Positions 1 through 64,000 of a stretch of DNA of 64,000 nt are shown one piece after another. The DNA is taken from IMG/VR virus record IMGVR_UViG_3300037453_000161. One strand, given 5' to 3'. Under the pieces are notes generated by a model, which saw only the letters and a list, made by a program, of their open reading frames with translations, was not told where the DNA came from and searched no databases. The translations under genes were made by a program, and so were the position numbers. Source of the DNA: an uncultured virus (IMG/VR IMGVR_UViG_3300037453_000161). Lineage: Duplodnaviria; Heunggongvirae; Uroviricota; Caudoviricetes. Each line of letters begins with the position of its first letter. Positions within the stretch are counted from its first letter, which is position 1.

Positions 1-3000
1 TTAGGAGCAGAGCCAGCAGTGTCGGTTGATTTAGTGTAGTAAAGGGTAAGGCTATCGAGCACAATACTGTAACCTTGCGACCATACCGAAATGTTATTGC
101 CTGACGTGATACGAACAAGGCTGTTGTCAAATGCAGACTTATCTTGTGCAGAACGGAGTTCGGTCTCAACAATTTTCTCGACATTCAGACTTGCTACCGA
201 AATGCCAAGGTCTTTCCAAGACCCATTTGAGGTCGTAATTGACAATCCGCTCCAAGTCTTTGAGTAGAGTGGCTTACCGAGGTAAGAGCCAATCAACTGC
301 TCGTCAGTTGAATACACTCTGTCTGCGGCGATAAGGTTGAGGTCGCCAGCATAGACGTTGGTTGGAGCAGTGAGTTGAACGACATCTAATTCACCAGTGA
401 AGGCGGTTGATGTAAAACCATTATCGCCATATGCTGAAAGTTGGATGTATTCACCAGCGGCTAAATAAATGGTTGAAGCATAATCAAATGCTTGGAGTGA
501 CTTTGATACATAACCATCGTCATTTGCAAAAGTGCCGCCGTGTCCAGTATCACCATTTTTTCTCCAGTATGAAACGAATCTACCAGCACTTGAAGTATCA
601 GTTTGCCTTGATTTTGCAGAGAACAAGTACCAACCATCCACAGGTGCAACAAACGAGTTGTTTGAAGTGTTAATCAGACTGATATTGCCTTTGGCATCAG
701 CAGATGATACGTTCAAGGTTGCAACAGCCCCAGCAGTAGATGGAGTTACACTGAATGGAACGTGAACCTTATACTGATTATTATCGCCAGCAATCACAGC
801 GAGGTTGCTTTCACACTTGATACAGTATTTGACCGAAGTGTTGGTTGGGCGAGCAGTGTAAACACCACCAGCAGGGTTTGAAGTCTGTGGAGTCCAAGTT
901 GCTTGAACAGTTGAATAGTATGCCTCTCTTACGGCAACGCTATCAACTTTGCTTGGGTAACCGTTAGCACTAGAGCGGTTAGTACCGTTCATAGTACCAA
1001 TTCCGTTACCATAGGAATAGACAGATGGAGTTTCAGTAGCGTCTTGGTGAACACCTACGTTCTCACCAGAACCTTGTTTGTAAGTACCAGTATCGCCAGT
1101 AGGACGAGTAGTCTCGTGGCTGTTTTCACCAGTACCACGCAAGAACTCACCACGAAGGTCAGGTACAGCCCAAGTGTTTTGTGCCGCATTACCACCGAAG
1201 TAGTCAATCGCACCAAACTCGGTAATGAAGTGAGCCTCAAGTTCTGGGTAATCGCCTACGTTATAAACAGTACCGTCGCAGTCGAGGTAGTGTTTAGGGG
1301 TATTGTTGCCCATATAAGAGATGATGTTACCAACTGGGCTATCTTGGAGACCATCGCTGTTGTCGATGTACTTAACTGGGTCGACTACACGACCAATCTC
1401 GGTGATAGTAACTTGAGAGGTTTTAGAATAAACCTGAAGGTTCTCGCCCTGCTGTTTTTCGCAGTATGCTTCAATCTGGACAGCACTATCAGTATCGTTA
1501 TTGAAGATACCCGAAGCAGTGTCGTTCAAAGCCCAAACGGTTGGTTCGCCATCATAAGGGTCAACATAACAAATAGCGTTATTTTTATTATCGCCAACCT
1601 TGCGGACATACCACTCACCATTGAGGTTTTTAGTTGAGCCATTAGCGTACAAACCGATGCTCAAGATAACCTTGACGGTAGTATGAGCAGGAATCGTCCA
1701 TACACCTGCTGAAGGTTGAGTAATAGTAGAGCCAGTCCTGTTCACAAATGGAATACGCCCATCAACGACAGTCCAGTTACTATTTCTAGTAGGGCTAATC
1801 AAAGCATCAGCATAACGCATCTCATCGCCACGCATATTGACGTTGTAGGTCGTTCCGCCTCCGCCTGAACCTGCAACAGAGATGGTCGTGAAGGTTACAG
1901 TCGAACCGCTGATTGCAGTAGCAAGACCAATCGTGCCAGCAGCATCATAAGCAAGGGTTTTACCCAAGATGATGTCGCTAGTTACAGGGGTGGTAGTGCC
2001 GTCATACTGATAAAGGTCAGTAAGAGAAATGTAAGAAGCGTTGCCAACAGCGGCGGCAATCGTATCAGTAGTGTTGTACACAAATGAACTTGCGTCGCCA
2101 CTTCCACTAATCGTCATAGTCTCAACCGTAAGGTTTGCAGAAGTGTGTGAAGTTACGACACCAAGGCTACCATCACCGTCATAAATGAGGGTTTCGCCAT
2201 CAACAACGTCAGAAGCACTCAAGCCAGTAACAGTTGAGATAGGAACGGTAGTAGTGTTCGTGATACCAGTATCAAGAGTTTCAGAAGTGAAGTAAGAGCC
2301 GTCTGAAAGGTCGTTAAGGTCAGTGTAAGTAAATAGGACAGTCCCAGTCTTCCCGTCTTTGACTCTCCAACCAGTGATTACACCGCCTACGGTTACAGCC
2401 TCAAAGTCATAAGTCGTATCGCCTACGTCAGTATGAGTGAAAAGAACCGTACCAGTGTCGTGGTCTTTGACACGCCAACCAGTGACAGAACCACTTACGG
2501 TGACATCTTCAAAATCGTAAGTAGTGTTGTCGTTATCGTTTTGGTCAACATAGGTGTAAAGAACCGTGCCAGTATCGTGGTCTTTTACTTTCCAACCAGT
2601 GATTTTACCGCCAGAAGTAGTGGTAGTCTCAAAGTCGTAAGTTGTATCTTCATCTTTTGGAAGGGTCACAGAACCATCTGCGTTTTTAGGAATTGGGTTT
2701 CCAGATGGGTAATCACCATACTTGTAAATGTCTAGGACATAGTTACCAGCGTTGAGGGTATGTGAGTAAGCCCAAGTAATGTTGCAGGAGTTGTCGATAT
2801 TCGAGATAACCCATTCGCAAAGGTGGTCATCGTGAGATGAGTCTTCACGAACGTATGCGAAGTCCCCTGCAAGTGGAGTTTGCCATCCAAGAGCAGTAGC
2901 CGCCGCACAGGTTGCAGGAAGGTCAGTATAATCATCAACAGCACCTAAACGAGTACCACGACGCTCGCCAGGAGCAGTTGTGATAGTCTCTACGGTTAAG

Positions 3001-3773
3001 TTAGAGCCATTTACGGCAGTAACACGACCAACAGAACCAGCCTCGTCGTAGATGAGGGTTTCACCGATTACGACATCTGCGAGGGTAAGACCAGTCACAG
3101 AGGAAGCCGCAACGGTAGAAGTGCCAGTGATGACGGTTGTTAATACACCAGAAGTGAAGTAAGTACCGTCTGATGGGTCGCCAGTTGGGTTGACATAGGT
3201 ATAGATAATGTCACCGTTCTTCTTGAAGTCCCAACCAGTAGCATTGTCTTCAATTACATACTCATCATTCTTGTCTACATAGGTGAAGATAACCTGACCG
3301 TCCTTGAACAACTGCCAACCAGTTGGAGTTGATTCTGCGGTGTATTCAGGAACTTCAGTAGAACCTTTGTCCGTATGAGTAAAAATGACAGAACCGCCAC
3401 GGATGATTTGGAAGCCAGTAGCGGTATCTTCGTATGAGTCGATAGTATCTTTATCGACATAGGTAAAAATTACAGTATTGTTTCTCTTTGCCCTCCAACC
3501 TGTTGCCGTTTGTTCAAACGTGTAGCGGTCAATAGAGCCACCACCAGAGCCAGAAGTGCAAATCCATCCCCCACAGGTTTCGTCGTAGATGTACGTCCCA
3601 CGGTAGGTAGTACAATCAGAAATGTCGTCCATAAGGACGTACTCTACACCTTCATCACCTGCTTCGGGGAGTTCGGTGACGAACTCGTGTCCGCCACCGC
3701 CACTCTGTTTTGGAAGTTTCTTCGGCGTGACTGTTCCAGGGCGGATGTCACACTCTTCGTCACTATTTGCCAT
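1..3773 (-). CDS. Large tail fibre/adhesin with tail-collar domain (>1257 aa, runs off the left edge)
   Basis: Open frame read by hand from ATG 3773 (MANSDEECDIRPG...) to the edge with no stop, hence missing from the ORF track. Repeats TTYDFE.VT..G.VTGWRVKD..TGTVLFT; collar motif PVGNIISYMGNNTPKHYLDCDG...PDLRGEFLRG. Confidence 0.8.
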   Translation of the reverse strand, partial: MANSDEECDIRPGTVTPKKLPKQSGGGGHEFVTELPEAGDEGVEYVLMDDISDCTTYRGTYIYDETCGGWICTSGSGGGSIDRYTFEQTATGWRAKRNNTVIFTYVDKDTIDSYEDTATGFQIIRGGSVIFTHTDKGSTEVPEYTAESTPTGWQLFKDGQVIFTYVDKNDEYVIEDNATGWDFKKNGDIIYTYVNPTGDPSDGTYFTSGVLTTVITGTSTVAASSVTGLTLADVVIGETLIYDEAGSVGRVTAVNGSNLTVETITTAPGERRGTRLGAVDDYTDLPATCAAATALGWQTPLAGDFAYVREDSSHDDHLCEWVISNIDNSCNITWAYSHTLNAGNYVLDIYKYGDYPSGNPIPKNADGSVTLPKDEDTTYDFETTTTSGGKITGWKVKDHDTGTVLYTYVDQNDNDNTTYDFEDVTVSGSVTGWRVKDHDTGTVLFTHTDVGDTTYDFEAVTVGGVITGWRVKDGKTGTVLFTYTDLNDLSDGSYFTSETLDTGITNTTTVPISTVTGLSASDVVDGETLIYDGDGSLGVVTSHTSANLTVETMTISGSGDASSFVYNTTDTIAAAVGNASYISLTDLYQYDGTTTPVTSDIILGKTLAYDAAGTIGLATAISGSTVTFTTISVAGSGGGGTTYNVNMRGDEMRYADALISPTRNSNWTVVDGRIPFVNRTGSTITQPSAGVWTIPAHTTVKVILSIGLYANGSTKNLNGEWYVRKVGDNKNNAICYVDPYDGEPTVWALNDTASGIFNNDTDSAVQIEAYCEKQQGENLQVYSKTSQVTITEIGRVVDPVKYIDNSDGLQDSPVGNIISYMGNNTPKHYLDCDGTVYNVGDYPELEAHFITEFGAIDYFGGNAAQNTWAVPDLRGEFLRGTGENSHETTRPTGDTGTYKQGSGENVGVHQDATETPSVYSYGNGIGTMNGTNRSSANGYPSKVDSVAVREAYYSTVQATWTPQTSNPAGGVYTARPTNTSVKYCIKCESNLAVIAGDNNQYKVHVPFSVTPSTAGAVATLNVSSADAKGNISLINTSNNSFVAPVDGWYLFSAKSRQTDTSSAGRFVSYWRKNGDTGHGGTFANDDGYVSKSLQAFDYASTIYLAAGEYIQLSAYGDNGFTSTAFTGELDVVQLTAPTNVYAGDLNLIAADRVYSTDEQLIGSYLGKPLYSKTWSGLSITTSNGSWKDLGISVASLNVEKIVETELRSAQDKSAFDNSLVRITSGNNISVWSQGYSIVLDSLTLYYTKSTDTAGSAP

Positions 3774-3807
3774 AGTTTCTAATCCTTTACTTAAAAATTA
3801 TTATTGG

Positions 3808-3840
3808 TAGGGACGGGGAGGAACTCAACCGTCCCTACTA
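3808..3840 (-). terminator. Intrinsic terminator-like hairpin
   Basis: GTAGGGACGG...CCGTCCCTAC inverted repeat after the 3856..5259 gene. Confidence 0.5.
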
Positions 3841-3855
3841 TGATTTTACTACTGA

Positions 3856-5259
3856 TTAGGATTCAGTAATTTTAGCAATTTTCTTGCGTACACCATTTTC
3901 GTCAGCGGCGATAGTGAACTGAAGTTCAACAGTCGTCTCGTCAGAACGAGAGATGTTGTTGTTCAAAGTCGTGACGAAGGCATTTTCGTAGTAGTGATAC
4001 TCGATAGTGCCATCTTTCTTGCGAAGAGGAGCAAGAATGTTGACGTTGAAGTCACGGAACTCGTTAGTGACTTCGTAAACTTCAGCAGTAGCCTCTTTAC
4101 GATAGACAATGTTAAGTTCCTGACCAATCCAGTCTTTGCCAACGAGGACAAGACCACGAGTGAAGTCACCCTTGAAGTTTGAGGTGAGAACCTGGAACTT
4201 GTCAGAGTCAGTGACACTCATTACTGGGATTGGGCTGTTGACACGAGTGAGGGAGTGAGCGTTGTTAGCACAACCAGGGGTTTGTACATAAACAAAGCCA
4301 CAGTCTTCAATAGCGTCAGAAAGTTGGATTACACCGTAGCCCTTGAGTTCTTCAGCAAGGTCTTCGTCGATGTAAGCGAAGTAATCTTCAGCGGCAAGAA
4401 CTTCACGAGTTACAATCTTCATAATGCCGAAGGTTTCGTCATCAGATTTGTAAAGAGTTGGGTTCAAGAAGCGAAGGTTCTCGGTGTATTTGTTGGTGGT
4501 GATAGTAGCAGTCATAGTACCGCTCTGTGGGTCGTATTCAGAAGTAGAACAAGCACCTTCGATAACGTCGAATGACTGGCTGTCACCCCAAGTGTCGATA
4601 CAAGAGAGAAGGATGGTGTTGTTGAGTTCGAGGTCTTCGATGCTCTCGTAGAAAGCGATTGAAGAGATACCTGCGAGGTCTCCAGCCTTCAAGTTAGTAC
4701 CGTCAACGGTGAAGCGGAGTTTGACACCGATTTGGTCGATGTTCCAACCGTTGCCAGTAGTGGTCTGTTGTGCGGCAGTTAAGTCGAACTTTGCTAGGTA
4801 GAAGCCTTCTGCGGTAGCGTGAACTTTGGTCGTAACGCTATCGTAGTTGTCCCAAGCAGTTTCGGTGTATTCTGCGATGTCCATAGCAATAGTATGGTCA
4901 CCAGCAGGAAGCCAGAAGTAAGCAACGACAGTACCAGCGACATACTGGAGAGCGTCCATATACTTGTAGAAGTCACCGAAGACTACACTTACGCCATCTT
5001 CTTTAACTTCACCTTGCATAGAACCAGTGTTATAGCATTTGTTCTTTGAACAGCCGATAATGTCATCAGGAACGTTAGCAGCGTTGTAATATGGTGAGTT
5101 GAGGTTTACAAGGTTGTCCTTGTTGTCAACGTTACGGGTGTCTAACTTCGCACAAGATGCGAGGTCATCAAGAACGGAAATCGCAATGATGTCTTCATTT
5201 TTGAGTTTTCCGATTTGGTCGGCTTTGATAACAAAGCCTTTTGAGTCACATTTAGCCAT
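3856..5259 (-). CDS. Probable major tail (tube) protein
   Basis: 467 aa, acidic, beta-rich; C-terminus YYENAFVTTLNNNISRSDETTVELQFTI resembles tail-tube proteins; structural context. Confidence 0.55.
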   Translation of the reverse strand: MAKCDSKGFVIKADQIGKLKNEDIIAISVLDDLASCAKLDTRNVDNKDNLVNLNSPYYNAANVPDDIIGCSKNKCYNTGSMQGEVKEDGVSVVFGDFYKYMDALQYVAGTVVAYFWLPAGDHTIAMDIAEYTETAWDNYDSVTTKVHATAEGFYLAKFDLTAAQQTTTGNGWNIDQIGVKLRFTVDGTNLKAGDLAGISSIAFYESIEDLELNNTILLSCIDTWGDSQSFDVIEGACSTSEYDPQSGTMTATITTNKYTENLRFLNPTLYKSDDETFGIMKIVTREVLAAEDYFAYIDEDLAEELKGYGVIQLSDAIEDCGFVYVQTPGCANNAHSLTRVNSPIPVMSVTDSDKFQVLTSNFKGDFTRGLVLVGKDWIGQELNIVYRKEATAEVYEVTNEFRDFNVNILAPLRKKDGTIEYHYYENAFVTTLNNNISRSDETTVELQFTIAADENGVRKKIAKITES

Positions 5260-5262
5260 AAA

Positions 5263-5493
5263 TTACTCCTTTGCGGCAGCAATGTTAGCAGCAAAGCGGT
5301 CAAAGCCTCTTTGCATTTTAGGTGTCATTTTTCCGAACTTCTCAACGGCTTGCATACGAGTTGCGAGCATACGCTGAAGTCTCTGTTGTTTAGCCTTTTC
5401 GCTCTCCTCGGTAGAAGCAGCAAAGGCTGGAGTAGCGACATTCTGTGCACTTGCTCCATTGGCGGTTTTTTTAGCCATAAGTAATCCTTTCAT
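5263..5493 (-). CDS. Hypothetical basic protein
   Basis: ORF with SD GAAAGGA; likely start at MAKKT. Confidence 0.6.
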   Translation of the reverse strand: MKGLLMAKKTANGASAQNVATPAFAASTEESEKAKQQRLQRMLATRMQAVEKFGKMTPKMQRGFDRFAANIAAAKE

Positions 5494-5589
5494 CTAATCT
5501 TCTGGATTAACGAGGTGTCATCTATTCTAACTATACCATAAAAAAACAAAAACAATTTTAAGGGGTATAATGGTAAAAAAAGAGGAACT

Positions 5590-7275
5590 ATGACTATTCA
5601 AAATACCCGTGAAGAAATCCAAAAGCACGAGAATCAAGAATACATCGAAAGCCGTCCAAAGTGGGTGACAGGACGTATTCCTTCTCTCTCGGATTACCGC
5701 AAATTATCAGTAGATAACTTTGAGGAAGCGTTTGCACTCGCTAAACTCGGTCAGCAAGTAACCACAGCCATTTTGCCAACCTACCACGGCAAGCCACTCC
5801 TGCTCACTTTCACCCAAGCCCTCATCATCGGGGCTGCTATTTTGTCTCGTGAACAGGCGGAGAAGATGGGTCTGAACTTCGAGAAGTACCGTTCTGTGCT
5901 TATGGTCTGTCCATCTCGCTATGGTAAGTCATTCTTGAACGCTATTGTCGCAATCATTAAAGCAGGTACAGAAGGCAAGGAAGTCCGTATCGGCGGTGCT
6001 ACAACGCCAAAAGCAGGGATTATTCAGGAAAAGGTCGTTTCTCTCCTTCCAGACACAATTCCAGCCATCCAAAACGGTCTTGTGGTCACGGCGGAAGACG
6101 GCGATGTCAATAAGAAAGTCCAGCGTCTAGCCACTCAAGCAAGCAAGGAAGCCCTCCAATGGCAGAATGGTGGCTCAATTAAGTTGTTCTCCACCAATGA
6201 AGGGCGTAAGAACGCAGATGTCGGTGCAGCAGGTGCTATCGGTATTGGTGGTGATTTCGTGATTCTTGATGAGATTCAGTTGATGACCCCTGTTGGTTTC
6301 CGTACTGCATCACGTTTTATGATGGAAAACCCTAATACCAAGCGTTTCTGTGTCGGCAACCCACAGATTAACGGGCACTTCAAAGACCTCTACGACGACC
6401 CAGACACATTCGTTGTCCATATTAACGATACCACAGCCATCATTGAAGAGCGTATGTCCCGTCACGGCTTTGAATTAACTGGTATTCCGACCTATTCTGA
6501 AGAGTACAGAGCCTTCATTATGTGTGAGTTCCCAGATGAGAACAGTGGCACGAGGTTCTTCCCAACCCTCCCAACGGTCTTTGACGAGGCTAAAATGCCA
6601 AAACCAGTCTCACAACAGTATTTTATGGGTATTGACTCTGCTTACAAGGGTGGAGACAGCCTTCTCGTGACCCTTTTGTCACTTAACAACCTCAAGGACG
6701 GCTCACGCTACGCTGTTGTTGAACAGCAGATTGACCTCAAGGAGAAGTACCCAGAGTGGGATGAAGACACCACAACCAACATTGCACTCGATATTTTGAG
6801 ATTATGGCAGCAAAAAGGCGTTATGGCAGGGGCAATCGACATCGGCTTCGGTATTCACATCTACGAGCGTATTATGCAGTTAGACCCTGATTGCAACCTT
6901 GAGCCTGTCAACTTCGCCCAGAAACCGACAGAATGGCGTGTAGAGAGCGATTATTCGGCTAAAATGGCTTCTAATGCCCGTGCAGAGATGCACCTAGACC
7001 TTCGAGACCTATGTGAGAGCCATCTCGTGTTTATTCGTGATGGTAAGACCTATGACACGCTTTTACGCCAAATGCGTGAAGTTGGCAATGCCACGGACAA
7101 TTTAACGGCTAAAATCCGCATTGAAGCCAAGAAAGACATTAAGAACCGCCTAGGACGCTCTCCAGATAACCTAGACTCGCTTTGTTTGAGTATTAGGGCT
7201 TTAGTGCTGTCTGGTGTCCTTGAAGGGCGTGGAAACGACGCAGAAGCCGATGATTTGATTGTAGAGGTGTTCTAA
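5590..7275 (+). CDS. terL: Terminase large subunit
   Basis: Walker A PSRYGKS, Walker B FVILDE, GNP motif, nuclease GIDSA and LGRSPDNLDS. Confidence 0.92.
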   Translation: MTIQNTREEIQKHENQEYIESRPKWVTGRIPSLSDYRKLSVDNFEEAFALAKLGQQVTTAILPTYHGKPLLLTFTQALIIGAAILSREQAEKMGLNFEKYRSVLMVCPSRYGKSFLNAIVAIIKAGTEGKEVRIGGATTPKAGIIQEKVVSLLPDTIPAIQNGLVVTAEDGDVNKKVQRLATQASKEALQWQNGGSIKLFSTNEGRKNADVGAAGAIGIGGDFVILDEIQLMTPVGFRTASRFMMENPNTKRFCVGNPQINGHFKDLYDDPDTFVVHINDTTAIIEERMSRHGFELTGIPTYSEEYRAFIMCEFPDENSGTRFFPTLPTVFDEAKMPKPVSQQYFMGIDSAYKGGDSLLVTLLSLNNLKDGSRYAVVEQQIDLKEKYPEWDEDTTTNIALDILRLWQQKGVMAGAIDIGFGIHIYERIMQLDPDCNLEPVNFAQKPTEWRVESDYSAKMASNARAEMHLDLRDLCESHLVFIRDGKTYDTLLRQMREVGNATDNLTAKIRIEAKKDIKNRLGRSPDNLDSLCLSIRALVLSGVLEGRGNDAEADDLIVEVF

Positions 7276-7574
7276 TGGGCAAATTGGAGAATCTCAAGCG
7301 TGGTGACAAGTTAGATGCTAATGGGCAGAGCCATAACTGGAATGTTCACAACGGACGCAAATTCGGAAAGCGATATGGTCGGAAAGGCGGAAAGGCTCGC
7401 TGGGCTTCAATGACGCAGGAAGAGAAGGAACTAATTTGGGCAAAACGGGACTATGCGATTGAACAGAACAGTAGGTTAAAGGCTAGGATGTCTAAAATGA
7501 GCCTTACCCCTGCAAAGAACCTTTCAAGGCAGGAAATCGAGGAATACGAAGAGTTCTTTGGCGACATCCTATGA
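7275..7574 (+). CDS. Small basic protein with KGG-like motif
   Basis: GRKFGKRYGRKGGKAR; coupled to terL by TAATG overlap. Confidence 0.6.
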   Translation: MGKLENLKRGDKLDANGQSHNWNVHNGRKFGKRYGRKGGKARWASMTQEEKELIWAKRDYAIEQNSRLKARMSKMSLTPAKNLSRQEIEEYEEFFGDIL

Positions 7575-7583
7575 ACGTGGGTG

Positions 7584-7656
7584 TTGACATTATGTTTCGG
7601 GTATGCTATAATAGGGGTAACGAGAAACACATAAGACACTCGTAGAAAGGGCTTTT
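7584..7656 (+). promoter_or_regulatory. Early-type promoter plus shared leader (only full + strand copy)
   Basis: TTGACA 7584, 17 bp, TATAAT 7607; AAACACATAAGACAC 7625-7639; SD GAAAGG. Confidence 0.9.
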
Positions 7657-7989
7657 ATGCCAACCATTAACAATAAAGATGTGATGCGTGGAACGAAAAT
7701 CACTTGGGAGGAACTCGAAGAGTACCTCTCCAACAACCACGACGGCAAAGGCGTTATCGTCTTTAAGCAAGGCAAGTGGTTCAAAAAGGAGTTCACCGAA
7801 ATTGAACGCTCATACGAGGTTCACGGAAACTGCAAGTGGTTCGATAGCACGAAGTTGGGTAAATCCATCTTCGGTTACTGCCTAGACAACGACCCACAGG
7901 AGCAGGGCGTACGTCTCGACCACTATATGTTCTACCACGACAACCCAGAAGACAACTGGCAAGTTGACTACTGCTACATTGTAGAGTAG
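7657..7989 (+). CDS. Hypothetical protein in a stand-alone cassette
   Basis: 110 aa with own promoter, SD and downstream terminator; SIFGYCLD..GVRLD motif. Confidence 0.8.
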   Translation: MPTINNKDVMRGTKITWEELEEYLSNNHDGKGVIVFKQGKWFKKEFTEIERSYEVHGNCKWFDSTKLGKSIFGYCLDNDPQEQGVRLDHYMFYHDNPEDNWQVDYCYIVE

Positions 7990-8038
7990 AATTGAATTAA
8001 CTCGTATATCTGCCTGGGTAGGTACACGACGAGATTCG

Positions 8039-8070
8039 ACCAAAAAACCCCCATTTCGGGGGCTTTTTGG
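8039..8070. terminator. Bidirectional intrinsic terminator
   Basis: A-run, CCCC-ATTTC-GGGG hairpin, T-run, between convergent genes. Confidence 0.8.
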
Positions 8071-8094
8071 TTTCTAGGTGGTTAGTGTGTCAGA

Positions 8095-9234
8095 CTAGAG
8101 AGCCTTTGGGTAAAGGTAGCCGTTGACACCGCTGTTCACGAAGTTTTCAAGACCACCGAGCGATGCAGAATCGCAGATAGAGTCGAGATGTACGTTCGAG
8201 ACCATTACGAGACCTAACCAGTTAGTCACGACGGTAGTACCAGCGTTGTGCATAGTGATACAGTGACCACCACAGTCATCTTCGCTGTCTTTCGTCTTGA
8301 TGTATGGGTTGTTAAGAGCGTAAAGCATCTTAATACCGACATAGTTAGGGTTGATGAGCCACATAGAAGTAGTGTTAGTGTCGAGGTCAACATCGACGTA
8401 GCGAGACTCGATGATTTCCATACGACCATAAGCCACACCACCGTTGCTGGTCAAACGCCACTTGGTAAGTGGGTCAGTCTTGAGGTAGGTGCGTACTTCT
8501 TGTTCGAGAGTCTTACGAGCAATCGGGTTGATTGCGATGATGTAATTCTCTGCGGACATACCCATAGCAGAAAGGCGGCACTCAAGCATTTCGATTGCAG
8601 CGATGAAGCCAGCAGAACCGTCTACTTGAAGCACACGCTCATCAGCGAGACGGGAAATGAGACCGTTGAATGGACGCATACCCTGACCAGAATAGGTTGG
8701 AGTACCTAAAATGGTGTTACGCTCGAAGATGAAGCGGCTGTAAAGAGCGACATATTTGCGACGAATAGTCGACATAGAGTCGCCAACCTTCTTCCAAGGG
8801 AATTGAGTGTCGTAGTTGTGATGTTTGACAACGTCTTCAAGCATTTCATCAAGAGAGGTTGCAACACAGTCTTTGACACAGAGTTCGTGCAAGTCGAGTT
8901 TGTAACGACAAGCAGTAACGGTAGGAAGACCAACACAACAGCCAGTGCCATCATCATCAAGGTTCTCAAGACCAGAGTCCGAGATTACATATGGAGTTTG
9001 GACATAGTATTTGGTACGACCTGCACCACAGGGGTCAATCAAGATTTCAGCCTGACGAGCCACCGCATTGTTAATGAGGCGAGAAGCAAGTGGGTCTGCA
9101 CCAGCGTTGTTGCTGTTAGCAATAGCCTTGCTCTTGTCATTCTGAATCCCAACTTGGATTGCGTCGATAACGTTAGTCGCAAATTGTGAAGCGGCTTCGT
9201 TCAAATCGACTGGATTCTTACCTTCAAAACGCAT
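8095..9234 (-). CDS. Probable major capsid protein
   Basis: 379 aa directly after protease/scaffold; ERNTILG...PFNGL resembles the HK97-fold spine/P-domain pattern. Confidence 0.7.
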   Translation of the reverse strand: MRFEGKNPVDLNEAASQFATNVIDAIQVGIQNDKSKAIANSNNAGADPLASRLINNAVARQAEILIDPCGAGRTKYYVQTPYVISDSGLENLDDDGTGCCVGLPTVTACRYKLDLHELCVKDCVATSLDEMLEDVVKHHNYDTQFPWKKVGDSMSTIRRKYVALYSRFIFERNTILGTPTYSGQGMRPFNGLISRLADERVLQVDGSAGFIAAIEMLECRLSAMGMSAENYIIAINPIARKTLEQEVRTYLKTDPLTKWRLTSNGGVAYGRMEIIESRYVDVDLDTNTTSMWLINPNYVGIKMLYALNNPYIKTKDSEDDCGGHCITMHNAGTTVVTNWLGLVMVSNVHLDSICDSASLGGLENFVNSGVNGYLYPKAL

Positions 9235-9236
9235 AA

Positions 9237-10454
9237 TTATTCTCCTAATTCGTTAAAGGCTTGTTTGTATGAATCGACAAGGGAGTTCTTCTCTTTGTCG
9301 TCTTCGTCAGGTGTCACATCAGCACCCTCTTCTTCGGTAGGTTCAGAGGCAGATGCAAGGGACAATACGTTTTTCAGTTTTGCCTCAAACGATTCCTCTT
9401 TCTCTTCCTTCGCAGAGAGTTTTGCTTTCAGTTCAGCATTTTCTTCTTTCGCAGCCTTTAATTCGGCTTTGAGAGATTCGACAGCGGCAGCGAGTTGGTC
9501 GACAGTAGATTCACCAGCGTCTTCAGCAGGTTCTTCGGCTTCAGCCTCTTCACCTTCTTCTTCAGCGGCTTCCTCTTCGCCAGCGTCTTCAGTTTCGGCT
9601 TCGCCTTCAACATCTTCACCAGCAGCAGCGTTCTGCTCGACTTCCTCTTCACCTTTGTCTTCTGCTTCGCCAGCAGGTTCAGCGTCCTCAACTTCAGCGT
9701 CTTCGACCTTGGTATCGACCTCTTCGTTCTCGATTTCGCCTTCTGCTTCGAGTTTCTTCTTCTCTTCTTCAGACATAGTGTTCTTTCCTTCCTCTTCACC
9801 AGCACTTGCCTTTTTGAGCAAGTCCTCGTCGTAAGAGTTAGCATTTTTAGGGTTGTCAACCACAGCGTACCCGACCACAGAGAGAGCACTAATCTTTGGG
9901 ATTAAGTACCAATCTGGGAATGAGGTGTCACCCGTGACTACTGATGCTTTGACGTATTCGTCAGCCTCATAGTAGAACTCGGATGAAATCGCTTTGCGGT
10001 TCATTGCGTGAAGTAGGTCTTTGGTTGCATAAAGTTCGTGGTCTAGTTTAACATTGACATCTACCCCGTATCTGTCATCGCCAAGTTCAACCAAGCGAAG
10101 TTCGCTCTTCTTGAACTTACCGAGGTCGATACCAGAGATATGGTCTTTGTTAATGTAGCCCTCGAAGTCTTTAGGTAACTCGTCAAACCACTTCTTAATA
10201 ACGCCTTTCCCGATAACTGCATAAGGAGTAGAGTCACCCTCTACAACTACGCCTTCATCGAGTAAGCGTACCCAGTTCTCTTTCTCTTCAGAGAACTTGT
10301 CAATGGCAAACGTTGCACCGACATTGGCATTTTCAGCCGAAGCGTCGTATTTACAATGTCTGTCCCATTTCTTCTTCAAGGCTTGTCGGTGCATCACATT
10401 CTTACGAATACGACCATCGAGCGTGCCTTTTGGAATCTTGTACTCGTCAAACAT
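9237..10454 (-). CDS. Prohead protease/scaffold fusion
   Basis: N-terminal INKDH...ISSEF...VVDNPKNANS protease-like motifs; very acidic coiled-coil C-terminus. Confidence 0.7.
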   Translation of the reverse strand: MFDEYKIPKGTLDGRIRKNVMHRQALKKKWDRHCKYDASAENANVGATFAIDKFSEEKENWVRLLDEGVVVEGDSTPYAVIGKGVIKKWFDELPKDFEGYINKDHISGIDLGKFKKSELRLVELGDDRYGVDVNVKLDHELYATKDLLHAMNRKAISSEFYYEADEYVKASVVTGDTSFPDWYLIPKISALSVVGYAVVDNPKNANSYDEDLLKKASAGEEEGKNTMSEEEKKKLEAEGEIENEEVDTKVEDAEVEDAEPAGEAEDKGEEEVEQNAAAGEDVEGEAETEDAGEEEAAEEEGEEAEAEEPAEDAGESTVDQLAAAVESLKAELKAAKEENAELKAKLSAKEEKEESFEAKLKNVLSLASASEPTEEEGADVTPDEDDKEKNSLVDSYKQAFNELGE

Positions 10455-10457
10455 AGT

Positions 10458-10769
10458 TTATTCCTCGATTACCTTGAAAGGGTTAAAAATGACTTTCGGT
10501 TTCGCTGATGGGCAAGTTCCACATTTCGTGATTTCGTACTTGATACCTCTACTGTCTAACTCTGCTTTGAGTTCAGGGGTGGACAGCATCTTCTCCCGTA
10601 CATCACCAATCGTACCCTTGATGTAGTCAATGAAGACTGGGTCTTTGGTCTCGTACTGTGTATCAGGTAGGAAAGTCAATCTCTTGGAGGTGTAACCACC
10701 TTTTTCACGGGTGACCATAACCATCCTGTCGATTGCTCCAGCCATAAAATCGTGTAATGCGAAAATCAT
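10458..10769 (-). CDS. Hypothetical protein (CxxC)
   Basis: ORF in head operon with SD AGGAG; KCGTCP. Confidence 0.7.
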   Translation of the reverse strand: MIFALHDFMAGAIDRMVMVTREKGGYTSKRLTFLPDTQYETKDPVFIDYIKGTIGDVREKMLSTPELKAELDSRGIKYEITKCGTCPSAKPKVIFNPFKVIEE

Positions 10770-10772
10770 AGC

Positions 10773-10949
10773 CTATCTCCTATCAAGTTTGTCCTTGAAC
10801 AGATTGCGAATGTACTGTTGATAGTCATTGCCAGTTGTTGATTTGACGGCTGCTGCCATCTCGTCAGCATTAACTACCTTAATAGCCTTCTTTGCAGGGG
10901 CTTTTGGGGCGGTTTTACTGGTCTTTGGTGTCTTGTTCCTCTTTGCCAT
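10773..10949 (-). CDS. Small basic protein (58 aa)
   Basis: MAKRNKTPK... read by hand, SD AAGGAG, fills the operon gap. Confidence 0.6.
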   Translation of the reverse strand: MAKRNKTPKTSKTAPKAPAKKAIKVVNADEMAAAVKSTTGNDYQQYIRNLFKDKLDRR

Positions 10950-10960
10950 AGGAGACTCCT

Positions 10961-11272
10961 TTAAGACTGTGATTTGCTTTCTTCGCCTTCACAGTTTGGA
11001 AGGGCATCCTCGCAAGGGGTGTTTGCTGCTTCTTCAGCAAGTTGTTCTACCTTGGCGACAAGACAGAAACCACAGGAAGCACTACCAATGTCGTAGTATT
11101 CCTCATCGCCGTCGTTTGCTCCAGGGAACTTAACGTAACGAGCGTTGTTGTCTAACTTCTTGACGATTTCGTTGATTTTACCACCGACACCCATTTCGGT
11201 AATCACTTTGGTAGTACCATCAGTCAAGGTTAGGGTCAATTTCTTGCCGTACTTTCGGTTTTTAGTAGACAT
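10961..11272 (-). CDS. Hypothetical virion-associated protein
   Basis: ORF with SD GAAAGG, first gene of head operon. Confidence 0.7.
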   Translation of the reverse strand: MSTKNRKYGKKLTLTLTDGTTKVITEMGVGGKINEIVKKLDNNARYVKFPGANDGDEEYYDIGSASCGFCLVAKVEQLAEEAANTPCEDALPNCEGEESKSQS

Positions 11273-11355
11273 AAGTTAAACCTTTCCGTTTGATTAGGTC
11301 TAATTGTCATAAGACATAGGTGTCATCTAGGTAAATAATACCATAGATTTAAGAA

Positions 11356-11784
11356 TTATTTTTTCTGGTCGGAGTTGAACTCTACCCAGAAATTGTAATC
11401 CTTATCACGCTTCGTTGAACAGAACCGCTTGATATTGCGACCAGTGTCCCAGACACTCGTCTTAATCTCAAGTGTACCGTCCTCGTTATAGTGTGAACGA
11501 ATTAAATATGAGGTACGGCATTTACCACACTCGATAATCTCGGTCTGGTCGCCTGTACCTTTCCCAATGATAGTCTTAACAACGGAATTACACTTGCAAA
11601 TCTCATTGGGACGCTTTGCATAGAGAGATTGACACTTGAACTGGAGAGCAGGAACAGTTCTTCCGTCCATAGGGAACTTGTAATCGACAATCTTTGGAAG
11701 GTCAATCTTGAAGATGTTTTCTTGAGTGTCCTTTGCCACCTCTTCAGATAACACAGGAACTTCGTGTTCTTTAGGCGATGTCAT
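11356..11784 (-). CDS. Hypothetical Zn-ribbon protein
   Basis: C..C / CGKC motifs. Confidence 0.65.
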   Translation of the reverse strand: MTSPKEHEVPVLSEEVAKDTQENIFKIDLPKIVDYKFPMDGRTVPALQFKCQSLYAKRPNEICKCNSVVKTIIGKGTGDQTEIIECGKCRTSYLIRSHYNEDGTLEIKTSVWDTGRNIKRFCSTKRDKDYNFWVEFNSDQKK

Positions 11785-12382
11785 TTAACTTATCTCCTGC
11801 AATGTTAGAGGTAAGGTCAGATTCACGGATTTTAGACATAAGGGAAAGGACATCATAAGGGTTGAGGATGTTTCTCATCTCGTATGCTTGTTTATCAGAC
11901 ACGAGTTCTGCACCAACATAGTCCCAGTTCTTGCCATTCTTGCGGAAGCGGTAAGCCTTAACTGATTTAGGGATTTCAGTCATATGTTGAATACCATTAA
12001 CGATGGCGTGACCGAGTACGACAACAATGTCTAGGCTATCTACAACCTCTTTTCCTGGTTTGCCGTCCTTGCCTTCTTCGACGTGCGTCTTCTTGTCAAC
12101 AAGGTAACGATTGGCAGTGTAAATGTTGATGTCGAGCATAGCAGCCTTGTTACGGTTAATCTTGCGAAGATTACCAGTAACCTTGTCAAACTCGATAGCA
12201 CCTGGCTTTGGGTCACCGTGAAGATAACCGTCATTACCTTCTAGCAAGCCCATTGCACGTTGTTCTGCCATTTTTTTGTTGTATTCCTCTGGCGTATAGA
12301 CGTTTGCCATACCAGGGATGTTCTTGGCGTTCTTGGAGTCGTCCAAGATACTTGCCAAAACTTCGGCTTTAATTGTAGCCAT
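11771..12382 (-). CDS. Hypothetical protein
   Basis: 203 aa, SD AGGAGG. Confidence 0.75.
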   Translation of the reverse strand: MATIKAEVLASILDDSKNAKNIPGMANVYTPEEYNKKMAEQRAMGLLEGNDGYLHGDPKPGAIEFDKVTGNLRKINRNKAAMLDINIYTANRYLVDKKTHVEEGKDGKPGKEVVDSLDIVVVLGHAIVNGIQHMTEIPKSVKAYRFRKNGKNWDYVGAELVSDKQAYEMRNILNPYDVLSLMSKIRESDLTSNIAGDKLNDIA

Positions 12383-12462
12383 AGTTCCTCCTTTGAGTAT
12401 TAGTAGTCATAACTTAACAATAACACAAAAACGCAGATGTTTTTTTAAGGTAGTAAACAACG

Positions 12463-12692
12463 AAAAGACCCCCGAGTGTGAGCATAGGAGGTCTTTTCGC
12501 TAATTGCGGCTACTGACCAATTCTAAATAAGAATGATGTTAAAGAATTAGCATCGGAAACACATAAGACAACTCACAATAAGAACTTATGAAAGGATTTA
12601 TTGCAAGAAAGAGTTACCACTGGAAGGTAATAACTCATAATCCTGGTCAGTAGTATTATTTGTCGAGGTACAATCCTAGGATTAGAATCACT
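12463..12692 (-). ncRNA. Putative structured small RNA (~230 nt) antisense to the shared early leader
   Basis: Minus-strand TTGACA(12725-12720)-17-TACAAT promoter; 10-bp closing stem 12510-12519/12644-12653; terminator 12463-12499; no credible minus-strand ORF. Confidence 0.65.
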
Positions 12693-12728
12693 TATAATTG
12701 TATTACAAATAGGGTCAAATGTCAAGGT

Positions 12729-13010
12729 TTACTTGTAAGTACAGATTTTGTAGATTGGGAAGAACACCCAGCATACTAAACATAACCAAGGTGTTACTGT
12801 CAATACGAACGTCCATAAGCCTCCGAATACGAGATTATACAGAGGTTCACACAACCAGCATAGCATTGTCAACATAATTGCTAGACCCCACATTAAGAAT
12901 GGGAGCATAATAACTTCACCTGTGATGCCAAGAGCAGGGCTTCTGGTAATAGTTACAGAGCCGTCTGGGCGTTTCTCTCTTTGATAATTTGTTCTACCAT
13001 AATGATACAT
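12729..13010 (-). CDS. Small membrane protein
   Basis: Two hydrophobic segments; own TTGACATTTAGA promoter near 13070. Confidence 0.7.
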   Translation of the reverse strand: MYHYGRTNYQREKRPDGSVTITRSPALGITGEVIMLPFLMWGLAIMLTMLCWLCEPLYNLVFGGLWTFVLTVTPWLCLVCWVFFPIYKICTYK

Positions 13011-13943
13011 AGTTTTATTCCTTTCCAGTGGTTATTGTAATTACATTGTATCACAGATGATTCTAAATGTCAAGCCTTTTTCTGGAGAAAGTGTGCCATA
13101 TTTTTTTTCGGGGTTTTAGACGGACGAAAGGCGAATTAGTTTTGGGTCAAGCATAAGTAGGTTGTAGGAGGTCAGTGGGGAGAGAACGCCGTAATCCGCT
13201 CTCTCCGTGCGGATTCCCGCCGATTAGTTCCACGATTCCGCCCGCCTGTCAATTCGTCAATTCGCCACGCTTCGCCCCTGTTTTTGTCTTTGTTATGTCG
13301 TAAAATGTATATTGTGCGACACTTCCCGCCCCTGTTATGGCTTCGGGCTTCACGGATTCCGAACGCTTCGGGCGGTTTTTGTTCGGTTTTTGATTCGGGC
13401 GTTTTATGTCATAATATGCGACGATTTGCGACGATTTGCGGGGATTCCGTCGCCTTTTTGCCATTTTTTGCGGATTTCGCAAGGGCGGGCGGGCTTCGGA
13501 TTCCCGAACGGGCGGGCGGTTCGGCGGGCTTATAATATAACGGCGGATTTTTTGCCTTTTTCACCCCCCGCCCCTGTCTTATCATAACGAGTATTAAAAA
13601 CACAACCGCCGACGACTTCGGCGGGGATTCGCCACGCTATAACACGCCGTGTGGCTTCATATAACGCCATTTGCGGGGCTTCTAGGGCTTCGGGCGTATC
13701 TTTTCCCTATTTCAAACTTAACACGCCTTAAAACGCCTTAAAATGGCTTAAAAATTAACAGGGCTTAAACTTTCGGGGCTTCCCGTCAATCTTCCCCCGA
13801 TTCTTCCCGCTTCAATCTTCACGGCTTCGGGATTCTTTCGGATTCAATCAACAGACAAAAAAACACGGGCGGGGCTTTCTTCTTTCCCTTTCCCGTGTCT
13901 TTCTTCGGTCTTTCTTTTTTGTGGTCTTTTTTTGTGGCTTCGT

Positions 13944-14255
13944 CTATTGTGCGGGCTTCGCCACGACTTCCACGCCATAAGGGCTAAAATCGCCCCCGCC
14001 GTTGTGTATCTCTAAAACTTCCCAATCACAACCGCCATTTTTGCCCGCTTTCCAATCCGTCAAACATTGTGCCATTTCGTCGGCGTGTTTCTGTTTCAGA
14101 TGTTCCACGATTTCGGCTTTTGTGTTCGCTTCGTTTATAGACAACACAACCGCCACGACAACCGCCACGCTTGCGACAATCCAACCGACGACACCCGCCA
14201 AGCGTTCCGCCTGTTTCTTTCTTTGTCTTTCATAATAACTTTGATATTTTGCCAT
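13944..14255 (-). CDS. Membrane-anchored hypothetical protein
   Basis: One TM segment; SD GAAAGG. Confidence 0.7.
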   Translation of the reverse strand: MAKYQSYYERQRKKQAERLAGVVGWIVASVAVVVAVVLSINEANTKAEIVEHLKQKHADEMAQCLTDWKAGKNGGCDWEVLEIHNGGGDFSPYGVEVVAKPAQ

Positions 14256-14316
14256 TTTTTCGCCTTTCTTTTCTTATGATTCGGGGCGGGCGGATTCCCG
14301 CCCGCTTCCCTTTGTC

Positions 14317-14658
14317 TTATTTCTTAAAAAAATCATTGAAAAAGTCGTCGCTTGCCGTGTGTGCTTCCCATTTTTCGCCGTATTCGTCCATAAAATCGCC
14401 AACCTTTAACGCTTCACGGATTCGGCGGGCGTTCCAATCACCCCCGACATTTTCCGCCAAAAACTTACAAACGGCTTTCATTGTGGTTTTTGAATAGTCC
14501 CAGTCGTCGCCAAAATCTAGCGTGTGCGTGTCCCAGTCAATAAGCACAACCTTTGAATTATAACTTTGTAGGATTTGCGTGTTCAATTCGTCAAAACTTG
14601 CGACGATTTGATTTGCCCAAGCGTTCCCGTTGTGGTTCGTCATTTGATATAATTTCAT
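14317..14658 (-). CDS. Early hypothetical protein
   Basis: LQSYNS...WDYSKTT motif recalled from phage early genes. Confidence 0.75.
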   Translation of the reverse strand: MKLYQMTNHNGNAWANQIVASFDELNTQILQSYNSKVVLIDWDTHTLDFGDDWDYSKTTMKAVCKFLAENVGGDWNARRIREALKVGDFMDEYGEKWEAHTASDDFFNDFFKK

Positions 14659-15211
14659 TTTGTGATTCCCTTTCGCCTTTTCGGCTTACTTTGTTATATT
14701 GTGGCGGGATTCGCCCCCGCTTTTTTCGCTTCCGCCTTGATTCTTTATTATTTGCGGGCGTTGGGGGCTTTTCCCTTGCGTTGGTCTTATGTGTTCCAAC
14801 TGTCTCTATTGTATCACGGCGGGCTTTTTTTGTCAATACACCGCCAACAGGGGCGAGCGTGATTTTCTTTTGTATTTTTTGCGGATTTTGTGGCGGATTC
14901 GGGCGGATTCGCCACGCTTCACGGATTCCCGCCAATCGTCGCCAATCCGTGCGGGATTCGTGCGGATTCAACACAAAAACACCCGCCACGATTCAACACG
15001 GGCGGGCGGTTCGGTTCGGATTCGTGCGGGGCTTCGTGATTCCGCCATAATATCGCAAGCGGGCGGGCGTTCGGGATTCGCAAGCATAAGACACAACACG
15101 GCGGGCGGGATTCCCGCCAATCGTTCCCGATTCGTTCCGCTTGCGGTATTATAGCACAATCACGGCGGGCGGGATTCGTTCGGATTCAATCCCGCCACGC
15201 TTCGCCAATCT

Positions 15212-15421
15212 TTACAGGTTCAACAGGTCGCCGACGATTTCCGAAAATATGCGTTGTGCGGGCGTGTGGTCGCCGAAAATGTGCGGGATTTCTTCCCGAT
15301 TCGCCACGCTTATATTATTCAAAATCCACGCCATTATATCGTCAAGGTATGCGGGGCTTATACCTGTTTCAATCTGTAAATCGTTTTTCAATTCACGGAT
15401 TCTTTCGTCTTTGCTTTTCAT
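15212..15421 (-). CDS. Early hypothetical protein
   Basis: SD GAAAGG before MKSKDE. Confidence 0.65.
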   Translation of the reverse strand: MKSKDERIRELKNDLQIETGISPAYLDDIMAWILNNISVANREEIPHIFGDHTPAQRIFSEIVGDLLNL

Positions 15422-15470
15422 ATAATCAACCTTTCTTTTCATTATAGGGGCGGGATTCCGCCCCTTTGTC

Positions 15471-15719
15471 TTATATTTCCACGCTATTTGCGATTTCGTC
15501 GGGTCTTTGATATTCCCAGTCTAAAACATAATTGTCGCAAGCGTATAATTCGGGCGTGTATTCAATCACTAAAACTTCTTTGCCGTCGCCTGTATAATCC
15601 ATATCAACAAAACGGCGGATTCGGTCGCCGTCTAGTTGTCTAAAATAGACGGATTCCACGCAATAGAGTGATTTCACAACCTTTGTGATTCTTTCTTTTT
15701 GCTCTTTGATATAATCCAT
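15471..15719 (-). CDS. Early hypothetical protein
   Basis: Start MDYIKE follows promoter/leader unit; the longer ORF-track start runs through the promoter. Confidence 0.75.
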   Translation of the reverse strand: MDYIKEQKERITKVVKSLYCVESVYFRQLDGDRIRRFVDMDYTGDGKEVLVIEYTPELYACDNYVLDWEYQRPDEIANSVEI

Positions 15720-15886
15720 TTTTTCCCTTTTCCGAAAGTGTCTTATGCGTTTCTTTCTGTCTCTATTATAGCACGGCGGATTCGCTTTGTCAATACTATT
15801 TTTGAAAGTTTTTGAAAGTTTTTGAAAGTTTTTCAATTTGAAAGTTTTTCGGATTCGGGCGGGCGGATTCCCGCCCGAAAGTTTTT

Positions 15887-16432
15887 CTATTTCCAGACGA
15901 TTTCTTCGTGCGTGTGTATAATCCCGTCGTCGTCCAGTTCGTATTCGCCCATATAGTCAAGGGCGGATTCAATTTCGGATTCAATCAAGTCGTCCGTTAT
16001 ATCTTCTTCGGCGTGTAGCATATCTTCAATCGCCTGTAAAACTTTTTTCGCCGTCTCTTCCAATTCGTCGTATATTTTGTCGCCTTTGTCGCCGTATAAG
16101 TCGTCGGATTCAAGATTCCAGTATTCGTCCGCAAGTTTTAACATCTTTTCATAAACAGGGCGGTCGGATTCGCTAAAATAATCACCGATTCCGTCGTTCA
16201 ATCCCTTTACAAACTCTTCTGCGTCCGTCAATCTATAATAAAAACTATTATAGTTGTCATAATATCTAAATCCCCTTTCACGCCCCTTTTCAACAAAAAT
16301 TGTCGCAAGCGTGTCATTTTGCCAAAATGATAGAGTATCATAACAGCGTTCGTTTATGGCGTTTTGAAAATCCCGATTTGCTTCGTAAAGATTCTTCAAT
16401 TCGTCTTTCGTCATTTCGTTTAACTTTTTCAT
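15887..16432 (-). CDS. Acidic early protein
   Basis: 181 aa, D/E-rich, own promoter unit. Confidence 0.8.
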   Translation of the reverse strand: MKKLNEMTKDELKNLYEANRDFQNAINERCYDTLSFWQNDTLATIFVEKGRERGFRYYDNYNSFYYRLTDAEEFVKGLNDGIGDYFSESDRPVYEKMLKLADEYWNLESDDLYGDKGDKIYDELEETAKKVLQAIEDMLHAEEDITDDLIESEIESALDYMGEYELDDDGIIHTHEEIVWK

Positions 16433-16595
16433 ATATTCCCTTTCAGAAAGTGTCTTATGTGTTGCTTTCTGTCTCTATTGTATCACAACAGAAAGTTTTT
16501 GTCAATACTTTTTTCAAAGTTTTTTCATAGACAGGGATTCGGCGGGATTCGGGATTCCCGCCCGTGCGGTCATATACACGGGCGGATTCGGGATT

Positions 16596-17234
16596 CTATT
16601 TCTTCAAAGTTTCTCTAAAATCGTCAAGCGTGTCATATTCCACGCCGTTTATTTCAATCGTCGTTCCGCCGTCAATCACCGCCATATCTATTGTCTCAAT
16701 CATATCGCCAATATACCCGTCGTCAATATACCCGTTTTTGTCTATAATCAAACTTTTCAAAAACTCGGTCAATTCTTCGGTCGTGTCAAACGGATTTTTC
16801 GTGATTTCCATTTCATAATCGTCGGTCGTATAATTATATTCGCTTGGTGCGAAAATACTTATAACACGGGCTTCAAAGGGATTTCCCGCCGATTTTGCGG
16901 ATTCCATCAACCAGTTCAAAGACGCTTCCGCCATAACTTCTAAAACATAAACAAAGTCAAAGTGGCTTATAAACTCTTCAATCTTCACCCCTGTTTCACG
17001 CTCTAACTCTTCGCCGTCATAATTGTCTCGGTCATAAGTCAATTCGGTCAAGTCAAACTGCCCATAAGTATCAACCAATCCGCCGTGTATATCTTTACTC
17101 AAAATAATATGGCTTCGGTCAATCTTATCATAATCTTTACAGCGTCGGTCAATATATCTTTCTTGGATTCCGTCCGCCGTCAAAGTGCCTTTTGCTCTAT
17201 TTTCAAACTTTAAGTAGTCGTCAAAGTTTTTCAT
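16596..17234 (-). CDS. Acidic early protein
   Basis: 212 aa, D/E-rich, own promoter unit. Confidence 0.8.
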   Translation of the reverse strand: MKNFDDYLKFENRAKGTLTADGIQERYIDRRCKDYDKIDRSHIILSKDIHGGLVDTYGQFDLTELTYDRDNYDGEELERETGVKIEEFISHFDFVYVLEVMAEASLNWLMESAKSAGNPFEARVISIFAPSEYNYTTDDYEMEITKNPFDTTEELTEFLKSLIIDKNGYIDDGYIGDMIETIDMAVIDGGTTIEINGVEYDTLDDFRETLKK

Positions 17235-17312
17235 TTTATTATACCTTTCAGAAAGTGTCTTATGCGTTTCTTTCTGTCTCTATTATAGCACGCCGAAAGT
17301 TTTTTGTCAATA

Positions 17313-17534
17313 CTATTTTGAAAGTTTTTCAAGTCCGTTGTATAATTTCGCAATAGCATCACTTCGCAATTCAAAACAGATTCCGTCGTCGGGGTCGCCA
17401 TTTTCCATATAGTTATAAGCGTATTCGTATAAGTCCGTCCAAAAGTTTTTGCCGATTCGCTTCTTATATTCGTCTATAAATAAATCCCACGACGATTCTA
17501 GGGCGGTAGTCGCCCAATCGCCTTTATTTTCCAT
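17313..17534 (-). CDS. Early hypothetical protein
   Basis: Coupled to the upstream gene by TAATG. Confidence 0.7.
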   Translation of the reverse strand: MENKGDWATTALESSWDLFIDEYKKRIGKNFWTDLYEYAYNYMENGDPDDGICFELRSDAIAKLYNGLEKLSK

Positions 17535-17899
17535 TACTCTTCCCCCAATTCGTTTTTAAGGTCGTCAATCAAGTATTTCAACAGGTCAATCAACTCATAG
17601 TCGCAAGATTTCCCGTTGCCATACCCGTCAAGATATGCGTAGTTGGCGTTATTGTCTATATCTTCAAGTAGGATTTTCACGCCAATCCAACCCCGTTGGT
17701 CAAGATTCCATTTCACTAAATCTTCCCACTCGTCAGATTCAAGGTCATAAATCGTGTCGTCGGGATTATGTTCATAGTTGTATTCGTTCAACAGATATAC
17801 TGCTTCGGATTTCCAATCGTCCGCATATTCCCTGTATTTGTCGGCTTCAATCTCTTTAAGTAGGGATTCCGCCTTTTTCTTCATTTCTTCATAATCCAT
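17534..17899 (-). CDS. Acidic early protein
   Basis: 121 aa, YLDGYGN motif, own promoter unit. Confidence 0.8.
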   Translation of the reverse strand: MDYEEMKKKAESLLKEIEADKYREYADDWKSEAVYLLNEYNYEHNPDDTIYDLESDEWEDLVKWNLDQRGWIGVKILLEDIDNNANYAYLDGYGNGKSCDYELIDLLKYLIDDLKNELGEE

Positions 17900-18173
17900 T
17901 TTTTGCCTTTCAGAAAGTGTCTTATGTGTTGCTTTCTGTCTCTATTGTATCATACCGAAAGTTTTTTGTCAATACTATTTTCAAAGTTTTTTCAAAATTG
18001 AATCGGTGTCTCTATAAACTTATCTTCACAGAATCGGTGATTTTCCCCCGTTGCTATCTGTATATTTTTTTCCCGTTCGTCCATATATCGCATAACCATT
18101 ATAAAGTGCGTTATATCACCAATCCGCTCTTCAAAGTTTTTGCCGATTTTTGCCCACCTGCTTCGTCTCATAG

Positions 18174-18464
18174 TTATTTCGCTTCCCTAAACACGCTTAT
18201 AATGATATTACTCGGCGACATAGCACACTCACTCAAAGTGTATAATTCGGCTTTGTCGCAAGATTCAACCATTTTGATATATTCGTATAAATCGCCAATT
18301 ACAGGTTCGGTCTCGTCTTCCCACTCTAACCCGTCCGCTAGATACTGCTCAAAAGTCTCTTTAAGACAATATCGCAAGTATTTTGCTATATCTTCCGCCT
18401 TGCCTAGTATTCTTTCGTCGGTCAAGCGTATAAGATTATATTTCTTCATATCTTCGTCTAACAT
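18174..18464 (-). CDS. Acidic early protein
   Basis: SD AAGGAG before MLDEDM. Confidence 0.7.
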   Translation of the reverse strand: MLDEDMKKYNLIRLTDERILGKAEDIAKYLRYCLKETFEQYLADGLEWEDETEPVIGDLYEYIKMVESCDKAELYTLSECAMSPSNIIISVFREAK

Positions 18465-18477
18465 CTTATCTCCTTTT

Positions 18478-18765
18478 CTACCAATCGTGATTTTGCCACA
18501 TATCAGGTTGGTGGTCTTCATAAATCTGTTTTAATACTTCGTCGGCGTTGCTATGTTCGCCGTCGTCGCATACATTATAATAGACAACATTGTGGCTTGT
18601 GCCGTCTTCGTTGTATTCAATTACTCTATACCAAAGTAGGATTTCGGCTTCGTCTTCTAAAACTTCGCCACCGCTACACCAACTGCCGTCGCTTGCGACA
18701 TAGTGCGTTTCAATCGGGGCTTTGATTCGCCCTTCTTCTACTTCAAAGTATTTCATTTCTTCCAT
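18478..18765 (-). CDS. Acidic early protein
   Basis: Own promoter unit. Confidence 0.75.
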   Translation of the reverse strand: MEEMKYFEVEEGRIKAPIETHYVASDGSWCSGGEVLEDEAEILLWYRVIEYNEDGTSHNVVYYNVCDDGEHSNADEVLKQIYEDHQPDMWQNHDW

Positions 18766-18891
18766 TATTATTCCTTTTCCGAAAGTGTCTTATGTGTTGC
18801 TTTCTACCCCTATTCTATCACAACCAAAAGTTTTTGTCAATACTATTTTGAAAGTTTTTTCAAAAAAGTGGCGGATTCGCTCCGCCACCCC

Positions 18892-19647
18892 TTAAAACTT
18901 TTTCAATTCCATATGCCCCGACAACTCTTCCAAAATCTCTTCTTTCGTTGCTATAAACTCATAATTCTCGGATTCATAAAATAGTCTATATTCGTCTTCG
19001 CCCAATCGGGTTAATTGTATCATTTCACTTTTGTCATAGTCGTCGTGTTTCAGTTCGTGTTCTTCGTTCAATTCTAAATAATCCATTATTGAATCTCCTT
19101 TTCTACGATATATGCGACGCTTTCAATATATTGTGCGTCCTCATAGACAACAGAATCATATTCCCAATCAGCACGGCTTGTGCCTGTTAATTCTTCCATA
19201 TACTTTTCTGCGTCCGCTTTTTTTCTATACACCCAACAATCCGTATCTTGTCCGACGGTCTGCGTGCTTACAACCACATATACTTTCATTTTAACAATAC
19301 CTTTCTTTTAACATTTCTTTATCTACGCTCAACCCTGCTTCTTCACGACTTCGGATTTCTGCTTCTATGTTCAACTTCTTGGCTTCTTCCGCCATTTCGC
19401 TATAACATTGTTGGGCTTCTGCTAGATTATAAAAATCAACACAAGTATCTTGAAACATAGCGTCTTGGTCGGTATCTTCGTCGTCAGTGTCAATCATACC
19501 GACACGATAGTATTCGTTCCAATACCCGCCGTCGTCTTCGTTGCCGAATCTTGCGTCTTTGTTCAACACAATATCAGGCTCGTTCGGGTCAATCTCAAAC
19601 TCTTCCGACTTGTAGATTTTTTCCCTTAACATCATTACTCTTTTCAT
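18892..19647 (-). CDS. Three small acidic early genes (19291..19647, 19086..19289, 18892..19086)
   Basis: Contiguous ORFs with SDs behind one promoter unit. Confidence 0.7.
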
Positions 19648-19737
19648 TATTTTCCTTTCAAGTAGTGTCTTATGTGTTTCTACTTACCCCCATTGTAGCA
19701 CAACCGAAAGTTTTTGTCAATACTTTTTTGAAAGTTT

Positions 19738-19929
19738 TTAATAATACAAAAGTTTTTCTGCGTCTTCTTCCGCTAACAATCCACGCTTCACAATCTCATT
19801 TCCAAGTTTTTCAATCCTATCAAGTTGCTTTTTCTTCCCACGACGGCTTGTATCATAAGCCATATCAAGTTGGGCTTCAACATAAAGAAAGATAAGTGTT
19901 TTGTTATCAAAATCCTTGATTCTGTTCAT
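19738..19929 (-). CDS. Early hypothetical protein
   Basis: SD AAGGAG. Confidence 0.65.
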   Translation of the reverse strand: MNRIKDFDNKTLIFLYVEAQLDMAYDTSRRGKKKQLDRIEKLGNEIVKRGLLAEEDAEKLLYY

Positions 19930-20018
19930 AATGTTATATCTCCTTTTTCAAAATGTTATATCTTCTTAAAACTTTTTTGGATTTTCACCCCTATAAACAG
20001 GGGCGAAAATGTTATATC

Positions 20019-20605
20019 TTAATTCTCTATATCGTAAATCATACTTAACACTTCACGGGGATTCTTTGTGGTGCTATTGTCGTGTTCTAACATCATAACT
20101 GCCCCCAGTGCGTCTGAAAGTCCGTCCAAGCGTCCAATCGCCTGTTGGTAGGATTGGTCGTCTTCAAAACTACTTTCGTCAAGATTATCGTTCAACTTCT
20201 CACTTGCGGTTCTCAATACCCACTCGGTATCACTTTCCAACTCGCCGTGTAGTAGTTGGTCTAGTTGTTTTGGTGTTAATGGTAGATATTTCAAAATCTG
20301 CGAATCTACCCAATCGGCTCTTTGGTCGTCATAATCTTTGCCACTATCGCCAATTTCGCCACGCTCATAAAGGTCGTCAAACTGCTCTTCATACTCGCTC
20401 ATAAGTAGGTCAACTGCCTTTTGTGCGAGTTGCTTATAGTTAATGCTTGTCATAGTTAAATCTCCGCTTCTAACTTTTTAATATCGTTAATATAACTTTT
20501 AATCATATAATGATTTTCAGGGTGTTTGTTGCCACTACGCTTCATAGCGTTCCACAACACAGCCATTTCCCTTTTGAGTTCTGCTAACTCTTCTTTTTTT
20601 GTCAT
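20019..20605 (-). CDS. Two early genes (20456..20605, 49 aa; 20019..20453, acidic 144 aa)
   Basis: Follow the promoter unit at 20623-20678. Confidence 0.7.
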
Positions 20606-20683
20606 AATTTTCCTTTCAAGTAGTGTCTTATGTGTTTCTACTTACCCCCATTGTAGCACAACCAAAAGTTTTTGTCAATACTT

Positions 20684-21605
20684 TTATTCCAAAATTATAT
20701 CAAAGGTTGCGAACGCCATATTCTTTTCGCCGTCTTCGTCTTCCAAGTTATGAATCGCCACAACCATACTGCTTTCTAAATTGTAGTATGAATCGGCTTG
20801 GTAGCCCCTGTCTTTCAATATCTTCACAAACTCGTTAATAATTGCTTCTTCTTCATTTTCAAAATCTGCTAACTTTTTCATATTATTCCTTTCCTTTCAA
20901 AATATCACAACCAATTTGTTTTAAGTCGTTCAAACAATCGTAGCATACAGCACAATAATCTGTCGGCTCTTCTTCTAACGCTCTCAAAATTGCTTCGTCT
21001 TCGGGATTGCCGTCTTCCCAATCAAACCCGTCAATCCACAAGAATCCAACTTCGCTATCATAAATATCGCCACACCTATCACAAGTGTTATAACCCATAG
21101 GGTGTAGCACATCTTCATACTCGTCAATCGGCTCGTCGCCCTCATATTCGGCACAACTAATTTCAAGTTTCAAGTCGTCTATGTTAAGAATACGATTCTT
21201 GTATATTTTATTCTTTAATTCGTCAATAACTTCTTGGCGTGTCATAAATTACTCCTTTACTCTCTTAAACAAGGCGATTGTGTAGCCGTCGTCGTCTCGG
21301 TCAAGCGTATCAAACTCAACCTTAATCGCCGTTAATTTTTCTTTACCAACAAACTTGCCGTTATTATCATATAGGTCAAGTTTATTCGCTTCCATAAAGT
21401 AGTCGTCAATATCGGGGATTCCGTCTTCGCTCACCCAGCCGACGAACTCTCCGTCCAATCTGATACTATTCGCCCCCGTCAAAATAGCGTCAAACAGGTT
21501 CTCTGCTTCCCAACAATCACGCTCTAAATTGTTTCTTGCTTCCATAAGGTCATTTTCCTGCGACCAAAATGGTAGATTGTTGTAGTCAATTACTTTAATT
21601 TTCAT
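20684..21605 (-). CDS. Three early genes (21249..21605; 20883..21245 with two CxxC; 20684..20881)
   Basis: Contiguous ORFs with SDs behind one promoter unit. Confidence 0.7.
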
Positions 21606-21730
21606 ATTATATTTCCTTTCAGATAGTGTCTTATGTGTTTGCTATCTTACCCCTATTGTAGCACACCGAAAGTATTTTGTCAATACTATTTTCACAAAAA
21701 AATTATGGCGTTTCCGCCATAATTAGAATC

Positions 21731-22360
21731 CTACTCTTGAACAGCCCCGTCAATTACTTCGGCTTCCGTGATTTTCGGCTTGCTCTTTACTTCGGCTCTC
21801 GGCACTTTCTCGGCTTCCATAGCGTTCGTCTCAATGTCCGCCAAGATGTCGCTCATAATGCTATCAGGGCGTTTGATAGTTTGGTGAATCTCGTTAATCA
21901 CGGTCTTCTTGCCCATAAGCGTCTTCTGTAAATCCCAAAATAGTTTCGTTGCGTCTGCGTCTTTTTCTAGCACTCCGTCAAGTAGTTGTCCTGCGATAAT
22001 CTCGTTAATCGTCAAGTCTTTCTTATTCTGCTCTTCAAACGCACGCTTTTCTTCAACAGTCATAGACCCAATCGCTTGTAGATACCAAATAGGTAGTTTC
22101 CCCATATCTACTTTATCTTTTTGGTATGCTATACGAAGTGGCATATTTTCAAATCTCTGGTTCTTGACACCGTTAATCGTGCGTGAAACCGCCTTTTCCT
22201 TATTGCCTTTGCGTGATTTTACGCCAATATCTAACTTCCTACCTGTTGCCTTTTCTCTCTCTTCAATCTTTTCAATAAACTCTTTCTCTTTCGCCTTTTC
22301 AGCGTTAATATCAGGGTTTTCATAATCAGGCAAGCCCGCCTTTTCGTATTCTTTTCTCAT
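21731..22360 (-). CDS. Possible terminase small subunit
   Basis: LTINEIIAGQLLDGVLEKDADATKLFWD resembles TerS-type helices; leaderless late-type start. Confidence 0.45.
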   Translation of the reverse strand: MRKEYEKAGLPDYENPDINAEKAKEKEFIEKIEEREKATGRKLDIGVKSRKGNKEKAVSRTINGVKNQRFENMPLRIAYQKDKVDMGKLPIWYLQAIGSMTVEEKRAFEEQNKKDLTINEIIAGQLLDGVLEKDADATKLFWDLQKTLMGKKTVINEIHQTIKRPDSIMSDILADIETNAMEAEKVPRAEVKSKPKITEAEVIDGAVQE

Positions 22361-22413
22361 ATTATTATAATATCACATAAAAACACCTGCGGTTTAGAAC
22401 CACAGGTGTTATG

Positions 22414-22647
22414 CTAGAATCCTGCTTTCTCCCGAAACTTTTTGAAATCGTCTTCTAGGATTTCCATATAAGCGTCTTGAAAGTTTTTCCCGCCCTTTTT
22501 GTAGTTTTCATAGACAGTCTTGTCAGCGAACAACCCGCTCAACCAGCCCGAAATATAGCCATACTTGATTAACTGTTGTTCAGGCGATAATTTATCGTCT
22601 TTGAAAAGTTTTTGAAACTTTTTCTCATCAAAGTTTTCAGGCTTCAT
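22414..22647 (-). CDS. Hypothetical protein
   Basis: ORF overlapping the upstream stop. Confidence 0.6.
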   Translation of the reverse strand: MKPENFDEKKFQKLFKDDKLSPEQQLIKYGYISGWLSGLFADKTVYENYKKGGKNFQDAYMEILEDDFKKFREKAGF

Positions 22648-23008
22648 ATTGCTTCCTCACTTTCCTACGCTTACTTTTTAACCCACGAACTTTCGCTCCC
22701 GCTAGACTCGCTTCACGGGCGTAGCCCGCTTGAAACCCAATCGGTTTTCCGTCCGCACGAAGAGTTGCTACCCCGTGTTTGCCCCTTTCAGACATCAACT
22801 CACGATAGTTATCTTCTCCAAGTTTTGCTTTCAAAGTTTCTTGTGCCTTTTTGCCACCTTGACGGCGATTTTCAGCAATCTCTTCTGGGTCTTTTTTCTG
22901 ATAATAGTTTTTCACTTCTATTTCGCCAGAGGCACGACGAAGTTTCGTCTTATTCCAATAGTATTGGCGTTGGTATTCTCTCTGTTTTTCTTTATCTCTA
23001 TATGCCAT
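22637..23008 (-). CDS. KGG-motif-like basic protein
   Basis: RQGGKKA..LG.DNYRELMSERGKHG..GF...AREASLAGAK. Confidence 0.65.
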   Translation of the reverse strand: MAYRDKEKQREYQRQYYWNKTKLRRASGEIEVKNYYQKKDPEEIAENRRQGGKKAQETLKAKLGEDNYRELMSERGKHGVATLRADGKPIGFQAGYAREASLAGAKVRGLKSKRRKVRKQYEA

Positions 23009-23057
23009 TATGTGTTCTCCTTTCTGCTCTCTAATATATCACAGCCGAAAGTTTTTG

Positions 23058-23819
23058 TCAAGACTTTTTCAAAAGTTTTTCAACAATACGACCACACACC
23101 TCATTATCACGCTCTACACGGTGAATATGAACTTTTGGCACGCCCTCTTTTGCGTCAGGATTAGCAAGAACCAAGAAAAGTTCTTTTGCGTCGCACATCA
23201 ACATTTCCATCTGCATTTGACAGCGTGCGTTAAGTGGCACATTATCAAGGCTCTTACAGGCTTTCTCGTGCTTTCCGACGTAAACTTTTGCTTCTCTCAA
23301 CCCGTCTCCGCCCATATATTCTTCCACGATATACTCCCCCTCGCCTTTCTTTATATGGTAAGGGTTAGACGGCGTATTTTTATCGTATGTGCGAATCACC
23401 ACGTCATTATAGGCTTTGAACTCAACAGGAATAAAACCGCCACCTTTTACCCAGTTCTCATCGTCCTTATGGACAATCAAACCGTCAGGCGAGTAGCCAG
23501 CAATCGGAAACTTTCTGTTGGTGATAAAGGTGCAGGTTTGGATTTCTAGGTTGGATTCTGCTAATTGCTCATTTAATTGCTCACGCATTTCATATTCAAT
23601 GACGTGTCCACGCTCTGCGTAATCATTACCGTTTGGTCGAATATACTCCGCAGCACGCTCATTTTCTGCCAAGCACCTATTAACACCATTGGTCAACAGT
23701 AGTTGTGCGTTAGAGCAGGTTACCCTGCCCTTACGCAACTCCAACCACTCTTGCGTTCCTTGCTCAATGCCGAAGTAAAGTGTAAGGTCGCCAGTTTCTT
23801 TGGTGAAAGTTTTTTCCAC
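23058..23819 (-). CDS. YqaJ / lambda-exonuclease family protein
   Basis: EQGTQEWLELRKGRVTCS, RGH..E, YSPDGL, EFK, QMQ motifs. Confidence 0.88.
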   Translation of the reverse strand: MEKTFTKETGDLTLYFGIEQGTQEWLELRKGRVTCSNAQLLLTNGVNRCLAENERAAEYIRPNGNDYAERGHVIEYEMREQLNEQLAESNLEIQTCTFITNRKFPIAGYSPDGLIVHKDDENWVKGGGFIPVEFKAYNDVVIRTYDKNTPSNPYHIKKGEGEYIVEEYMGGDGLREAKVYVGKHEKACKSLDNVPLNARCQMQMEMLMCDAKELFLVLANPDAKEGVPKVHIHRVERDNEVCGRIVEKLLKKS

Positions 23820-24029
23820 TTACGCCTCCTGAAACTTTTTGGAAGCACCCCTACGGCTCTTCAATCCACCTTTACGCCCTGCGATACGAGCGAGTTCGTG
23901 ATTTGAAGCAAAACCCCCAGTATGCCCATTACGACCACCCTTACCACCAATTCGTGAGTAAAAGTCGTCCCCATACTTTTTCTTATTCGTTGCGGCGGCA
24001 CGCATACCGCCAAGTTTAGTCCCAGCCAT
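23820..24029 (-). CDS. KGG-repeat stress-induced-type protein
   Basis: MAGTKLGG..AA.TNK..YG.DFY.RIG.KGG...GGFA.N.ELAR.AG.KGG. Confidence 0.8.
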   Translation of the reverse strand: MAGTKLGGMRAAATNKKKYGDDFYSRIGGKGGRNGHTGGFASNHELARIAGRKGGLKSRRGASKKFQEA

Positions 24030-24030
24030 A

Positions 24031-24636
24031 CTATTCTCCTAAAATACCTTTCAACGCTTCTACAAGGTGTTTAGCGTCTTCTTTTGATAGTTTACCAGCC
24101 TGAACTTCTACAAGTTCACCACCTTTAATCTTGCGAGTCTTACCACTTTTTGAAAGATTTTCTAAAAAGTTTTCAAGTTCCTTGACAGCGTTCTCATCAA
24201 GTTCTTCTTCGTCGTTGTCAATAGACTCGGTATCTTCCATAGCGGACTCAATATCTTCGTGGTCAACCCAAGATTCAGTATCACCCTCTGGCATAATCTC
24301 TTCCTTAATCTCTGCAAAGTCAGTAGCACCAAGTTGAAGAGTCTTCTGTGCTAGGTCAAGAGAAATAAGGTGAGCAAGATTTACTTTACCTCTTGTCAAA
24401 CAATCTTTACCTTTGCCTGGAAGAAGATTGCATAGAACCATAACGAGCATAACTTCAAGATTCCAAAGTTTCTCTCCGTCATTTTCTCCGTCCATTTTGA
24501 TACAAGTTGCAGTCTCCTTGCCGAAATCAACAGCAATAAATGCTTGGTCAACGTCAGTCTGATGAAGAATCTCGTCAATCTTCTCCATAGCCTCTTCTTT
24601 TGTTAATTTTGCCTTAATAGCAGTTTTCTTTGCCAT
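24031..24636 (-). CDS. Hypothetical protein
   Basis: 201 aa in operon. Confidence 0.7.
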   Translation of the reverse strand: MAKKTAIKAKLTKEEAMEKIDEILHQTDVDQAFIAVDFGKETATCIKMDGENDGEKLWNLEVMLVMVLCNLLPGKGKDCLTRGKVNLAHLISLDLAQKTLQLGATDFAEIKEEIMPEGDTESWVDHEDIESAMEDTESIDNDEEELDENAVKELENFLENLSKSGKTRKIKGGELVEVQAGKLSKEDAKHLVEALKGILGE

Positions 24637-24638
24637 AA

Positions 24639-25199
24639 TTATTTACCTTTCTTTTCGTTAATTTCTTCTAGTGGTGTGGCTTGGTAGCCGATTGCTACAA
24701 GTAAGTAGCCATAGATGTTTTTGACAGCACGAGCAATAGCCCTTGTCTCTGACAAGCCCATAGTCGCAAAATCGTCTTTGTCCTTCAAGAACTCTTCACT
24801 CTTATCTGCAAGCATAGTAGAACGAGAGATTTCAGTTCCGTTCACATTGTGGAGAATACAAGTAGTTTTCGCAAAATAAACCTTACCGTCTTTCTCTTCA
24901 CGATAGCCGTCTTCTGTTAAGAAAGTAGGAATAAGCCCTTTCTGTTGTGCAATATACTGATACACTTCTGACTTAACATACTTTCTGTTCCCCTCTTGAA
25001 CGCCAAGTTCATTTTTCTCAATGAAGTTTTTAAGAGCGGTCATTTCTTGAATAGCCTTCATTTGCTCTTCGGTGAGTTTAATCTTCCCTGTTTGTGCAGG
25101 TTTTTCTACCGACTTTTGGGCAGGAGTTACAGGTTTTTCCTTGTTGACAGCCGTTTCAGCCTTATTGAGACCTTTCATAGCGTCGCTTGCGAGAGTCAT
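24639..25199 (-). CDS. Putative ssDNA-annealing recombinase
   Basis: SETRAIARA...GYQATPLEE motif; clusters with exonuclease and Gp157-like gene. Confidence 0.55.
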   Translation of the reverse strand: MTLASDAMKGLNKAETAVNKEKPVTPAQKSVEKPAQTGKIKLTEEQMKAIQEMTALKNFIEKNELGVQEGNRKYVKSEVYQYIAQQKGLIPTFLTEDGYREEKDGKVYFAKTTCILHNVNGTEISRSTMLADKSEEFLKDKDDFATMGLSETRAIARAVKNIYGYLLVAIGYQATPLEEINEKKGK

Positions 25200-25612
25200 T
25201 ACTTACCGCCTTTCTTAACTTTCCAGTTTAGACGGTAATAAGAAGCGTCAGAAAATCCTTCAGGGAGTTTACCCATAACTTTTAGATACTCTTGGGCTTT
25301 CTTTTCGTTGGCAACGACCATTTCTTCCTTAAAATCGTCAGGAACTTTGTCGATGTCAGCGACTTTGACTTTTGCCACAGCAGACACACTGACAGAGAGG
25401 TCGCCAACTTCGTGCAAGTCGAAGTCTTGGTCGGCAATAAGCCTAGCCTTGACAGCGTCCTTGAGACGTTGAACCTCCTGTTTTGCGTCCTCAATGGCTT
25501 TAATTTGTTTGAATACGTCAGGGTATTGCGTCCGTAGAGCAACAAGTTGTTCCTCTACGGACGCTTCCTTGACGGCAATTTCAGACATTTGCTTGTCTAA
25601 ATTGTCTGCCAT
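25199..25612 (-). CDS. Siphovirus Gp157-like coiled-coil protein
   Basis: Coiled coil then VKVADIDKVPDDF; SD AGGAG/AGGA before MADNLD. Confidence 0.5.
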   Translation of the reverse strand: MADNLDKQMSEIAVKEASVEEQLVALRTQYPDVFKQIKAIEDAKQEVQRLKDAVKARLIADQDFDLHEVGDLSVSVSAVAKVKVADIDKVPDDFKEEMVVANEKKAQEYLKVMGKLPEGFSDASYYRLNWKVKKGGK

Positions 25613-25659
25613 ATTTTGTCCTATCTCCTGCTTTGGCGTGGCGACCATTCTATTTACCA

Positions 25660-25848
25660 CTTTAAGTGCAGGGGCGAACCCATCACCACACATAAGACAC
25701 CTTGCAAAGTGAGGAAATGCACCGAACAAGATAAAGATGTGATGGATTCAACTCTGAACTTAAAGGTTCGTGGGTTGATTGAGTGTCCTCGCAGTTTTGG
25801 TTGACCGTCTCTCAACGGGCGGTCAACCGACACACTCAATTAACCCTA
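25660..25848 (-). ncRNA. Structured 5' leader/sRNA displaying the antisense of the shared early leader
   Basis: Promoter TTGACATTTAGA...TAACAT at 25855-25883; two long stem-loops; second loop contains GTGTCTTATGTGT (25688-25700). Confidence 0.6.
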
Positions 25849-25871
25849 CTTATATGTTAGCACAGATGAAT

Positions 25872-26078
25872 CTAAATGTCAAGGTTTTTTTCATCGTTTT
25901 TGTGCTTTTTATTCTTTGACCCCAATGCTCTACCAGAACCAGGAGTGGTGAACTCACCAAGCACTAAATCATCAACAACACCAGTGATACCTCTGGTGTG
26001 GTATTTCGGATTTCTGCTCAACTCACGAAGTTTCTCGTAGGCTGGGACACTAATTCTTACTTGCTTTTCTTTTCTCAT
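25872..26078 (-). CDS. Small DNA-binding protein, ribbon-helix-helix-like
   Basis: KQVRISVPAYEKLRELS pattern. Confidence 0.5.
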   Translation of the reverse strand: MRKEKQVRISVPAYEKLRELSRNPKYHTRGITGVVDDLVLGEFTTPGSGRALGSKNKKHKNDEKNLDI

Positions 26079-26087
26079 AATAACATT

Positions 26088-26456
26088 TTACCACTTTCTG
26101 AACGGTTGCGGTTTTTCCCAAGTTCCGCTCCCCTTCTTCTTATTACACCAAACGTGTGCCAGTTGGCAATTCTCTAATGTCGTCTGCCCCCCTTTTGACA
26201 ACGGAATAATGTGGTCAATCGTGCAATGCTTCATATTTTTAATCGGCTTGCCACACAAACCACATACCGCACCTTTGGAGTCAATCAGTTGGTTCTTGAT
26301 AGCCTTCTGATATTTCCATTCTTTGAAGTCCGATTTACTGCCTCTGAACCCGTTTCTTGACTTGAAATGTTCTCTCTGTTGGCTACGTTTCGGAATCTTC
26401 TCAAAATTGTCTCTGTCTCCTTTCATTCTGCGACGATGGTTGTAATACTTTCTCAT
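26088..26456 (-). CDS. HNH endonuclease
   Basis: CGLCG...TIDHIIPLSKGG...NCQLAHVWCNKKK. Confidence 0.92.
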   Translation of the reverse strand: MRKYYNHRRRMKGDRDNFEKIPKRSQQREHFKSRNGFRGSKSDFKEWKYQKAIKNQLIDSKGAVCGLCGKPIKNMKHCTIDHIIPLSKGGQTTLENCQLAHVWCNKKKGSGTWEKPQPFRKW

Positions 26457-26484
26457 CGCTACCTCCGTTTTTGTTATCGTTAAT

Positions 26485-27723
26485 TTACGAAACTCTGTCC
26501 CATACAACTCTCCTATTTCCTCGTTTCATTACGATTGCGTCCTGCTTATATGGAAAACCCTGTCGTGAAATAGCGTCCACCCTCTCAATCATAACATCTT
26601 CTGCCTTGCCAAATCTTTTCATATTCTCTGTTAAGTCAATGATATACGCTGTTTTATTAGGGTTGTTTGGGTCTTTACGAAGACACCTGCCAACGCCCTG
26701 AACCCAGAACGATAACGACTTTGTAGGACGACACCAAATCACACAATCTACGCTCGGAACGTCAACGCCTCGTCCTACCATACCAACGTTGACAAGGAAC
26801 TGAACTCTGCCCTCTCGGAGAGCGTTCATCTTCTCTTCACGAGTCTTCTTATTATCATAAGTGGAATCAAGAGTTGTGGAAGCCCCACCAAGACTTGTAA
26901 TGACGTTATCTAATTGGAAGTTCATATTAACGTTTGGGCTAAACACAATCGTTTTGAGATTATTGTCAATACACCACTTAATCGCTCGTGTAAAAGTGGA
27001 GGTGTTCTCGTCCACGTCCACCCACTGCGACATCTGCTCCATTTCATACTCTACACGACCTGGAACGTCCTCAATAAACGACCAATCCGTAGGCACAAAG
27101 TAGTATTGTGTCTTGGAGAGATAGTCCATCTCTTGAAGGTCGGCGATTGAACAGCGGTAGATAATCTTGTTCCAGAACCACTCTCCATAGTGAGTATCTT
27201 TACCGCCGTTGGTGTGGATTCTCGTAACTGGGCGACAATACACACGAGGGTCTTCATACATACGTTGAAAGGTCTGGTTACGCCACGGGGTAGCCGTTAA
27301 ACCTACAATCTTGGCGTTTGGTAGTTCGTTGAAGAAGGTCATATACATTGAACCTGCGTTGTCGTTCGGCACGACATCTGCTTCATCAACAACAATAACG
27401 CCAAAATGCTGGCAGTATTCTGTCCAGTTCCTAATCGTTCCAATAGTAGCAAGAGTTATTTGTCCAATCTTCCAATCACCTGCTGAAGCAGAACAAACGG
27501 TTGGATAAACTCCCACCGCTTGAAGTTTCTCTAGGTTCTGCTCAAGGATTTCTTTCGTAGGTTGTAGGACGAGAGTGGGTGTTTCCATTTTAGAAACTAT
27601 GTCCGCAATGATGTGGGACTTCCCTGCCCCTGTCGCTAGTTGTAGCATACAAGGGCGAGAACTCTTTTCCCAATACTTGAATAACTCTTCTACTGCGTCG
27701 CTTTGATACTTACGCAGTGGCAT
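26485..27723 (-). CDS. Superfamily 2 helicase
   Basis: LRKYQ, ATGAGKS, VDEAD, LTATP, GVDVP, QGVGRCLR. Confidence 0.93.
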   Translation of the reverse strand: MPLRKYQSDAVEELFKYWEKSSRPCMLQLATGAGKSHIIADIVSKMETPTLVLQPTKEILEQNLEKLQAVGVYPTVCSASAGDWKIGQITLATIGTIRNWTEYCQHFGVIVVDEADVVPNDNAGSMYMTFFNELPNAKIVGLTATPWRNQTFQRMYEDPRVYCRPVTRIHTNGGKDTHYGEWFWNKIIYRCSIADLQEMDYLSKTQYYFVPTDWSFIEDVPGRVEYEMEQMSQWVDVDENTSTFTRAIKWCIDNNLKTIVFSPNVNMNFQLDNVITSLGGASTTLDSTYDNKKTREEKMNALREGRVQFLVNVGMVGRGVDVPSVDCVIWCRPTKSLSFWVQGVGRCLRKDPNNPNKTAYIIDLTENMKRFGKAEDVMIERVDAISRQGFPYKQDAIVMKRGNRRVVWDRVS

Positions 27724-27726
27724 ACC

Positions 27727-28593
27727 CTAATCTCCGAAATTATCTTTATAATACTTTCCCATAGTTGGTAGATATTTTGCATATGCCTCGGCAAACTTGC
27801 CACCAGCATCACCGTCATATAATTTAACAGCCCCTTTGGTAAACGCAGAAATGCCTTTATACATACACTTACGTTCAGTTTCATAATCATCAAAGCCTTC
27901 TTCGTCTTCCTTTTTATGGTATGGGTATTTACCGTAGTGCATTACCCCAAGGTTAGCGGCGGCGTAAACCCCAAGGAACTCTTCCTCGGTTAATTCTAAT
28001 TTAACTTTTTTCATTTTCAATCCTTTCTCCCGTTTTCGGGTCATAATGTGGTCTATTTTCTTTATAAAACTTTACATACGTTGGGTGGAACTCTGTCATC
28101 ACAAGGTCAAGTGTGTCGTAGTCAATCATATAATGAACGTTGTTCAACACCATCTTGCCACTATACTTGACGATAGATAATTGCGAGTTGTTCCAGTAAT
28201 CTACACCCATAATCACTGGTTGCTTGTATTTGTTAAATAACTCTTTGCTATAAAGTTCTGCTTCCTCAATGGTCTTGCAGTCTCTAACTTTCATAACATT
28301 CTCCTTACTTCTTGCTCTTCTTGTGCCCTAGCCGCAGTGGTTTCTTCCGATGGCGTAATCACACCCTCTTCAACCAACTTTGCACGAGTGCGACGGATTG
28401 TTTCAGGGCTAGACACAGACTTTAGATGTTCATATAACTCTGGGTCGTGCCAACCCTCTGTCCACCAAACAGTTGCGATAAGTCTCTTATCGTCATTGGC
28501 TAGGTCAGGATTCTTTTCAACAAGAGCGATTATCTTGTCTCTCATTGCTTGGCTATTTACCTTCATTACAATCCTTTCCATAACGGGCTTCAT
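27727..28593 (-). CDS. Three hypothetical genes (28291..28593, 28001..28294, 27727..28014)
   Basis: Overlapping start/stop junctions. Confidence 0.65.
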
Positions 28594-28807
28594 AGTATTT
28601 GCGTCCGTTCTTACCTATTCCCGCTTGTCGGTAGACGGACAGTTGTATGTTCTTGGTTATCTTCCAAGGGACTGTAACTTTGCCCTTCTTCTTTGGGTGG
28701 ACAAAGTGTAGGTGGTCGCCTTTCTGTTTCAAGAACACCCAACCATCTTTGTAAAGTTCTGCAATCAGTTCCTTACGTCCCCCCTCCGTATGACCTTTGC
28801 TACTCAT
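28553..28807 (-). CDS. hicA: HicA-family toxin (mRNA interferase fold)
   Basis: ELIAELYKDGW...QKGDHLHFVHP.KKGKVTVP...SVYRQAG. Confidence 0.88.
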   Translation of the reverse strand: MSSKGHTEGGRKELIAELYKDGWVFLKQKGDHLHFVHPKKKGKVTVPWKITKNIQLSVYRQAGIGKNGRKYYEARYGKDCNEGK

Positions 28808-28874
28808 CTCCCCCTTCCTCCTTTCTTATGTGCTTCTATCACACTATCTATGTTAGCACACATCATTCTAAATG

Positions 28875-29399
28875 TCAAGGTTTAGACTTAATATCGTCGT
28901 ATCTATCTGTTCCGAAACATAAAATAATTGCTTCGCACAGCCAACCACGAATCACAGGCTCGACCTTTTCACAGTTAGAAGGGTCATCGTCAATGAAGTA
29001 GACAGTAGCATACTCTGCGTTCATATCGTTACGAATTAACTCCGCCTTTACTTCTGGAGATTTACGATAATCACCGTCCTTACGCATCAAAATACGATAC
29101 TTAATAGGGTGTTCAGTCTTCAAATGTTCCGTGAGCCACATACCAGTAAGCGTCCTAGAACGCTCTGGTCTGCCAGTGACGAAGACTAGGTCTAGGTCAG
29201 AACTGTCCCAGCCAAGTTGGGTAGTGCAGATTCCTTTGACCAACATATCAAGAAATGTAATCCCACCTTCAATCGGCTCATCGTCAGCCATTTCACAGCC
29301 ATAGAATCCATCATAATTCTTTTCGTCAAGATAGTGCATACGGTGTCCAATATCTGCAAGGACACCGTCAATATCACAGTAGATTCTAGTCGTTTTCAT
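28875..29399 (-). CDS. HAD-family polynucleotide 3'-phosphatase-like protein
   Basis: DIDGVLAD, VTGRPE, LMRKDGDYR...K, FIDD. Confidence 0.85.
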   Translation of the reverse strand: MKTTRIYCDIDGVLADIGHRMHYLDEKNYDGFYGCEMADDEPIEGGITFLDMLVKGICTTQLGWDSSDLDLVFVTGRPERSRTLTGMWLTEHLKTEHPIKYRILMRKDGDYRKSPEVKAELIRNDMNAEYATVYFIDDDPSNCEKVEPVIRGWLCEAIILCFGTDRYDDIKSKP

Positions 29400-30828
29400 T
29401 CTTCATTTCCTTCCTATACTTCTTCCAGTTAATCAAATCAAAGTTTGGGTAGAAGAAGTCCCTCTCTTCGGTAACGTATGTTTCACGCCCACAGTATTTA
29501 CATACTCCTTTGCTAAACGTTGAGACATCATACGCTTCCTTTTTAGGTGGATGTCCGTAGCGAGCCATACAAGTAGCATAGTTCGCTAACCGTCCACACT
29601 CGCTACAAACATTGTGCATTACTTACCCCCTTTGACAAATACCGTCAGGTCTCTCAACCAAATATCACTAATCCATAACTTACGATTGACCCTGTCCATC
29701 TTGCGTTCATACCTCTTCCACCTGCGAAGCAACCTAGGGTTATGCTCAACGTAGGTGTATGGAATAGCGTAATTGCCTTTTGAGGTGTATGAATCCTTGA
29801 ACCCTTTTTTAGACGTAATCATATAACGAGGTGAACAAGTCCAACCATCTTTGTTCTCATCAACAATCTTATAGTCCTGGAGAACTTCTTTACATACATC
29901 TTCAACAATCCTTAAATAACGCTTCCTCATCTTCTCATAAACACGAGGTAATCTGAACGAATCTGTCCACCACCTACCTACGAACTCAAAGAACGCTCCA
30001 CCTAGGTCATCAAGTTCCCAGATTTTATCGTGGAAGATTTGGTCAGCCTTCCAAGCACGATATGGATGACGATGAATAAACGTTACCATTTTCAGAATAC
30101 CTGACCACATAATAGAGTCCTCTGGCGAATCTCCACTTACGTCTTCACGAACAAATGTAGAAGCGGTAGGTTTGAACTTGTCAATGTCTCTCTCATACTG
30201 TGCAAAGAAGTCATACTGAAAATCACCGTCAATGTTCCACCAGATTCCAAACTTCCAACCTTTGCACTCTTTGATGTGGAAGTGGACAACCATATCTTCA
30301 CCGTGTTCAAAGATGAAATAGCCGTTGCCCATCTGGACATCCTTTGGGTGAAAGCCGTTGTCTTCAAGGGCTTTCAGGATTCTATTTGTCCATTTTCTCT
30401 GGTTCGTCGTCTTTTTCATTGTCGTCCTTTCCAAACATCTCTTTGTAGACCTTTGCGATTGCTCCCTTATCTGCATATTGAACAAACTCGTGACGAGCAA
30501 GGTCTGCCTTCTGTTCAGCAATCTTGAAATCATTTAACCAATAAATAGATAATAAGAAATCTACTGCGTAGGCGATTCCCCAACCTTCTTTCTGTGTTAC
30601 GAGAATAGTGATAATGTTAATCACACCAAGTAGCAAGAACAGCCCACAGAAAACTAAACTATAAGTTCCTTCCTGCTTTGCTCTCTTGTAACGGTCATAA
30701 TATGGGCGAGACATCGGGTCTTCCTCCGATACCTTTCTCATAATAGGGCTACCATAACGACGCTCGATGCGTGCTTCACGCATAAGTTTGCGGTTAGCCT
30801 TTTTCATATCTTTATCACTTACTTCCAT
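29386..30828 (-). CDS. Three hypothetical genes (30382..30828 membrane; 29619..30419; 29386..29619 Zn-finger)
   Basis: Contiguous ORFs; two TM helices; CxxC pairs. Confidence 0.65.
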
Positions 30829-31096
30829 CCTTTTTCTCCTTACATTTGCCACAATACCTATTTCCGTCATCGTCCATCAAAACAAAGGTCATACAATTAC
30901 AATGTGGACAGACGCTCAACTGCATTGTGTTAGTTAGTGTCATCTTTGCCCCCTGTGAATAATAAAGAAAACAGGGCGATAAATGCTACTACGATGGAAG
31001 CACCCAACATTACTGGGTCAAGGTTAATCATACCTTGATACACCAGAATTGCTGCAATCACTCCTAGAATAGCACTTACCGCCCACATATTTCTCC

Positions 31097-31909
31097 TTAA
31101 ATAAACGGAACGTCGCTCAAGTCGATTTCGTCACCCTTTTCGCCAGTCTCTTGGTTTTCTTCACCAGCATACTGGGTAGGAGTTTGGTCAACACTAAAGT
31201 CCTCTTCAGCGTCTTGAGCACCCTTACCGTAAAGACTCTTAATATAATTTACGACTTCAGTCGCTTTCTTGGTCATAAGTTCTAACTCTTCGCTAGAATA
31301 ATCGCCAGCAACTTCATATTTTGGTTCGTAGTAGTAAACTGCACCAGTCTTCTTGAGTTCTTCGTTAAGAAGAATACGACCTTTCTTCTGGTCGAAACCA
31401 CGGTTAGCCTTGCTAAACTGAACAAACGCCCCAAATGAAGAGCCTTTCATCTGGAAGACCTCAATCTCTTTAGATTCAGGGTTCAAGAAGTAATAGTTAC
31501 TGGTGAACTTCATATCAGTTGGAAGACGATATTTACCAGTCTTGTCTGGAGAGCCAACAGCCTTACAAATCTGTTGGTATGTGCCACGAGCAATGACTTC
31601 AGAACTGCGGTTGCCATCACGGTCAAAGACAGTTTTATGGAGAGTCATTACTGAACCTGGAGTTTCAGCACCAGCAGGAGCGGCTTCGTTAGTCCAATAG
31701 TAGTAACCATCACCGCCACCAGTAATACTCCAAGTATTGTCTAGCCACCAAATCTCAAATGGAAGTTTGGCTTCAACGTTCTCGCCTTTCTCTTTATCAT
31801 AATAAGAAAAACGATACTTTCCTTCGGCTAGGTGTTCGCCACCTGACCAAGTGTATCGTCGTGTTGCAGGGCTTGGATTACCAGCCCCAGATGGGTTCAA
31901 AAATCCCAT
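31097..31909 (-). CDS. Probable single-stranded DNA-binding protein
   Basis: Acidic tail ending DEIDLSDVPFI; replication module. Confidence 0.65.
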   Translation of the reverse strand: MGFLNPSGAGNPSPATRRYTWSGGEHLAEGKYRFSYYDKEKGENVEAKLPFEIWWLDNTWSITGGGDGYYYWTNEAAPAGAETPGSVMTLHKTVFDRDGNRSSEVIARGTYQQICKAVGSPDKTGKYRLPTDMKFTSNYYFLNPESKEIEVFQMKGSSFGAFVQFSKANRGFDQKKGRILLNEELKKTGAVYYYEPKYEVAGDYSSEELELMTKKATEVVNYIKSLYGKGAQDAEEDFSVDQTPTQYAGEENQETGEKGDEIDLSDVPFI

Positions 31910-31969
31910 AGTATTTTCCTTTCCTCTAATAAATCGGTTTCGTCTATTAGATTTTTTAATTTAATTATT

Positions 31970-32043
31970 TGGTTGCGGGAGAAGGAGTCGCACCTTCGCA
32001 TCAGGTTTATGAAGCCTGCTACCGAACTCTCGGTGTTCCCGCA
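31970..32043 (-). tRNA. tRNA-Met(CAT), atypical
   Basis: Acceptor TGCGGGA/TCCCGCA-A-CCA; anticodon loop TT-CAT-AA; T-arm GAAGG-TGCGACT-CCTTC. Confidence 0.75.
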
Positions 32044-32180
32044 TTGGTGGGGGTAAGGAATGAACGTTACATTCTCACCCCCCAGCACGTCGGTACTGCA
32101 TCTCGTGGCGGACGAACGAGTAATTGGCTCGTCTCCCACATAATCAGTGTATCATACCATAATCTAAATGTCAAGGTTTA

Positions 32181-32210
32181 TTTTATAGTATTTTATAGTA
32201 TTTTATAGTA
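32181..32210. repeat. Tandem TTTTATAGTA x3
   Basis: Seen directly, upstream of the tRNA-Met promoter -35. Confidence 0.9.
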
Positions 32211-32241
32211 TCTTTTTAGCATAATCCTACCGTGTAATACT

Positions 32242-33681
32242 CTACTCGTGAAAATCTAGGTCTTCAATGTTTACTAGGTCTTTGCACTGGATTCCTAACA
32301 TCATCTTCACTGCACCGCTCTCGTCTTTCTGTTCTTCTGTCCACCCGCAAGCAATAGCGTCAGGAAGCACATCATAGATTCCACAATGCTTACCATTGTC
32401 AATCTGCAATACAAAATGCTCCACACCACTCACTTGCAATTTAGGAATGAGGACATCTTCGCCACGAGTATCTGACACAATGACATAGTGTTCTTCAACC
32501 ACAGGACAGAGAGAGTCAGTGATTGCAGTCTCATTTAATGTGCCAATCCCTTTATCGTCCTTAATCCAAGGGTCAACTCCATACATCTCGCAACGTTTGA
32601 AATATGCGTCCAACTTATCTACATATTTACCAAAATCAAATGTGTCTTGGACTTCCTTTGCTTCAGGAACGGCACTCTGTTTTTGCTCTGAAACCGCTTT
32701 AGGAAGCCGTAGAACTCCCTTCACATACTCATCCGACATATCAGCCTTCTCGTCGTGTAAAACGTGCTCATACCGCTTAATATGAAGCCTAGGAGCAATT
32801 TTTCTGACGGCTTCCTCCACATACATATTCATTCCTTGCCCTGCGGCATCCTCATCGCCACACACAATCACTTCTTCAACAACGTCAATATCGTTGAGCA
32901 TAGCAATAATTGTGTTGACCACCTTCTTGGCTGTCGAACCTGGAATACCAATAGCACTTTCACCAAGTGAGTACAACGAACAACAGTCTGACTCGCCTTC
33001 GCACAACCACTGACGCTTATTTGCCCTGAACGTTGACAAGTATGGAACTGAATGAGTGCCAGTAGGTGAGATTACCTTCTCGAACTTCTGCTCTTCTTCA
33101 TTCCAAGCACGGAAACGTTCGTAAACAATCTTCCCGCCTTGTGCTGGGTCATTGTATGGGATGACAATACCTTTACCCCATTGTTTGTAAACTGTTCCAT
33201 CGTGCCAACGCCAATCTAATTTCTTCGCTACCTCTGTCAGTTTCTTCCTCTCCAACCAAGCAACCATCTCTGGTGGGTAATCAGTAGAACATTTAGCGTG
33301 AGCGGTTTGGAACGCCTTGATGTAATTATCGGGGTTTGGTTCGCAGAAGTGTAAAATCTCGGTTGGGCGATAGTCTACAACCTTCTCTGCCGAAGCAGAT
33401 AAAGTCTCCGCACCTAAATCTTTGAGAGCCTCACCATATGAAATATGTTTTACCTCCGAGGCTAAATAGGCTAGGTTGTAATACTTACCGCCACAACCGC
33501 TGAAACACCACGCTCCATCGTGATAAACTGCCATAGATGGATTGGTGTCGTTATGAAATGGACAGGGAATCAAATATGCTCCACTTCCTGCTGGCTTGCA
33601 ATCCCTGTCGCCTGGGTGGAAGCCCAGATATTGCAAGTATTGTCTGACATCTTGCGATGGAATCTCTACATTACCACTCAC
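32242..33681 (-). CDS. DNA primase (CHC2 zinc finger + TOPRIM)
   Basis: CPFHNDTNPSM...CFSGCG; CEGESD; GDEDAAG; likely GTG start at 33681. Confidence 0.9.
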   Translation of the reverse strand: MSGNVEIPSQDVRQYLQYLGFHPGDRDCKPAGSGAYLIPCPFHNDTNPSMAVYHDGAWCFSGCGGKYYNLAYLASEVKHISYGEALKDLGAETLSASAEKVVDYRPTEILHFCEPNPDNYIKAFQTAHAKCSTDYPPEMVAWLERKKLTEVAKKLDWRWHDGTVYKQWGKGIVIPYNDPAQGGKIVYERFRAWNEEEQKFEKVISPTGTHSVPYLSTFRANKRQWLCEGESDCCSLYSLGESAIGIPGSTAKKVVNTIIAMLNDIDVVEEVIVCGDEDAAGQGMNMYVEEAVRKIAPRLHIKRYEHVLHDEKADMSDEYVKGVLRLPKAVSEQKQSAVPEAKEVQDTFDFGKYVDKLDAYFKRCEMYGVDPWIKDDKGIGTLNETAITDSLCPVVEEHYVIVSDTRGEDVLIPKLQVSGVEHFVLQIDNGKHCGIYDVLPDAIACGWTEEQKDESGAVKMMLGIQCKDLVNIEDLDFHE

Positions 33682-34774
33682 AGAACCCCCTATCTGCAAA
33701 CTGGATTTGCGAACCACCTGCCGTGTAAACAATTTCAACAACATTTCCGCCTGATGGAGTTACTCTACCTTGGCGAGTCTTCGGAACGTGGATTGCGATG
33801 AACCTATGATAAGTGAACTTGTCTACCTGCCCGTCCACATATTTCCCATCACCTGCATAGTCTGGAACTTTAGAAAGCGTAATCACTTTCTGCACTGCGT
33901 ATGAACTTGTAGACATACCATAAATCTCGTGGTATGAAGGATTGTATTTTGCGTTCTCTTTTTCCTTTGCGTTGATGCCATTTGCCTCACGCATCATTGA
34001 GGTCACGAACACGGTAACTCCAAGTTCAATCGCAATATCACGAAGCGAGTGCAAGAACTCGTCCATAGCAGCGTCCTTCTGTGATGAGTTTTGAGCAACA
34101 ACGTTGTTCAACATATCAAGCACGACTACATCTGTTCCGTAGAGAATCTGATAAGCACGAACTGCCATCTTGAAGTTCTCTGGATTGTTACGAATCGCAC
34201 CTGCCTTGTCGATTGGGAAGAGTTTGAACTTGCCACCATACTCTTTCTCAAGGTCTTTTCCGAGCAATCCTTTTCCTCTCACCATTGGCTTAAACTTGCC
34301 CATCTCTTCTTCAATATCATCTTCAAGTGCAAACCAAGCGATTGAGTGACCTTCAAGCACCCATCTCAAGCACCAGAACATCATCACAGTAGTCTTTCCT
34401 AGACCACTTCCACCGCCTAGCATAATCAACTGACCAGGACGAAACCCAAACAAATAATCGTTATCTAGGTCAGAACACCCAGTCCCAAGTCCACTGAACA
34501 CATTAAGTTTTGAGTCGTCGTAGTCGTTTACGTTGGCTAACATATCGTATGATTCAGCCACAGCAGACTTGAGGTCTTGGTCTTCCTGCTGTTTCTTCAG
34601 ACCTTCCATTACTTTTTTACGGTCTGCTGGCGAGAACTTGGACAACAGGCTGTCAACGAACTTGTTGTAATCGTTGGTAGCCTTACTTAATTCCTGGCTC
34701 GCTTCTGAAACCTTTGTCACCGCACTTTGTGTCTTACCGACGTTTCTAAATAAATCTTGTTCCTCCATACGCAC
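33671..34774 (-). CDS. DnaB-like replicative helicase
   Basis: GFRPGQLIMLGGGSGLGKTT, FALE, VVVLD, KTRQG. Confidence 0.85.
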   Translation of the reverse strand: MRMEEQDLFRNVGKTQSAVTKVSEASQELSKATNDYNKFVDSLLSKFSPADRKKVMEGLKKQQEDQDLKSAVAESYDMLANVNDYDDSKLNVFSGLGTGCSDLDNDYLFGFRPGQLIMLGGGSGLGKTTVMMFWCLRWVLEGHSIAWFALEDDIEEEMGKFKPMVRGKGLLGKDLEKEYGGKFKLFPIDKAGAIRNNPENFKMAVRAYQILYGTDVVVLDMLNNVVAQNSSQKDAAMDEFLHSLRDIAIELGVTVFVTSMMREANGINAKEKENAKYNPSYHEIYGMSTSSYAVQKVITLSKVPDYAGDGKYVDGQVDKFTYHRFIAIHVPKTRQGRVTPSGGNVVEIVYTAGGSQIQFADRGFCEW

Positions 34775-34776
34775 TC

Positions 34777-35673
34777 CTACATCATCCTTCTAATTCCTGT
34801 ATCGTGAGAGACTGGATGTTTATCTTCAGCCTTATTGCCTTGGTTCAAGATATTCTCAATGTTCTTCTCCGCTAACAGGGTTTGAAGACCCATCTCTGCA
34901 TAGAACTCATCAAATCTCGCTTTCTTTACCACTTCAAACAGAGTTTCCAATCCGAACTTATCAGCCTGAATACGAACCAGACGGACGAGGCTATTAGTAA
35001 CAGCCCCCTTTTTACCGCTGGCATTTAACAAGGCAACCACGGTCTTGCCGTCCACGGCGTTTTTGTTTGCCTTTTTAACAGCCTTCAAATCAACCACACC
35101 AGCACCATTTTGTGGACAGTCCAAAAAAGGTGGGGGAGTCATCGAAGCGTTAGCGAGATGACCCTTACTATTACTATTACTATTACTATTAGAAGCGGAA
35201 TGACCCCTGTTATTTTTGCCCATTTTGTTAGGTAAATTGTTAGGTAATTTGTTAGGTAAATTGTTAGGTAAATTGTTAGGTAAATTGTTAGGTAGGACTT
35301 CCAAATCGCTCAAATTGAGCGTCTTTTTTAATGGTTTTTTAGCCACAATTTCAGCCATTTTTCCTTTCAAAAATTGGACGTTCAATTCAAACGTCCTGGA
35401 CGAACCACGACCAGTAGTCGTGATAAATCCACTCTTCTTCGCTTCCGAGATAGCGACACGAGTTGTGTTGTTTGTCCACCCAAACTTGTTCATAAAGTAT
35501 TGGTCGGAGGGGCGGATGGTGTCAGAGCCGTTGATTTCCATCTCAAATACCCACTTACAAATCTTTGCCACTGTGGAATCTTTAGTGTTCTCGTCAATGG
35601 CTTGGTAGGCAAGTAGCCTTTTTTCTTCTTCCATAAGAGAAAGCCTCCTTTCTTTAGAGGAGGCTCTACCCAT
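34777..35673 (-). CDS. Replication initiator (lambda O-like) with internal repeats
   Basis: N-terminal wHTH-like region; LPNN repeats; directly upstream of helicase and primase. Confidence 0.7.
   Translation of the reverse strand: MGRASSKERRLSLMEEEKRLLAYQAIDENTKDSTVAKICKWVFEMEINGSDTIRPSDQYFMNKFGWTNNTTRVAISEAKKSGFITTTGRGSSRTFELNVQFLKGKMAEIVAKKPLKKTLNLSDLEVLPNNLPNNLPNNLPNKLPNNLPNKMGKNNRGHSASNSNSNSNSKGHLANASMTPPPFLDCPQNGAGVVDLKAVKKANKNAVDGKTVVALLNASGKKGAVTNSLVRLVRIQADKFGLETLFEVVKKARFDEFYAEMGLQTLLAEKNIENILNQGNKAEDKHPVSHDTGIRRMM
35165..35294. repeat. Putative origin: 12-bp iterons TTGTTAGGTAAA x5-6 plus (TTACTA)x4
   Basis: Tandem repeats inside the initiator gene. Confidence 0.75.
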
Positions 35674-35839
35674 TCAACATCACTACCTACATTGTATCAA
35701 AAATGATAGAAATGTCAAGGTATTACCTCCATTATTTGTTAATTCACGCTCACAATGTGATGTGAATGGGCGTGATAGTTCTAATGTTAGCACAAACGGT
35801 TCTAAAAGTCAAGTCGTAATTTTGTGCTACCATTAAATT

Positions 35840-36604
35840 ATGGCTTTTTTCAATGTAATAATACCAACATATAACAGCGAGAAAACACTGCGTAGAGCGG
35901 TGGATTCAGTACAAATGCAAACCTTCAAAGACTACACCTTAACCCTTGTCGATGACTGCTCAACTGATGGGACAAGAAAGATTATGAGCGAAATCAAGGA
36001 AGCAGACATTATTGTCCTCGGCGAGAAAAGGTTTAACGGTGGTTCTAGGAATGTTGGCGTAGCAGAATCCCCAGACGGTGAGTACCTTTTGTTCCTTGAT
36101 GCCGACGATGAGTTCGTCGACCCACAGTTCTTTGAGAAACTCCACAAGTTTATTGAAGAGAAGAACCGTCCAGATATGATTAGGTTGAGGTACGTCCGTG
36201 TTTACGACCACTCTACGAAGAACCACCAAACTGAAATCTACTACGACGAAAAGACGCTTGAAGATGTGACCTGGTCACCGAGAGTTGCACCGTGGACAAA
36301 GTGTATTAAGAAGAGTCTGTTCCAGAAGTTCCCAGAGAATACCTTAATGGAAGATGTCTGTCAACACATCTGTCAACTTGATGTGACTGACACGGTTGAG
36401 TGGTTTCCTGATGTTGTTGTGAAGTGGCACTTGCACGACGCTTCCACCTCGCATAATAACTCCCCGAAGTGGCAGAGTTCTGCGTGGCGGTTCGTGGCTG
36501 ACTTGATGGACTTGGATTTGAAAAGAGATTATACCAAATGGCGAAGAGATAAAAAGGTTAAAGGTGCGATTAGAGGACTAATGAATGGCGAAATCAAACA
36601 ATAA
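35840..36604 (+). CDS. Glycosyltransferase family 2
   Basis: IIPTYN, VDDCSTD, SRNVG, FLDADD, ED. Confidence 0.93.
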   Translation: MAFFNVIIPTYNSEKTLRRAVDSVQMQTFKDYTLTLVDDCSTDGTRKIMSEIKEADIIVLGEKRFNGGSRNVGVAESPDGEYLLFLDADDEFVDPQFFEKLHKFIEEKNRPDMIRLRYVRVYDHSTKNHQTEIYYDEKTLEDVTWSPRVAPWTKCIKKSLFQKFPENTLMEDVCQHICQLDVTDTVEWFPDVVVKWHLHDASTSHNNSPKWQSSAWRFVADLMDLDLKRDYTKWRRDKKVKGAIRGLMNGEIKQ

Positions 36605-37313
36605 AATCAACCTAAAAGACATTGACGTTGTCTACCCAGTAAAGGCTACACCAGATGAGAACGTCGAGTTAAGGTACTCGCTCCGCAGTCTGGAAAATAT
36701 GCCACACCGTAACGTCCACATTTTTAGTGACTACATTCCTTGGTTGTCCAAGAAGGTGAAGTGGCATCCATCTTCAGACCGTCCTGGAAAACCACGTTTT
36801 GCTAATGTAAATACAACGTTATTACGGGCGTGCAAAGACCCAAACATTTCCGACCCATTCGTTTTTATGAACGACGATTTCTTTGTTATGCAGAAGATTA
36901 AGGAGTTGCCTTACTATTGTAACGGCACTCTACAACAGCATTGGGACTACTTGCACAGGACATACGCTGGTAGTAAGTATATGCGTGACCTTCTTGAAAC
37001 CCAGAGCGTATTAAAAGAGATGGGCTACGGCACTATGGACTTTGAGGTTCACTGTCCAATCATCTTTTACAAAGAACAACTTATCAAGATTCTTGAGGCT
37101 TACCCATACACTGCTTGTCGTAGGACTATCTACGCAAATATGATGGAAGTCCCTTATGAACAGGTGGTTGACTTCAAGATTTACGGGTTCGGAGACCAGT
37201 TTGACCATAACCGTCCGTTTGTCTCTACTGCTGATGCTAACTTCAGAAGGCAGAGTGGCGTGCGTAGTATGATTCGTTCCAAGTTCACTCACCAATCACC
37301 ATACGAAAAATAG
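36585..37313 (+). CDS. Stealth-like sugar-phosphate transferase
   Basis: IDVVY, ELRYSLRSL, FVFMNDDFF, H.P motifs. Confidence 0.7.
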   Translation: MAKSNNKINLKDIDVVYPVKATPDENVELRYSLRSLENMPHRNVHIFSDYIPWLSKKVKWHPSSDRPGKPRFANVNTTLLRACKDPNISDPFVFMNDDFFVMQKIKELPYYCNGTLQQHWDYLHRTYAGSKYMRDLLETQSVLKEMGYGTMDFEVHCPIIFYKEQLIKILEAYPYTACRRTIYANMMEVPYEQVVDFKIYGFGDQFDHNRPFVSTADANFRRQSGVRSMIRSKFTHQSPYEK

Positions 37314-37335
37314 GGCTGTGGTTAGCCCTATTTTT
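37307..37335. terminator. Bidirectional terminator
   Basis: AAAAATAGGGCT-GTGGTT-AGCCCTATTTTT. Confidence 0.85.
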
Positions 37336-37443
37336 ACAAGATTTTGTGGAGGTAATTTTCTCCGAATTGTTGGATGTACAAGTTCCTTACGCTTATTGTA
37401 CTACTCTATTTCTAAAAGTCAAGTTTTATGATACAATTAGGTT

Positions 37444-37908
37444 ATGGTAAGATACACTGCTAATGGGACACCATCAGAAGACGATGAGGAGCACGTCCTT
37501 TCTGACTATTGCGATGTCCGTGGGTGGAAGCACACTCATTTTTCAAATGAAACATACACGCCCTCAATGAGACAAAAACAAAAGATGAAATACCTAGGTG
37601 TCAACAGCGGAATCCCTGACCACTTTATCTTAATCCCTACCAAGCGAGGTCTGATTCCTTGTTATGTAGAGATGAAGAGGCAAAAGGGTGGCACTATCTC
37701 TGATGCACAGTTTAATTGGATTGAAGCCTTGCTTTTGGCTCACCAATACGTTGCAGTTTGCGAAGGCGGAGCGGAAGCAGTCGAGTTTGTTGAGGCTGTT
37801 GAGAAAAACGATGAAAAAATCATTCAAAAATATGTAGAAAAGTTTGAGAAAAAACGAGAAAATTGGCTGAAAAAGCAGAAAAAACAAAAAAATACCTGTC
37901 CGTTTTAA
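37444..37908 (+). CDS. VRR-NUC family nuclease (resolvase-like)
   Basis: GVNSGIPD...VEMKR.KGG..S..Q..W. Confidence 0.85.
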   Translation: MVRYTANGTPSEDDEEHVLSDYCDVRGWKHTHFSNETYTPSMRQKQKMKYLGVNSGIPDHFILIPTKRGLIPCYVEMKRQKGGTISDAQFNWIEALLLAHQYVAVCEGGAEAVEFVEAVEKNDEKIIQKYVEKFEKKRENWLKKQKKQKNTCPF

Positions 37909-37923
37909 TGCTACAATAGGGGT

Positions 37924-39495
37924 ATGGAAAAGAATGATATTAAAGACGCTGACTCTATGGCGGCTTCAAAGAAAGAAGCAGAGGAACTATTAGAGAAGAA
38001 CGCCAACCGTAACAGTTGGAAGGAAGGTTCTCCTGCTGACGACTTGATGGAGATGATTATTCTTGATTCTTGTGGGGAAGGTACTTGTTTCAAAGACTTA
38101 AATAAGAATAAGGTTCTTTACTCTGTTGAATACCTCGCAGAGAACCTACCTGCCGTGGCTTTTGTGTCCGAGTTCTACCTTGAACTTATCATCCACGGTG
38201 GTATTTTAGCCAAAGACGAATCCAACCAGAAGAAACTTGATGACTGGTTGCAAAGGAAGAACGTACTAGGTCAGACTAACGGTAACGTAATCCGTGAGGG
38301 TCTCCTTGACTCTATCATTTACGGCTACGCTGGTCTCCGTGACGTGCTTGGTGACCTTGTCTACGTCTCGCCTAACCATTTCCGCATTTGGAAACTCCCT
38401 GCTACTGCCCAGAATGGTCGTCCAATCCCAGGCGTGAAAGCACCAGTCCTTTACGAAGTGTTGACTAAACCATCAGAGAAAGTGGACAAGGAGAATAAGG
38501 AACACATCTTCGCTGTGGACGACAAGAAACCATACTCCCTCGCTGAAGTAGTGAAAGAACAGACGCTCAAGAAGGCTGTTGACGGCTCTTACTTCCTTGA
38601 CGATGGTCTTGACGGTGCAAGCGTATCTTCTGTCTACATCCCACTTGAGAACTTCTGCCACCTCCGCCACTCTGACGATGGTGATTACGGTAAATCTCCA
38701 CTCACTACTGACCGTCTCCGCACCACGCTCATTATTGACTATCTCAAGAACGTAATTGACGAAGTGAACAACGACGGCAACGACTATATGATGTACCTCA
38801 AACAACGTCAGATTGCTGGGGCAAGTCTTTCGTCCTCATTCTCTACTGACGAAGTTGACGTGAGGGTAAACTCATCTGCTGACGCAAAGCAAACCAAGAC
38901 AGCCCGTGAAAAACAGATGGCTGCCGCTCGCCAACTCGCACAGAAGTTGAAGAGAACTGCAAAGACTCGTATCGGTATCATTGACGAATCGTGGGTAGAT
39001 AAGATTGAACGTCTTGACGGTACTGTTAAACTCAAAGAGTACATCAAGATTCTTGACGACGCTAAAGGCGTAGTCGCTGACATCTACGGTATTCCTGCTA
39101 TGCTTGCTGGTTCTAGTGGTGGTGGTTGGAGTACAGGTATGTCTGCTCTTATTCCATTCACTCTCGAGAGAACCATCAAGCCATTCCAACAGCGTTATGC
39201 CGAACAACTTTCTGACATCATCAGAAGGTGTGCTGGCATCAAAGGCGATGTCCACTTCCAAGAAATCAACTGGGAAGATGAGAAGACCCGTGCCGAGATT
39301 GACAAACTTGCCGCTGAAACCCAGAAATTGCTTGCCGAGGCTAACAAAGCAAAGGCTGATGATGCGAAGGTCAAGAAGGAGACTAAACTGCTCACTTCTG
39401 ATGGGGTTAATGGCAAAAACCAACAGAACCCTCAAAGCAACACTCAAAGCAAGCCAGCAAAGAAACAAGTTAAATCAACAAAGAAATCTAAATAA
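37924..39495 (+). CDS. Portal protein
   Basis: 523 aa; IIYGYA, YGKSPL, VADIYGIPAMLAG, TIKPFQQR motifs. Confidence 0.8.
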   Translation: MEKNDIKDADSMAASKKEAEELLEKNANRNSWKEGSPADDLMEMIILDSCGEGTCFKDLNKNKVLYSVEYLAENLPAVAFVSEFYLELIIHGGILAKDESNQKKLDDWLQRKNVLGQTNGNVIREGLLDSIIYGYAGLRDVLGDLVYVSPNHFRIWKLPATAQNGRPIPGVKAPVLYEVLTKPSEKVDKENKEHIFAVDDKKPYSLAEVVKEQTLKKAVDGSYFLDDGLDGASVSSVYIPLENFCHLRHSDDGDYGKSPLTTDRLRTTLIIDYLKNVIDEVNNDGNDYMMYLKQRQIAGASLSSSFSTDEVDVRVNSSADAKQTKTAREKQMAAARQLAQKLKRTAKTRIGIIDESWVDKIERLDGTVKLKEYIKILDDAKGVVADIYGIPAMLAGSSGGGWSTGMSALIPFTLERTIKPFQQRYAEQLSDIIRRCAGIKGDVHFQEINWEDEKTRAEIDKLAAETQKLLAEANKAKADDAKVKKETKLLTSDGVNGKNQQNPQSNTQSKPAKKQVKSTKKSK

Positions 39496-39529
39496 CTTGA
39501 CATTTAGATTGGCTAACGTATAATGAGAA

Positions 39530-39663
39530 TAGGTCTGTGCCACCTGCTAGAAGAGCACCGTAGACAGAGTCACGATAACTCTGACGTTGAGGACAAGTTG
39601 CTCTGTCCTTTGTAACGTGAATAAAACCACCAGTGGCTAGCGAGCAAACGAGGTGGTTTTTTA
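39530..39663 (+). ncRNA. Putative multi-hairpin small RNA
   Basis: TTGACA...TATAAT at 39497-39524; three hairpins; terminator AAAACCACC...GGTGGTTTTTT. Confidence 0.55.
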
Positions 39664-39729
39664 ATGGTAAAAAATAAAAGTCAATTTCCTTATACAATAG
39701 TAGTATGACTACTAATTTAAGGAGGAACT

Positions 39730-40664
39730 ATGTCTAACGAACCAGATTTAGACAAAATGGCGAAGGATTTGAAGAAGAGCATTGACAATAACGCTCAAGA
39801 TTCCCCACGCCTCAACATCGACCCAGACACACAGAAAATGGCTGTTGTCGGTGACCCTAATAATACTAAACCAGCAAATAAACCTTACCATCTTGTGTTC
39901 TGTTACCCAGAATCAGCATTATCTGAAGAAGACAAAGCCCGTATGGTTAAAGTAGACAATGATTATTTCGCTGGCGTTGAGTATGAAGCAGTTAGGGTAA
40001 AGCCATTGCACCGTACAAAAGTTGCAATGCTTCTTACCAAAATCTTGGTGGACTTAAAAGTGGTTACCAAAGATGGCTACACTAGCGATACGGTCAACTC
40101 AATCTCTGGTCAATTATTGCTTGAGCACTTTGACGATATTGCCCAACTAGCCCATCTCATTCTTGATGTTCCAGACGAGCAATTAGCGTACCTCAATGGT
40201 GGCTGTTTATTTGAGTTCTTCACTACTATTCTCGATAACGAGCCAAACATTATGCAGGAGGGCAGTAATTTTTTATCTTACTCGGAACTCCAAGCAAAGA
40301 TGCAAAGCCAGAAGAAGTAGCAAAAAACAAGTACAACGCCAAACTGGACATTTGGCACTCTATGGCTTATTTCGTAGCGAAAGAGTTGCATATGCGTCCA
40401 ATGGACATCCTTACGCAGTGGAACTGCGAGGAATTATTAGTCGCATATGGCTATTATGCCGACCAGAAGTCTGCCCAATATGTTGATATGACCCCGAAGA
40501 AAGAATGGGCGAAGAAACATATCACTTGGTTAGACAGATGGGCAGTCCTGTTCATCACGAAAGACCAAGCCGAAGAGTTGACACGAGACGAAAAGGAAGC
40601 CGATAAGTCTTTGAAAGATGCCGACTCCCTTGCCAACGCCTCGCAGATATTGTTTGGTAAATAA
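39730..40664 (+). CDS. Tail assembly chaperone pair (G 39730..40320; GT via -1 frameshift to 40664)
   Basis: Slippery T-TTT-TTA at 40269-40275; the -1 frame stays open and is in frame with the 40362 ORF. Confidence 0.8.
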
Positions 40665-40730
40665 TGTATAATGGTTATGAAGGGCGGACGAACGAGGGTT
40701 TAGGCATTACCCCCCGCCCTTCACTCGCTT

Positions 40731-40804
40731 GGTCGTATGTCGGAGCGGTTACGAGACTGTCTGCAAAACAGTTTACCCCAGTTCGACTCTGGGTGCGACC
40801 TCCA
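40731..40804 (+). tRNA. tRNA-Cys(GCA)
   Basis: GGTCGTA/TGCGACC-T-CCA; ACTGT-CT-GCA-AA-ACAGT; TTCGA T-loop. Confidence 0.92.
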
Positions 40805-40808
40805 TATT

Positions 40809-40883
40809 GGTCTGTTGGTATAATGGTTATTACACGTCCCTGTCACGGACGAAAAACGAGTTCAATTCTCGTACAGACCGCCA
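40809..40883 (+). tRNA. tRNA-Asp(GTC)
   Basis: GGTCTGT/ACAGACC-G-CCA; CGTCC-CT-GTC-AC-GGACG; TTCAA T-loop. Confidence 0.92.
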
Positions 40884-41121
40884 GATATTATGAATAAAAA
40901 AGTCCCCCGTGTGGAGACGGGGGAAGGTCATAACGGTATTTATTTCTATTTGTGTTTTTGTATGATTTTTATTTTACTGCGAGAGGTACAGAGCGTGACT
41001 CGGCTTCACACTCCTACTTTTATTATGTACCAATTTCCTATTTTATTTTTTTGAACCGCTGATGTTTAGACTTGACATTTATGCTTGCCTGTGATACCAT
41101 AAGAGGTATGGAGGAACAGAA

Positions 41122-41382
41122 ATGAGATTATTCAAAAATATGCGTAAGACCTCGCAAGTTACCGCAGAAGAATGGTTCAACGAACTTGACCAGGACACAC
41201 AGCGTGAGACAACAATTAAGTATCTCCGCAAACTAGATAATAAGAACTACAAGAGATTTCTTGCAGCCCTAGAAGAATATCGTAAGGGCGACAAGATTCT
41301 CGAAGGTGTCGATGAACCAGCAGAAAATGAAGATTTGCCAACTCTGAACGACTTGAACAAAGATAAGTCTAGCGATTCCTAG
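41122..41382 (+). CDS. Hypothetical protein
   Basis: Own TTGACA-17-TACCAT promoter, SD GGAGG. Confidence 0.7.
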   Translation: MRLFKNMRKTSQVTAEEWFNELDQDTQRETTIKYLRKLDNKNYKRFLAALEEYRKGDKILEGVDEPAENEDLPTLNDLNKDKSSDS

Positions 41383-41638
41383 CCGTGTACTTTGACCTCA
41401 AGATAATCTTGGCGTTGTAAGTACCACCTGCTGAATCCTTGACTTCCAATGTATGAACAGCCATACTCTGATACAACTGTTTCAGAGTATTGTTCCCCTG
41501 TACACACTTCCACAAGTCCCACCAGTGGTTATGTGTGTTGTCAGGGTAAATACCTGCCGAAATCTTATTCGGTAGTTGGTGTTGTTCGTTTAATGCGGCG
41601 GTGATGTCTTGTCCGTCTAAAAATACTGTTACACTCAT
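41369..41638 (-). CDS. Small tail-tip protein (possible detached C-terminal half)
   Basis: LDGQDIT...GIYP...KYTARNR; divergent from the tail hub gene. Confidence 0.6.
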   Translation of the reverse strand: MSVTVFLDGQDITAALNEQHQLPNKISAGIYPDNTHNHWWDLWKCVQGNNTLKQLYQSMAVHTLEVKDSAGGTYNAKIILRSKYTARNR

Positions 41639-41655
41639 TATATTATAATTATAGT

Positions 41656-43266
41656 ATGAAAAAGAGAACTGGTATTTATTACGACTTTTATAAGAATGGT
41701 GAGTTTAGAGGTACGCATTTTGAAACCTTGTCTCCTGTTTCAATTACAACAGGGGTAGACACTGTTCCTACTCTCTCTATGGTTATTCCACTCAAGAACT
41801 TGCCAGAGAAGAACCTGGCTCTCTATGATGTGATTGTCCATTTTATGAAGGATGGCATCGAGAAATACACCTTCTATGGCGTTGTAGATACGCTTAACAT
41901 TGACTACGCTAATTATAATGTAGCCATCAACCTCTCTCACTATGTCGCTCGTATGCGAGACTGGTTGATGCCGTCTAATTACACCGTTAAGAACTTCCGA
42001 CTTGAGACTGTAATCCGTGAACAAGGAGCGGCTCTCGGTCATTCTGATACACTCGGCGACCCACAGAATTACCTAGACGCAGACAATGGGCGTATGGTTA
42101 ATTTTGAGTTCCTTGATGAGAACTTGAAATCATCATACACTGGCGACGATGCTACTAATGTATCACTCACTTTTGCTGCTACAAATAAACTAGAAGCACT
42201 TTCAGAAGTATTGAAATACACAGAAGATGTCCACTTCAGGGTAAGCCTTACAAAGCAAAACACTATTGAGATTGGTCGTTTCGGGGCTTCATCCCACATC
42301 ATTATCTCACCAGAAGCAGTGCCAGAAGACGGTTGTGAAACTGATGAAATTGACAAACTGAATGAGAATTATCTCACAATGCTTACAGAGCCTACATTCA
42401 ACGTAGATTACACCAACCACTTTAACCGTGCTGTGGTTTTTTGTGGTGATGTTGGCTATGGTATTCTTCACCTTACACTTAAACAGATTTATGAAAATCC
42501 ATCTCTCCAATCTCCTGATTTTCCTGTCGGTAAATATGACAAACAGATTAACCAGCAACCTGAAACCGAATATGACGAAGAAAAAGAAAGCCATCCGAAG
42601 ATTAACAACGAGAAAATCTACAAGGACAATGAGGCTATCTCTTTCGCAGAGAACGACAACCGAGAATACTACGTCACGGACACAGTGCAACTTGAACGTG
42701 ATGGTGGGGTTGTTCGCTGTGCTGTTTACAACTTCTCCGATATGTACCCAATCCCAGACACCACTGGTGAAGACAGCCTAGGCGAAACGATTGAATATGT
42801 TATCACAGACGCAGACCGTCTTGAGATGAGCAAGCAAGCCTACTGGCGTGCTTGTCGTGCCTTGAAAGCACAGCGTCCAGAATATGCCTATTCTTTCAAC
42901 TGTACTGCTATTCCTAACTGGGTAGGGGACGGCGATAAACTTCACTTTGTCTACACCAAAAAAGAGAACGTTCCAGTCGACGGTACTGATGATGACTGTG
43001 GAGACACAGAGCGTAAGATTGTTGACGAAGTTAATGAGGAATTGTATATGGACAAACGTATTATCACATTCGATAGTGTGATGAACGAAATGAACACCAT
43101 CACTCTTGACCTTGAACTACGCTATCGTCAGATTAACGCAGTTGAGGTTGAACTCCACGAGATTGCATCAGAAGAGAGCAGTGACAACAACACTACCCCT
43201 TGGGCTAAAACCGAACACGAGTCCCACGGCAAAATGGGCACTGTCGGTTATGATTCTAGCCTTTAG
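41656..43266 (+). CDS. Tail tip/baseplate hub-like protein
   Basis: 536 aa; FYGVVD, IEIGRFG, NRAVVF pattern; convergent with tape measure. Confidence 0.6.
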   Translation: MKKRTGIYYDFYKNGEFRGTHFETLSPVSITTGVDTVPTLSMVIPLKNLPEKNLALYDVIVHFMKDGIEKYTFYGVVDTLNIDYANYNVAINLSHYVARMRDWLMPSNYTVKNFRLETVIREQGAALGHSDTLGDPQNYLDADNGRMVNFEFLDENLKSSYTGDDATNVSLTFAATNKLEALSEVLKYTEDVHFRVSLTKQNTIEIGRFGASSHIIISPEAVPEDGCETDEIDKLNENYLTMLTEPTFNVDYTNHFNRAVVFCGDVGYGILHLTLKQIYENPSLQSPDFPVGKYDKQINQQPETEYDEEKESHPKINNEKIYKDNEAISFAENDNREYYVTDTVQLERDGGVVRCAVYNFSDMYPIPDTTGEDSLGETIEYVITDADRLEMSKQAYWRACRALKAQRPEYAYSFNCTAIPNWVGDGDKLHFVYTKKENVPVDGTDDDCGDTERKIVDEVNEELYMDKRIITFDSVMNEMNTITLDLELRYRQINAVEVELHEIASEESSDNNTTPWAKTEHESHGKMGTVGYDSSL

Positions 43267-46200
43267 AAACTAGCAGCCATTCTGTTAGCAAGTGACCAGT
43301 ATGAGTTGAGACTTCCGCCACGAGTACGGTTATTGACTGTGACATTGTTGGTGACAGTCTTCTGGTTGTTGTTTACGGTGCTTGCGTATGAGCGTGAGTT
43401 ATTCCAAGAGTTAGTGAACCTTGACCCGATTGAGCGAGCCGCCGCTCCGAGGTCGCCGTGGTTGAGAGCGTTGAGAACACCAAGTCCAGCCTTTGCTACG
43501 GCACTGCGTTTAACAACGTACTCACCTGGTGAAAGCATAGCAGGGACAGTGTCGATTCCTTGTGACAGACCGCCAGATGCACGGTAGATAGGACTAATAA
43601 GCCCGCCCATAGCCTTGTGTTGCTCAAGATATTTTTTGAACTCTTCAATGAACCAAGGGTAAGATTGTGATAATCGAGACAGTAATTCAGTGTTGTTTAG
43701 GTCGTCAGCGAAATGTAAGTCAACAAGCAGTTGTGCTGCCGTCTCTTTGTCGCCAGAGTTTGCTTTGGACACCGCCTGTTCTTTAAGGAAGTTTTTGATG
43801 TCATCTTTTGAAATTGCTTTTCCATCAAGTTGAGTCCCCGTTGCTGCGTCTTGGATGGTTTTGTACCCGCCATTGAATAAATTGCCCATACTCCCCAACG
43901 GGCTACCAAGGTTAAGACCTTTAATAGTGCTGTCCACAACTTCGACTGCTCCTTTAAGACCTTGAAGGGCTTTTGTATTTTCATCAGTTGAGTCGATATT
44001 TTTGCTTAATTCAGTAGTTTCGTCACCGATTGAACCGTCCAACTCTTTCCATTTGTCAATAAGGGCTTGATATTGTTTATCGGTGATAGTTGAATAACCG
44101 CCAGAATCAAGATAATCTTTTACTACCCGTTCTGACGAAACATTATAGTCATAAGAATCGCCGAGTAGCCTGAACCACTTAACCATTTCAGCAATCTTAT
44201 CACGTTCAGCAGTGTTTTTGTCCAAGTCTAATGCAGCCCCACCAGCATTTTTGAACGCATCTGTACCAGTGAATGTTACAAGAGCCTCTGCTGTTTTCTT
44301 GAAACGTAACGCATTTGCAAACTCGTCTGCGAGTGCTTGGTAATTATAATTCCCGTTGGATGCTTTAATTTTTTGCTTTAATTTTTCAGCAGCATAGTAC
44401 CCCTCTTCAGTGCCAGTATCAGTGTTGACCCCCTTATTTGCGAGCATCTTCATAATAGTATTGTAAACTTGAATATCGGCTTTATCTCGTAACTCTTCAG
44501 CGTGTTGTTTGTCGATTTCGTGCAATTCATTAGCAGCGTCAATAGCCGCCTTGCCAAGAGCAAGTAAACAGCCCACCACACCACCAGCAACTCCACCAAT
44601 CATAGCACCAGTGATAGTAAATGAAGCCACTTCCCCGACGTGTTTCACAATATCGCCAACTTCGTCTGATTTGTCTCCGAAGATTTTGAGCGATTTGGTC
44701 AACTCGCCAGCGGCTTGAGTAACAGACCAAATAATACCACCTACTGCTACGGCTTTCATAGCCTTACCAATAAAGGTAGTGAGAGCGGCGGTCGCACCTT
44801 TCATTTTAGTAGCAAACGCTCCAACTTCAGCCCCAACAGTTGCTTTTGAATATGCTGCACCTGCGGCAGAAAATGCTGTACCAGCCAAACCACCATTTTT
44901 AAGACTACCACCAAACATAGTCATCATATTGCCAGCAATTTGTGTGACAGCACTGAACAACGAGCCAAACATCAAGACTACTTTTCCCAGCGGGCTTGCA
45001 ATAAGACCAAGAATATGACCTAATTTTTCCCACCCGTCAGTGCCAAGATGTTCCGCTACCCATTTGATAATATCACCAAGTGTTTTCAACCCCTCACCGA
45101 ACCCCTTGATAATACCTTTGATAAAATCGGTAACTTGACGGAGGACTTTGCGTAGTCCTTCGTTGTTGATAGTCCCATCGCCGTTTAAGATGCCCAAGTA
45201 TTTAGCCAAATCAGAGACTACGCTACCTACTGTTTGACCAATTTCTTTTAAGAACCCCATTGCGTCTTTAAGTAGAGACGTGATTCTAGTTTCATTCCTC
45301 TGTAACCAATCAAAAACATTACCAATAGCGTCACCGAGTTTGTCAAACACCTTGTTAAGAATACCGCTGTCAGAAATCCGTGTGATAAAGTTCTGAATAG
45401 TCTTATAGACGTTATTCTTTTCCATAGCGTCATTCCAAGCGTTCTTCATAACTTCAGCGGCGTGCTCTGTGACACCAGCAAATGTTTCAGCATACTTGTT
45501 GTAAATGTCTGCGGCAGATGACTTTTCGCCAATTTCAGCGAAGAGTTGGAGAAGAGCGGATTCTCCATATTTCTTGACATAGGCTTTCATCTTCTCTGTG
45601 GTGATAGCCCCATTGTCGAGCAATTCTTTACCGTGTTCAGTTTCAGCAAGAAGTTTAGTGATAGTAGGCATAGCACGAAGCATCTGCTTAATATCTTGGT
45701 AGGTGAAAGCACCACTAGCAATCTGCTGAATGTTCTGTAATGCGTTAGCACCCCATTGTGAAGGGCTATTACCAGAATACAAAATTGCTTTCATCACACC
45801 TTCAGCACCAGCAAGAGCCAACGCAGAGTTCCCACCTGCTTGTGGGGCAACATACTGGACACCTTGAACAAGGTCTTGAGCACCAACGCCAGGCATATCT
45901 TCTGCGTGTTTACGAAGTTCTCTAACGAACTCTTTAGGGTCACCACTAAAGAAGTTACCAAAGCCGATTTCAGCCGTTTCGAGAATCTTGTACTGTTCAA
46001 GTGCTGAAGAAGCAATGTTCTCTGCATACGACAACAACTGGTTGCCAACACGTTCAGCATAATTGAGCATTGTATTGACAAACCTTGAAGCCGTACTTTG
46101 TACTTCTCGAAGGCTGTTCGTCACATTGTACCCAAGCCTACCAATATTGGTGAGTGCACCGCCAGCAGAAATAAGACCATTGCCAATGGTGGTAGTAAGA

Positions 46201-46781
46201 TTAGACTTCTGCTGTTGGCTCTCGGCTTGCTGTTTAAGACGTAGGATTTTCTGAAGTAAAGCAATTTCCTGCTGTTTAGTGCGGAGCGTTTGTTGAGCGA
46301 GTTGTTCTTCCTGTCTTGCTGTCCTAATCGACTCTTGGGCAGTCCTTTGCTTCTCTTGTTTTAGCCTTTCGTTAGCACGTTGTACCTCTGACGCACCTTT
46401 CATTGCTTCAGCATTGGCTTTTTGCTCTTCACGAGCAGCCTTTTGAGCATTTTTGATGCGTTGGTTAGAGGTCTTCTCCTCTGCTTGTGCGACTTTTTGT
46501 GCATTAACACGTTGTTGGGTAGCGGTTTTATTTTGGGCTTGAGCAATTTTTTGCTCATTCAACTGACGTTTAACAGCGAGTTTTTCTTCTTCTGCTTGCA
46601 TCTTTTGGATTGACTTCAATGCAGCACGCTGCTGTTTGTCAATGTCATTTGTAGCAGAGACTTTAAGTTTAACTTTCCCAGCAGTCTTCTCTACCTCTTT
46701 TAATTTGGCAAGAAGAGCGTCAATATCTTTTAACGCTTTTGCAGAGTCTAGTTTGAGATTTACTCCATATTCGTATGCCAT
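43263..46781 (-). CDS. Tape measure protein
   Basis: 1172 aa, helical Ala/Gly-rich, hydrophobic centre, C-terminal DTVPAMLSPGEYVV. Confidence 0.92.
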   Translation of the reverse strand: MAYEYGVNLKLDSAKALKDIDALLAKLKEVEKTAGKVKLKVSATNDIDKQQRAALKSIQKMQAEEEKLAVKRQLNEQKIAQAQNKTATQQRVNAQKVAQAEEKTSNQRIKNAQKAAREEQKANAEAMKGASEVQRANERLKQEKQRTAQESIRTARQEEQLAQQTLRTKQQEIALLQKILRLKQQAESQQQKSNLTTTIGNGLISAGGALTNIGRLGYNVTNSLREVQSTASRFVNTMLNYAERVGNQLLSYAENIASSALEQYKILETAEIGFGNFFSGDPKEFVRELRKHAEDMPGVGAQDLVQGVQYVAPQAGGNSALALAGAEGVMKAILYSGNSPSQWGANALQNIQQIASGAFTYQDIKQMLRAMPTITKLLAETEHGKELLDNGAITTEKMKAYVKKYGESALLQLFAEIGEKSSAADIYNKYAETFAGVTEHAAEVMKNAWNDAMEKNNVYKTIQNFITRISDSGILNKVFDKLGDAIGNVFDWLQRNETRITSLLKDAMGFLKEIGQTVGSVVSDLAKYLGILNGDGTINNEGLRKVLRQVTDFIKGIIKGFGEGLKTLGDIIKWVAEHLGTDGWEKLGHILGLIASPLGKVVLMFGSLFSAVTQIAGNMMTMFGGSLKNGGLAGTAFSAAGAAYSKATVGAEVGAFATKMKGATAALTTFIGKAMKAVAVGGIIWSVTQAAGELTKSLKIFGDKSDEVGDIVKHVGEVASFTITGAMIGGVAGGVVGCLLALGKAAIDAANELHEIDKQHAEELRDKADIQVYNTIMKMLANKGVNTDTGTEEGYYAAEKLKQKIKASNGNYNYQALADEFANALRFKKTAEALVTFTGTDAFKNAGGAALDLDKNTAERDKIAEMVKWFRLLGDSYDYNVSSERVVKDYLDSGGYSTITDKQYQALIDKWKELDGSIGDETTELSKNIDSTDENTKALQGLKGAVEVVDSTIKGLNLGSPLGSMGNLFNGGYKTIQDAATGTQLDGKAISKDDIKNFLKEQAVSKANSGDKETAAQLLVDLHFADDLNNTELLSRLSQSYPWFIEEFKKYLEQHKAMGGLISPIYRASGGLSQGIDTVPAMLSPGEYVVKRSAVAKAGLGVLNALNHGDLGAAARSIGSRFTNSWNNSRSYASTVNNNQKTVTNNVTVNNRTRGGSLNSYWSLANRMAASF

Positions 46782-47329
46782 TATCTAAAAATCCTTTTAA
46801 CATTAGCCAACCCACGCTCATCCCAAGTCTTTAGGAAATCACGACGCTCGTCAGAGTTCTCGTTTGCTTCTCTGACATATTCTCCAGATATGTTTTTCCC
46901 AGGGCGTTCGACAAATACGCCTGGATGTTCGTGGCGTTTATAGTACCAAGAATACAGGTAGCGGTGTCTGTTGAGTTTAGTATAATCAACTCCAACTGAA
47001 AAAAGATGGCTATTCCCCTGTTTATTATGGGACACAGAAATTGCTTCAATAAGGTTTCCTGTGTCGTGTGGGGTAATACGATGCCTTCTGCGAGCCATAA
47101 AGGATGATTCAGAATCCATTTCCATAGCAAGATTAGGGTCAATGTACCAAGCACCACTCCTGACAGGGTCTCCAGACATAGCATCGCCTTCGCTGATAGA
47201 AGACAAAAATCTTTCAGAAGCCTGGAACTCGGCTTGGGTCTCTTTCGCCCATTGCAAGCCTTTCCGTTCTGCGACGGAGTTGACGGCTTGTTTCAGCCTT
47301 CTTTTTAGTTCATTGGCTTGATTACTCAT
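46781..47329 (-). CDS. HK97 gp10-like tail completion protein
   Basis: TPHDTGNLIEAI motif. Confidence 0.65.
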   Translation of the reverse strand: MSNQANELKRRLKQAVNSVAERKGLQWAKETQAEFQASERFLSSISEGDAMSGDPVRSGAWYIDPNLAMEMDSESSFMARRRHRITPHDTGNLIEAISVSHNKQGNSHLFSVGVDYTKLNRHRYLYSWYYKRHEHPGVFVERPGKNISGEYVREANENSDERRDFLKTWDERGLANVKRIFR

Positions 47330-48671
47330 ACTTTAATTATAGTAGGAGCAATCATTTATTTTTTTAATAAGTAATGTCGATTGTCTCAATGTAGATGAAA
47401 GCGTCCTGACCATATTTGTTGCCAGTGATTTCAAATACGTTAATGCCAGGTTGGATTTCAAAGACAGGGGTATTAGAGCGTTCAATCTGGTCTGGAAGAA
47501 TCTCGAACACGTCCTTATCTGGGTGTTTGAGGTTGTACGAGAAATAGATGTTAGCCCCATAACCGCTTGTGACCACTGCTTTACCAACGTTGAACGGGCT
47601 ACTAGCAGTACCAATCTTCAACACGTCCACCACTCTGCTGTCATTTGCCATTACGTTGCCAGGCAGAGTCTCATATTCAGCAGTATGTTTAGGGTCTAAT
47701 TGACGCACGACGATTGAGTTATTTGTCCAATCCCCAGACAGCCTTACACGCACCATTTGTGTAGGAAGGTCAGTATGTGAACAGAACATAATCCTCGTCA
47801 CGTTGTTGTTATTCTTGTCATCAGCCCTTAACCTGAACTTCTTTCCCCAAGAAGCATCAAAACAGAACCACGCTTCCTCTGCTTCACAAGAATAGTCAAT
47901 AAAATGGTTATTTGGGCACGGAGCGGAGAACATCTGACGTAGTTCTTCCTTCGTGTAATGGCAGAGAGGGTGATATTTAATGGTGTCTTCGTAGCGTTCT
48001 GGGGTGTCTTTATCGTAGCATCCAATAATAACAGGTGCTTTGAATAGGTTTTGTAGACAAGGGTAGCACTTGCTTGCCCCGTCCTTACCGCACTTACCAA
48101 CCAAATCATCAGCATCAACGCAGTAATAAGGGTCGAAGTCTTTGAACCTGTTTACGCAGAAATCTTCACAGAGGAAGGTACGGGTTGGCTTGGTGATACG
48201 CCAGTAGCCATCGACCAATTCAAATGTGATGTTAAGACGCAACATATCAGTTTCTTCAGGGATGTTCACAACCTCGTTAATAGAGAGGACACGAGCGTTA
48301 GTCCAGATAATCTCGCCACCATTCTGCGTCGCCCACAACTTACCTGCGAGGGCTAGTTGTCGTTTGATGTAGCGAGCATATTGTTCTCGGTCTTCACATT
48401 CAATCTTCTTAAAATCAAAAGCAACCGTCGCAGAGAACTCGGAAACATTGAGTTTCCCGAACTCACCGAAGGTTGGGAAATAGCCACCGTGAGCAGCATT
48501 AGTATAAGATTGTGTTTCGCCTTTGAATGATACGGTATAAGATGGGTCAGTGACCCAGCCAAAAGCAAACACCAACTGGTTGAATTGGAGTAGTCGTTTT
48601 TGAACTCGTAGAGGTGTATTCTGATTACTCATACTTTAATTATAGTAGGAGCAATCATTTATTTTTTTAAT
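47319..48671. repeat. Perfect 50-bp direct repeat (47319-47368 and 48622-48671)
   Basis: TGATTACTCATACTTTAATTATAGTAGGAGCAATCATTTATTTTTTTAAT at both sites. Confidence 0.95.
47364..48632 (-). CDS. Distal tail protein (Dit-like) with Cys-rich insert
   Basis: ITFELVDGYW...FEIQPGINVFEI pattern. Confidence 0.65.
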   Translation of the reverse strand: MSNQNTPLRVQKRLLQFNQLVFAFGWVTDPSYTVSFKGETQSYTNAAHGGYFPTFGEFGKLNVSEFSATVAFDFKKIECEDREQYARYIKRQLALAGKLWATQNGGEIIWTNARVLSINEVVNIPEETDMLRLNITFELVDGYWRITKPTRTFLCEDFCVNRFKDFDPYYCVDADDLVGKCGKDGASKCYPCLQNLFKAPVIIGCYDKDTPERYEDTIKYHPLCHYTKEELRQMFSAPCPNNHFIDYSCEAEEAWFCFDASWGKKFRLRADDKNNNNVTRIMFCSHTDLPTQMVRVRLSGDWTNNSIVVRQLDPKHTAEYETLPGNVMANDSRVVDVLKIGTASSPFNVGKAVVTSGYGANIYFSYNLKHPDKDVFEILPDQIERSNTPVFEIQPGINVFEITGNKYGQDAFIYIETIDITY

Positions 48672-48984
48672 CAAATGACATTCTGTGTGTTTCTTGGTAA
48701 TGAGCAATGGCACAAAGCAACTTTGGTCTATCGACAAGTTGCATAGAGTTCCAACTTTCCTTGATGTAAGTCCCGTAGCCAGCAGGTGAGAGTTGATAAA
48801 AGTCACCTCCGAGGGTGACTCCTACAACAATTTCACGACTTCTGTTGACCAAGTCCCAAACGTGATAGAAGACTTCGTCTGAAGCCTTTTCGTCAATCGC
48901 TACATCGTATGGTACTTTCTCCAACCAAGAGATAGTATTGCTTGTTGGGCAATACACTACTAATTTTTTGTAAACCTTATTCAT
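48667..48984 (-). CDS. Hypothetical protein (moron-like, own sigma70 promoter)
   Basis: TTGACA-17-TATAAT at 49011-49039, SD AAAGGTGG. Confidence 0.65.
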   Translation of the reverse strand: MNKVYKKLVVYCPTSNTISWLEKVPYDVAIDEKASDEVFYHVWDLVNRSREIVVGVTLGGDFYQLSPAGYGTYIKESWNSMQLVDRPKLLCAIAHYQETHRMSFD

Positions 48985-49048
48985 CTATACCGTCCACCTT
49001 TCTAATGTAAATTATACATAAACGGAAATAGAATGTCAAGGTTTAGAA

Positions 49049-50208
49049 TCAACATTGGCAGTCGATACCATCTCCATAGATTTTATTGAGGTCGAGACGG
49101 TAAACGACCTGAAAGACGGAGAGACCAGAGTTACGGTCTTCAGTCTTCAACTGTGTAACTTCCGAGATAGTTGTTTCAGCGTCAACTTGACCTACGACAT
49201 TGTATTTCCAAGCGGTAGTTTGAGAGGGGTCAACAGGGTTTGGTAAGGTCTGTCCACGGAGACGGTCAAAATAAGCCTGGTTGAGACCGTCTGGGTAAGC
49301 AACCCTATCGTAAGCGTTGAACATCAGTTCATCCAACGCAGAAATCATATTGGCACGGAAAGCAGCCACGGCTTCAGATGAGTTCCCTGCATACTTCGTC
49401 TGGTCGTCGTTGGCTTTCGGGAGGTCAGTAGCAAACACAATATCGAACGTGACAACGACTCTTGTGCTACACGAGCCAAGGTCAATAGGTCTGAATCTAA
49501 CGTTCACATATGGAAGGTTGGTGTATTGAGGCGGTTCTTGTAGCGTATAAGAACCTAATCCGATGTGGTTGTCAAGAGATACGAGGAAGTCGTGGTATCT
49601 GTCAATCGGGAACTCTGCACCATCATCTTTGACCTTGAGAATGTTGTCACACAAACAGGTCTGATACTGCATCAAATACATCTTGAGGTTGTTCCAAAGG
49701 AACTTCTCTGCCCAAGTGCTTAATTTAATCATAGTTTAACTCCTTCCTTAAACATTGGGTCATCATCTGGGATGATGTCAGAAGCACCACAATCCAACTT
49801 CATTTCAGTCTCCCTTGGGTGAGTATCGTTGCACATCAGTTCTACGGTACAACAGTTAGGGAATAGTTGAGTAATAGTAGGTTTAACAACACGATAAAGG
49901 TGGCGTTCTCCACCTTGATAGTATGCGACATAATCACCTGGCTTGATGTCATACGGTGGCTGAATCTCTTGCCTTACACTATCAAAGAAGAAGTCCATAT
50001 AAAAGGTGTCTTCGTTGTTCTGATAGTCTTCAGCGTGTTCATATTGGTAGATACGAGCAGTCTGACCGTTCTGAATATCAACACAAGAAAAATCATACAA
50101 CTTGAACCATTGGTTCTGTGGAGTATTCGTCTCGTCTTCAAAACCAGGGATGTTGTTCACAACCCTTTTTCTGACTACGGAGATGTGGTTGATTAGTTTC
50201 TTTGCCAT
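49049..50208 (-). CDS. Two neck genes (49729..50208 head-closure-like; 49049..49732 tail-terminator-like)
   Basis: Size, position, DIKPGDYV and LPYVNV motifs. Confidence 0.5.
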
Positions 50209-50233
50209 ACTTTAATTATAGTATGGTAGATAA

Positions 50234-51160
50234 TTATTTTTTTAATGCTTCATCAAGACAACGTAGACATTGCATAGGCTCAAAGCCAAATGCAAGTGAA
50301 CAAGTAGCAGCCAGAGCCTTACCAGCCTCAACTAGAATACGCTCTGCGGCTTCATCACAGCCCCGTGCGTGGTAGTTTTCAGCCGCCATCACATAAAGTG
50401 CCGACCTATGCTTAACTTGGCAGTAATAATGCCTGTCAGAGCCTTCTACGGCATCAAATACTTGGTTTAATGCGTCCACACGGTTAAGATAGTCGCCTTT
50501 AATGAGTTCCATATTGGCTGACAATTTGTCAGCAAGTTTAGTAATTTGGTCTGGTTCGTCAGCGAAGGTGTCCATATCAGAGTAGATGTTACAAATCTCC
50601 TCGTCATTATGGCACATAGCAGCCTCTAACTGACCAACAAGCATTAACTGGTCGAAAATCCAGCCACGCTTCTTATTCGATGTTTCGCTCTCTTTCTTGC
50701 TCATTTCGTTCCTCCTCAAGCAATTTTAATAGTTGTTCATCCATTATGACATCTTCTCGAACTTATGAACTACTTTTCCGACTTTGGAAGTATAGGTCAA
50801 AGTAAGAAGATACTCGGCTTGTTTTTCAGTAACATAATAATCGTGACCAACAGTGAACAGCATATTGAACCAGTTATCTGGAGAGTCCTCGGAAACGAAT
50901 TGAATACGCTCGGAAGATACGAACTTATATTTAGTGCCAGTCCCGCCACAGGAACGACAACCTTGTCCCTTGGTAGAGTAGCCACCACCTAGGTAGCGTA
51001 GTTTAACCTTCTTATCAGAAGTAGATTTTTCTGTCATAGGTAGAGCAACAGTGTTTTTAAGCACTGCTTCGGATGAAGGCACGAATTGCGGCTCGCTTAA
51101 AGCCTTCCTCCTTTTAGCAGCCTCGGCTTTTGCTCTCTGTCCACAAGAACTACATCCCAT
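50234..51160 (-). CDS. Two Cys-motif hypothetical genes (50744..51160; 50234..50704)
   Basis: MGCSSCG, GCRSCG; CQVKH, CLRCL. Confidence 0.65.
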
Positions 51161-51248
51161 TATTTGCCTCCTTTTCTGTCAATCAAATAGATAATAATGC
51201 CGCCAACAGCGACAATGAAGAAAGCCATTAAGAAGATACCTAGTTTCA

Positions 51249-52142
51249 TTAGATTACATCTCCAAACTCTTCAGGCACAGAGATTTCGCCACATCGTGAG
51301 ATTGCCTGTAACTCTGCAACGAGGGCAACGTCGAAGATGTCAGTGAGAAGGGTATCGGTAGCAGAAGCCCCGTTGTCTTTGTCAGACCACTCACGCTCAA
51401 TGTTACCGTTCTTCATACGCTTCAACAGACCAACTGTCTTCGTCATAGCAGAAGCACAGTCAGACAATGAAATCTTCGCATCGTCAATCTTGGAAATGAT
51501 AGGACAGACTAGAGGCAATAAGCCGTTTGGTAGGCTTTGATAACCTGCGTTGTATTTAAGAGTAATGGTAAACTGTCTCTTACATAAACAGCAACACCTG
51601 TGATTCCAGTAGAAGATGTTTGGGAAGTCATCACGCATAATGTAGAGTTTATTCGTGTATGGGTCAAGATGGTCGTTAAGGTATTCAGCAGTAAGTTCCT
51701 GTTTGACAAACTGACCAGCCACAACAGCGGTGATGTAGCCTTCTACAAATGGTTCATCGTCTAGTGGTGCGTATTCAAGAGGAATAACAATGTGGTCGTC
51801 GTCACAATTACAACATTTCCTAGTACAACCACACAACTGGTTAGCCGTAGTCTGTTGAGTACGGCATTGCATAATCATAGTATCATCGTCAGCATCAGTC
51901 CAACAAGCGTGGAGAGACAAGAAGCGAACTGCTAACCAGATTTTCTTCCATAAGAGGTCAACATCTTCGCCATCTGGGTTCTCGTTATTAGACGCTTCAG
52001 AGGAAGTTGATTCAGAACCCCTGTATGGTTTGTAGTCAATGTCACAATGTTCGGACACTTGATTCAAAATTACCTCGGCTCTTGGGTCGATTTTTCCGCC
52101 TTCAAAGAAGTCGTATGGTAATGGTTTAATACATTCGCTCAT
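51249..52142 (-). CDS. Head-tail adaptor-like protein, Cys-rich
   Basis: ITLKYNAGYQSLP motif. Confidence 0.6.
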   Translation of the reverse strand: MSECIKPLPYDFFEGGKIDPRAEVILNQVSEHCDIDYKPYRGSESTSSEASNNENPDGEDVDLLWKKIWLAVRFLSLHACWTDADDDTMIMQCRTQQTTANQLCGCTRKCCNCDDDHIVIPLEYAPLDDEPFVEGYITAVVAGQFVKQELTAEYLNDHLDPYTNKLYIMRDDFPNIFYWNHRCCCLCKRQFTITLKYNAGYQSLPNGLLPLVCPIISKIDDAKISLSDCASAMTKTVGLLKRMKNGNIEREWSDKDNGASATDTLLTDIFDVALVAELQAISRCGEISVPEEFGDVI

Positions 52143-52175
52143 AATTTAATAATACTACATTTATTTTTTCTTTTT

Positions 52176-52871
52176 TTAACTATGCCATCCTTTGTATCTA
52201 AATGCACCTAGGAAGTTGCCAAGCCCCAGCGATACGATGTTGACAGCAGCACCACCACGAGGCATTGGTGTACCGCCCTGGTTCTGCCCATAACATTGGA
52301 TGTAGTTAGTGCCACTGTAATCTTGGGCAGCCATACAGATATGACCGTATGTACCACCTGCCATAACAATCCAGTCACCCTGTTTAAGTTGAGTTGGGTC
52401 AGTAATAAGGTCGAACTCTGTTCCAGCGTTGACAGTACGCATAAGTTCCCAACAACCACGAGCCGCTCCGTTCCCTGTTTGAAGCATACGATTACACTGC
52501 GAGTACCAGAAAGCACAAGCGTAATCCCAGCACTGTGCTCCGTAATAACCGTCGCAATCAACGGCTGAACCGACTGGGTAGTCTGTAATCCACGAATTGT
52601 AAGTAGGGTAAGTGTTATAACCTCTTGCGAAGTTGATGTATGTACCACCAGCCTGTGACACGCCACTACCAGTAATAATTAACTTAAACTTATATTCGGC
52701 GATGTACTCGGTATCTACATCGTGGCAAAGATAAAAAACAGACAAACCATCTTGAGCCACCGCATCGTGTTCTTCACCATACTGACGAGCAACCACCGCT
52801 TTACGTTGGTTATAGAGTTTGCTAATCTCGTTCGTATTCTTTGCAACTTGGTTTACGAGGTCGCCATTCAT
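52176..52871 (-). CDS. Virion-associated CHAP peptidoglycan hydrolase
   Basis: DGYYGAQCWDY...GHICMA...GQNQ...LGAFRY. Confidence 0.85.
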   Translation of the reverse strand: MNGDLVNQVAKNTNEISKLYNQRKAVVARQYGEEHDAVAQDGLSVFYLCHDVDTEYIAEYKFKLIITGSGVSQAGGTYINFARGYNTYPTYNSWITDYPVGSAVDCDGYYGAQCWDYACAFWYSQCNRMLQTGNGAARGCWELMRTVNAGTEFDLITDPTQLKQGDWIVMAGGTYGHICMAAQDYSGTNYIQCYGQNQGGTPMPRGGAAVNIVSLGLGNFLGAFRYKGWHS

Positions 52872-52873
52872 AG

Positions 52874-54569
52874 TTAATCCTCAAACACTTTAATAGCCCT
52901 ATTGGTATGGCTTCCGATATACATCTTTTCTACTTTGTCCGACTCATCGTTATTATCGCCAACATAGATTTTGATAGGTTGAGTAGCCTGGTTGACAGAG
53001 TTCGGGACGTACATAGTCGCACCTTTAGGGAGAAAAATCATTGTGATTGTAATCCTGTCCACCCCTGTTGGAATAGTATAAGAAAAGTTACGACCAGTGT
53101 AAACTGTCGTTGTTTCGGTAGTGCCTACTGTCTCTACAAGTTCCGTCCTAGCATATTCGTATGCAGATGGGTTAAGGTCTACGATGTTTAAGAAGTCGAT
53201 TTGTGTGCCTGATGGGACACCACTTGCCACCCAACCAACTAGGCTTGGGTCGGTGACAAGACCGCTACGGGTGTAGATACGCCCTGCTTCTGGCTCGTTT
53301 AGACAGCCAGCGTAAAGGAGAGTACCGTTTGTCCAAAGGTCAAAAGCACCAACCCATCCAGAACTAGCCCCAGAGTAACTCTGCTCGACCATTGTTCCAC
53401 CAGTAGGGATGTAATCGACGTTAATGTTTGTTGAAACTGCCATTTACATCTCCTTTCTACGCACTAACTACGCAATAAATTGTTCCTTCAGTAAGAGCCG
53501 CACCCTCTCCAATATCAGTAGTTGAGGTGACGATTTTAACAAGACCGTAATTTGTGCCAGAAGCGGTTGGAAGGGTGATGTCGGCGTTAGACGCTTGGTT
53601 AGTCGTGAATGAGCCAATCGTGGTCGCAGCAGCGTCTTTAAGGGTAATAGTAGCATCTTTAATACCAGCACAAATAGCGGCGTTGGTGACTGCGTTGCTT
53701 GAAGATGGGTTCAATGCTGTGTCAAGAGTCCCCATTGGGCTTGGAAGAGTAATAGTCTGTCCACTCGCCTGGTTGGTAGAGAATGAGTCGATAAGGGTAT
53801 GGTCGTAGTTCTCAATACGAATAGTTGAATCGTACACAGCAGGAACGGTAGGGATGTCGGTAAGTTTGGCATACTCACTCATATCTACTTCGGTAGTACC
53901 AAGGTGTTGCCACTGGTTGTTGATGTACATCCATTGGTCATAGTAGTTATTGCCACTTTCCTTCTTCATATACACAGTTGTAGTGCTAATACCAGTAGTA
54001 GGGAGGTTCTGGACGATTTCAAATGTAACGGTCTGTTGAGTAATAGCACCAACTGCGGTAGAGATAGCAGCGTCAGTTTGTGCCTTCGTGTAATAAGAGG
54101 TAGCGTCAGCAAGGTCGGTAACGTTTACTGGGATGATAAGGTTAGCAGTCTGGTTTGTGCTTGAGTTAGCAGTAAATGTAGCGATAGTGTTGCCGTTCTT
54201 TTGAATGTCAAGAACAGCATCATTGACAGTGTTTACATCTACTTGTCTGACATAACCAGCGTCGTTGTTAAGTTGTGAAACGTTAGTAGGAATAGCAGAA
54301 GCAAGGGCATAACTGCTTGCGTCAGAGAGTTCTGCTACTGTGGTAGGAATCGGAAGGTCAACAGTAACATTACTTGCGTCATCTGCCGTGAATGTGCCTA
54401 CTGTTGTGCCGTTTACTTGGATGGTAAGAACTCCATCGTTAGGGTCGAAGTTCATCAAGTATTGAGCAATATCTGCTTGGTTAGCAGAAAATAGGTTCAT
54501 TTTTGCCGAGGTGACAAGTTCGTTTGCCGCCCAGGTGATGTTTCCGTTTGGTAATCCTGAATATGCCAT
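52874..54569 (-). CDS. Two virion fibre/structural genes (53457..54569; 52874..53443)
   Basis: Repeated IGSFTTNQAS..ITLP units; IPTNVSQLNNDAGY. Confidence 0.65.
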
Positions 54570-54595
54570 AATTATAATCCTTTCATTTAATTATA

Positions 54596-56485
54596 CTAGG
54601 TTTTAACAATTCTCGTTTTTCCGTGATTCGTGCCTTCAATCCAGTCACGAGTTGATACGGTGTTGTCGGTCTTTACTTTGACCATATCACGAATCTCAAT
54701 AGTCTCCACGTTGCCAGTCACCTCACTTGTACCTTTGACGAGACCCCATAATGGTCTTGGAACGGTTGGAGAAACACTGACCCATCCAGAGGTCAAATCC
54801 CAGTTGTTTACCACTCTTGCCCTGATGTAGACTTTTTGCAGAGGTTTGAGGTAGGAAATCGTGTATGAATACGGGGCAGTAGTAGGGTTTGTGCTAACGA
54901 ACGGAGATGAAAAGTCAGAGTTCCAGGACATCTGATACTCAATTTTCTTTAACGAAGAGTCCCCAGAAGCACCGCCAGTGCCATTGTTGGTTGTGACGGT
55001 TGTAAGAGTCCTGTCTAGTTCGTCCCAAGAGAAGGTGAGAGTTGGGTCTTTCGGGATTGGATGGACTTCAGTAATATCAAGAGTAAGAGCCGCAGTAACT
55101 TGGTTCGTGTCTTGATAGGTAGCCTGACGCACTTGAACCTTTACAGCCGTATTATAGGCGATATTGAGGTTAAAGGTCTGGGCGGTATTAGGGGTGTAGT
55201 TCGTAGCGGCGTTCGCCCACGCAGAGTAAGTCGTACCGCCATCAGTAGAATAACGATATTGCAGATTGACTTTTGCACCAGAGACGTTATTAGTGCCGTC
55301 TGCGGCTTTTCCAGTAGCCTTTACTTTGAATGTGACATTAGTATCGTTTCTAGTAGTGCTGTCCAACGTCACAGAAGCCATAGGAGCAGGTGGAAGGTAA
55401 TAAACAGTAGACTCAAGAATGGACGCAGTTTTCTTCGTATTTGTTGCGTATGCACCTAGTTTGAACGCCGCACAGCCTTTAAGGTTGTTATGGGTGAACG
55501 TTTTGTTACCTGTTGCAGTAGCAGCAGTAGTCGACTGTGACGTGTAGCAGTTGCTCCACGCAGTGCCAGAACTTGCGGCTACGCCAACATAAATAGCACG
55601 ACTTGCACGGTTGTTAGGAGCACCAAAGCCAGTACAGGTTGCCTTCGCTACAACCTGATTCCAGGCACGAGAAACAAGCACAGCATCTAGTCCAGTAGGT
55701 ACAGATGTTGCCTTGAAGTCAAGTTGAATCGTGGTGTCAGAGTTAAGCGTGCCAGAGTATTCAGAGTTGCCAGTATAATACCAGTCAGCAGATTGTTCAG
55801 TAACGTTGTTGATTTTATAAGTAGACCCAGCGGCGTAGTCCCAACCTACCTGGTCAGAAACCTGACTACCGATTTTCGTAGTGTTAGGGACATACTCATC
55901 AAACTTGCCAACAGAGCCATCACCTGCCTCTGTACGGTTTCCAGCACTATCAACCTTGTTTACATTGACGTTTAGGTATTTTGTATTTGATGGGTAAGAG
56001 ATAGTGAATTGTGGGGCAGGGTCAGAACCATCACGAGAAGAGTTAGAATCGGCGTTTGAGTTTTCAGTGCCGAAACCCATACCAAACTTAAATGTCCTAG
56101 AACCAGCAGCAGAACTTGATACAGTCCAGGAAAGGTCACCGAAGTTCATTGTACCAGTATAGAAAATCCAAGGGTCAGAAGTCCACCAACCATAGCCACT
56201 TTGAAGACATACCGTACCAGTTTTCTTGAGAGGAGAAGTACCGCCATATGTAGTGCTACCATTGTCCCAAATGCCATACCAACCATAAAATGCCCTTGTC
56301 CAACCGAAGTTGAGGGTGAGGTTAGTGCCATAATGGTTTCCTTCTACACGAAGACCTTTTACAGTAATAGTATTGCCAGAGCGTGTGACGCTATCGTAGA
56401 CAAGTCTATCTACTTTCAAAGTACCAGAGTGCCCAGAGTAACCAATGGTTGCTGTTGAGGGGTGGTCTAATGCTGTCGTTGCCAT
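54596..56485 (-). CDS. Virion protein with FN3/Ig-like domains
   Basis: Thr/Ser/Gly-rich; LKPLQKVYIRARVVN. Confidence 0.65.
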   Translation of the reverse strand: MATTALDHPSTATIGYSGHSGTLKVDRLVYDSVTRSGNTITVKGLRVEGNHYGTNLTLNFGWTRAFYGWYGIWDNGSTTYGGTSPLKKTGTVCLQSGYGWWTSDPWIFYTGTMNFGDLSWTVSSSAAGSRTFKFGMGFGTENSNADSNSSRDGSDPAPQFTISYPSNTKYLNVNVNKVDSAGNRTEAGDGSVGKFDEYVPNTTKIGSQVSDQVGWDYAAGSTYKINNVTEQSADWYYTGNSEYSGTLNSDTTIQLDFKATSVPTGLDAVLVSRAWNQVVAKATCTGFGAPNNRASRAIYVGVAASSGTAWSNCYTSQSTTAATATGNKTFTHNNLKGCAAFKLGAYATNTKKTASILESTVYYLPPAPMASVTLDSTTRNDTNVTFKVKATGKAADGTNNVSGAKVNLQYRYSTDGGTTYSAWANAATNYTPNTAQTFNLNIAYNTAVKVQVRQATYQDTNQVTAALTLDITEVHPIPKDPTLTFSWDELDRTLTTVTTNNGTGGASGDSSLKKIEYQMSWNSDFSSPFVSTNPTTAPYSYTISYLKPLQKVYIRARVVNNWDLTSGWVSVSPTVPRPLWGLVKGTSEVTGNVETIEIRDMVKVKTDNTVSTRDWIEGTNHGKTRIVKT

Positions 56486-56501
56486 TTTCTTTCCTTTCCT
56501 T

Positions 56502-58865
56502 TTAGCCTAATACATCCGTTCCGTCGAGATGGCTTACATCGAGAATAAACGGACTTGAAGTTAATGAACCATCAGTGAGATAAACAACCACTTCACGGGC
56601 GTTGCCGAACTTTTGATGGGCTAGGGTGACGAGTTGAGCGTCAGTATAGTTAATTGGAGCGGTCATCATATTCTCTTCATTCGAGGTGTCGTAGTTCAAA
56701 ACTATGTCGTCTTCTGCGTCTTCAAGAGCAGCGATACGAGGTTCTGTGCTTGGGTCAAGGTCTAGTAGATTCCACTTATCATCCCACCAGAAGAACTCAC
56801 GCTGTGCCCAAGTGCCACTCAAAATGTTGACCAAACCTAAATCTTGTAGGTCAGGAACTAACCCAGTCCTTCTCCAAGAGTTAGTGTAGGTAAAATACGA
56901 ATCGCCAATAACAGCGGTCTTTCCAGAACCAGGGTTAGGGGCTTGAGTGCGAAGGTCGGTGATGTCTTCAGCGTAGTAATCATAAGTGCCGATAGGACGG
57001 AACGTACTATGAAGCATAGTGTTAATAGCCTCGTAAGTGGCGTTAGATGAAATCAAGTTATCGCTATCTTCAACCAACTGGTCTTCAAGAGTAATCCATT
57101 CACCGAATTGCCCTGGCTCGGTAGCAGTATAAACTTGGTTAGTTTGACCAGCACCAAAGGCTACAAGTGCGTCCATTGAACAGAGCAAGCACCCTGTCAT
57201 TTGTGAGAAGCGGACGATACGAGACAAGATTGAAGCAATCGTTGGGTTGTCTGAATATGGGTCACAGAGTTTCTTGACTTGGCAGTTAGCGTAAATGTCC
57301 TTTTGCCCAGTCTCGATTTTGTTCAATTCTTGACAAATAAGTTCAGACATATACTCAAGCGATTGGCATACACAGTTGTTCACATCAGCACATAGTGGCA
57401 TAGCGACTGTGACAACAGCAGAGTATGAATCGGTAACGCCTACCTTCTGATAACTCCTAACTTCATACGAAGTGCCACACAAGAGACCAGTGATTTGACC
57501 ACAAATAGTCGCAGGAGATTCGGTTGACGTAACAGTATCAGTAGTCACCCAGTCTGTCTGCCCTTCTGGACGGTATTCGAGGTGGGATGTCATTGGGTTC
57601 TGTTCTGAAACTGGGGTGAGGGTGTATGAAGTCACTTTGTAACAATAATCAAGGTCTGCGAGCAATCCAGATTGTTCAAGAAAACCGCTAGTCGATGTCA
57701 CCTCACCAGTAATGTTATCAGCAGCAGGTGGAGCAAAAGTGTAAATTGCAGAATGGTATGTGCCAGCACAGTTTGTTGTCTCTGTCTTTGCTTCGTATGT
57801 CTTACCACGCTGGATTAGGTTACGCATCGTTTTGGTGTAACCACTTTCAGAAGATGATGTATCAACAAGCGTCCAAGCAGATGTGCCAGCCTCACGGATG
57901 TAGAACTTGGTCTCAATGTCGCAAGCATCATTACCGTTGTTAATCTGGATGTTCATCTTCGACACTTGGTCAGACACATACTTATAGGCATATGGGTATG
58001 ACGAAGCGAGCGTAGTAAACGAACAAGTCTTCGTAGTGGTTTTATGACCGTTTGTAGCAGTAGCCTTGACATAATATGTAGTGTTAGACATTAAGCCTTT
58101 TACACCTGTACCAGTAGCGGCTACTGGGTCATAAGTGCTACTTGTAGACCAAATAACAGAGTGGTTCAAATTACAAGAGTTGCCAGAAGGACAGCCCCAG
58201 TCACTTACAGAAGATTTGACTTCGCCATTTGTGCTGTCTGGAACAATAGCACAAGAAAGACTTACTGAAGGTGGGTATGGCGGAGCAGGAAGAGTATTAC
58301 GGAACATTACACCAGCCGAGATGTGGTCGGTGTATCTATTACCAGTACAATACCACTCTGTCGGGTGAACAGACGAGAAGTGACACGGAGAAACACCACA
58401 GCCGCTCTGCCATAGGTTCACAACATAGAATGAACCAAGTTCACGGCTTTGACCGTGTCCTAGGGTCAACGTCCAAGAGCGAGAGAATGAATGACTACCA
58501 CCAGTAGAAATGTTCCAGTATTCATACTTCTGCATAATGGTATCATTGTAGCCAGAACCAGGGAATACACCGATAACACGGGTAGAACAAGCACCACCCT
58601 GCCACACTTCACGCCACATATCGTATGACGAAGTGATGTTCAAAGTGATTGAGTTATCAGAGTTAATAGTACCAGACCAAGAGTCACGCACTCTCATCTT
58701 CATACGAGATTTAGTTGGACCACCATCAGAGTCATCCCAGTAGAAGATAGCCTCGTGTGAGCCACTTAAACCAACATCTGTCCAGTTACCAATCAAGCCA
58801 CTCTCAATACCATTTGAGTAGCCATACTCTGTTGAGCCTCTGTTTTTGTATTGTAATCCAGCCAT
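56502..58865 (-). CDS. Virion protein with FN3-like domains
   Basis: GLMSNTTYYVKATA, GLLCGTSYEVRSY; start MAGLQY by TAATG overlap. Confidence 0.7.
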   Translation of the reverse strand: MAGLQYKNRGSTEYGYSNGIESGLIGNWTDVGLSGSHEAIFYWDDSDGGPTKSRMKMRVRDSWSGTINSDNSITLNITSSYDMWREVWQGGACSTRVIGVFPGSGYNDTIMQKYEYWNISTGGSHSFSRSWTLTLGHGQSRELGSFYVVNLWQSGCGVSPCHFSSVHPTEWYCTGNRYTDHISAGVMFRNTLPAPPYPPSVSLSCAIVPDSTNGEVKSSVSDWGCPSGNSCNLNHSVIWSTSSTYDPVAATGTGVKGLMSNTTYYVKATATNGHKTTTKTCSFTTLASSYPYAYKYVSDQVSKMNIQINNGNDACDIETKFYIREAGTSAWTLVDTSSSESGYTKTMRNLIQRGKTYEAKTETTNCAGTYHSAIYTFAPPAADNITGEVTSTSGFLEQSGLLADLDYCYKVTSYTLTPVSEQNPMTSHLEYRPEGQTDWVTTDTVTSTESPATICGQITGLLCGTSYEVRSYQKVGVTDSYSAVVTVAMPLCADVNNCVCQSLEYMSELICQELNKIETGQKDIYANCQVKKLCDPYSDNPTIASILSRIVRFSQMTGCLLCSMDALVAFGAGQTNQVYTATEPGQFGEWITLEDQLVEDSDNLISSNATYEAINTMLHSTFRPIGTYDYYAEDITDLRTQAPNPGSGKTAVIGDSYFTYTNSWRRTGLVPDLQDLGLVNILSGTWAQREFFWWDDKWNLLDLDPSTEPRIAALEDAEDDIVLNYDTSNEENMMTAPINYTDAQLVTLAHQKFGNAREVVVYLTDGSLTSSPFILDVSHLDGTDVLG

Positions 58866-61086
58866 TAGCAACACTCCTCCGCTGTTTCAGCAGTTAATTC
58901 TTCAAGACAGTCACCACCAGCCAGAACCTCACATTCTTCTTCTGTCAATAGAGGCACAAGACAGGTAGCAGACGGCATATACGGTGTCCATTGGTCACAA
59001 ATCATAATCTCTTCAGACTTTCTGCCGTCTTTCTCTAGGTAGATTTTGAAGAAGTAATTAGTATTAGGGATGAGATTGTTGTTGATGTGAACATCAAATG
59101 TAGCGTTTTCAGCGACGTTATAGACTACTTGGGTGGTAGCCTTTCCGTCAGACCACTCTGCTTCACTGTTGATAGCCTCGTACATAACTACAAGGTTTAC
59201 TCCATCAGTTCCGAGCGTCGGCGTTGAAACATTAAGGGTTGTAGTGATTTTCTCTTCACAGATGTCTCGCTCGTGTTCGAGACCATTAAGGGTCGGTGGG
59301 CAGAGATTCATCGGTGGGATTGAGATGACGAAACACTGTTGCATATCACCATCGTCAGACGAGAAGTAAGCACTTCCACAGTTGCCACGAGCGGCTCTAG
59401 CGAACACGCCAATAAGTTGCTCGGTGTGGCTTCTTACGACACCAAGGTTGAACGTGATGCTGTTGTTCATACGAGTTGGGGTGCGTCCGTGTTGTTCATA
59501 CGGAGTGCCAAACCTGTTCCAAGAGTTCCACCAGAAAAGAGTACCACCACCAGGACAATGGTCTGAACAGGTCGCAGTAGGAGCAGCAGACCACCAACCA
59601 CCCATACATTTGTTCCAGCCCCCATCAGAGAGAGACGGACGCTGTGGGTTGTTAATGTCCAGAAGTTTCACATTGACAGCCCAAGAGACGAACCCTGCTG
59701 TGTACATATAAGCCTGGAACTCACGACCTACGTCGCCAGCAGTACCAGTCAATGTTGATACAACGTCATTTAATGTGACGATAAGTTCACCGTTTGAGTT
59801 GTAAGAAATGTCAGCACGACCTCTTACTTCAATATGAAATGGGTAGAGAGTCCAAGAAATACCAGTATTATACATACCGTTAGCCGCCATAAACCTGGTA
59901 GCGATACCATATTGGTCATAGGCTTGGTTGTAAGCATAACACACGCCGTGGGTCGCTCGTGAGTGCATAAGCATCGGGTTGCCATTTGAGGTTGTGAACC
60001 AAAAAGGAACGCTCGAAGCGGACGAGTTAAATGTGCCACAGTCGGCTGACGGTGTCTCGCCACAATGCACAACACCCATAACTAACTCCCAATCACAAGC
60101 GTAATTGTCTGCTTACCAGTAGTGGCAGGGACGGCTTGTGCCTGTGCTAATGTCGTTTTAACGCCAAACAAGTATTTGTCAGCGTCAGCAGAAAGAACAG
60201 CGTCTTCATAGATGTCTTCAAGTGCAGACACACGGGCTTCGAGGTCGGCAAGGGTAGCATCCATCAAGTTCCAGGACTTATTGCCAGCAGTATCGTGTAA
60301 GTAGTATAACTCCTTATCAGCGAAGTAGCCTTTCTCTACCTCGATTACAGCATAGTTGTTAGGCTCACCGATGACATCTACCGCCTCCCATTGAGTGCCG
60401 TCATAGACGTACTCTTGGTTAATGCCATCAGCACCGTTAAGAACCATAGCCTTATCGTTTGCGGCTACTTGGGACATATCTTGTGTAGCAAGAGCACCTG
60501 GGACATCTGCATAATATTCGTAGGTGTAACTACCACCTGCTTCAGACCAAGCGACATCGTCGGTTGCTTTATGGAAGACAGACAAGATTGCATTTTGAAT
60601 TGCATCAAACACGCCACCAGATGTGATAGGGAGGAATGAGTTTTGTGTAGGAGTAGTTGAAGGGTTCTGCCAAATTGGGTATGAAGAGTTAGAACCACCA
60701 CCCATAAGGATTTGTGGGTAACGCCCAGACTTCAAATAAGCAATAAGTTTAGGGTCGTATGTACAAAGAATACACGCAACCGCTTGGTCAAAGCGTAAGA
60801 TACGAGAGAGAATGGAAGCAAGAGTAGGGTCTTTACTGTCCTCATCACACTTGCTCTCGTCATTAGTGTAAATAACCCTGTTGCCTGTCTTGATAGTTTG
60901 GTAGACAGCGACAAGGGCAGGAATAAGGTCATTGTTAAGAACATCGCAGTTACTCTCATCTTGACCGCTCGTTCCAGAGTCGTCTTGTAGATTCGCACAC
61001 TCACCAGAAACATACTCACCAATTTCATAGGCGAGTTGGTTGTCTAGGACTGTTTCATCGAAATTGTTGTAATAACTGTTTGCCAT
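58865..61086 (-). CDS. Two Cys-rich virion genes (60082..61086; 58865..60079)
   Basis: Operon-linked ORFs; the 60082 protein is paralogous to the C-terminus of the 56502 protein. Confidence 0.7.
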
Positions 61087-61143
61087 ACTTTAATTATAGT
61101 AAGTATTTGTTTTATTTTTTTTATTTGTAAAATTAAAACCCCG

Positions 61144-61575
61144 TCACTCGGACGGGGTTATAGGTGTATTTAGTTGTATTGGTTTGCCCAAAAGCGAGCA
61201 TTGGTAGATAACGTCCCTGATGATGTATTTGGACGCATCACCGTAAACATAGGATTGGTCAAATAGTTGGGTTAGATTAACGCCAGCATACTTGCCAATG
61301 TGTCCCCAAAGGGACTCACCCCCTTCCTTGCCAATATCTCCGTTAATCGTAACCCAAAACTTCATATTTGCCTCCTTTCAGCCGAGAGTCCTTATTTCGT
61401 GCGTAATGTAGTGCTCAAATAGTTCGATGAACTTCCCTGTGTTAATACCTTCGTCGTATTCCACGCAGACTGTATTTCCACTACATTTTGGCACTCCTCC
61501 AAGTATCTCGACGCATTGACATAGATTTTCCCTCTGTTGAGGATTCTCTACTACTGCGGTGCAAACAATCTTCAT
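61144..61575 (-). CDS. Two small hypothetical genes (61378..61575; 61144..61365)
   Basis: Strong SDs, bracketed by terminators at 61136-61160 and 61627-61659. Confidence 0.6.
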
Positions 61576-61674
61576 AATACCACCTCTTTCCAATGTACGA
61601 CCACGACGGTTACTATTATTATACAAGAAAAACACCCTGCTGTAAATGCAGGGTGTTTTCTGTGTGAGGTGGGT

Positions 61675-62595
61675 TTAATACTGTGGGAAGAGTGCTGTGT
61701 CGATAACAATCACTTGCCGTGGGTAGATTAACCCTCTGTTGACAATGTTGTTCTCGTCTGCAACTCTCTGTGCTAAACCATTGTTTCCAAATAGTTTAGA
61801 ACCAGCGTAGCCCGTATCTCTGATAATCTGTCCAAGGGTCTCACCTCTTACGACGGTGTGATTCACTTTACCAGAGACAGGTGTAGGAGTTGGAGTTGGG
61901 GTTGGAGTAGGTGTAGGAGTTGGTTCTGGTTCATAGTCACCTGGGACAACCCATACCCAACCACTGGTGTTCATATTGTGCGTACCGACCTTGAGTGGAG
62001 TCCAGTTAGCATCGTTGACCATAGCGGTATTTGTACCAGTTGAGTAGAGATACATAGCAGTATGACCGTAGGTAGTGTTGAAACCACCAGAGCCAATCGC
62101 ACCCTGAACAGGCTTGTCGATGTACTTCCAGCCGAAGTTCTTTACAAGCCAAGCAGCGACATCTTTGCCGTTGACTGGACCATAATCAGGGTGTGCAGCC
62201 GAGTATTCTCTACGACCAGTAGCGAGGTAAGCAGTGTATTTCGAGCATTGCCAGCCCTTGCCATTGTCGTTATCGCCATCTGGGAGACGACGACCATAGA
62301 CAGTGTTGATGGTCTGTCCACCAAGACCGACCTCTTCAATGCCGTCCTCGTATTCTTTGATGGTTGCTTCGTCCGTAGGCTTATCAACGTTCATCAAACG
62401 ATTCATCGCTTCTTCAGCGTCTTCAATGAACTGTTTAGTCGCTTCAGGGATTTGGGCATCTTTCCCATCTAATGTAATGTACTTACCATTTTCAGACCAG
62501 TGTCCGAAGATGATGAACAGGGCACAGAGCAGTGCCACGCCACCTACAATGAACCAGTGTAGGTATTTCTTAAAGAACTTACTTGCCGCTTTCAT
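61675..62595 (-). CDS. Endolysin: N-terminal membrane anchor, CHAP, PT linker, LysM
   Basis: GWQCSKY...YGHTAM...VNDANW; (PT)n; HTVVRGETLGQI...NRGLIYPRQVI. Confidence 0.85.
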   Translation of the reverse strand: MKAASKFFKKYLHWFIVGGVALLCALFIIFGHWSENGKYITLDGKDAQIPEATKQFIEDAEEAMNRLMNVDKPTDEATIKEYEDGIEEVGLGGQTINTVYGRRLPDGDNDNGKGWQCSKYTAYLATGRREYSAAHPDYGPVNGKDVAAWLVKNFGWKYIDKPVQGAIGSGGFNTTYGHTAMYLYSTGTNTAMVNDANWTPLKVGTHNMNTSGWVWVVPGDYEPEPTPTPTPTPTPTPTPVSGKVNHTVVRGETLGQIIRDTGYAGSKLFGNNGLAQRVADENNIVNRGLIYPRQVIVIDTALFPQY

Positions 62596-62818
62596 CTTTC
62601 TTCTCCTCCGTAATCTTCTGGCTCGTCGAACCGAAGAAGTACAGGTTAATGACGGTGTTGGCAGCAAGGAAGGTAGTTACGATTTGCTCGCCAACCCCCT
62701 CAAAACCCCACGTCTTTGAGATGAGAGATACAAAAGTGGCGATAGCAGATAAGATACCTGCCGCAAGAGAGAGTTTCTTCTGTACAGAGATAGAAACTTT
62801 GATTTGCTGTGTAGCCAT
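62579..62818 (-). CDS. Holin
   Basis: 79 aa, two TM segments, charged tail, directly upstream of lysin. Confidence 0.7.
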   Translation of the reverse strand: MATQQIKVSISVQKKLSLAAGILSAIATFVSLISKTWGFEGVGEQIVTTFLAANTVINLYFFGSTSQKITEEKKDESGK

Positions 62819-62874
62819 ATTTGCTCCTTTGTTAGTTGATACTTACATTATAACAACAAAACCGTGGATGTTTT

Positions 62875-64000
62875 TTACATCAACCTACGAACAGTAATCT
62901 TCCATTCAGCAGTTAATGCTTTTTCAGTATAAAGTTTCAACTGTGGGTACAAATTAGACCCAGCAGGCTGCACAATGCGTAACCCGAACTTGTACTCGTC
63001 GTGCCTAGAATCGTGCCCAGTGATACTAATGGGAACATCAGAAGTGATGCTACCACCGTTACAGTTACCTTTATAGACAGGCATTACCCCTGCGATTCTT
63101 GTACTGTACATACCTGCACTTGTTGTGCTAGAGAAAAGTTCAATAGCATACGTTCCACTGTCTCCAAATAAAGAACCGTACTCACTATTGGTGATAAGTT
63201 CATTCCACGTTGTAGCAGTACAGGTCACAGTCTTGGTGACACTTTTGGACTGCCAAATGTTCAATGCAGATAACAGAGAGTTCACTTTTGCGGCACTGTA
63301 AACGTCAGTAGTGCTTGAACTTGTGCTATTAACCACCGTGGCTACTGTTGCAGCCTGGTCTTTGGCTTTAATGATGTAGTTGAGGGAGAGATATGGTGGA
63401 AGGCTGCTGGCAATACCAGTGTTGCCATCTACGTCTGTGTTGTGTGAACGGTTTGGGTGTCCAGCAGCAGAGTGGGTAGTACCACCAACGGAATATGTAG
63501 AGCCAGATAAACTACCATCATTTCTTGCGACAAAGCCAAGAGCATCAGCATTACCTTGTGGAGAGCCGATTTTTGCGTATAAGTCACCTGCATCGTGTCT
63601 GTGCTCATTATTACCACCAGTAACACCTAACACTTCAGCATATGTAGCCCACGAACTATTGTAATTGCCAATAGCAACCTTACCTTTCAAGTTAGGAAGA
63701 TTAAACGTCGTAGAGCCATCCCCAGTGCCAAATGTAGTGCCGATGGCAGTAAATAATTCGGAATAAGTTGTTCTGCTTACCGCAGAACCATCACAAAGCA
63801 AATAGCCTTCTGGCATTGTGTCAGAGCCGTATGGAATAATCGTACCGATTGGACAGCCTGCTCCTGGGTCACCCTTCGCACCAGTGTCGCCTTTATCGCC
63901 CTTATCTCCTTTGTCCCCTTTATCGCCTTTAGCACCATCCTGACCATCTGCACCAGCAGCACCAGTATCACCTTTATCACCTTTATCACCTTTATCACCT
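62875..64000 (-). CDS. Collagen-repeat tail fibre with tail-collar domain (5'-truncated)
   Basis: (GDK)n repeats in frame to the edge; PIGTIIPYG..PEGYLLCDGSAVSRTTYSELF..FNLPNLKG. Confidence 0.9.
   Translation of the reverse strand, partial: GDKGDKGDKGDTGAAGADGQDGAKGDKGDKGDKGDKGDTGAKGDPGAGCPIGTIIPYGSDTMPEGYLLCDGSAVSRTTYSELFTAIGTTFGTGDGSTTFNLPNLKGKVAIGNYNSSWATYAEVLGVTGGNNEHRHDAGDLYAKIGSPQGNADALGFVARNDGSLSGSTYSVGGTTHSAAGHPNRSHNTDVDGNTGIASSLPPYLSLNYIIKAKDQAATVATVVNSTSSSTTDVYSAAKVNSLLSALNIWQSKSVTKTVTCTATTWNELITNSEYGSLFGDSGTYAIELFSSTTSAGMYSTRIAGVMPVYKGNCNGGSITSDVPISITGHDSRHDEYKFGLRIVQPAGSNLYPQLKLYTEKALTAEWKITVRRLM

Follow-up and report, generated by a model that had tools for sequence, protein, structure and literature searches.

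Shut-off of early phage genes after transcription is known to proceed through proteins, such as T4 RegA and RegB, and through cis-antisense transcripts. RegA represses the translation of many early messages, and RegB is a nuclease that cuts early messages at GGAG. Structured trans-acting antisense RNAs are exemplified by the C4 RNA of phages P1 and P7 and the CI RNA of satellite P4, which recognise two short leader sites, one of them at or near the ribosome-binding site (RBS). These RNAs control one operon through sites located beside their own gene, they serve the immunity of temperate elements, and they mature from a longer precursor. A related arrangement is found in tisB/istR-1 and zorO/orzO, where a small RNA (sRNA) is encoded beside the gene for a small hydrophobic protein and carries approximately 18-21 nt complementary to its 5' UTR. 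In PMC12197685, a 2025 review of phage sRNAs, P22 sar, lambda OOP and lambda aQ are given as phage antisense RNAs that lower the translation or stability of phage messages, and lambda 6S as an Hfq-bound sRNA of unknown function. Sy et al. 2020 present StxS as a short PR'-tR' transcript that engages in base pairing in trans. A literature search that included the available portion of PMC12197685 returned no description of a trans-acting phage RNA reading one tag on many separately promoted messages.

Here we describe a locus of an uncultured gut phage, apparently of virulent lifestyle, that may encode an RNA of this kind. The original prediction had proposed that a single minus-strand RNA silences an early regulon by pairing with one leader sequence shared by its messages, and all the sequence features on which it drew were recovered where it had placed them within the window (the whole stretch of DNA analysed, 64,000 nt). 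Like the c4 and CI RNAs, the predicted product is a phage-encoded structured RNA with two exposed segments directed at leader sites of the phage's own messages. It differs from them in that the address is carried by 10-12 separately promoted units over 21 kb, as the loop of a co-varying 5' hairpin, and in that no integrase or repressor family was seen among the scanned proteins. Furthermore, the whole window yielded no Rfam family match at the gathering score, and none of the six weak matches obtained for 12350-12800 at up to E = 10 was to C4. As proposed here, one phage product would lower a set of early messages post-transcriptionally at their ribosome-binding regions, as in the case of T4 RegA and RegB, but these are proteins reading loose motifs, whereas here the reader would be an RNA and the tag an exact, private 15-nt sequence. 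In contrast to sar, OOP and aQ, which are cis-encoded and fully complementary to a single target, the RNA is predicted to be trans-encoded and to address many targets through a short seed. The proposed regulon-wide RNA would be a novel form of phage antisense control.

The unit spans 12725-12460 on the minus strand, at the border of the early region and the structural operon, and its sequence organisation leads us to propose, with moderate confidence, that it is an independent small-RNA gene. Its sigma-70-type promoter (12725-12697, minus strand) matches 11 of 12 consensus positions, with TTGACA and TACAAT separated by a 17-nt spacer; the original prediction had described this promoter correctly, with one boundary (12698) off by a single base. 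The -35 element begins 3 nt past the stop codon (at 12729) of a gene encoding a 93-aa protein. The promoter has the class B form AAACC-TTGACATTT ... TACAAT, is one of eight TTGACATTT promoters and has the 14-nt block AAACCTTGACATTT in common with the promoters at 25882, 28878 and 32174; it is thus a genuine representative of a promoter class that recurs. It lacks the TG extension present in the other 11 consensus promoters, of classes A and B, on either strand between 7 and 23 kb. Judged by its sequence, the RNA promoter is of the class driving replication genes, and not of class A, to which the proposed targets belong. The segment of approximately 230 nt behind it had been predicted to be free of open reading frames (ORFs), and no credible ORF was found inside the unit. 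The single minus-strand ORF of at least 25 aa (12573-12725, TTG start, 50 aa) starts within the -35 hexamer and therefore upstream of any start site. A 21-codon AUG frame on the minus strand (12640-12575), with merely AGGA 2 nt before the AUG, is unlikely, as is a 21-codon plus-strand frame from 12589 that has no Shine-Dalgarno (SD) sequence. The unit closes with an intrinsic terminator at the early/structural gene boundary (12500-12460, minus strand), with arms at 12461-12473 and 12487-12499 that are 92% complementary and which, as had been claimed, performs better on the minus strand (-23.2 kcal/mol vs. -18.7 kcal/mol on the plus strand). With a promoter of its own, an intrinsic terminator and no ORF, the unit presents the organisation of an independent base-pairing sRNA gene.

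The predicted ORF-less RNA of approximately 230 nt (12691-12460, minus strand), with its start placed from the -10 hexamer, folds at -68.1 kcal/mol (z = -5.77), a stability equalled in 0 of 200 shuffles. It would begin with a 5' terminal stem-loop (12689-12672) overlapping the 12-bp palindrome AATCCTAGGATT, which is unique in the window, and continue into a core domain (12653-12510). The perfect 10-bp stem pointed out in the original prediction (12653-12644/12519-12510) closes this domain in the predicted structure. Within it, hairpin H1 (12636-12611) bears the CU-rich loop CUUCCA. H1 and the UUUCUUG that follows were flagged as terminator-like, and a stop there would give an RNA of approximately 85 nt without the seed. 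Hairpin H2 (12607-12572) would display at its apex the anti-SD octamer UCCUUUCA (12596-12589), with an opening energy of 2.27 kcal/mol. The seed (12570-12556), which exactly complements all 15 nt of the leader loop motif, lies in a 17-nt unpaired junction (12571-12555), with the octamer 18 nt upstream of it in the RNA; the identity, spacing and correct order of both segments had been anticipated. On the plus strand, TGAAAGGA at 12589 is the sole copy in 64 kb, compared with nine copies on the minus strand. The fold model does not bury the seed: its bases are predicted to be unpaired with probabilities of 0.64-0.98, and its opening energy of 0.84 kcal/mol makes it the fifth most open of 217 windows.

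The 15-mer motif has 12 matches at up to two mismatches in the window, the copy at 12556-12570 included, whereas shuffled sequences contain 0.20 on average and 12 were reached in 0 of 100. Ten copies lie 11-12 nt after a consensus promoter with TG extension and are followed, 5-6 nt further on, by GAAAGG and an ATG. In these ten early leaders the motif forms the loop of a hairpin at the 5' end, a property that the original prediction had not noted. The loop is exact at 7624-7638 (plus strand; stem ACGAG/CUCGU; gene 7657-7989) and, on the minus strand, at 19666-19680 and 20624-20638 (both with stem AAGUAG/CUACUU). The remaining loops, all on the minus strand, carry one mismatch at 15739-15753 (A>G, pairing as G-U with the seed), 16451-16465 (stem CAGAAAG/CUUUCUG), 17256-17270, 17918-17932, 18786-18800 and 21627-21641 (stem AGAUAG/CUAUCU), and two at 14783-14797 (stem GUUGG/CCAAC). 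The stem co-varies and the loop does not: four of the seven stem pairs differ between leaders in both partners, pairing occupies 80% of 70 cells compared with 66.1 ± 3.2 for shuffled sequences, and covariation scores 0.460 vs. 0.229, with neither the pairing nor the score reached in any of 500 shuffles and at most 47.1% of cells paired in slid controls. The early units, originally put at about ten, thus comprise exactly ten hairpin leaders, plus two variant leaders (promoters 23061 and 28878) in which a partial motif abuts the SD or the start codon. The variant target at 28822-28836 (minus strand) presents a degenerate motif with two mismatches, fused to the SD and with a class B promoter in front. 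The copy at 12556-12570 matches the loop exactly, the stem arms and the plus-strand promoter being absent, and would mirror the loop only. The proposed class A targets encode orphan small proteins and the class B promoters drive a DnaD-like loader, a DnaB-like helicase, a primase, PNK and a RecE-like exonuclease, a split consistent with control passing from take-over genes to replication.

Two exposed segments of the predicted RNA are complementary to the loop and the SD of these leaders in matching order, although the sites are 18 nt apart in the RNA and 5-6 nt apart in the leaders. Of the 77 start regions examined, 10 match the region at 15 or more of 18 positions in the antisense orientation, whereas the best match in the opposite orientation is 13 of 18. 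Unrestricted duplex prediction over-extended the pairings, and short-window energies were used instead; the predicted net seed-loop energy ranges from -8.5 to -14.8 kcal/mol for all 11 motif-bearing leaders. An accessible seed with favourable net pairing energy, as predicted here, is what a base-pairing sRNA would offer. The claim of minus-strand antisense action is partly supported, in that every in silico test run agrees with such an RNA, but the fold of the RNA body is strand-neutral: asymmetry between strands was sought there and not found (-44.9 kcal/mol on the minus vs. -44.5 kcal/mol on the plus strand), and the core domain has z = -5.45 and -6.66, respectively. With equally good folds of the body on either strand, structure by itself gives no basis for preferring one, and the choice rests on the promoter, the terminator and the orientation statistics. 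From sequence features, hairpin co-variation, predicted accessibility and energies, all observed or computed directly, we infer transcription, its strand, in-cell pairing and repression. We hold with moderate confidence that the unit encodes an antisense RNA acting in trans on the early regulon. Since this predicted RNA exposes an exact mirror of their loop, the ten early messages may be switched off together.

The unit is also linked by complementarity to the gene that precedes it. H1 bases 12633-12616 are complementary at 16 of 18 nt (89%) to the region around the SD of the 93-aa gene next to the unit, within its 5' UTR (13032-13015, minus strand; promoter 13073-13045). Among 1000 shuffles, a match of at least 16 of 18 arose in one for this start region and in 48 when any of the 77 start regions was allowed, the match to the 93-aa gene being post hoc. 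The encoded protein has two hydrophobic stretches, consistent with two transmembrane segments; profile scans assigned it to no family and the protein atlas gave nothing. We propose, from the sequence match, that this SD region could be a second target of the RNA or take part in a 5'-3' contact within one mRNA. The predicted complementarity of H1 to a gene for a putative two-transmembrane protein could correspond to the arrangement of tisB/istR-1 and zorO/orzO, with the differences from such type I pairs that the 93-aa product exceeds typical toxins in length and that the RNA is encoded in tandem behind its gene and carries further modules. No terminator was found between the 93-aa stop codon (12729) and 12500, so transcripts from the promoter at 13073 should run through the unit. 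The segment might thus be mainly the 3' UTR of the 93-aa message with its boundary terminator, H1 folding onto the message's own RBS, the internal promoter being weak or incidental and the 15-mer a leftover. Although the 16/18 complementarity does concern the 93-aa gene itself, we consider this reading unlikely: it leaves unexplained both the exact, loop-confined 15-mer with its anti-SD block and the 14 nt that the promoter shares with three further class B promoters, and the long transcript would carry an exposed seed anyway.

Pairing with the leaders might also be real and have a different outcome, in which the early messages are stabilised, activated or processed, or in which the leaders act as a sponge that keeps the RNA from binding elsewhere, for instance to the 93-aa gene or to a message of the host. 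Such outcomes would suit a seed site that precedes the start codons by approximately 19-33 nt and borders the ribosome footprint, a small anti-SD contribution to pairing (between +1.1 and -5.4 kcal/mol) and an RNA promoter that looks constitutive. However, without the SD as a target it is difficult to account for the ordered anti-SD octamer and for TGAAAGGA occurring just once on the plus strand, and in the two variant leaders the seed match falls right at the SD or the start codon, which leads us to regard an outcome other than repression as rather unlikely.

The runs listed for the window, 19 in number, all consist of DNA contigs. The region is kept in contigs of three further runs from three studies. 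Contigs of three runs carry 12604 C>T, the one listed difference inside 12383-12728, which converts a G-U pair of the H2 stem into A-U and forms a pair on the plus strand too. In a more distant relative (run X7) the loop core is kept with a fifth or sixth stem version, GCUAG/CUAGC. Stretches of the locus left uncovered in the high-depth X7 contig were not taken as a finding, and X7 loose ends at 12376 and 12411 were traced to the relative's copy of the 39.7-kb locus, the leader being common to both. Searches of a phage collection returned no relatives by blastn with the locus or by tblastn with the terminase, 405-aa and 181-aa proteins, and genome contigs contained neither relatives nor pattern matches. 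Among viral contigs, the 203-aa and 181-aa proteins identified no relative and the 405-aa protein identified one (L122, 71% identity), in which the motif copy is absent and the contig stops short of the 203-aa gene. Patterns of 14, 17 and 18 bases gave chance matches only, in unrelated DNA, and the 20-base leader pattern had 0 matches among the same contigs. Metagenome contigs provided one distant relative (L123, 37% identity), which has no comparable unit, the gene standing directly after other structural genes. Homologues of the 203-aa protein (P0003-P0027) show 76-85% identity, on contigs of up to 62.7 kb.

These data also bear on the proposal that no functional RNA is made, the repeats and the 15-mer acting instead as DNA, for example as a regulator site also present at +12 to +26 of the early promoters, or representing a decaying inverted copy of the leader. 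The strand symmetry of the fold would agree with such a site, the early-unit motif could double as an operator, and a dense repeat field begins 400 nt away. We nonetheless find the proposal quite improbable: co-variation of the stems shows the early motif to function as a loop in RNA, neutral decay would not spare 15 of 15 loop bases yet erase the stem arms and the promoter, the region is retained across three studies, and its promoter and terminator are intact.

Directly downstream of the unit lies a structural operon (12382-8095), and the structural genes form several operons on both strands. A candidate late-type promoter for this operon (12424-12403, minus strand; TGtTATTGT ... ATGACTAC) is located 3' of the terminator and before the 203-aa gene, and its pattern precedes four structural-module genes (39693+, 12422-, 11340- and 5535-). 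The leader of the operon is common to gene 39730, before which a promoter, an ORF-less stretch and a terminator again form a unit (39.5 kb); notable complementarity was sought in that ORF-less unit and none was found. As with 6S and StxS, a strong promoter, approximately 200 ORF-less nt and a terminator are found immediately before late genes. The unit could accordingly be likened to lambda PR'-tR', producing constitutively a short terminated leader that an antiterminator would later extend into the structural operon, with any sRNA role secondary, as with StxS. A -10-like TCTAAT a few bases past the inferred start and the occurrence of a second such unit with the same leader speak for this interpretation, and Sy et al. 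2020 indicate that short PR' transcripts can be sRNAs. We deem it very unlikely all the same. Neither a Q-like nor any other antiterminator family was detected with Pfam and PHROG in the 16, 42 and 35 proteins scanned, although most of the early proteins match no family and a novel antiterminator may be among them. The structural genes are not gathered into one operon, and this late operon, unlike those behind 6S and StxS, seems by pattern to own a promoter, the same pattern preceding three other structural genes. The interpretation leaves both complementarities unexplained and, in place of rpoS or stx1 as for StxS, early messages of the phage itself are the predicted targets. Finally, that a plus-strand transcript carrying the sense motif serves as a decoy for a loop-binding factor is highly improbable: the motif is predicted to be unpaired on the plus strand as well, but no plus-strand promoter above 9/12 lies upstream of 12556 (the ones listed, at 12614 and 12660, begin past the motif), the genes on either side are read from the minus strand, and as plus-strand RNA the terminator folds less well.

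A second mirror of the leader loop may exist elsewhere in the window. The only other antisense-oriented copy of the motif, 12 nt exact, occupies 25699-25688 (minus strand), in an ORF-less 5' leader of approximately 235 nt behind the class B promoter at 25882, with a likely start codon at 25611. Ten of its 12 bases are predicted to be unpaired at a probability of at least 0.57, with an opening energy of 3.93 kcal/mol, and a 12-mer at up to one mismatch has a chance expectation of 0.48. We propose this copy, with lower confidence, as a second exposed mirror in a class B transcript. Like the H1 complementarity, it points towards a minus-strand antisense RNA. Together with the hairpin-loop nature of the early motif, the promoter class of the RNA unit, the H1 module and the late-type promoter candidate, it extends the original prediction.

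Under the proposed trans-acting antisense mechanism, host RNA polymerase would start at the class B promoter and stop at the boundary terminator, yielding a folded RNA of approximately 230 nt. Its 17-nt single-stranded junction would present the complement of the 13-15-nt loop of the ten class A 5' hairpins, and the adjacent hairpin apex the complement of the class A SD block. Pairing of loop and seed, followed by pairing at the SD, would block ribosome entry, and the paired message would probably also be open to double-strand-specific or 5'-end-dependent decay. In this manner one RNA would lower the entire early regulon post-transcriptionally, while its third module, H1, could mask the RBS of the adjacent 93-aa membrane protein gene. 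With a host-type consensus promoter, the RNA would be expected from the onset of infection, barring a delay of class B. It would come from a single gene set against ten strong promoters of its targets. More tentatively, we suggest an RNA-only temporal switch, in which class A messages bear a private hairpin address and the class B mirror copies (the 12.5-kb RNA and the 25.7-kb leader) mask the RBSs of the early regulon and clear it once transcription of the replication module runs, the same RNA gating the neighbouring membrane protein.

If this model is correct, such a switch would be the RNA counterpart of T4 RegA and RegB and would explain why the loop of the early hairpins is invariant while the stem drifts. 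It would also supply a compact model, open to testing, of how one seed and one tag can bring a regulon of ten targets under RNA control, and a portable pair of address and key for synthetic gene control. For uncultured phages it would provide a search rule for such RNAs: a mirror of the commonest leader motif, within an ORF-less unit that has its own promoter and terminator.

The arrangement described here, in which a minus-strand segment carries the complement of a repeated leader element, is real and statistically solid. The window covers most of a phage contig of approximately 65 kb (65,563 nt for the longest contig with the identical protein), with structural and packaging genes (terminase, portal, virion proteins) at 3-12382 and 37444-64000, replication and recombination genes (DnaD-like loader, DnaB-like helicase, primase, helicase, PNK and RecE-like exonuclease) at ~23-35.7 kb, and small minus-strand orphan genes at ~13-23 kb. 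Two tRNA genes lie side by side at 40731-40880 (+) (Rfam tRNA, 55.2 and 61.9 bits). Searches of a phage collection found no resemblance to the window at the DNA or protein level, and no integrase, repressor, sigma factor or antiterminator families were recognised among the scanned window proteins. The runs bearing the locus are gut or faeces metagenomes from bovine or other animals.

The 15-nt leader motif occurs 12 times in the window at two or fewer mismatches, against 0.20 copies expected. The original prediction of a 5' leader shared by early units holds for ten of these copies, which in fact form the loop of a 5' hairpin. They lie 11-12 nt downstream of near-identical, TG-extended consensus promoters (class A; 7584 on the plus strand, 14836 to 21683 on the minus) and 5-6 nt upstream of GAAAGG and a start codon. 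On either side of the motif stand short inverted repeats, varying in sequence among the copies (AGAAAG/CUUUCU, AAGUAG/CUACUU, AGAUAG/CUAUCU, ACGAG/CUCGU, GUUGG/CCAAC). In an alignment of the ten leaders, both sides of the stem have changed at four of seven pairs and 80% of cells are paired, a conservative count because one leader sits one base off; shuffles average 66.1 ± 3.2%, none of 500 attains the observed pairing or covariation score, and slid registers reach at most 47.1%. A more distant relative in metagenome run X7 retains the loop core with yet another stem (GCUAG/CUAGC). Judged from these alignments, the early messages open with a predicted hairpin in which the loop sequence is constant and the stem need only be able to pair, as is typical of a loop that a partner recognises by its sequence. 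Two variant leaders (promoters 23061 and 28878) carry a partial motif right at the Shine-Dalgarno (SD) sequence or start codon.

Other repeats accompany these promoters. AAAACTTTC occurs upstream of the -35 element and also in the spacer of the class A promoters at 14836-23061 (-) and 7584 (+), and GAAAGTTTTT is repeated in tandem at 15799-15892; both could be operators at which a transcriptional shut-off factor works in addition to any RNA control. The interval 13100-15900, from the gene for a 93-aa protein with two transmembrane segments to the first early units, is densely filled with degenerate repeats (GGATTCCCGCC, CGGATTCG, CGACGATTTG and similar; 58 direct-repeat families, 28 inverted pairs); its G+C is raised, it has few credible ORFs, and it could serve as an origin or as an array of protein-binding sites. 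In contigs from runs X2, X3 and X8, 13 other nucleotides join 16463 to 17280 in place of 16464-17279; an entire early cassette is thus missing from close relatives, or has been exchanged in them through recombination of leader and promoter repeats. The common promoter-leader blocks seem to be the points at which early cassettes are shuffled.

The candidate partner is encoded at ~12725-12460 on the minus strand. Its promoter (12725-12697) matches the consensus at 11 of 12 positions, and the segment is ORF-less as claimed, a 50-aa TTG frame starting inside the -35 hexamer. The terminator (arms 12461-12473 and 12487-12499) folds at -23.2 kcal/mol on the minus and -18.7 on the plus strand. The sequence also contains the 15-mer, the anti-SD octamer 18 nt from it and the 10-bp closing stem. 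The promoter is one of a second recurring set (class B, eight copies of TTGACATTT), has 14 nt in common with three members and, unlike its relatives, no TG extension; the remaining members head the replication and recombination operons and the adjacent 93-aa gene. Positions 12672-12683, approximately +9 to +20 of the predicted transcript, form a perfect 12-bp palindrome, AATCCTAGGATT, found once in the window; it could be the operator at which a dimeric protein regulates this promoter, or no more than part of the 5' hairpin.

The predicted RNA (12691-12460) folds at -68.1 kcal/mol (z = -5.77) into a 5' hairpin, a domain closed by the 10-bp stem, hairpins H1 and H2, a 17-nt unpaired junction, two small hairpins and the terminator. 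Its body folds equally well on both strands, so fold does not choose the strand. The seed (12570-12556), complementary to the leader loop, lies in the unpaired junction; opening all 15 bases costs 0.84 kcal/mol, the fifth lowest of 217 windows, and it is therefore not buried in a stem. Short-window energies of seed-leader pairing, which take in the opening cost of both partners, range from -8.5 to -14.8 kcal/mol over the full set of 11 leaders that carry the motif, with an anti-SD contribution of +1.1 to -5.4 kcal/mol. The octamer TGAAAGGA at 12589 is the sole plus-strand copy in the window, against nine on the minus strand, most of which fall at ribosome-binding sites. The antisense orientation of the region matches ten start regions at 15 or more of 18 positions; when reversed, its best match to any start region is 13/18. 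H1 followed by UUUCUUG might stop some transcripts early. The locus is also covered, with approximately 91-98% identity, by contigs from three other runs (three studies); among the differences listed for them, one lies inside it, 12604 C>T, by which an H2 pair changes from G-U to A-U. The changed base would pair on the plus strand too.

Further complementarities were found. In H1, 16 of the 18 bases at 12633-12616 are complementary to the 5' UTR and SD of the neighbouring 93-aa gene, a level that 1 of 1000 dinucleotide shuffles attained against this gene and 48 of 1000 against any of 77 start regions; the match was noticed after the fact, so the evidence is moderate. This module could act in trans on the 93-aa gene. 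Alternatively, since no terminator separates that gene from the unit, H1 could make a contact within a read-through message from promoter 13073; that the whole unit is such a self-contacting 3' UTR is unlikely. Besides the seed, a single antisense-oriented copy of the motif exists (25699-25688 (-), 12 nt exact, 10 of 12 bases predicted unpaired), in an ORF-less leader of ~235 nt behind class B promoter 25882; with 0.48 12-mers expected at one or fewer mismatches, it is possibly of chance origin. The leader itself (25611-25847 (-)) is strongly folded (-77.3 kcal/mol, z = -2.70), contains a long nested hairpin and has no Rfam match; its gene probably starts not at the annotated TTG (25729) but at an ATG at 25611, which has an AGGAGA SD.

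It is rather unlikely that the pairing is real with an activating, opposite or otherwise different outcome. On the plus strand, 12556-12570 is a copy of the motif whose identity ends exactly at the loop borders; it lacks the stem arms and a class A promoter, and we consider a DNA-level element or decaying copy improbable. The unit also adjoins the structural operon, and a second promoter, ORF-less stretch and terminator precede gene 39730, whose leader, TATGACTACTAAT..AAGGAGGAACTATG, is that of the 203-aa gene heading the operon, as in a lambda PR'-tR'-like unit. This reading appears very improbable: its antiterminator family was not found among scanned proteins, structural genes are spread over several operons, and four structural genes are preceded by a late-type promoter pattern (TGnTAnnnT ... 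ATGAC), among them the 203-aa gene, where it follows the terminator. The two readings are compatible, because StxS, in the available text of Sy et al. 2020, shows that such by-products can be sRNAs. A plus-strand decoy is scarcely credible, no promoter above 9/12 consensus lying upstream of 12556-12570 on that strand.

The second unit (39497-39730 (+)) begins with a class B promoter (39497-39525) directly after the stop of a portal-like gene, followed by ~130 ORF-less nt, a terminator (~39623-39662) and a AAAAGTCAA...TACAAT promoter; its fold has z = -2.06, and a search for complementarity found none notable. An extended -10 followed by ATGAC(T/A)(A/C)C occurs at four structural-module sites (5535, 11340, 12422 (-) and 39693 (+)), and CTAAAAGTCAA lies ~8-9 nt upstream of the -10 at three (35805, 37415 and 39677 (+)); both patterns are candidate late promoters requiring a phage factor.

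In P1/P7 c4 and P4 CI, two exposed RNA segments act on two leader sites, and the predicted RNA likewise presents two exposed segments to two leader sites; an Rfam search placed it outside the c4/CI family. In the available text of a 2025 review (PMC12197685), VpdS, PreS, 24B_1, PAK_P4as15, sar, OOP and aQ target host genes or single phage genes, and no trans-acting phage RNA against a tag common to many early units emerged from the literature sources available.

That the unit encodes a trans-acting antisense RNA against the hairpin-loop address on ten early messages is, on present sequence evidence, about an even proposition; we infer its transcription, the pairing in cells, the direction of effect and the co-variation of seed and loop. 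If it works as proposed, the outcome would be similar to that of T4 RegA and RegB, through an antisense arrangement that is compact and open to direct test.

Follow-up and report, generated by a model that had tools for sequence, protein, structure and literature searches.

The window analysed here, a stretch of 64,000 nucleotides, comes from an uncultured phage of the cattle gut whose genome measures 65.4 kb. Its early region (Table 1) is a series of small genes read leftward from ten near-identical promoters, each with 11-12 of 12 consensus matches, and it ends at an abrupt change of composition followed on the left by DNA of a different character. None of the early ORFs could be assigned to a curated family in Pfam or NCBIfam, nor did they match an anti-restriction family or a solved structure; the PHROG assignments obtained, 21575 and 14286, have no function attached. 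These ORFs are candidates for anti-defence cargo. An acidic family of 181 aa among them has 54 relatives (47 aligned), with no Pfam match and no convincing PDB match. Weak homologues of the 113-aa ORF lie at positions 646-2270 in Autographiviridae records, so that in T7-like phages they sit 0.6-2.3 kb inside the left end of the record, and another adjoins the corresponding edge in a comparison genome, G004. The 209-aa protein, for which no curated family was found, is possibly terminase small subunit-like, a lead only, and the KGG-repeat protein is a lead pointing to a Saccharibacteria host. Methyltransferase families gave no match among the scanned ORFs, the large terminase (TerL) had none in named phages or the PDB, and a DNA search against named phages was likewise empty. 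The block is a mosaic, with strain joints falling between the promoter repeats.

Table 1. Features of the early region and its left edge, in window coordinates
Feature	Position	Strand	Basis or remark
Sharp composition edge, predicted physical end entering the host first	13203..13206	.	log-likelihood and purged-word positions
Early zone purged of restriction words	13205..23300	.	two-strand and one-strand word absences, stepwise return
GATTC field, most collapsed one-orientation vocabulary	13205..17900	+	word counts, simulations
Non-coding block 3' of the last early gene, few words	13205..13943	+	word counts
Some 20 short early ORFs, acidic in most cases (D+E 13-31%)	13944..21605	-
Intergenic GC-rich hairpins, GATTC in loop or arm	14283..16575	.	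10 of 58 GATTC copies in stems of at least 6 bp
113-aa ORF	14317..14658	-	weak homologues, E 1e-4 to 9e-3
Non-coding block of top GATTC density, 16 copies with variable flanks, promoter at 14836	14659..15211	+
Ten near-identical sigma70-type promoters, shared leader, firing toward the edge	14808..23061	-	consensus matches only
Promoter -35 positions	14836, 15793, 16505, 17310, 17972, 18840, 19720, 20678, 21683, 23061	-
Conserved 209-aa protein	21731..22360	-	a single Atlas cluster (DUF5681 in 34% of its members); 142 shared features
RecE/YqaJ-like exonuclease, inner border of the zone	23058..23819	-
KGG-repeat protein	23820..24029	-

The main feature of the region, which an earlier note on this DNA had missed, is a purge of restriction-type words over 10 kb, with many bans confined to one strand. 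Seven of the 16 four-base palindromes (AGCT, CATG, CCGG, CGCG, GATC, GCGC, GGCC), together with CTNAG and GGNNCC, are absent from the whole genome; in the early zone both strands also lack ACGT, GTAC, TCGA, TGCA, GTNAC, GCNGC, CCNGG, CTNNAG and CCNNGG, and no GASTC occurs between 12336 and 22705. Twelve of the 48 palindromic patterns tested are locally purged in 13205-22104, with no copy where 24.5 (ACGT), 23.5 (GTAC) and 33.8 (GTNAC) were expected. The second kind of ban affects asymmetric words: the plus strand of the zone lacks GAAG, GGAA, TGAC and GAGA, the first three counting 0:131, 0:104 and 0:72 between the strands, where the other minus-strand genes predict 37, 31 and 29. Seven control tiles have 0-2 such words each, and the one-sidedness exceeds coding-strand bias. 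It holds in the terminal non-coding block too (in 13205-13860, GATTC 10:0, CTTC 16:0, TTCC 11:0 and GGCT 11:0), a block with no match in Rfam. Codon choice is affected as well, TTC serving for 3 of 34 Phe against 64% in late genes, and GAG for 12 of 101 Glu against 39%. In the first 2 kb the motif space is 0.45 against 0.58 for bipartite motifs and 0.28 against 0.60 for 5-mers present in both orientations; the idea that polarity lowers the total of gapped palindromes was not supported, as totals are not lower in the field, only their variety.

Restriction-type sites are depleted from a fixed point: 32 of the 40 strongest word gaps begin at 12.0-13.2 kb, and the banned words reappear stepwise between 16 and 32 kb, GTAC not before 32093. 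The sharp left edge reported at about 13.2 kb was reproduced as a change-point at 13203-13206, the cumulative log-likelihood reaching its minimum at 13206 and the last purged word lying at 13203, after which none occurs up to about 16000, while the DNA left of the edge has 24-57 per 500 nt. We infer that the edge is the terminus at which the DNA enters the host first; the physical genome end proposed by the earlier note gains indirect support from the sharp edge, the stepwise decay and the position of the homologues near the ends of T7-like records, the end itself being predicted. Among the contigs examined, some continue through the edge. Contig depth, which does not double over the zone and dips to the right of the edge, was set aside, since depth of this kind cannot reveal ends and a splitting of strains would produce an identical dip. 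The records of G001 and G004 break within about 0.9 and 0.2 kb of their own edges; being assembly overlaps, these break points were likewise set aside.

An edge of the same architecture, built with different words, occurs in G004, where the purge that starts at its own edge affects 12 of 48 palindromes, GANTC included. Three relatives closer in capsid lack the strong purge: G002 has a lower vocabulary and no purged palindrome, G003 only a slight reduction in motif variety, and in G001 there is almost nothing to see. No comparable edge was seen in Enterocloster phage CB457P2 (43 kb of 103), Pelagibacter phage HTVC201P, P087 or the TM7 phage DolZOral124_53_65; P087-like phages of Lactococcus are 22-23% alike in one structural protein. 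Scans of viral, genome and metagenome collections returned no close relative with the field, one scan yielding three unrelated GC-rich loci and one of the metagenome scans eight distant or partial ones. In both our phage and G004 the one-orientation words track the coding strand, not the edge. This agreement, along with the mosaic structure of the block, could suggest a pattern unrelated to DNA entry, produced either by imported foreign DNA of distinct composition or by selection for unstructured, purine-rich early mRNA. We regard such an origin as very unlikely, since an import should have two edges, whereas the decay here runs stepwise into conserved replication genes (as far as the return of GTAC), mRNA selection offers no explanation for palindromes lost from both strands, and the polarity persists in terminal non-coding DNA.

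The most visible word of the purged block is GATTC. The earlier note had counted about 50 copies on the plus strand in 3.4 kb; there are exactly 50 in 13190-16600, with no GAATC, and this number was reached in none of 300 Markov runs of the region itself at each of orders 1, 2 and 3 (means 5.3, 12.7 and 34.5), while the absence of GAATC recurred in 41% of order-2 simulations. Over the whole field the count is 58 to 0, from the first copy at 13212 to the first rightward GAATC at 18000, in accordance with the note's 18001, and outside 13205-18000 the genome is balanced (61 GATTC and 58 GAATC across 60.6 kb). The rightward fading was also borne out, density returning to background by about 19 kb, sooner than other word bans, which persist to 22-23 kb. 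Other parts of the description need revision. The form GGCGG(G)ATTC, said to be usual, accounts for 13 of 50 copies, whereas GGATTC accounts for 36; and although density does peak in a non-coding block (28.9 per kb in 14659-15211), the first such block, with 13.5 per kb, is no denser than 15212-16600 with 15.1. The strand polarity is real and not peculiar to GATTC, which is one among 37 five-mers occurring at least 10 times in one orientation and never in the other within the field. Of 255 common 5-mers there, 68 are found in one orientation only, a fraction of 0.27, compared with 0.12 ± 0.02 in order-2 simulations and 0.03-0.05 in five control blocks. CGAAT, which we take to be the HinfIII site, is among the one-sided words (36:0).

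Several functions had been proposed for the field. A decoy for a GANTC-type (HinfI/CcrM-type) methyltransferase or restriction enzyme fits poorly, because a palindromic enzyme ignores orientation, GASTC and GAATC both number zero in the field, and the scanned ORFs include no methyltransferase match. A broader version would have one-orientation GATTC hold an orientation-dependent enzyme on the DNA uncut, or act as an A-containing word already methylated in the previous host. The lack of any inverted copy across 4.8 kb at high density and the one-sided CGAAT speak for such a shield, and two reports describe Type III enzymes that stay bound and can be sequestered on their sites (PMC3874151) and one-strand enrichment of asymmetric sites (10.64898/2026.09.23.753747). 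The phage has no methyltransferase match, and a palindromic GANTC methylase would explain neither the polarity nor the loss of GASTC. We consider a shield quite unlikely.

A packaging array (pac or terminase-bound) or a translocation array of KOPS type appears highly improbable. In its favour, a distance of about 1-2 kb separates the terminase small subunit-like gene of G001 and G002 from the syntenic place, and TerL of G004 is about 2 kb outside its edge; here, however, the former gene, whose identity is itself a lead, is 8.5 kb from the edge, the spacing of GATTC is irregular (7-437 nt), and the field is found in none of the four distant comparison genomes. The KOPS consensus is GGGNAGGG, and it is absent from 13205-23300.

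Whether the bans alone account for the abundance of GATTC depends on where it lies. As the earlier note had observed, the motif also occurs inside genes. Its 21 coding copies (GAATC as read on the coding strand) are close to the 20.6 expected when strand-specific bans are imposed, under a null that is partly circular as only 22% of codons moved; two-strand bans alone predict 11.8, with a maximum of 18 in 300 samples. Outside genes, 36 copies stand against 5.4 predicted from the bans, a 6-7-fold excess and the highest of all 5-mers. The bans thus account for GATTC inside genes and not for the non-coding excess. This excess speaks for a positively selected signal read in one direction in the leading end, either a Chi-like brake on a host helicase-nuclease that processes ends or an array onto which a protein that is ejected with the DNA and protects its end would load. 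The core is invariant among variable flanks, its decay is steeper than that of the bans, and field proteins contain Glu-Ser 9 times (4.1 expected) and Asp-Ser never (4.4 expected). GATTC also clusters at one place in one orientation, as Chi arrays do; if the edge is a DNA end, GAATC lies on the strand with its 3' end there, the geometry of active Chi (PMC12315714). The same paper describes terminal Chi clusters in LLS, MD8 and P1 that resemble the field as a dense one-orientation word fading from a presumed end. Unlike them, the word here is a 5-mer for which no reader is known; the distant comparison genomes do not keep it, and it is embedded in a general purge; and Chi-rich lambdoid and LLS-class phages mostly lack a recombination module of their own, whereas this phage encodes a RecE/YqaJ-like exonuclease.

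The comparison genomes add to these difficulties. Enrichment and skew, whose absence the earlier note would have taken as a refutation, are both present; the field is missing from all four genomes, which are distant and whose hosts may differ. GAWTC, itself a restriction-type site, is avoided by three of them (G002, G003 and G004 deplete or purge it), two oral relatives doing so genome-wide. With the polarity following the coding strand and the coding excess vanishing under strand-specific bans, a direction-read signal seems possible but unlikely. We are equally reserved about a combined scenario, in which a Saccharibacteria phage would carry a one-way code at its entering end, with palindromes deleted and every asymmetric word fixed in one orientation, and would in addition employ oriented GAATC copies as a positive signal (Chi-like brake or enzyme sponge) for an undescribed end-processing or restriction enzyme of CPR bacteria.

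What was observed is a sharp edge, bans of two kinds that fade stepwise with distance, and the makeup of the block in promoters and genes. We hold with moderate confidence that the GATTC field is the most conspicuous word of a purged early block, likely the first-injected end, shaped to escape host restriction until early proteins act; the earlier interpretation is to this extent supported in part. Palindromic (Type IIP) sites and asymmetric sites active on two strands would have been lost from both strands, while enzymes dependent on a pair of inverted sites (Type III, Type ISP, MANTIS-like) would be evaded by keeping each word in one orientation. That orientation may have been set by the purine-rich coding strand of acidic genes, with their GAA and GAC codons, and then imposed on adjoining non-coding DNA, because such enzymes exert their effect over long distances. 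Repeated use of a small set of tolerated words would leave fewer distinct motifs on offer and hence favour local duplication of those words. GATTC would then be the "safe" word that won in this lineage and not a signal, a step which is an assumption in view of the non-coding excess and of a decay that is faster than that of the bans.

Both principles are known from single enzymes, the first from the leading DNA of T5 and Murciavirus and the second from the strand bias of T7. Restriction outcome has been found to be decided by the location of sites in early-injected DNA (PMC12455610). In T5 first-step transfer and in Autographiviridae (PMC12455610), as here, target sites are lost from a block of small early genes of about 10 kb with strong host promoters, and the first-entering 5.9 kb of T5 are transcribed toward the end, like the early genes of our phage. 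In contrast, by the same metric none of the 48 short palindromes is purged from the leading 8.9 kb of either T5 or T7, the stepwise return of words is particular to our phage, and its terminus and any staged injection are putative. As to orientation, PMC3874151 gives 36 EcoP15 sites in T7, all in one orientation, and our recount of CAGCAG was 0:36; for MANTIS, one-strand depletion of sites has been reported (10.64898/2026.09.23.753747). According to these sources the bias is genome-wide and concerns one site, whereas here it involves dozens of words at one end. In the mostly open-access literature searched, no paper was found that reports a phage end purged of many words in one orientation, nor was a Saccharibacteria methylome.

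In this phage both principles act together on dozens of words and, across 10 kb, reshape non-coding DNA as well as codons and ribosome-binding sites. From the list of banned words the virion end is predicted with a precision of tens of bases, and about 20 acidic proteins of unknown function are flagged as anti-defence candidates. If some protein turns out to read the non-coding GATTC excess, that excess would represent a new oriented end signal; and if the combined one-way code and signal were true, the return distances of words would give, from sequence alone, the target list and the timing of host defences. Restriction enzymes abound in CPR genomes (PMC4742961). The list of banned words with their return distances amounts to a testable forecast of the restriction systems present in the host population, which is uncultured and probably CPR.

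The GATTC-rich field is a real and strong feature of this phage genome (G000), in part reinterpreted here. Exact counting between 13190 and 16600 gave 50 GATTC on the + strand and no GAATC, in agreement with the earlier note (about 50 and none). Markov models of the field at orders 1-3, each simulated 300 times, did not attain this number in any run; the GATTC:GAATC ratio was 58:0 up to 17900 vs. 61:58 in the remaining 60.6 kb. The sharp left boundary (hereafter the edge) was located at 13203-13206, and the rightward fading was equally recovered, with the density down to background by ~19 kb, sooner than most bans on other words. The GGCGG(G)ATTC context, thought to be usual, was present in only 13 of the 50 copies, and of the two dense non-coding blocks proposed, only that at 14880-15200 lay within the density peak (Table). 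The copies are unevenly spaced, with gaps of 7-437 nt.

Restriction avoidance is unusually complete across the genome, with no copy of CTNAG, GGNNCC or 7 of the 16 four-base palindromes, two copies of GGNCC and one of GGATA/TATCC. The loss of further words from both strands begins at the edge: in 13205-22104 the purge covers 12 of the 48 palindromic patterns (observed vs. expected: ACGT, 0 vs. 24.5; TGCA, 0 vs. 26.5; GTNAC, 0 vs. 33.8), and asymmetric words are lost too, among them CCTC/GAGG and CATCC/GGATG. Per 500 nt, 24 purged patterns were counted 24-57 times left of the edge, 0 at 13.2-16 kb, 1-13 times up to 23 kb and 17-38 times beyond; since these patterns were chosen from the zone itself (13205 to ~23300), the zeros follow from the choice, which does not account for the sharp left side or the staircase. 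Other words are banned from the + strand only (+:-, GAAG 0:131, GGAA 0:104, TGAC 0:72, GAGA 0:36), where the other minus-strand genes predict 37, 31, 29, and 24 copies, respectively. Of the 255 5-mers common in the first 4.7 kb, 68 are confined to one strand, vs. a fraction of 0.12 ± 0.02 in order-2 simulations, and this one-sidedness persists in the terminal non-coding block. The codon price is visible in Phe TTC (3/34) and Glu GAG (12/101); most genes closest to the edge carry GAAAGG, not AGGAG, upstream of the start, and word variety is low (bipartite motif space 0.45 vs. 0.58).

A capsid search returned 14 loci (58-65% identity), from which G001-G003 were compared as whole records, and a search with the 113-aa field gene (ORF 14317-14658) returned two, one in the complete record G004, whose terminase gave no match to that of the window. 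None of these four genomes has a GATTC field; for G003 this rests on genome-wide counts and gap scans instead of a per-kb profile. G004 shares the design of G000: a sharp edge lies ~2 kb from its terminase gene, a non-coding block is G-rich and one-sided, and 12 of the 48 palindromes, GANTC included, are purged over 7-12 kb. The genes of G004 are oriented away from the edge, and the words it keeps on one side only track the coding strand. At the syntenic place the vocabulary drop is weak in the oral relatives G002 and G003 and almost nil in G001. The field gene has weak homologues at 646-2270 in Autographiviridae records, and others ~85 kb into Enterocloster phages, these without an edge. The differing neighbors of the conserved block (Table) indicate that the edge travelled with the early module during rearrangement. 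The exact consensus DnaA box is found in none of G000, G001, G003, and G004; words of this kind lie in G002 (Table). DnaA boxes are also reported in the T5 injection-stop region (10.1101/866236).

Within genes, coding-strand GAATC was seen 21 times, vs. 6.6 under free synonymous shuffles, 11.8 under two-strand bans and 20.6 under strand-specific bans, a null that is tight and partly circular. Non-coding GATTC reached 36 copies vs. 5.4 predicted by a maximum-entropy model over allowed words, the top excess among all non-coding 5-mers (GGCGG and TTTTT are in excess as well); hairpins hold 10 of the 58 copies. GATTC polarity is therefore part of a general one-orientation rule, and its non-coding abundance calls for an extra cause: a few tolerated words may have been amplified, or GATTC may be under positive selection. 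A Chi-like role of the array, comparable to the terminal Chi clusters of phages LLS, MD8 and P1 (PMC12315714), would be a form of such selection, and we consider it unlikely. GAWTC is a restriction-type site avoided by three comparison phages (28 vs. 94 genome-wide in G002, 11 vs. 99 in G003, besides the purge in G004), so that its excess here is odd; that the array acts as a decoy seems more doubtful still.

The virus record (65,563 bases, almost all of it in the window) has ends overlapping by 127 bases in the assembly, indicating a circle of 65.4 kb, and encodes a terminase large subunit, portal, tape measure, helicases, primase and a RecE/YqaJ exonuclease. The ~20 small early ORFs had no matches to curated families. 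Strain contigs suggest cassette shuffling between repeated leaders, and the four hairpins, given their T-runs opposite to the genes, may be antisense-transcription stops or processing sites rather than early-mRNA terminators. Possible targets for modification by the GT2 and Stealth-like products are the virion, the host surface and DNA. The best-matching metagenome runs are bovine gut or faecal, and one of them, X1, may be the source. The KGG-repeat protein groups with clusters whose most frequent known phylum is Saccharimonadota, and its two matches among named phages include a TM7 phage, which gives Saccharibacteria as a lead to a candidate host. CPR genomes are reported to be rich in restriction enzymes (PMC4742961).

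Positions of features (window coordinates unless a genome is named)
Feature	Position	Observation
Early-type leader and promoter	7584 (+)	Outside the zone, ahead of ORF 7657-7989
Conserved block	8095-12382	Adjoins early edge in G000, tail genes in G001 and G002
Strain-variable stretch	13108-13161	Just left of edge; other strains have a different 76-175-base stretch (loose ends, X2, X3, X8)
Intergenic hairpins	14283-14308, 14703-14721, 15446-15465, 15854-15879	GC-rich; T-runs on + strand
GATTC peak	14659-15211	
Sigma70-type promoters (predicted)	14836 to 23061	Ten, near-identical; drive small, mostly acidic ORFs toward edge
Promoter repeats	15726-23080	Different repeats connected in strain contigs
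RecE/YqaJ exonuclease	23058-23819	
KGG-repeat protein	23820-24029	
HicA-like toxin ORF	28553-28807	No antitoxin family matched among neighbors
GT2 glycosyltransferase and Stealth-like genes	35840-37313	Next to each other
DnaA-box words (locus L022)	G002:C1:50982-51107	Three exact, one partial, one strand; non-coding block, ~0.9 kb inside G002 edge
Terminase insertion	G002:C1:28617-31085; G003:C1:50055-52523	In-frame, ~270-300 codons, splits terminase match; possibly an intein

The zone is most likely a restriction-proofed end that enters the host first, although contigs running across the edge are a point against a terminus there. The sequence patterns, the gene content and the parallel in G004 are direct observations; the terminus, the order of entry, the enzymes, the host, an anti-defence role of the early ORFs and the cause of the GATTC excess are inferred. 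Palindromes and sites active on two strands would have been eliminated, words for enzymes needing inverted pairs would be locked in the orientation required by the acidic genes, and few word types would leave fewer distinct targets; the return distance of a word may approximate the time for which DNA stays exposed before early proteins act. As T5 illustrates, first-entering genes can be directed toward the end, but T5 and T7 are without a comparable short-word purge, and the present case is therefore much more extreme than these models. A literature search of main texts found no published description of the combined pattern. Apart from the one excess word, the pattern is an extreme new form of known rules of restriction evasion (PMC12455610; PMC3874151; MANTIS preprint, 10.64898/2026.09.23.753747).

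What the first reader, a model, noticed from the sequence alone, without database searches (positions are those of the whole stretch)
25660..25883. Second anti-leader RNA built into the 5' leader of the recombination operon
Seen: after promoter TTGACATTTAGA...TAACAT there are ~230 nt before the likely ATG (25612). Stem-loop 1 is GGGTTAATTGAGTGT/ACACTCAATCAACCC with inner GGTTGACCG/CGGTCAACC. Stem-loop 2 is TTTAAGT..GAATCCATCAC / GTGATGGGTTC..ACTTAAA (G-U pair favours the minus strand). Its loop carries GTGTCTTATGTGT, a 13-nt exact antisense of the early leader, plus a TTTCCTCA anti-SD-like tract. The scaffold is unrelated to the 12.5 kb RNA yet displays the same seed, which argues for function rather than duplication. 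Inference: it shuts off early mRNAs, or senses them and couples recombination-gene expression to them. Caveat: one pair in stem-loop 1 favours the + strand.
Basis: partly seen in the sequence, partly recalled or inferred. Interest (0 to 1): 0.8.

Follow-up and report, generated by a model that had tools for sequence, protein, structure and literature searches.

The report
Phage RNA against early-gene leader loops
An uncultured cattle-gut phage starts ten of its early messages with a small hairpin that shows the same ten-letter loop, and carries a conserved folded RNA that exposes the exact mirror of that loop, so one RNA probably turns those genes down together, though no RNA or repression has been measured.

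Summary
The element is real. A conserved promoter (25882-25854, minus strand) drives a ~235-nt leader with two long stem-loops. Two diverged relatives rewrite the stems with compensating changes. The exposed parts stay fixed: the 16-nt seed, a small anti-Shine-Dalgarno loop, the SL1 loop and bulge, and a 40-nt tail. The N-terminal ORF extension is not conserved. New here: all 10 tagged leaders are themselves hairpins with covarying stems. Their loop core (ACACAUAAGA; one A>G change in 2 of 10) is the complement of the RNA's most open 10 bases. The tag is therefore an RNA element, not a plain DNA operator. Best reading (0.6): a trans-acting antisense RNA that kisses the leader loops and blocks early translation. 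It works like P1 C4 or P4 CI RNA but is not a family member (no Rfam match) and addresses a whole gene class. The 'sensor' reading got no support from folding. Weaker extra targets: a 14-nt second match to gene 7657, and a HicA toxin leader (no HicB found). No transcript data exist, and tag-seed co-change across phages could not be tested. This scan has noted similar RNAs in other phages.

The parts
25854..25882 (-). sigma70-type promoter with TG extension; one of a 'TTGACATTTAGA' class also at 28878, 13073, 32174 and 39497
   Evidence: 26/29 identical in L007
25772..25846 (-). SL1: 15-bp lower helix, 3' bulge, 9-bp upper helix, terminal loop; role unexplained
   Evidence: L007 has 13/13 and 11/11 pairs with different letters; 25834/25784 compensatory in run X2
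25811..25816 (-). invariant SL1 terminal-loop core GUUGAG
   Evidence: 6/6 identical in L007; no change listed
25787..25795 (-). invariant SL1 bulge ACUGCGAGG
   Evidence: 9/9 identical in L007
25661..25764 (-). SL2 scaffold: basal 7-bp helix, purine/CCCCUG internal loop, 11-bp middle helix that is rewritten in each of three phages
25731..25744 (-). 14-nt arm complementary to codons about 6-10 of gene 7657 (7673-7686), collinear with the seed match; not conserved in the two diverged homologs
   Evidence: 2 of 5000 shuffles reach 14 nt
25712..25719 (-). anti-Shine-Dalgarno loop (UUUCCU core) on a 4-bp inner hairpin
   Evidence: open in the ensemble; core kept in L007 and X2; hairpin kept through one-sided changes at 25723 and 25710
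25688..25703 (-). seed AAGGUGUCUUAUGUGU; its open core 25697-25688 is the complement of the leader loop core
   Evidence: 16/16 identical in L007; no change in X2; accessibility
25624..25663 (-). invariant 40-nt tail running into the ribosome site of the first gene; role unexplained
   Evidence: 40/40 identical in L007; no change listed
25199..25612 (-). first gene of the operon, 137 aa, weakly Gp157-like; true start is ATG 25612
25872..26078 (-). 68-aa gene upstream, possibly ribbon-helix-helix DNA-binding; syntenic in L007 and L008
   Evidence: atlas lead only (RHH_1 on 11% of one cluster)
21620..21647 (-). target leader hairpin of gene 21605
20618..20643 (-). target leader hairpin (ATG 17 nt after the tag)
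19660..19685 (-). target leader hairpin of gene 19647
18780..18805 (-). target leader hairpin of gene 18765
17912..17937 (-). target leader hairpin of gene 17899
17250..17275 (-). target leader hairpin of gene 17234 (A>G variant, G.U with the seed)
16445..16470 (-). target leader hairpin of gene 16432
15733..15758 (-). target leader hairpin (A>G variant), ATG 18 nt after the tag
14780..14800 (-). target leader hairpin with a shorter loop and a different stem; no ATG within 45 nt
7620..7686 (+). leader hairpin and first codons of the lone plus-strand gene 7657-7989 (110 aa, no family or fold match); best predicted target
28824..28832 (-). 9-nt partial tag fused to the SD of the hicA gene (28807-28553); weak candidate target
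   Evidence: kept in loose ends of three runs
23008..23015 (-). 8-nt partial tag in the SD-to-start spacer behind an eleventh early-type promoter (23061)
12455..12690 (-). second, unrelated structured RNA with promoter and terminator-like hairpin; shows the same seed (12570-12556) in a multiloop
   Evidence: z -5.68; not hit by model R1
15082..15094 (-). degenerate third reverse copy (2 mismatches) behind a lone extended -10 box; doubtful

Best explanation
A trans-acting antisense RNA, carried in the 5' leader of a middle-type operon, that down-regulates a class of the phage's own early mRNAs. Shown from sequence: each tagged mRNA starts with a 5-7 bp hairpin whose loop carries ACACAUAAGA(CA), 17-20 nt before the start codon in 9 of 10 cases, and SL2 holds the complement open in a bulge. 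Inferred: (1) the bulge kisses the leader loop (about -10 to -12 kcal/mol net). (2) Pairing extends through AAGGUG, unzipping the leader stem and the RNA's inner helix. (3) The UUUCCU loop can then reach the AGGA of the SD, so the 30S subunit is blocked; the duplex may also be cut or trigger termination. (4) Both promoter classes look like host sigma70 promoters, so a stable RNA that builds up would act as a delay timer: an early pulse, then shut-off. The same RNA would silence a superinfecting relative with the same tag. (5) The RNA is probably cut out of the mRNA, but this is not shown. The 12.5-kb RNA is a second scaffold with the same seed.
For: RNA side: stems rewritten with pairing kept. 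L007 has 8 of 53 consensus pairs changed on both sides and all six of its helices fully paired. In the X2 variant the middle helix is again different and, read by hand from the difference table, forms 10 Watson-Crick pairs, with matched changes at 25761/25664 and 25834/25784. Seed, anti-SD loop and tail are invariant. Target side: 10 of 10 tagged leaders have a stem of at least 5 Watson-Crick pairs round the core, against 2.5% of 20000 random sites and 0 of 2 reverse copies. On an alignment of 10 distinct leaders (9 from the window, plus L001), 4 of 6 pairs show two-sided changes; covariation 0.456 vs 0.170 shuffled (0/500) and at most 0.156 when slid. Specificity: accessibility-corrected pairing is -10.4 to -12.0 kcal/mol for all 10 leaders; 68 other gene starts average -3.6 (sd 2.2), best -9.8. 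The only loop-core variant (A>G, two leaders) gives G.U with the seed. Strand: the inner helices need G.U pairs available only on the minus strand; three one-sided changes in X2 and one in L007 keep pairing on that strand; the promoter is conserved. Precedent: C4 loops pair upstream of and over a ribosome site (PMC5320573, passages).
Against: No transcript, processing or repression data. Co-change of seed and tag across phages was not tested: no fetched contig carried both, and the seed did not vary. The leader copies are related by duplication, so their covariation is only about four or five events. A nested co-folding model that cannot form kissing contacts gave weak or no net binding: 0 to -14.4 kcal/mol for the window RNA (0.0 for 2 of 10 leaders) and 0 to -3.7 for L007, while one control reached -5.1. 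The zipping step past the first kiss is therefore not established. The margin over the best control is small (-10.4 vs -9.8). The plus strand folds with the better z-score in both phages (-5.17 vs -3.11; -6.53 vs -5.98). SL1's invariant loop and bulge and the 40-nt tail are not explained. Pairing does not give the sign of the effect. L008 (40% protein identity) has an unrelated hairpin at this place.
Confidence: 0.6

Rival explanations
1. The leader loop is first a binding site for a host or phage protein (antitermination or translation enhancer), and the antisense RNA works by masking that site rather than the ribosome site.
For: An invariant loop on a covarying stem right at the 5' end. The same hairpin and loop occur once, behind a promoter-like -10 box, in an unrelated phage contig with no protein similarity to the window (L001). 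The tag lies at the edge of the ribosome footprint.
Against: No candidate protein was identified. The conserved anti-SD loop points to the ribosome site. L001 was the only such case in two viral scans (6 and 56 matches).
Confidence: 0.14
2. A cis-acting sensor: early mRNA binding refolds the leader and switches translation or transcription of the operon behind it.
For: The RNA sits in a 5' leader with no terminator after SL2. The invariant tail runs into the ribosome site, and CCCCUGC could pair with GCAGG there. Full opening of SL2 by a gene-7657-type duplex raises the ribosome-site opening cost by 1.1 (window) and 3.4 (L007) kcal/mol.
Against: Seed or seed-plus-loop binding changes nothing in either phage. 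The arm needed for full opening is not conserved.
Confidence: 0.1
3. A plus-strand decoy RNA that shows the tag in sense and soaks up a protein that binds it.
For: Better fold z-scores on the plus strand; one SL1 pair favours plus; a 10/12 plus-strand promoter match at 25308-25335.
Against: The plus-strand copy lacks the leader stem. The inner helices lose pairs on plus. Four one-sided changes favour minus. Promoter-like sites in the region number 14 against 12 by chance, and that site reads more poorly in L007 by my inspection.
Confidence: 0.05
4. The 13-mer is a DNA operator or stoperator for a phage repressor, such as the 68-aa protein upstream; the reverse copies are further sites.
For: A 13-bp asymmetric site just downstream of early promoters matches the L5 layout (PMC9283540, passages). 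A small DNA-binding-like gene is adjacent (lead only).
Against: A DNA site does not need covarying flanks on both tag and mirror. L5 sites lose function when reversed, yet the reversed copy here is invariant. No repressor or integrase family hit among 84 plus 19 ORFs scanned.
Confidence: 0.05
5. The RNA is the guide and scaffold of an RNA-guided protein, for example the HNH protein two genes upstream, aimed at the early promoters or mRNAs.
For: The HNH (26088-26456) has an Arg-rich start and hits the Cas9d and IscB models (E 8e-11, 4e-6). SL1 and the tail have unexplained invariant letters.
Against: The hits cover the HNH domain only: 41 bits against a cut-off of 375 and 26 against 175, in a 122-aa protein. 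No TnpB, Cas12 or IS110 family hit in the ORFs scanned. L008 shows no HNH match at this place. An unrelated second scaffold shows the same seed.
Confidence: 0.04

Closest known systems
C4 antisense RNA of phages P1/P7 (Rfam RF01695; PMC5320573, passages)
   Same: Structured antisense RNA inside a longer transcript, with two single-stranded parts: one pairs upstream for specificity and one over the ribosome site.
   Different: No Rfam match. Different fold. C4 serves lysogenic immunity through a single operon (the ant target is recalled); here there are ten separate transcripts and no sign of lysogeny genes.
CI RNA of satellite phage P4 (PMC4825925, passage)
   Same: Antisense RNA generated from an untranslated leader. 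From recall, its recognition letters lie in a bulge and a loop of a double stem-loop, as in SL2.
   Different: CI pairs with seqA and seqC on its own transcript and causes termination; here the complements lie on other transcripts.
Start-associated sequences (SAS) of Cluster K mycobacteriophages (PMC3203893, passages)
   Same: A 13-bp asymmetric tag before many non-structural genes, with one unexplained reverse copy. In Adephagia that copy lies in the loop of a long stem; the loop is invariant in 4 of 4 phages aligned.
   Different: SAS contains the SD and lies 3-7 bp from the start; here the tag lies upstream of the SD, in its own hairpin loop. Sequences are unrelated. SAS function is untested in that paper.
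L5-type operators and stoperators (PMC9283540, passages)
   Same: 13-bp asymmetric repeats oriented with transcription near early promoters.
   Different: Those are DNA sites for a protein; here both tag and mirror sit in covarying RNA stems.
Trans-acting phage sRNAs PreS, VpdS, sar, OOP, PAK_P3 sRNA1/2 (10.1101/2024.10.31.621285 passages; PMC12197685 section 2; PMC4933390 passages)
   Same: Phage-encoded base-pairing RNAs; PreS uses an 11-nt seed on many targets.
   Different: In the text I read they act on host mRNAs, on a single phage gene, or have no known target. None is described as addressing a tag built into a class of the phage's own leaders.

Membership tests
C4 antisense RNA (RF01695) | match to the covariance model | tested here: not met
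   no hit at the gathering score in the window or at E<=10 in 25550-25950, L007 or L008
C4 antisense RNA (RF01695) | two single-stranded recognition segments, one upstream of and one over the target's ribosome site | tested here: met
   open seed bulge and open anti-SD loop, both conserved; pairing is predicted only
C4 antisense RNA (RF01695) | release from a precursor by RNase P | not testable with these tools
   needs RNA data
C4 antisense RNA (RF01695) | role in lysogenic immunity | tested here: inconclusive
   no integrase or repressor hit in 84 plus 19 ORFs; 1563 nt of the 65563-nt contig lie outside the window
P4 CI RNA | complementary targets on its own transcript, up- and downstream | tested here: not met
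   the longest complements lie on other transcripts
P4 CI RNA | causes premature termination | not testable with these tools
   needs transcript ends
Cluster K SAS | 13-bp asymmetric repeat before non-structural genes, with a rare reverse copy | tested here: met
   10 sense copies and 2-3 reverse copies
Cluster K SAS | contains the SD and lies 3-7 bp from the start codon | tested here: not met
   the tag ends 17-20 nt before ATG, upstream of the SD
L5 operator/stoperator | asymmetric 13-mer oriented with transcription throughout | tested here: not met
   reverse copies at 25688 and 12559, the former invariant
L5 operator/stoperator | cognate HTH repressor | tested here: inconclusive
   no family hit; only an RHH lead
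omega-RNA or guide RNA of IscB/Cas9-type nucleases | adjacent nuclease with RuvC and HNH that reaches the family score | tested here: not met
   122-aa HNH-only protein far below the cut-offs
Type I toxin-antitoxin (RNA antitoxin) | antitoxin RNA encoded next to or overlapping the toxin, with long complementarity (recalled definition) | tested here: not met
   hicA lies 3 kb away with a 9-nt match, net -7.9 kcal/mol through the anti-SD loop
Type II HicAB | adjacent HicB antitoxin | tested here: not met
   no HicB hit in the Pfam scans; a recalled HicB-like pattern found nothing in 711 six-frame segments; a divergent antitoxin could be missed
T-box leader | match to the T-box model | tested here: not met
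   no hit at E<=10

The most novel reading that the evidence does not exclude
The phage runs its early-to-later switch, and perhaps self-immunity, on RNA alone. A hairpin-loop address is built into every early leader and read by two unrelated RNAs with one seed. The freely rewritten middle helix of this RNA serves as a second, re-programmable arm for a chosen target (gene 7657 here), and the same seed restrains an orphan HicA toxin in place of a protein antitoxin.
Probability: 0.17. Interest if true: 0.87.

Novelty: new variant of a known kind. Interest (0 to 1): 0.63.

Why it matters
Early-gene shut-off in model phages is put down to proteins (established knowledge; also stated for T4 and SPO1 middle and late control in PMC4933390). 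The reviews I read list few phage RNAs with phage targets, each with a single target. A single RNA that addresses ten transcripts through a built-in hairpin tag would be a class-wide RNA switch. This case is useful because both partners show structural covariation, which separates an RNA tag from a DNA operator, and because it gives exact bases to mutate. The same layout in cultured Cluster K mycobacteriophages makes the function of their start-associated sequences, left open in PMC3203893, directly testable. Tempering this: earlier notes of this scan describe similar anti-leader RNAs in many other phages and already make the Cluster K link, so this is a well-supported example of a recurring kind, not a lone discovery.

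Tried and rejected
Own genome: not held.

Search for relatives carrying both RNA and early region. Four protein scans of viral contigs with single proteins or alignments of the first gene, gene 7657 and the 209-aa gene found none, nor did one with the helicase. The genome-contig scan gave 3 weak Rhodococcus loci, treated as spurious. The metagenome scan gave 3 loci: L007 and L008 used, L009 (36% over 55 aa) dropped. Three pattern scans of viral contigs gave 6, 56 and 6 matches. Only L001/L029 (one contig) had the leader hairpin, and model R1 found nothing in 13 of these loci. tblastn against annotated phages: no match for the first gene or the 379-aa head protein; 22-23% hits to Lactococcus P087-like structural proteins for ORF 3856.

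Sequencing runs: no RNA holder listed. Reads were laid only on 25400-26200, 4 of 21 runs, so variation at the target leaders was not seen.

Rfam at both thresholds: nothing relevant. The T-box idea (UGGU in the tail, T-loop-like letters in SL1) was dropped for lack of a model hit.

Gene 7657: no family hit, no usable atlas hit, model pLDDT 79, no fold match at E<=0.001 in PDB or BFVD. Three of its 8 homologs have E where the window has D in the region of the 14-nt match, so no co-change could be read.

hicA as a target is weakened by an unrelated phage contig with two ordinary ribosome sites reading ACACATAAG plus SD (L035/L061), and by a chance expectation of 0.015 for 71 starts.

Host: not determined. 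A Patescibacteria/Saccharibacteria host is my recollection-based guess from the KGG-repeat protein; cluster look-ups gave no informative names.

Literature: ten searches showed no listing describing this RNA or a class-wide anti-leader phage RNA. The library lacks most subscription papers, I read passages or one section of seven papers only, and I opened no supplements.

Full report
Setting. The window is 64,000 nt of a 65,563-nt tailed-phage contig, with terminase, portal, tape measure, primase, helicase and two tRNAs. It and close relatives are held by gut and faecal metagenomes labelled as animal, several of them bovine; 9 of 21 listed runs hold 0.2 or more of the words, one being a possible source. 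The host is unknown. No integrase or repressor family was hit among 84 plus 19 ORFs. 'Early' here means small unknown genes behind repeated near-consensus promoters; timing is inferred, not measured.

Observation. The 13-mer has 15 matches at up to 2 mismatches against 1.69 expected. Ten are sense copies 13-16 nt after a -10 box; nine of these are followed by an SD and an ATG 17-20 nt later. Three are reversed relative to local transcription (25688, 12559, 15082). Two I treat as chance (38155, 61653).

Anatomy. SL2 has a basal helix, an internal loop, an 11-bp middle helix, a one-sided bulge, a 6-bp inner helix and a 4-bp hairpin. The seed runs from the inner helix into the bulge. Only 25697-25688 is freely open (0.7 kcal/mol); the anti-SD loop is fully open (0.03).

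Conservation of the RNA. L007 (82% identity in the downstream protein) keeps the promoter, the upstream 68-aa gene and the fold. Identity to the window is 16/16 in the seed, 42/45 in inner helices plus loop, 40/40 in the tail, 6/6 and 9/9 in the SL1 loop and bulge, but 6/15, 6/17 and 4/13 in stem arms, and every L007 helix is fully paired (the SL1 lower arm is poorly aligned by MAFFT, so 6/15 is approximate). Contigs of run X2 give a third version with 27 changes and 7 gap positions over 25624-25833. Read by hand, none touches the seed, the UUUCCU core or the tail; the middle helix is rewritten into 10 Watson-Crick pairs; two further pairs change on both sides, and three change on one side in a way that pairs on the minus strand. 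Three listed differences of that call were not shown. L008 (40% identity) has a different long hairpin at this place, so the family is narrow. The reading frame upstream of ATG 25612 is not conserved.

The targets are RNA hairpins. Folding the leaders showed that each displays the tag in a loop. All 10 have a stem of at least 5 Watson-Crick pairs round the 10-nt core; 2.5% of random sites do; the two reverse copies and the hicA site do not. The stems differ between copies while pairing is kept: 4 of 6 pairs with two-sided changes, covariation 0.456 against 0.170 shuffled and at most 0.156 slid (two rows are off register, the alignment includes L001, and the copies are kin). The part common to all loops is the complement of the RNA's open 10 bases. 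This is the strongest argument against a DNA operator and against the RNA being a decayed inverted leader.

Specificity. With opening costs on both sides, all 10 leaders bind at -10.4 to -12.0 kcal/mol, through the seed; 68 other starts average -3.6, best -9.8. L007's RNA and the 12.5-kb RNA bind the same leaders more strongly (-12.5 to -18.3). Against this, nested co-folding, which cannot model a kiss, gave little net binding for several leaders and almost none for L007. The first contact is therefore well supported and the later zipping is not. A two-sequence covariance model hits neither the 12.5-kb RNA nor L008, in line with an unrelated scaffold.

Extra targets. The longest match of the RNA to the rest of the window is 14 nt to the first codons of gene 7657, a tagged gene, at nearly the same spacing from the seed (30 vs 33 nt); 2 of 5000 shuffles reach this. 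Three close relatives change one letter of it to a G.U-compatible one, but both diverged homologs replace it, so it is either a phage-specific second arm or an accident. The hicA leader carries 9 of the 10 core letters fused to its SD and ranks sixth of 79 starts in plain duplex energy. Loose ends in three runs keep these letters, and no HicB was found. But such ribosome sites occur in an unrelated phage, and net binding is only -7.9. An eleventh early-type promoter has 8 core letters between SD and start.

Sensor test. Forcing the seed, or seed plus loop, to be unpaired left the downstream ribosome site unchanged in both phages; only full opening of SL2 raised its opening cost. The invariant tail and SL1 letters remain unexplained and keep this rival, and a protein partner, alive.

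Comparison. It works like C4 and CI RNA (leader-borne, two exposed segments) but fails their membership tests. The layout of tag plus reverse copy is that of Cluster K SAS. I checked Adephagia: 16 forward sites and 1 reverse in the stretch fetched. The reverse one lies in a hairpin loop (region z -5.25), similar DNA is in 137 phage records, and the loop is invariant in 4 of 4 aligned, though only 1 of the 6 two-sided changes lies in that hairpin. I did this before reading earlier notes that make the same link. Earlier notes also list similar RNAs in other phages; they are unchecked leads, lower the novelty within this scan and are not used as support. Papers were seen as passages (PMC3203893, PMC9283540, PMC5320573, PMC4825925, PMC4933390, 10.1101/2024.10.31.621285) or as outline plus one section (PMC12197685). 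Ten searches showed no description of this system; supplements were not opened.

Verdict. A real, uncatalogued structured RNA under selection to expose the complement of a hairpin-loop tag on ten phage leaders. Antisense pairing with the leaders is likely (about 0.85, summing the best reading and the first two rivals); translational shut-off in trans is the most likely outcome (0.6). New variant of a known kind; interest 0.63.

Noticed in passing
window 12625-12616 and 13023-13032 (minus strand): The 12.5-kb RNA also carries a 10-nt complement to the leader of the gene just upstream (13010-12729, 93 aa, hydrophobic); it is mostly buried in a hairpin (net -6.0 kcal/mol).
   Followed up: partly
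window 28553-28807: HicA toxin gene under its own promoter with no HicB found; 8 cluster members.
   Followed up: partly
L001:9990-10036: An unrelated phage contig has the same leader hairpin and loop once, behind a promoter-like -10 box and before a 73-aa ORF; 83% identity over 47 nt.
   Followed up: partly
L008:1120-1300: A distant relative has a different long stem-loop (about -50 kcal/mol) between the same two genes; no early region on the contig to test its loops.
   Followed up: partly
L013:33655-33715 (Adephagia JF704105, between genes 92 and 93): The single reverse SAS lies in the loop of a long hairpin next to a terminator-like stem; conserved in related phages.
   Followed up: partly
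window 39497-39700: A promoter of the same class followed by about 200 non-coding nt with several inverted repeats before ORF 39730; a possible further structured RNA.
   Followed up: no
window 13100-13940 and 14660-15210: Long GC-rich, purine-skewed non-coding tracts with repeated short words beside the early cluster; possibly genome end or origin.
   Followed up: no
window 22653-22663: An 11-nt complement of the anti-SD hairpin region just before the start of gene 22647 in the downstream operon; net -6.7 kcal/mol, inside coding sequence, may be chance.
   Followed up: partly
L007:334-359: L007 has an extra 10-bp hairpin at the 5' end of the RNA that the window lacks.
   Followed up: no
window 35840-37313: Glycosyltransferase family 2 and Stealth-like genes side by side on the plus strand.
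   Followed up: no
window 40731-40880: Two tRNA genes; an 8-nt complement of the invariant SL1 bulge lies about 90 nt upstream and is the best control hit (-9.8), probably chance.
   Followed up: no
window 3856-5259: Structural protein 22-23% identical to Lactococcus P087-like phage proteins, the only link found to cultured phages.
   Followed up: no
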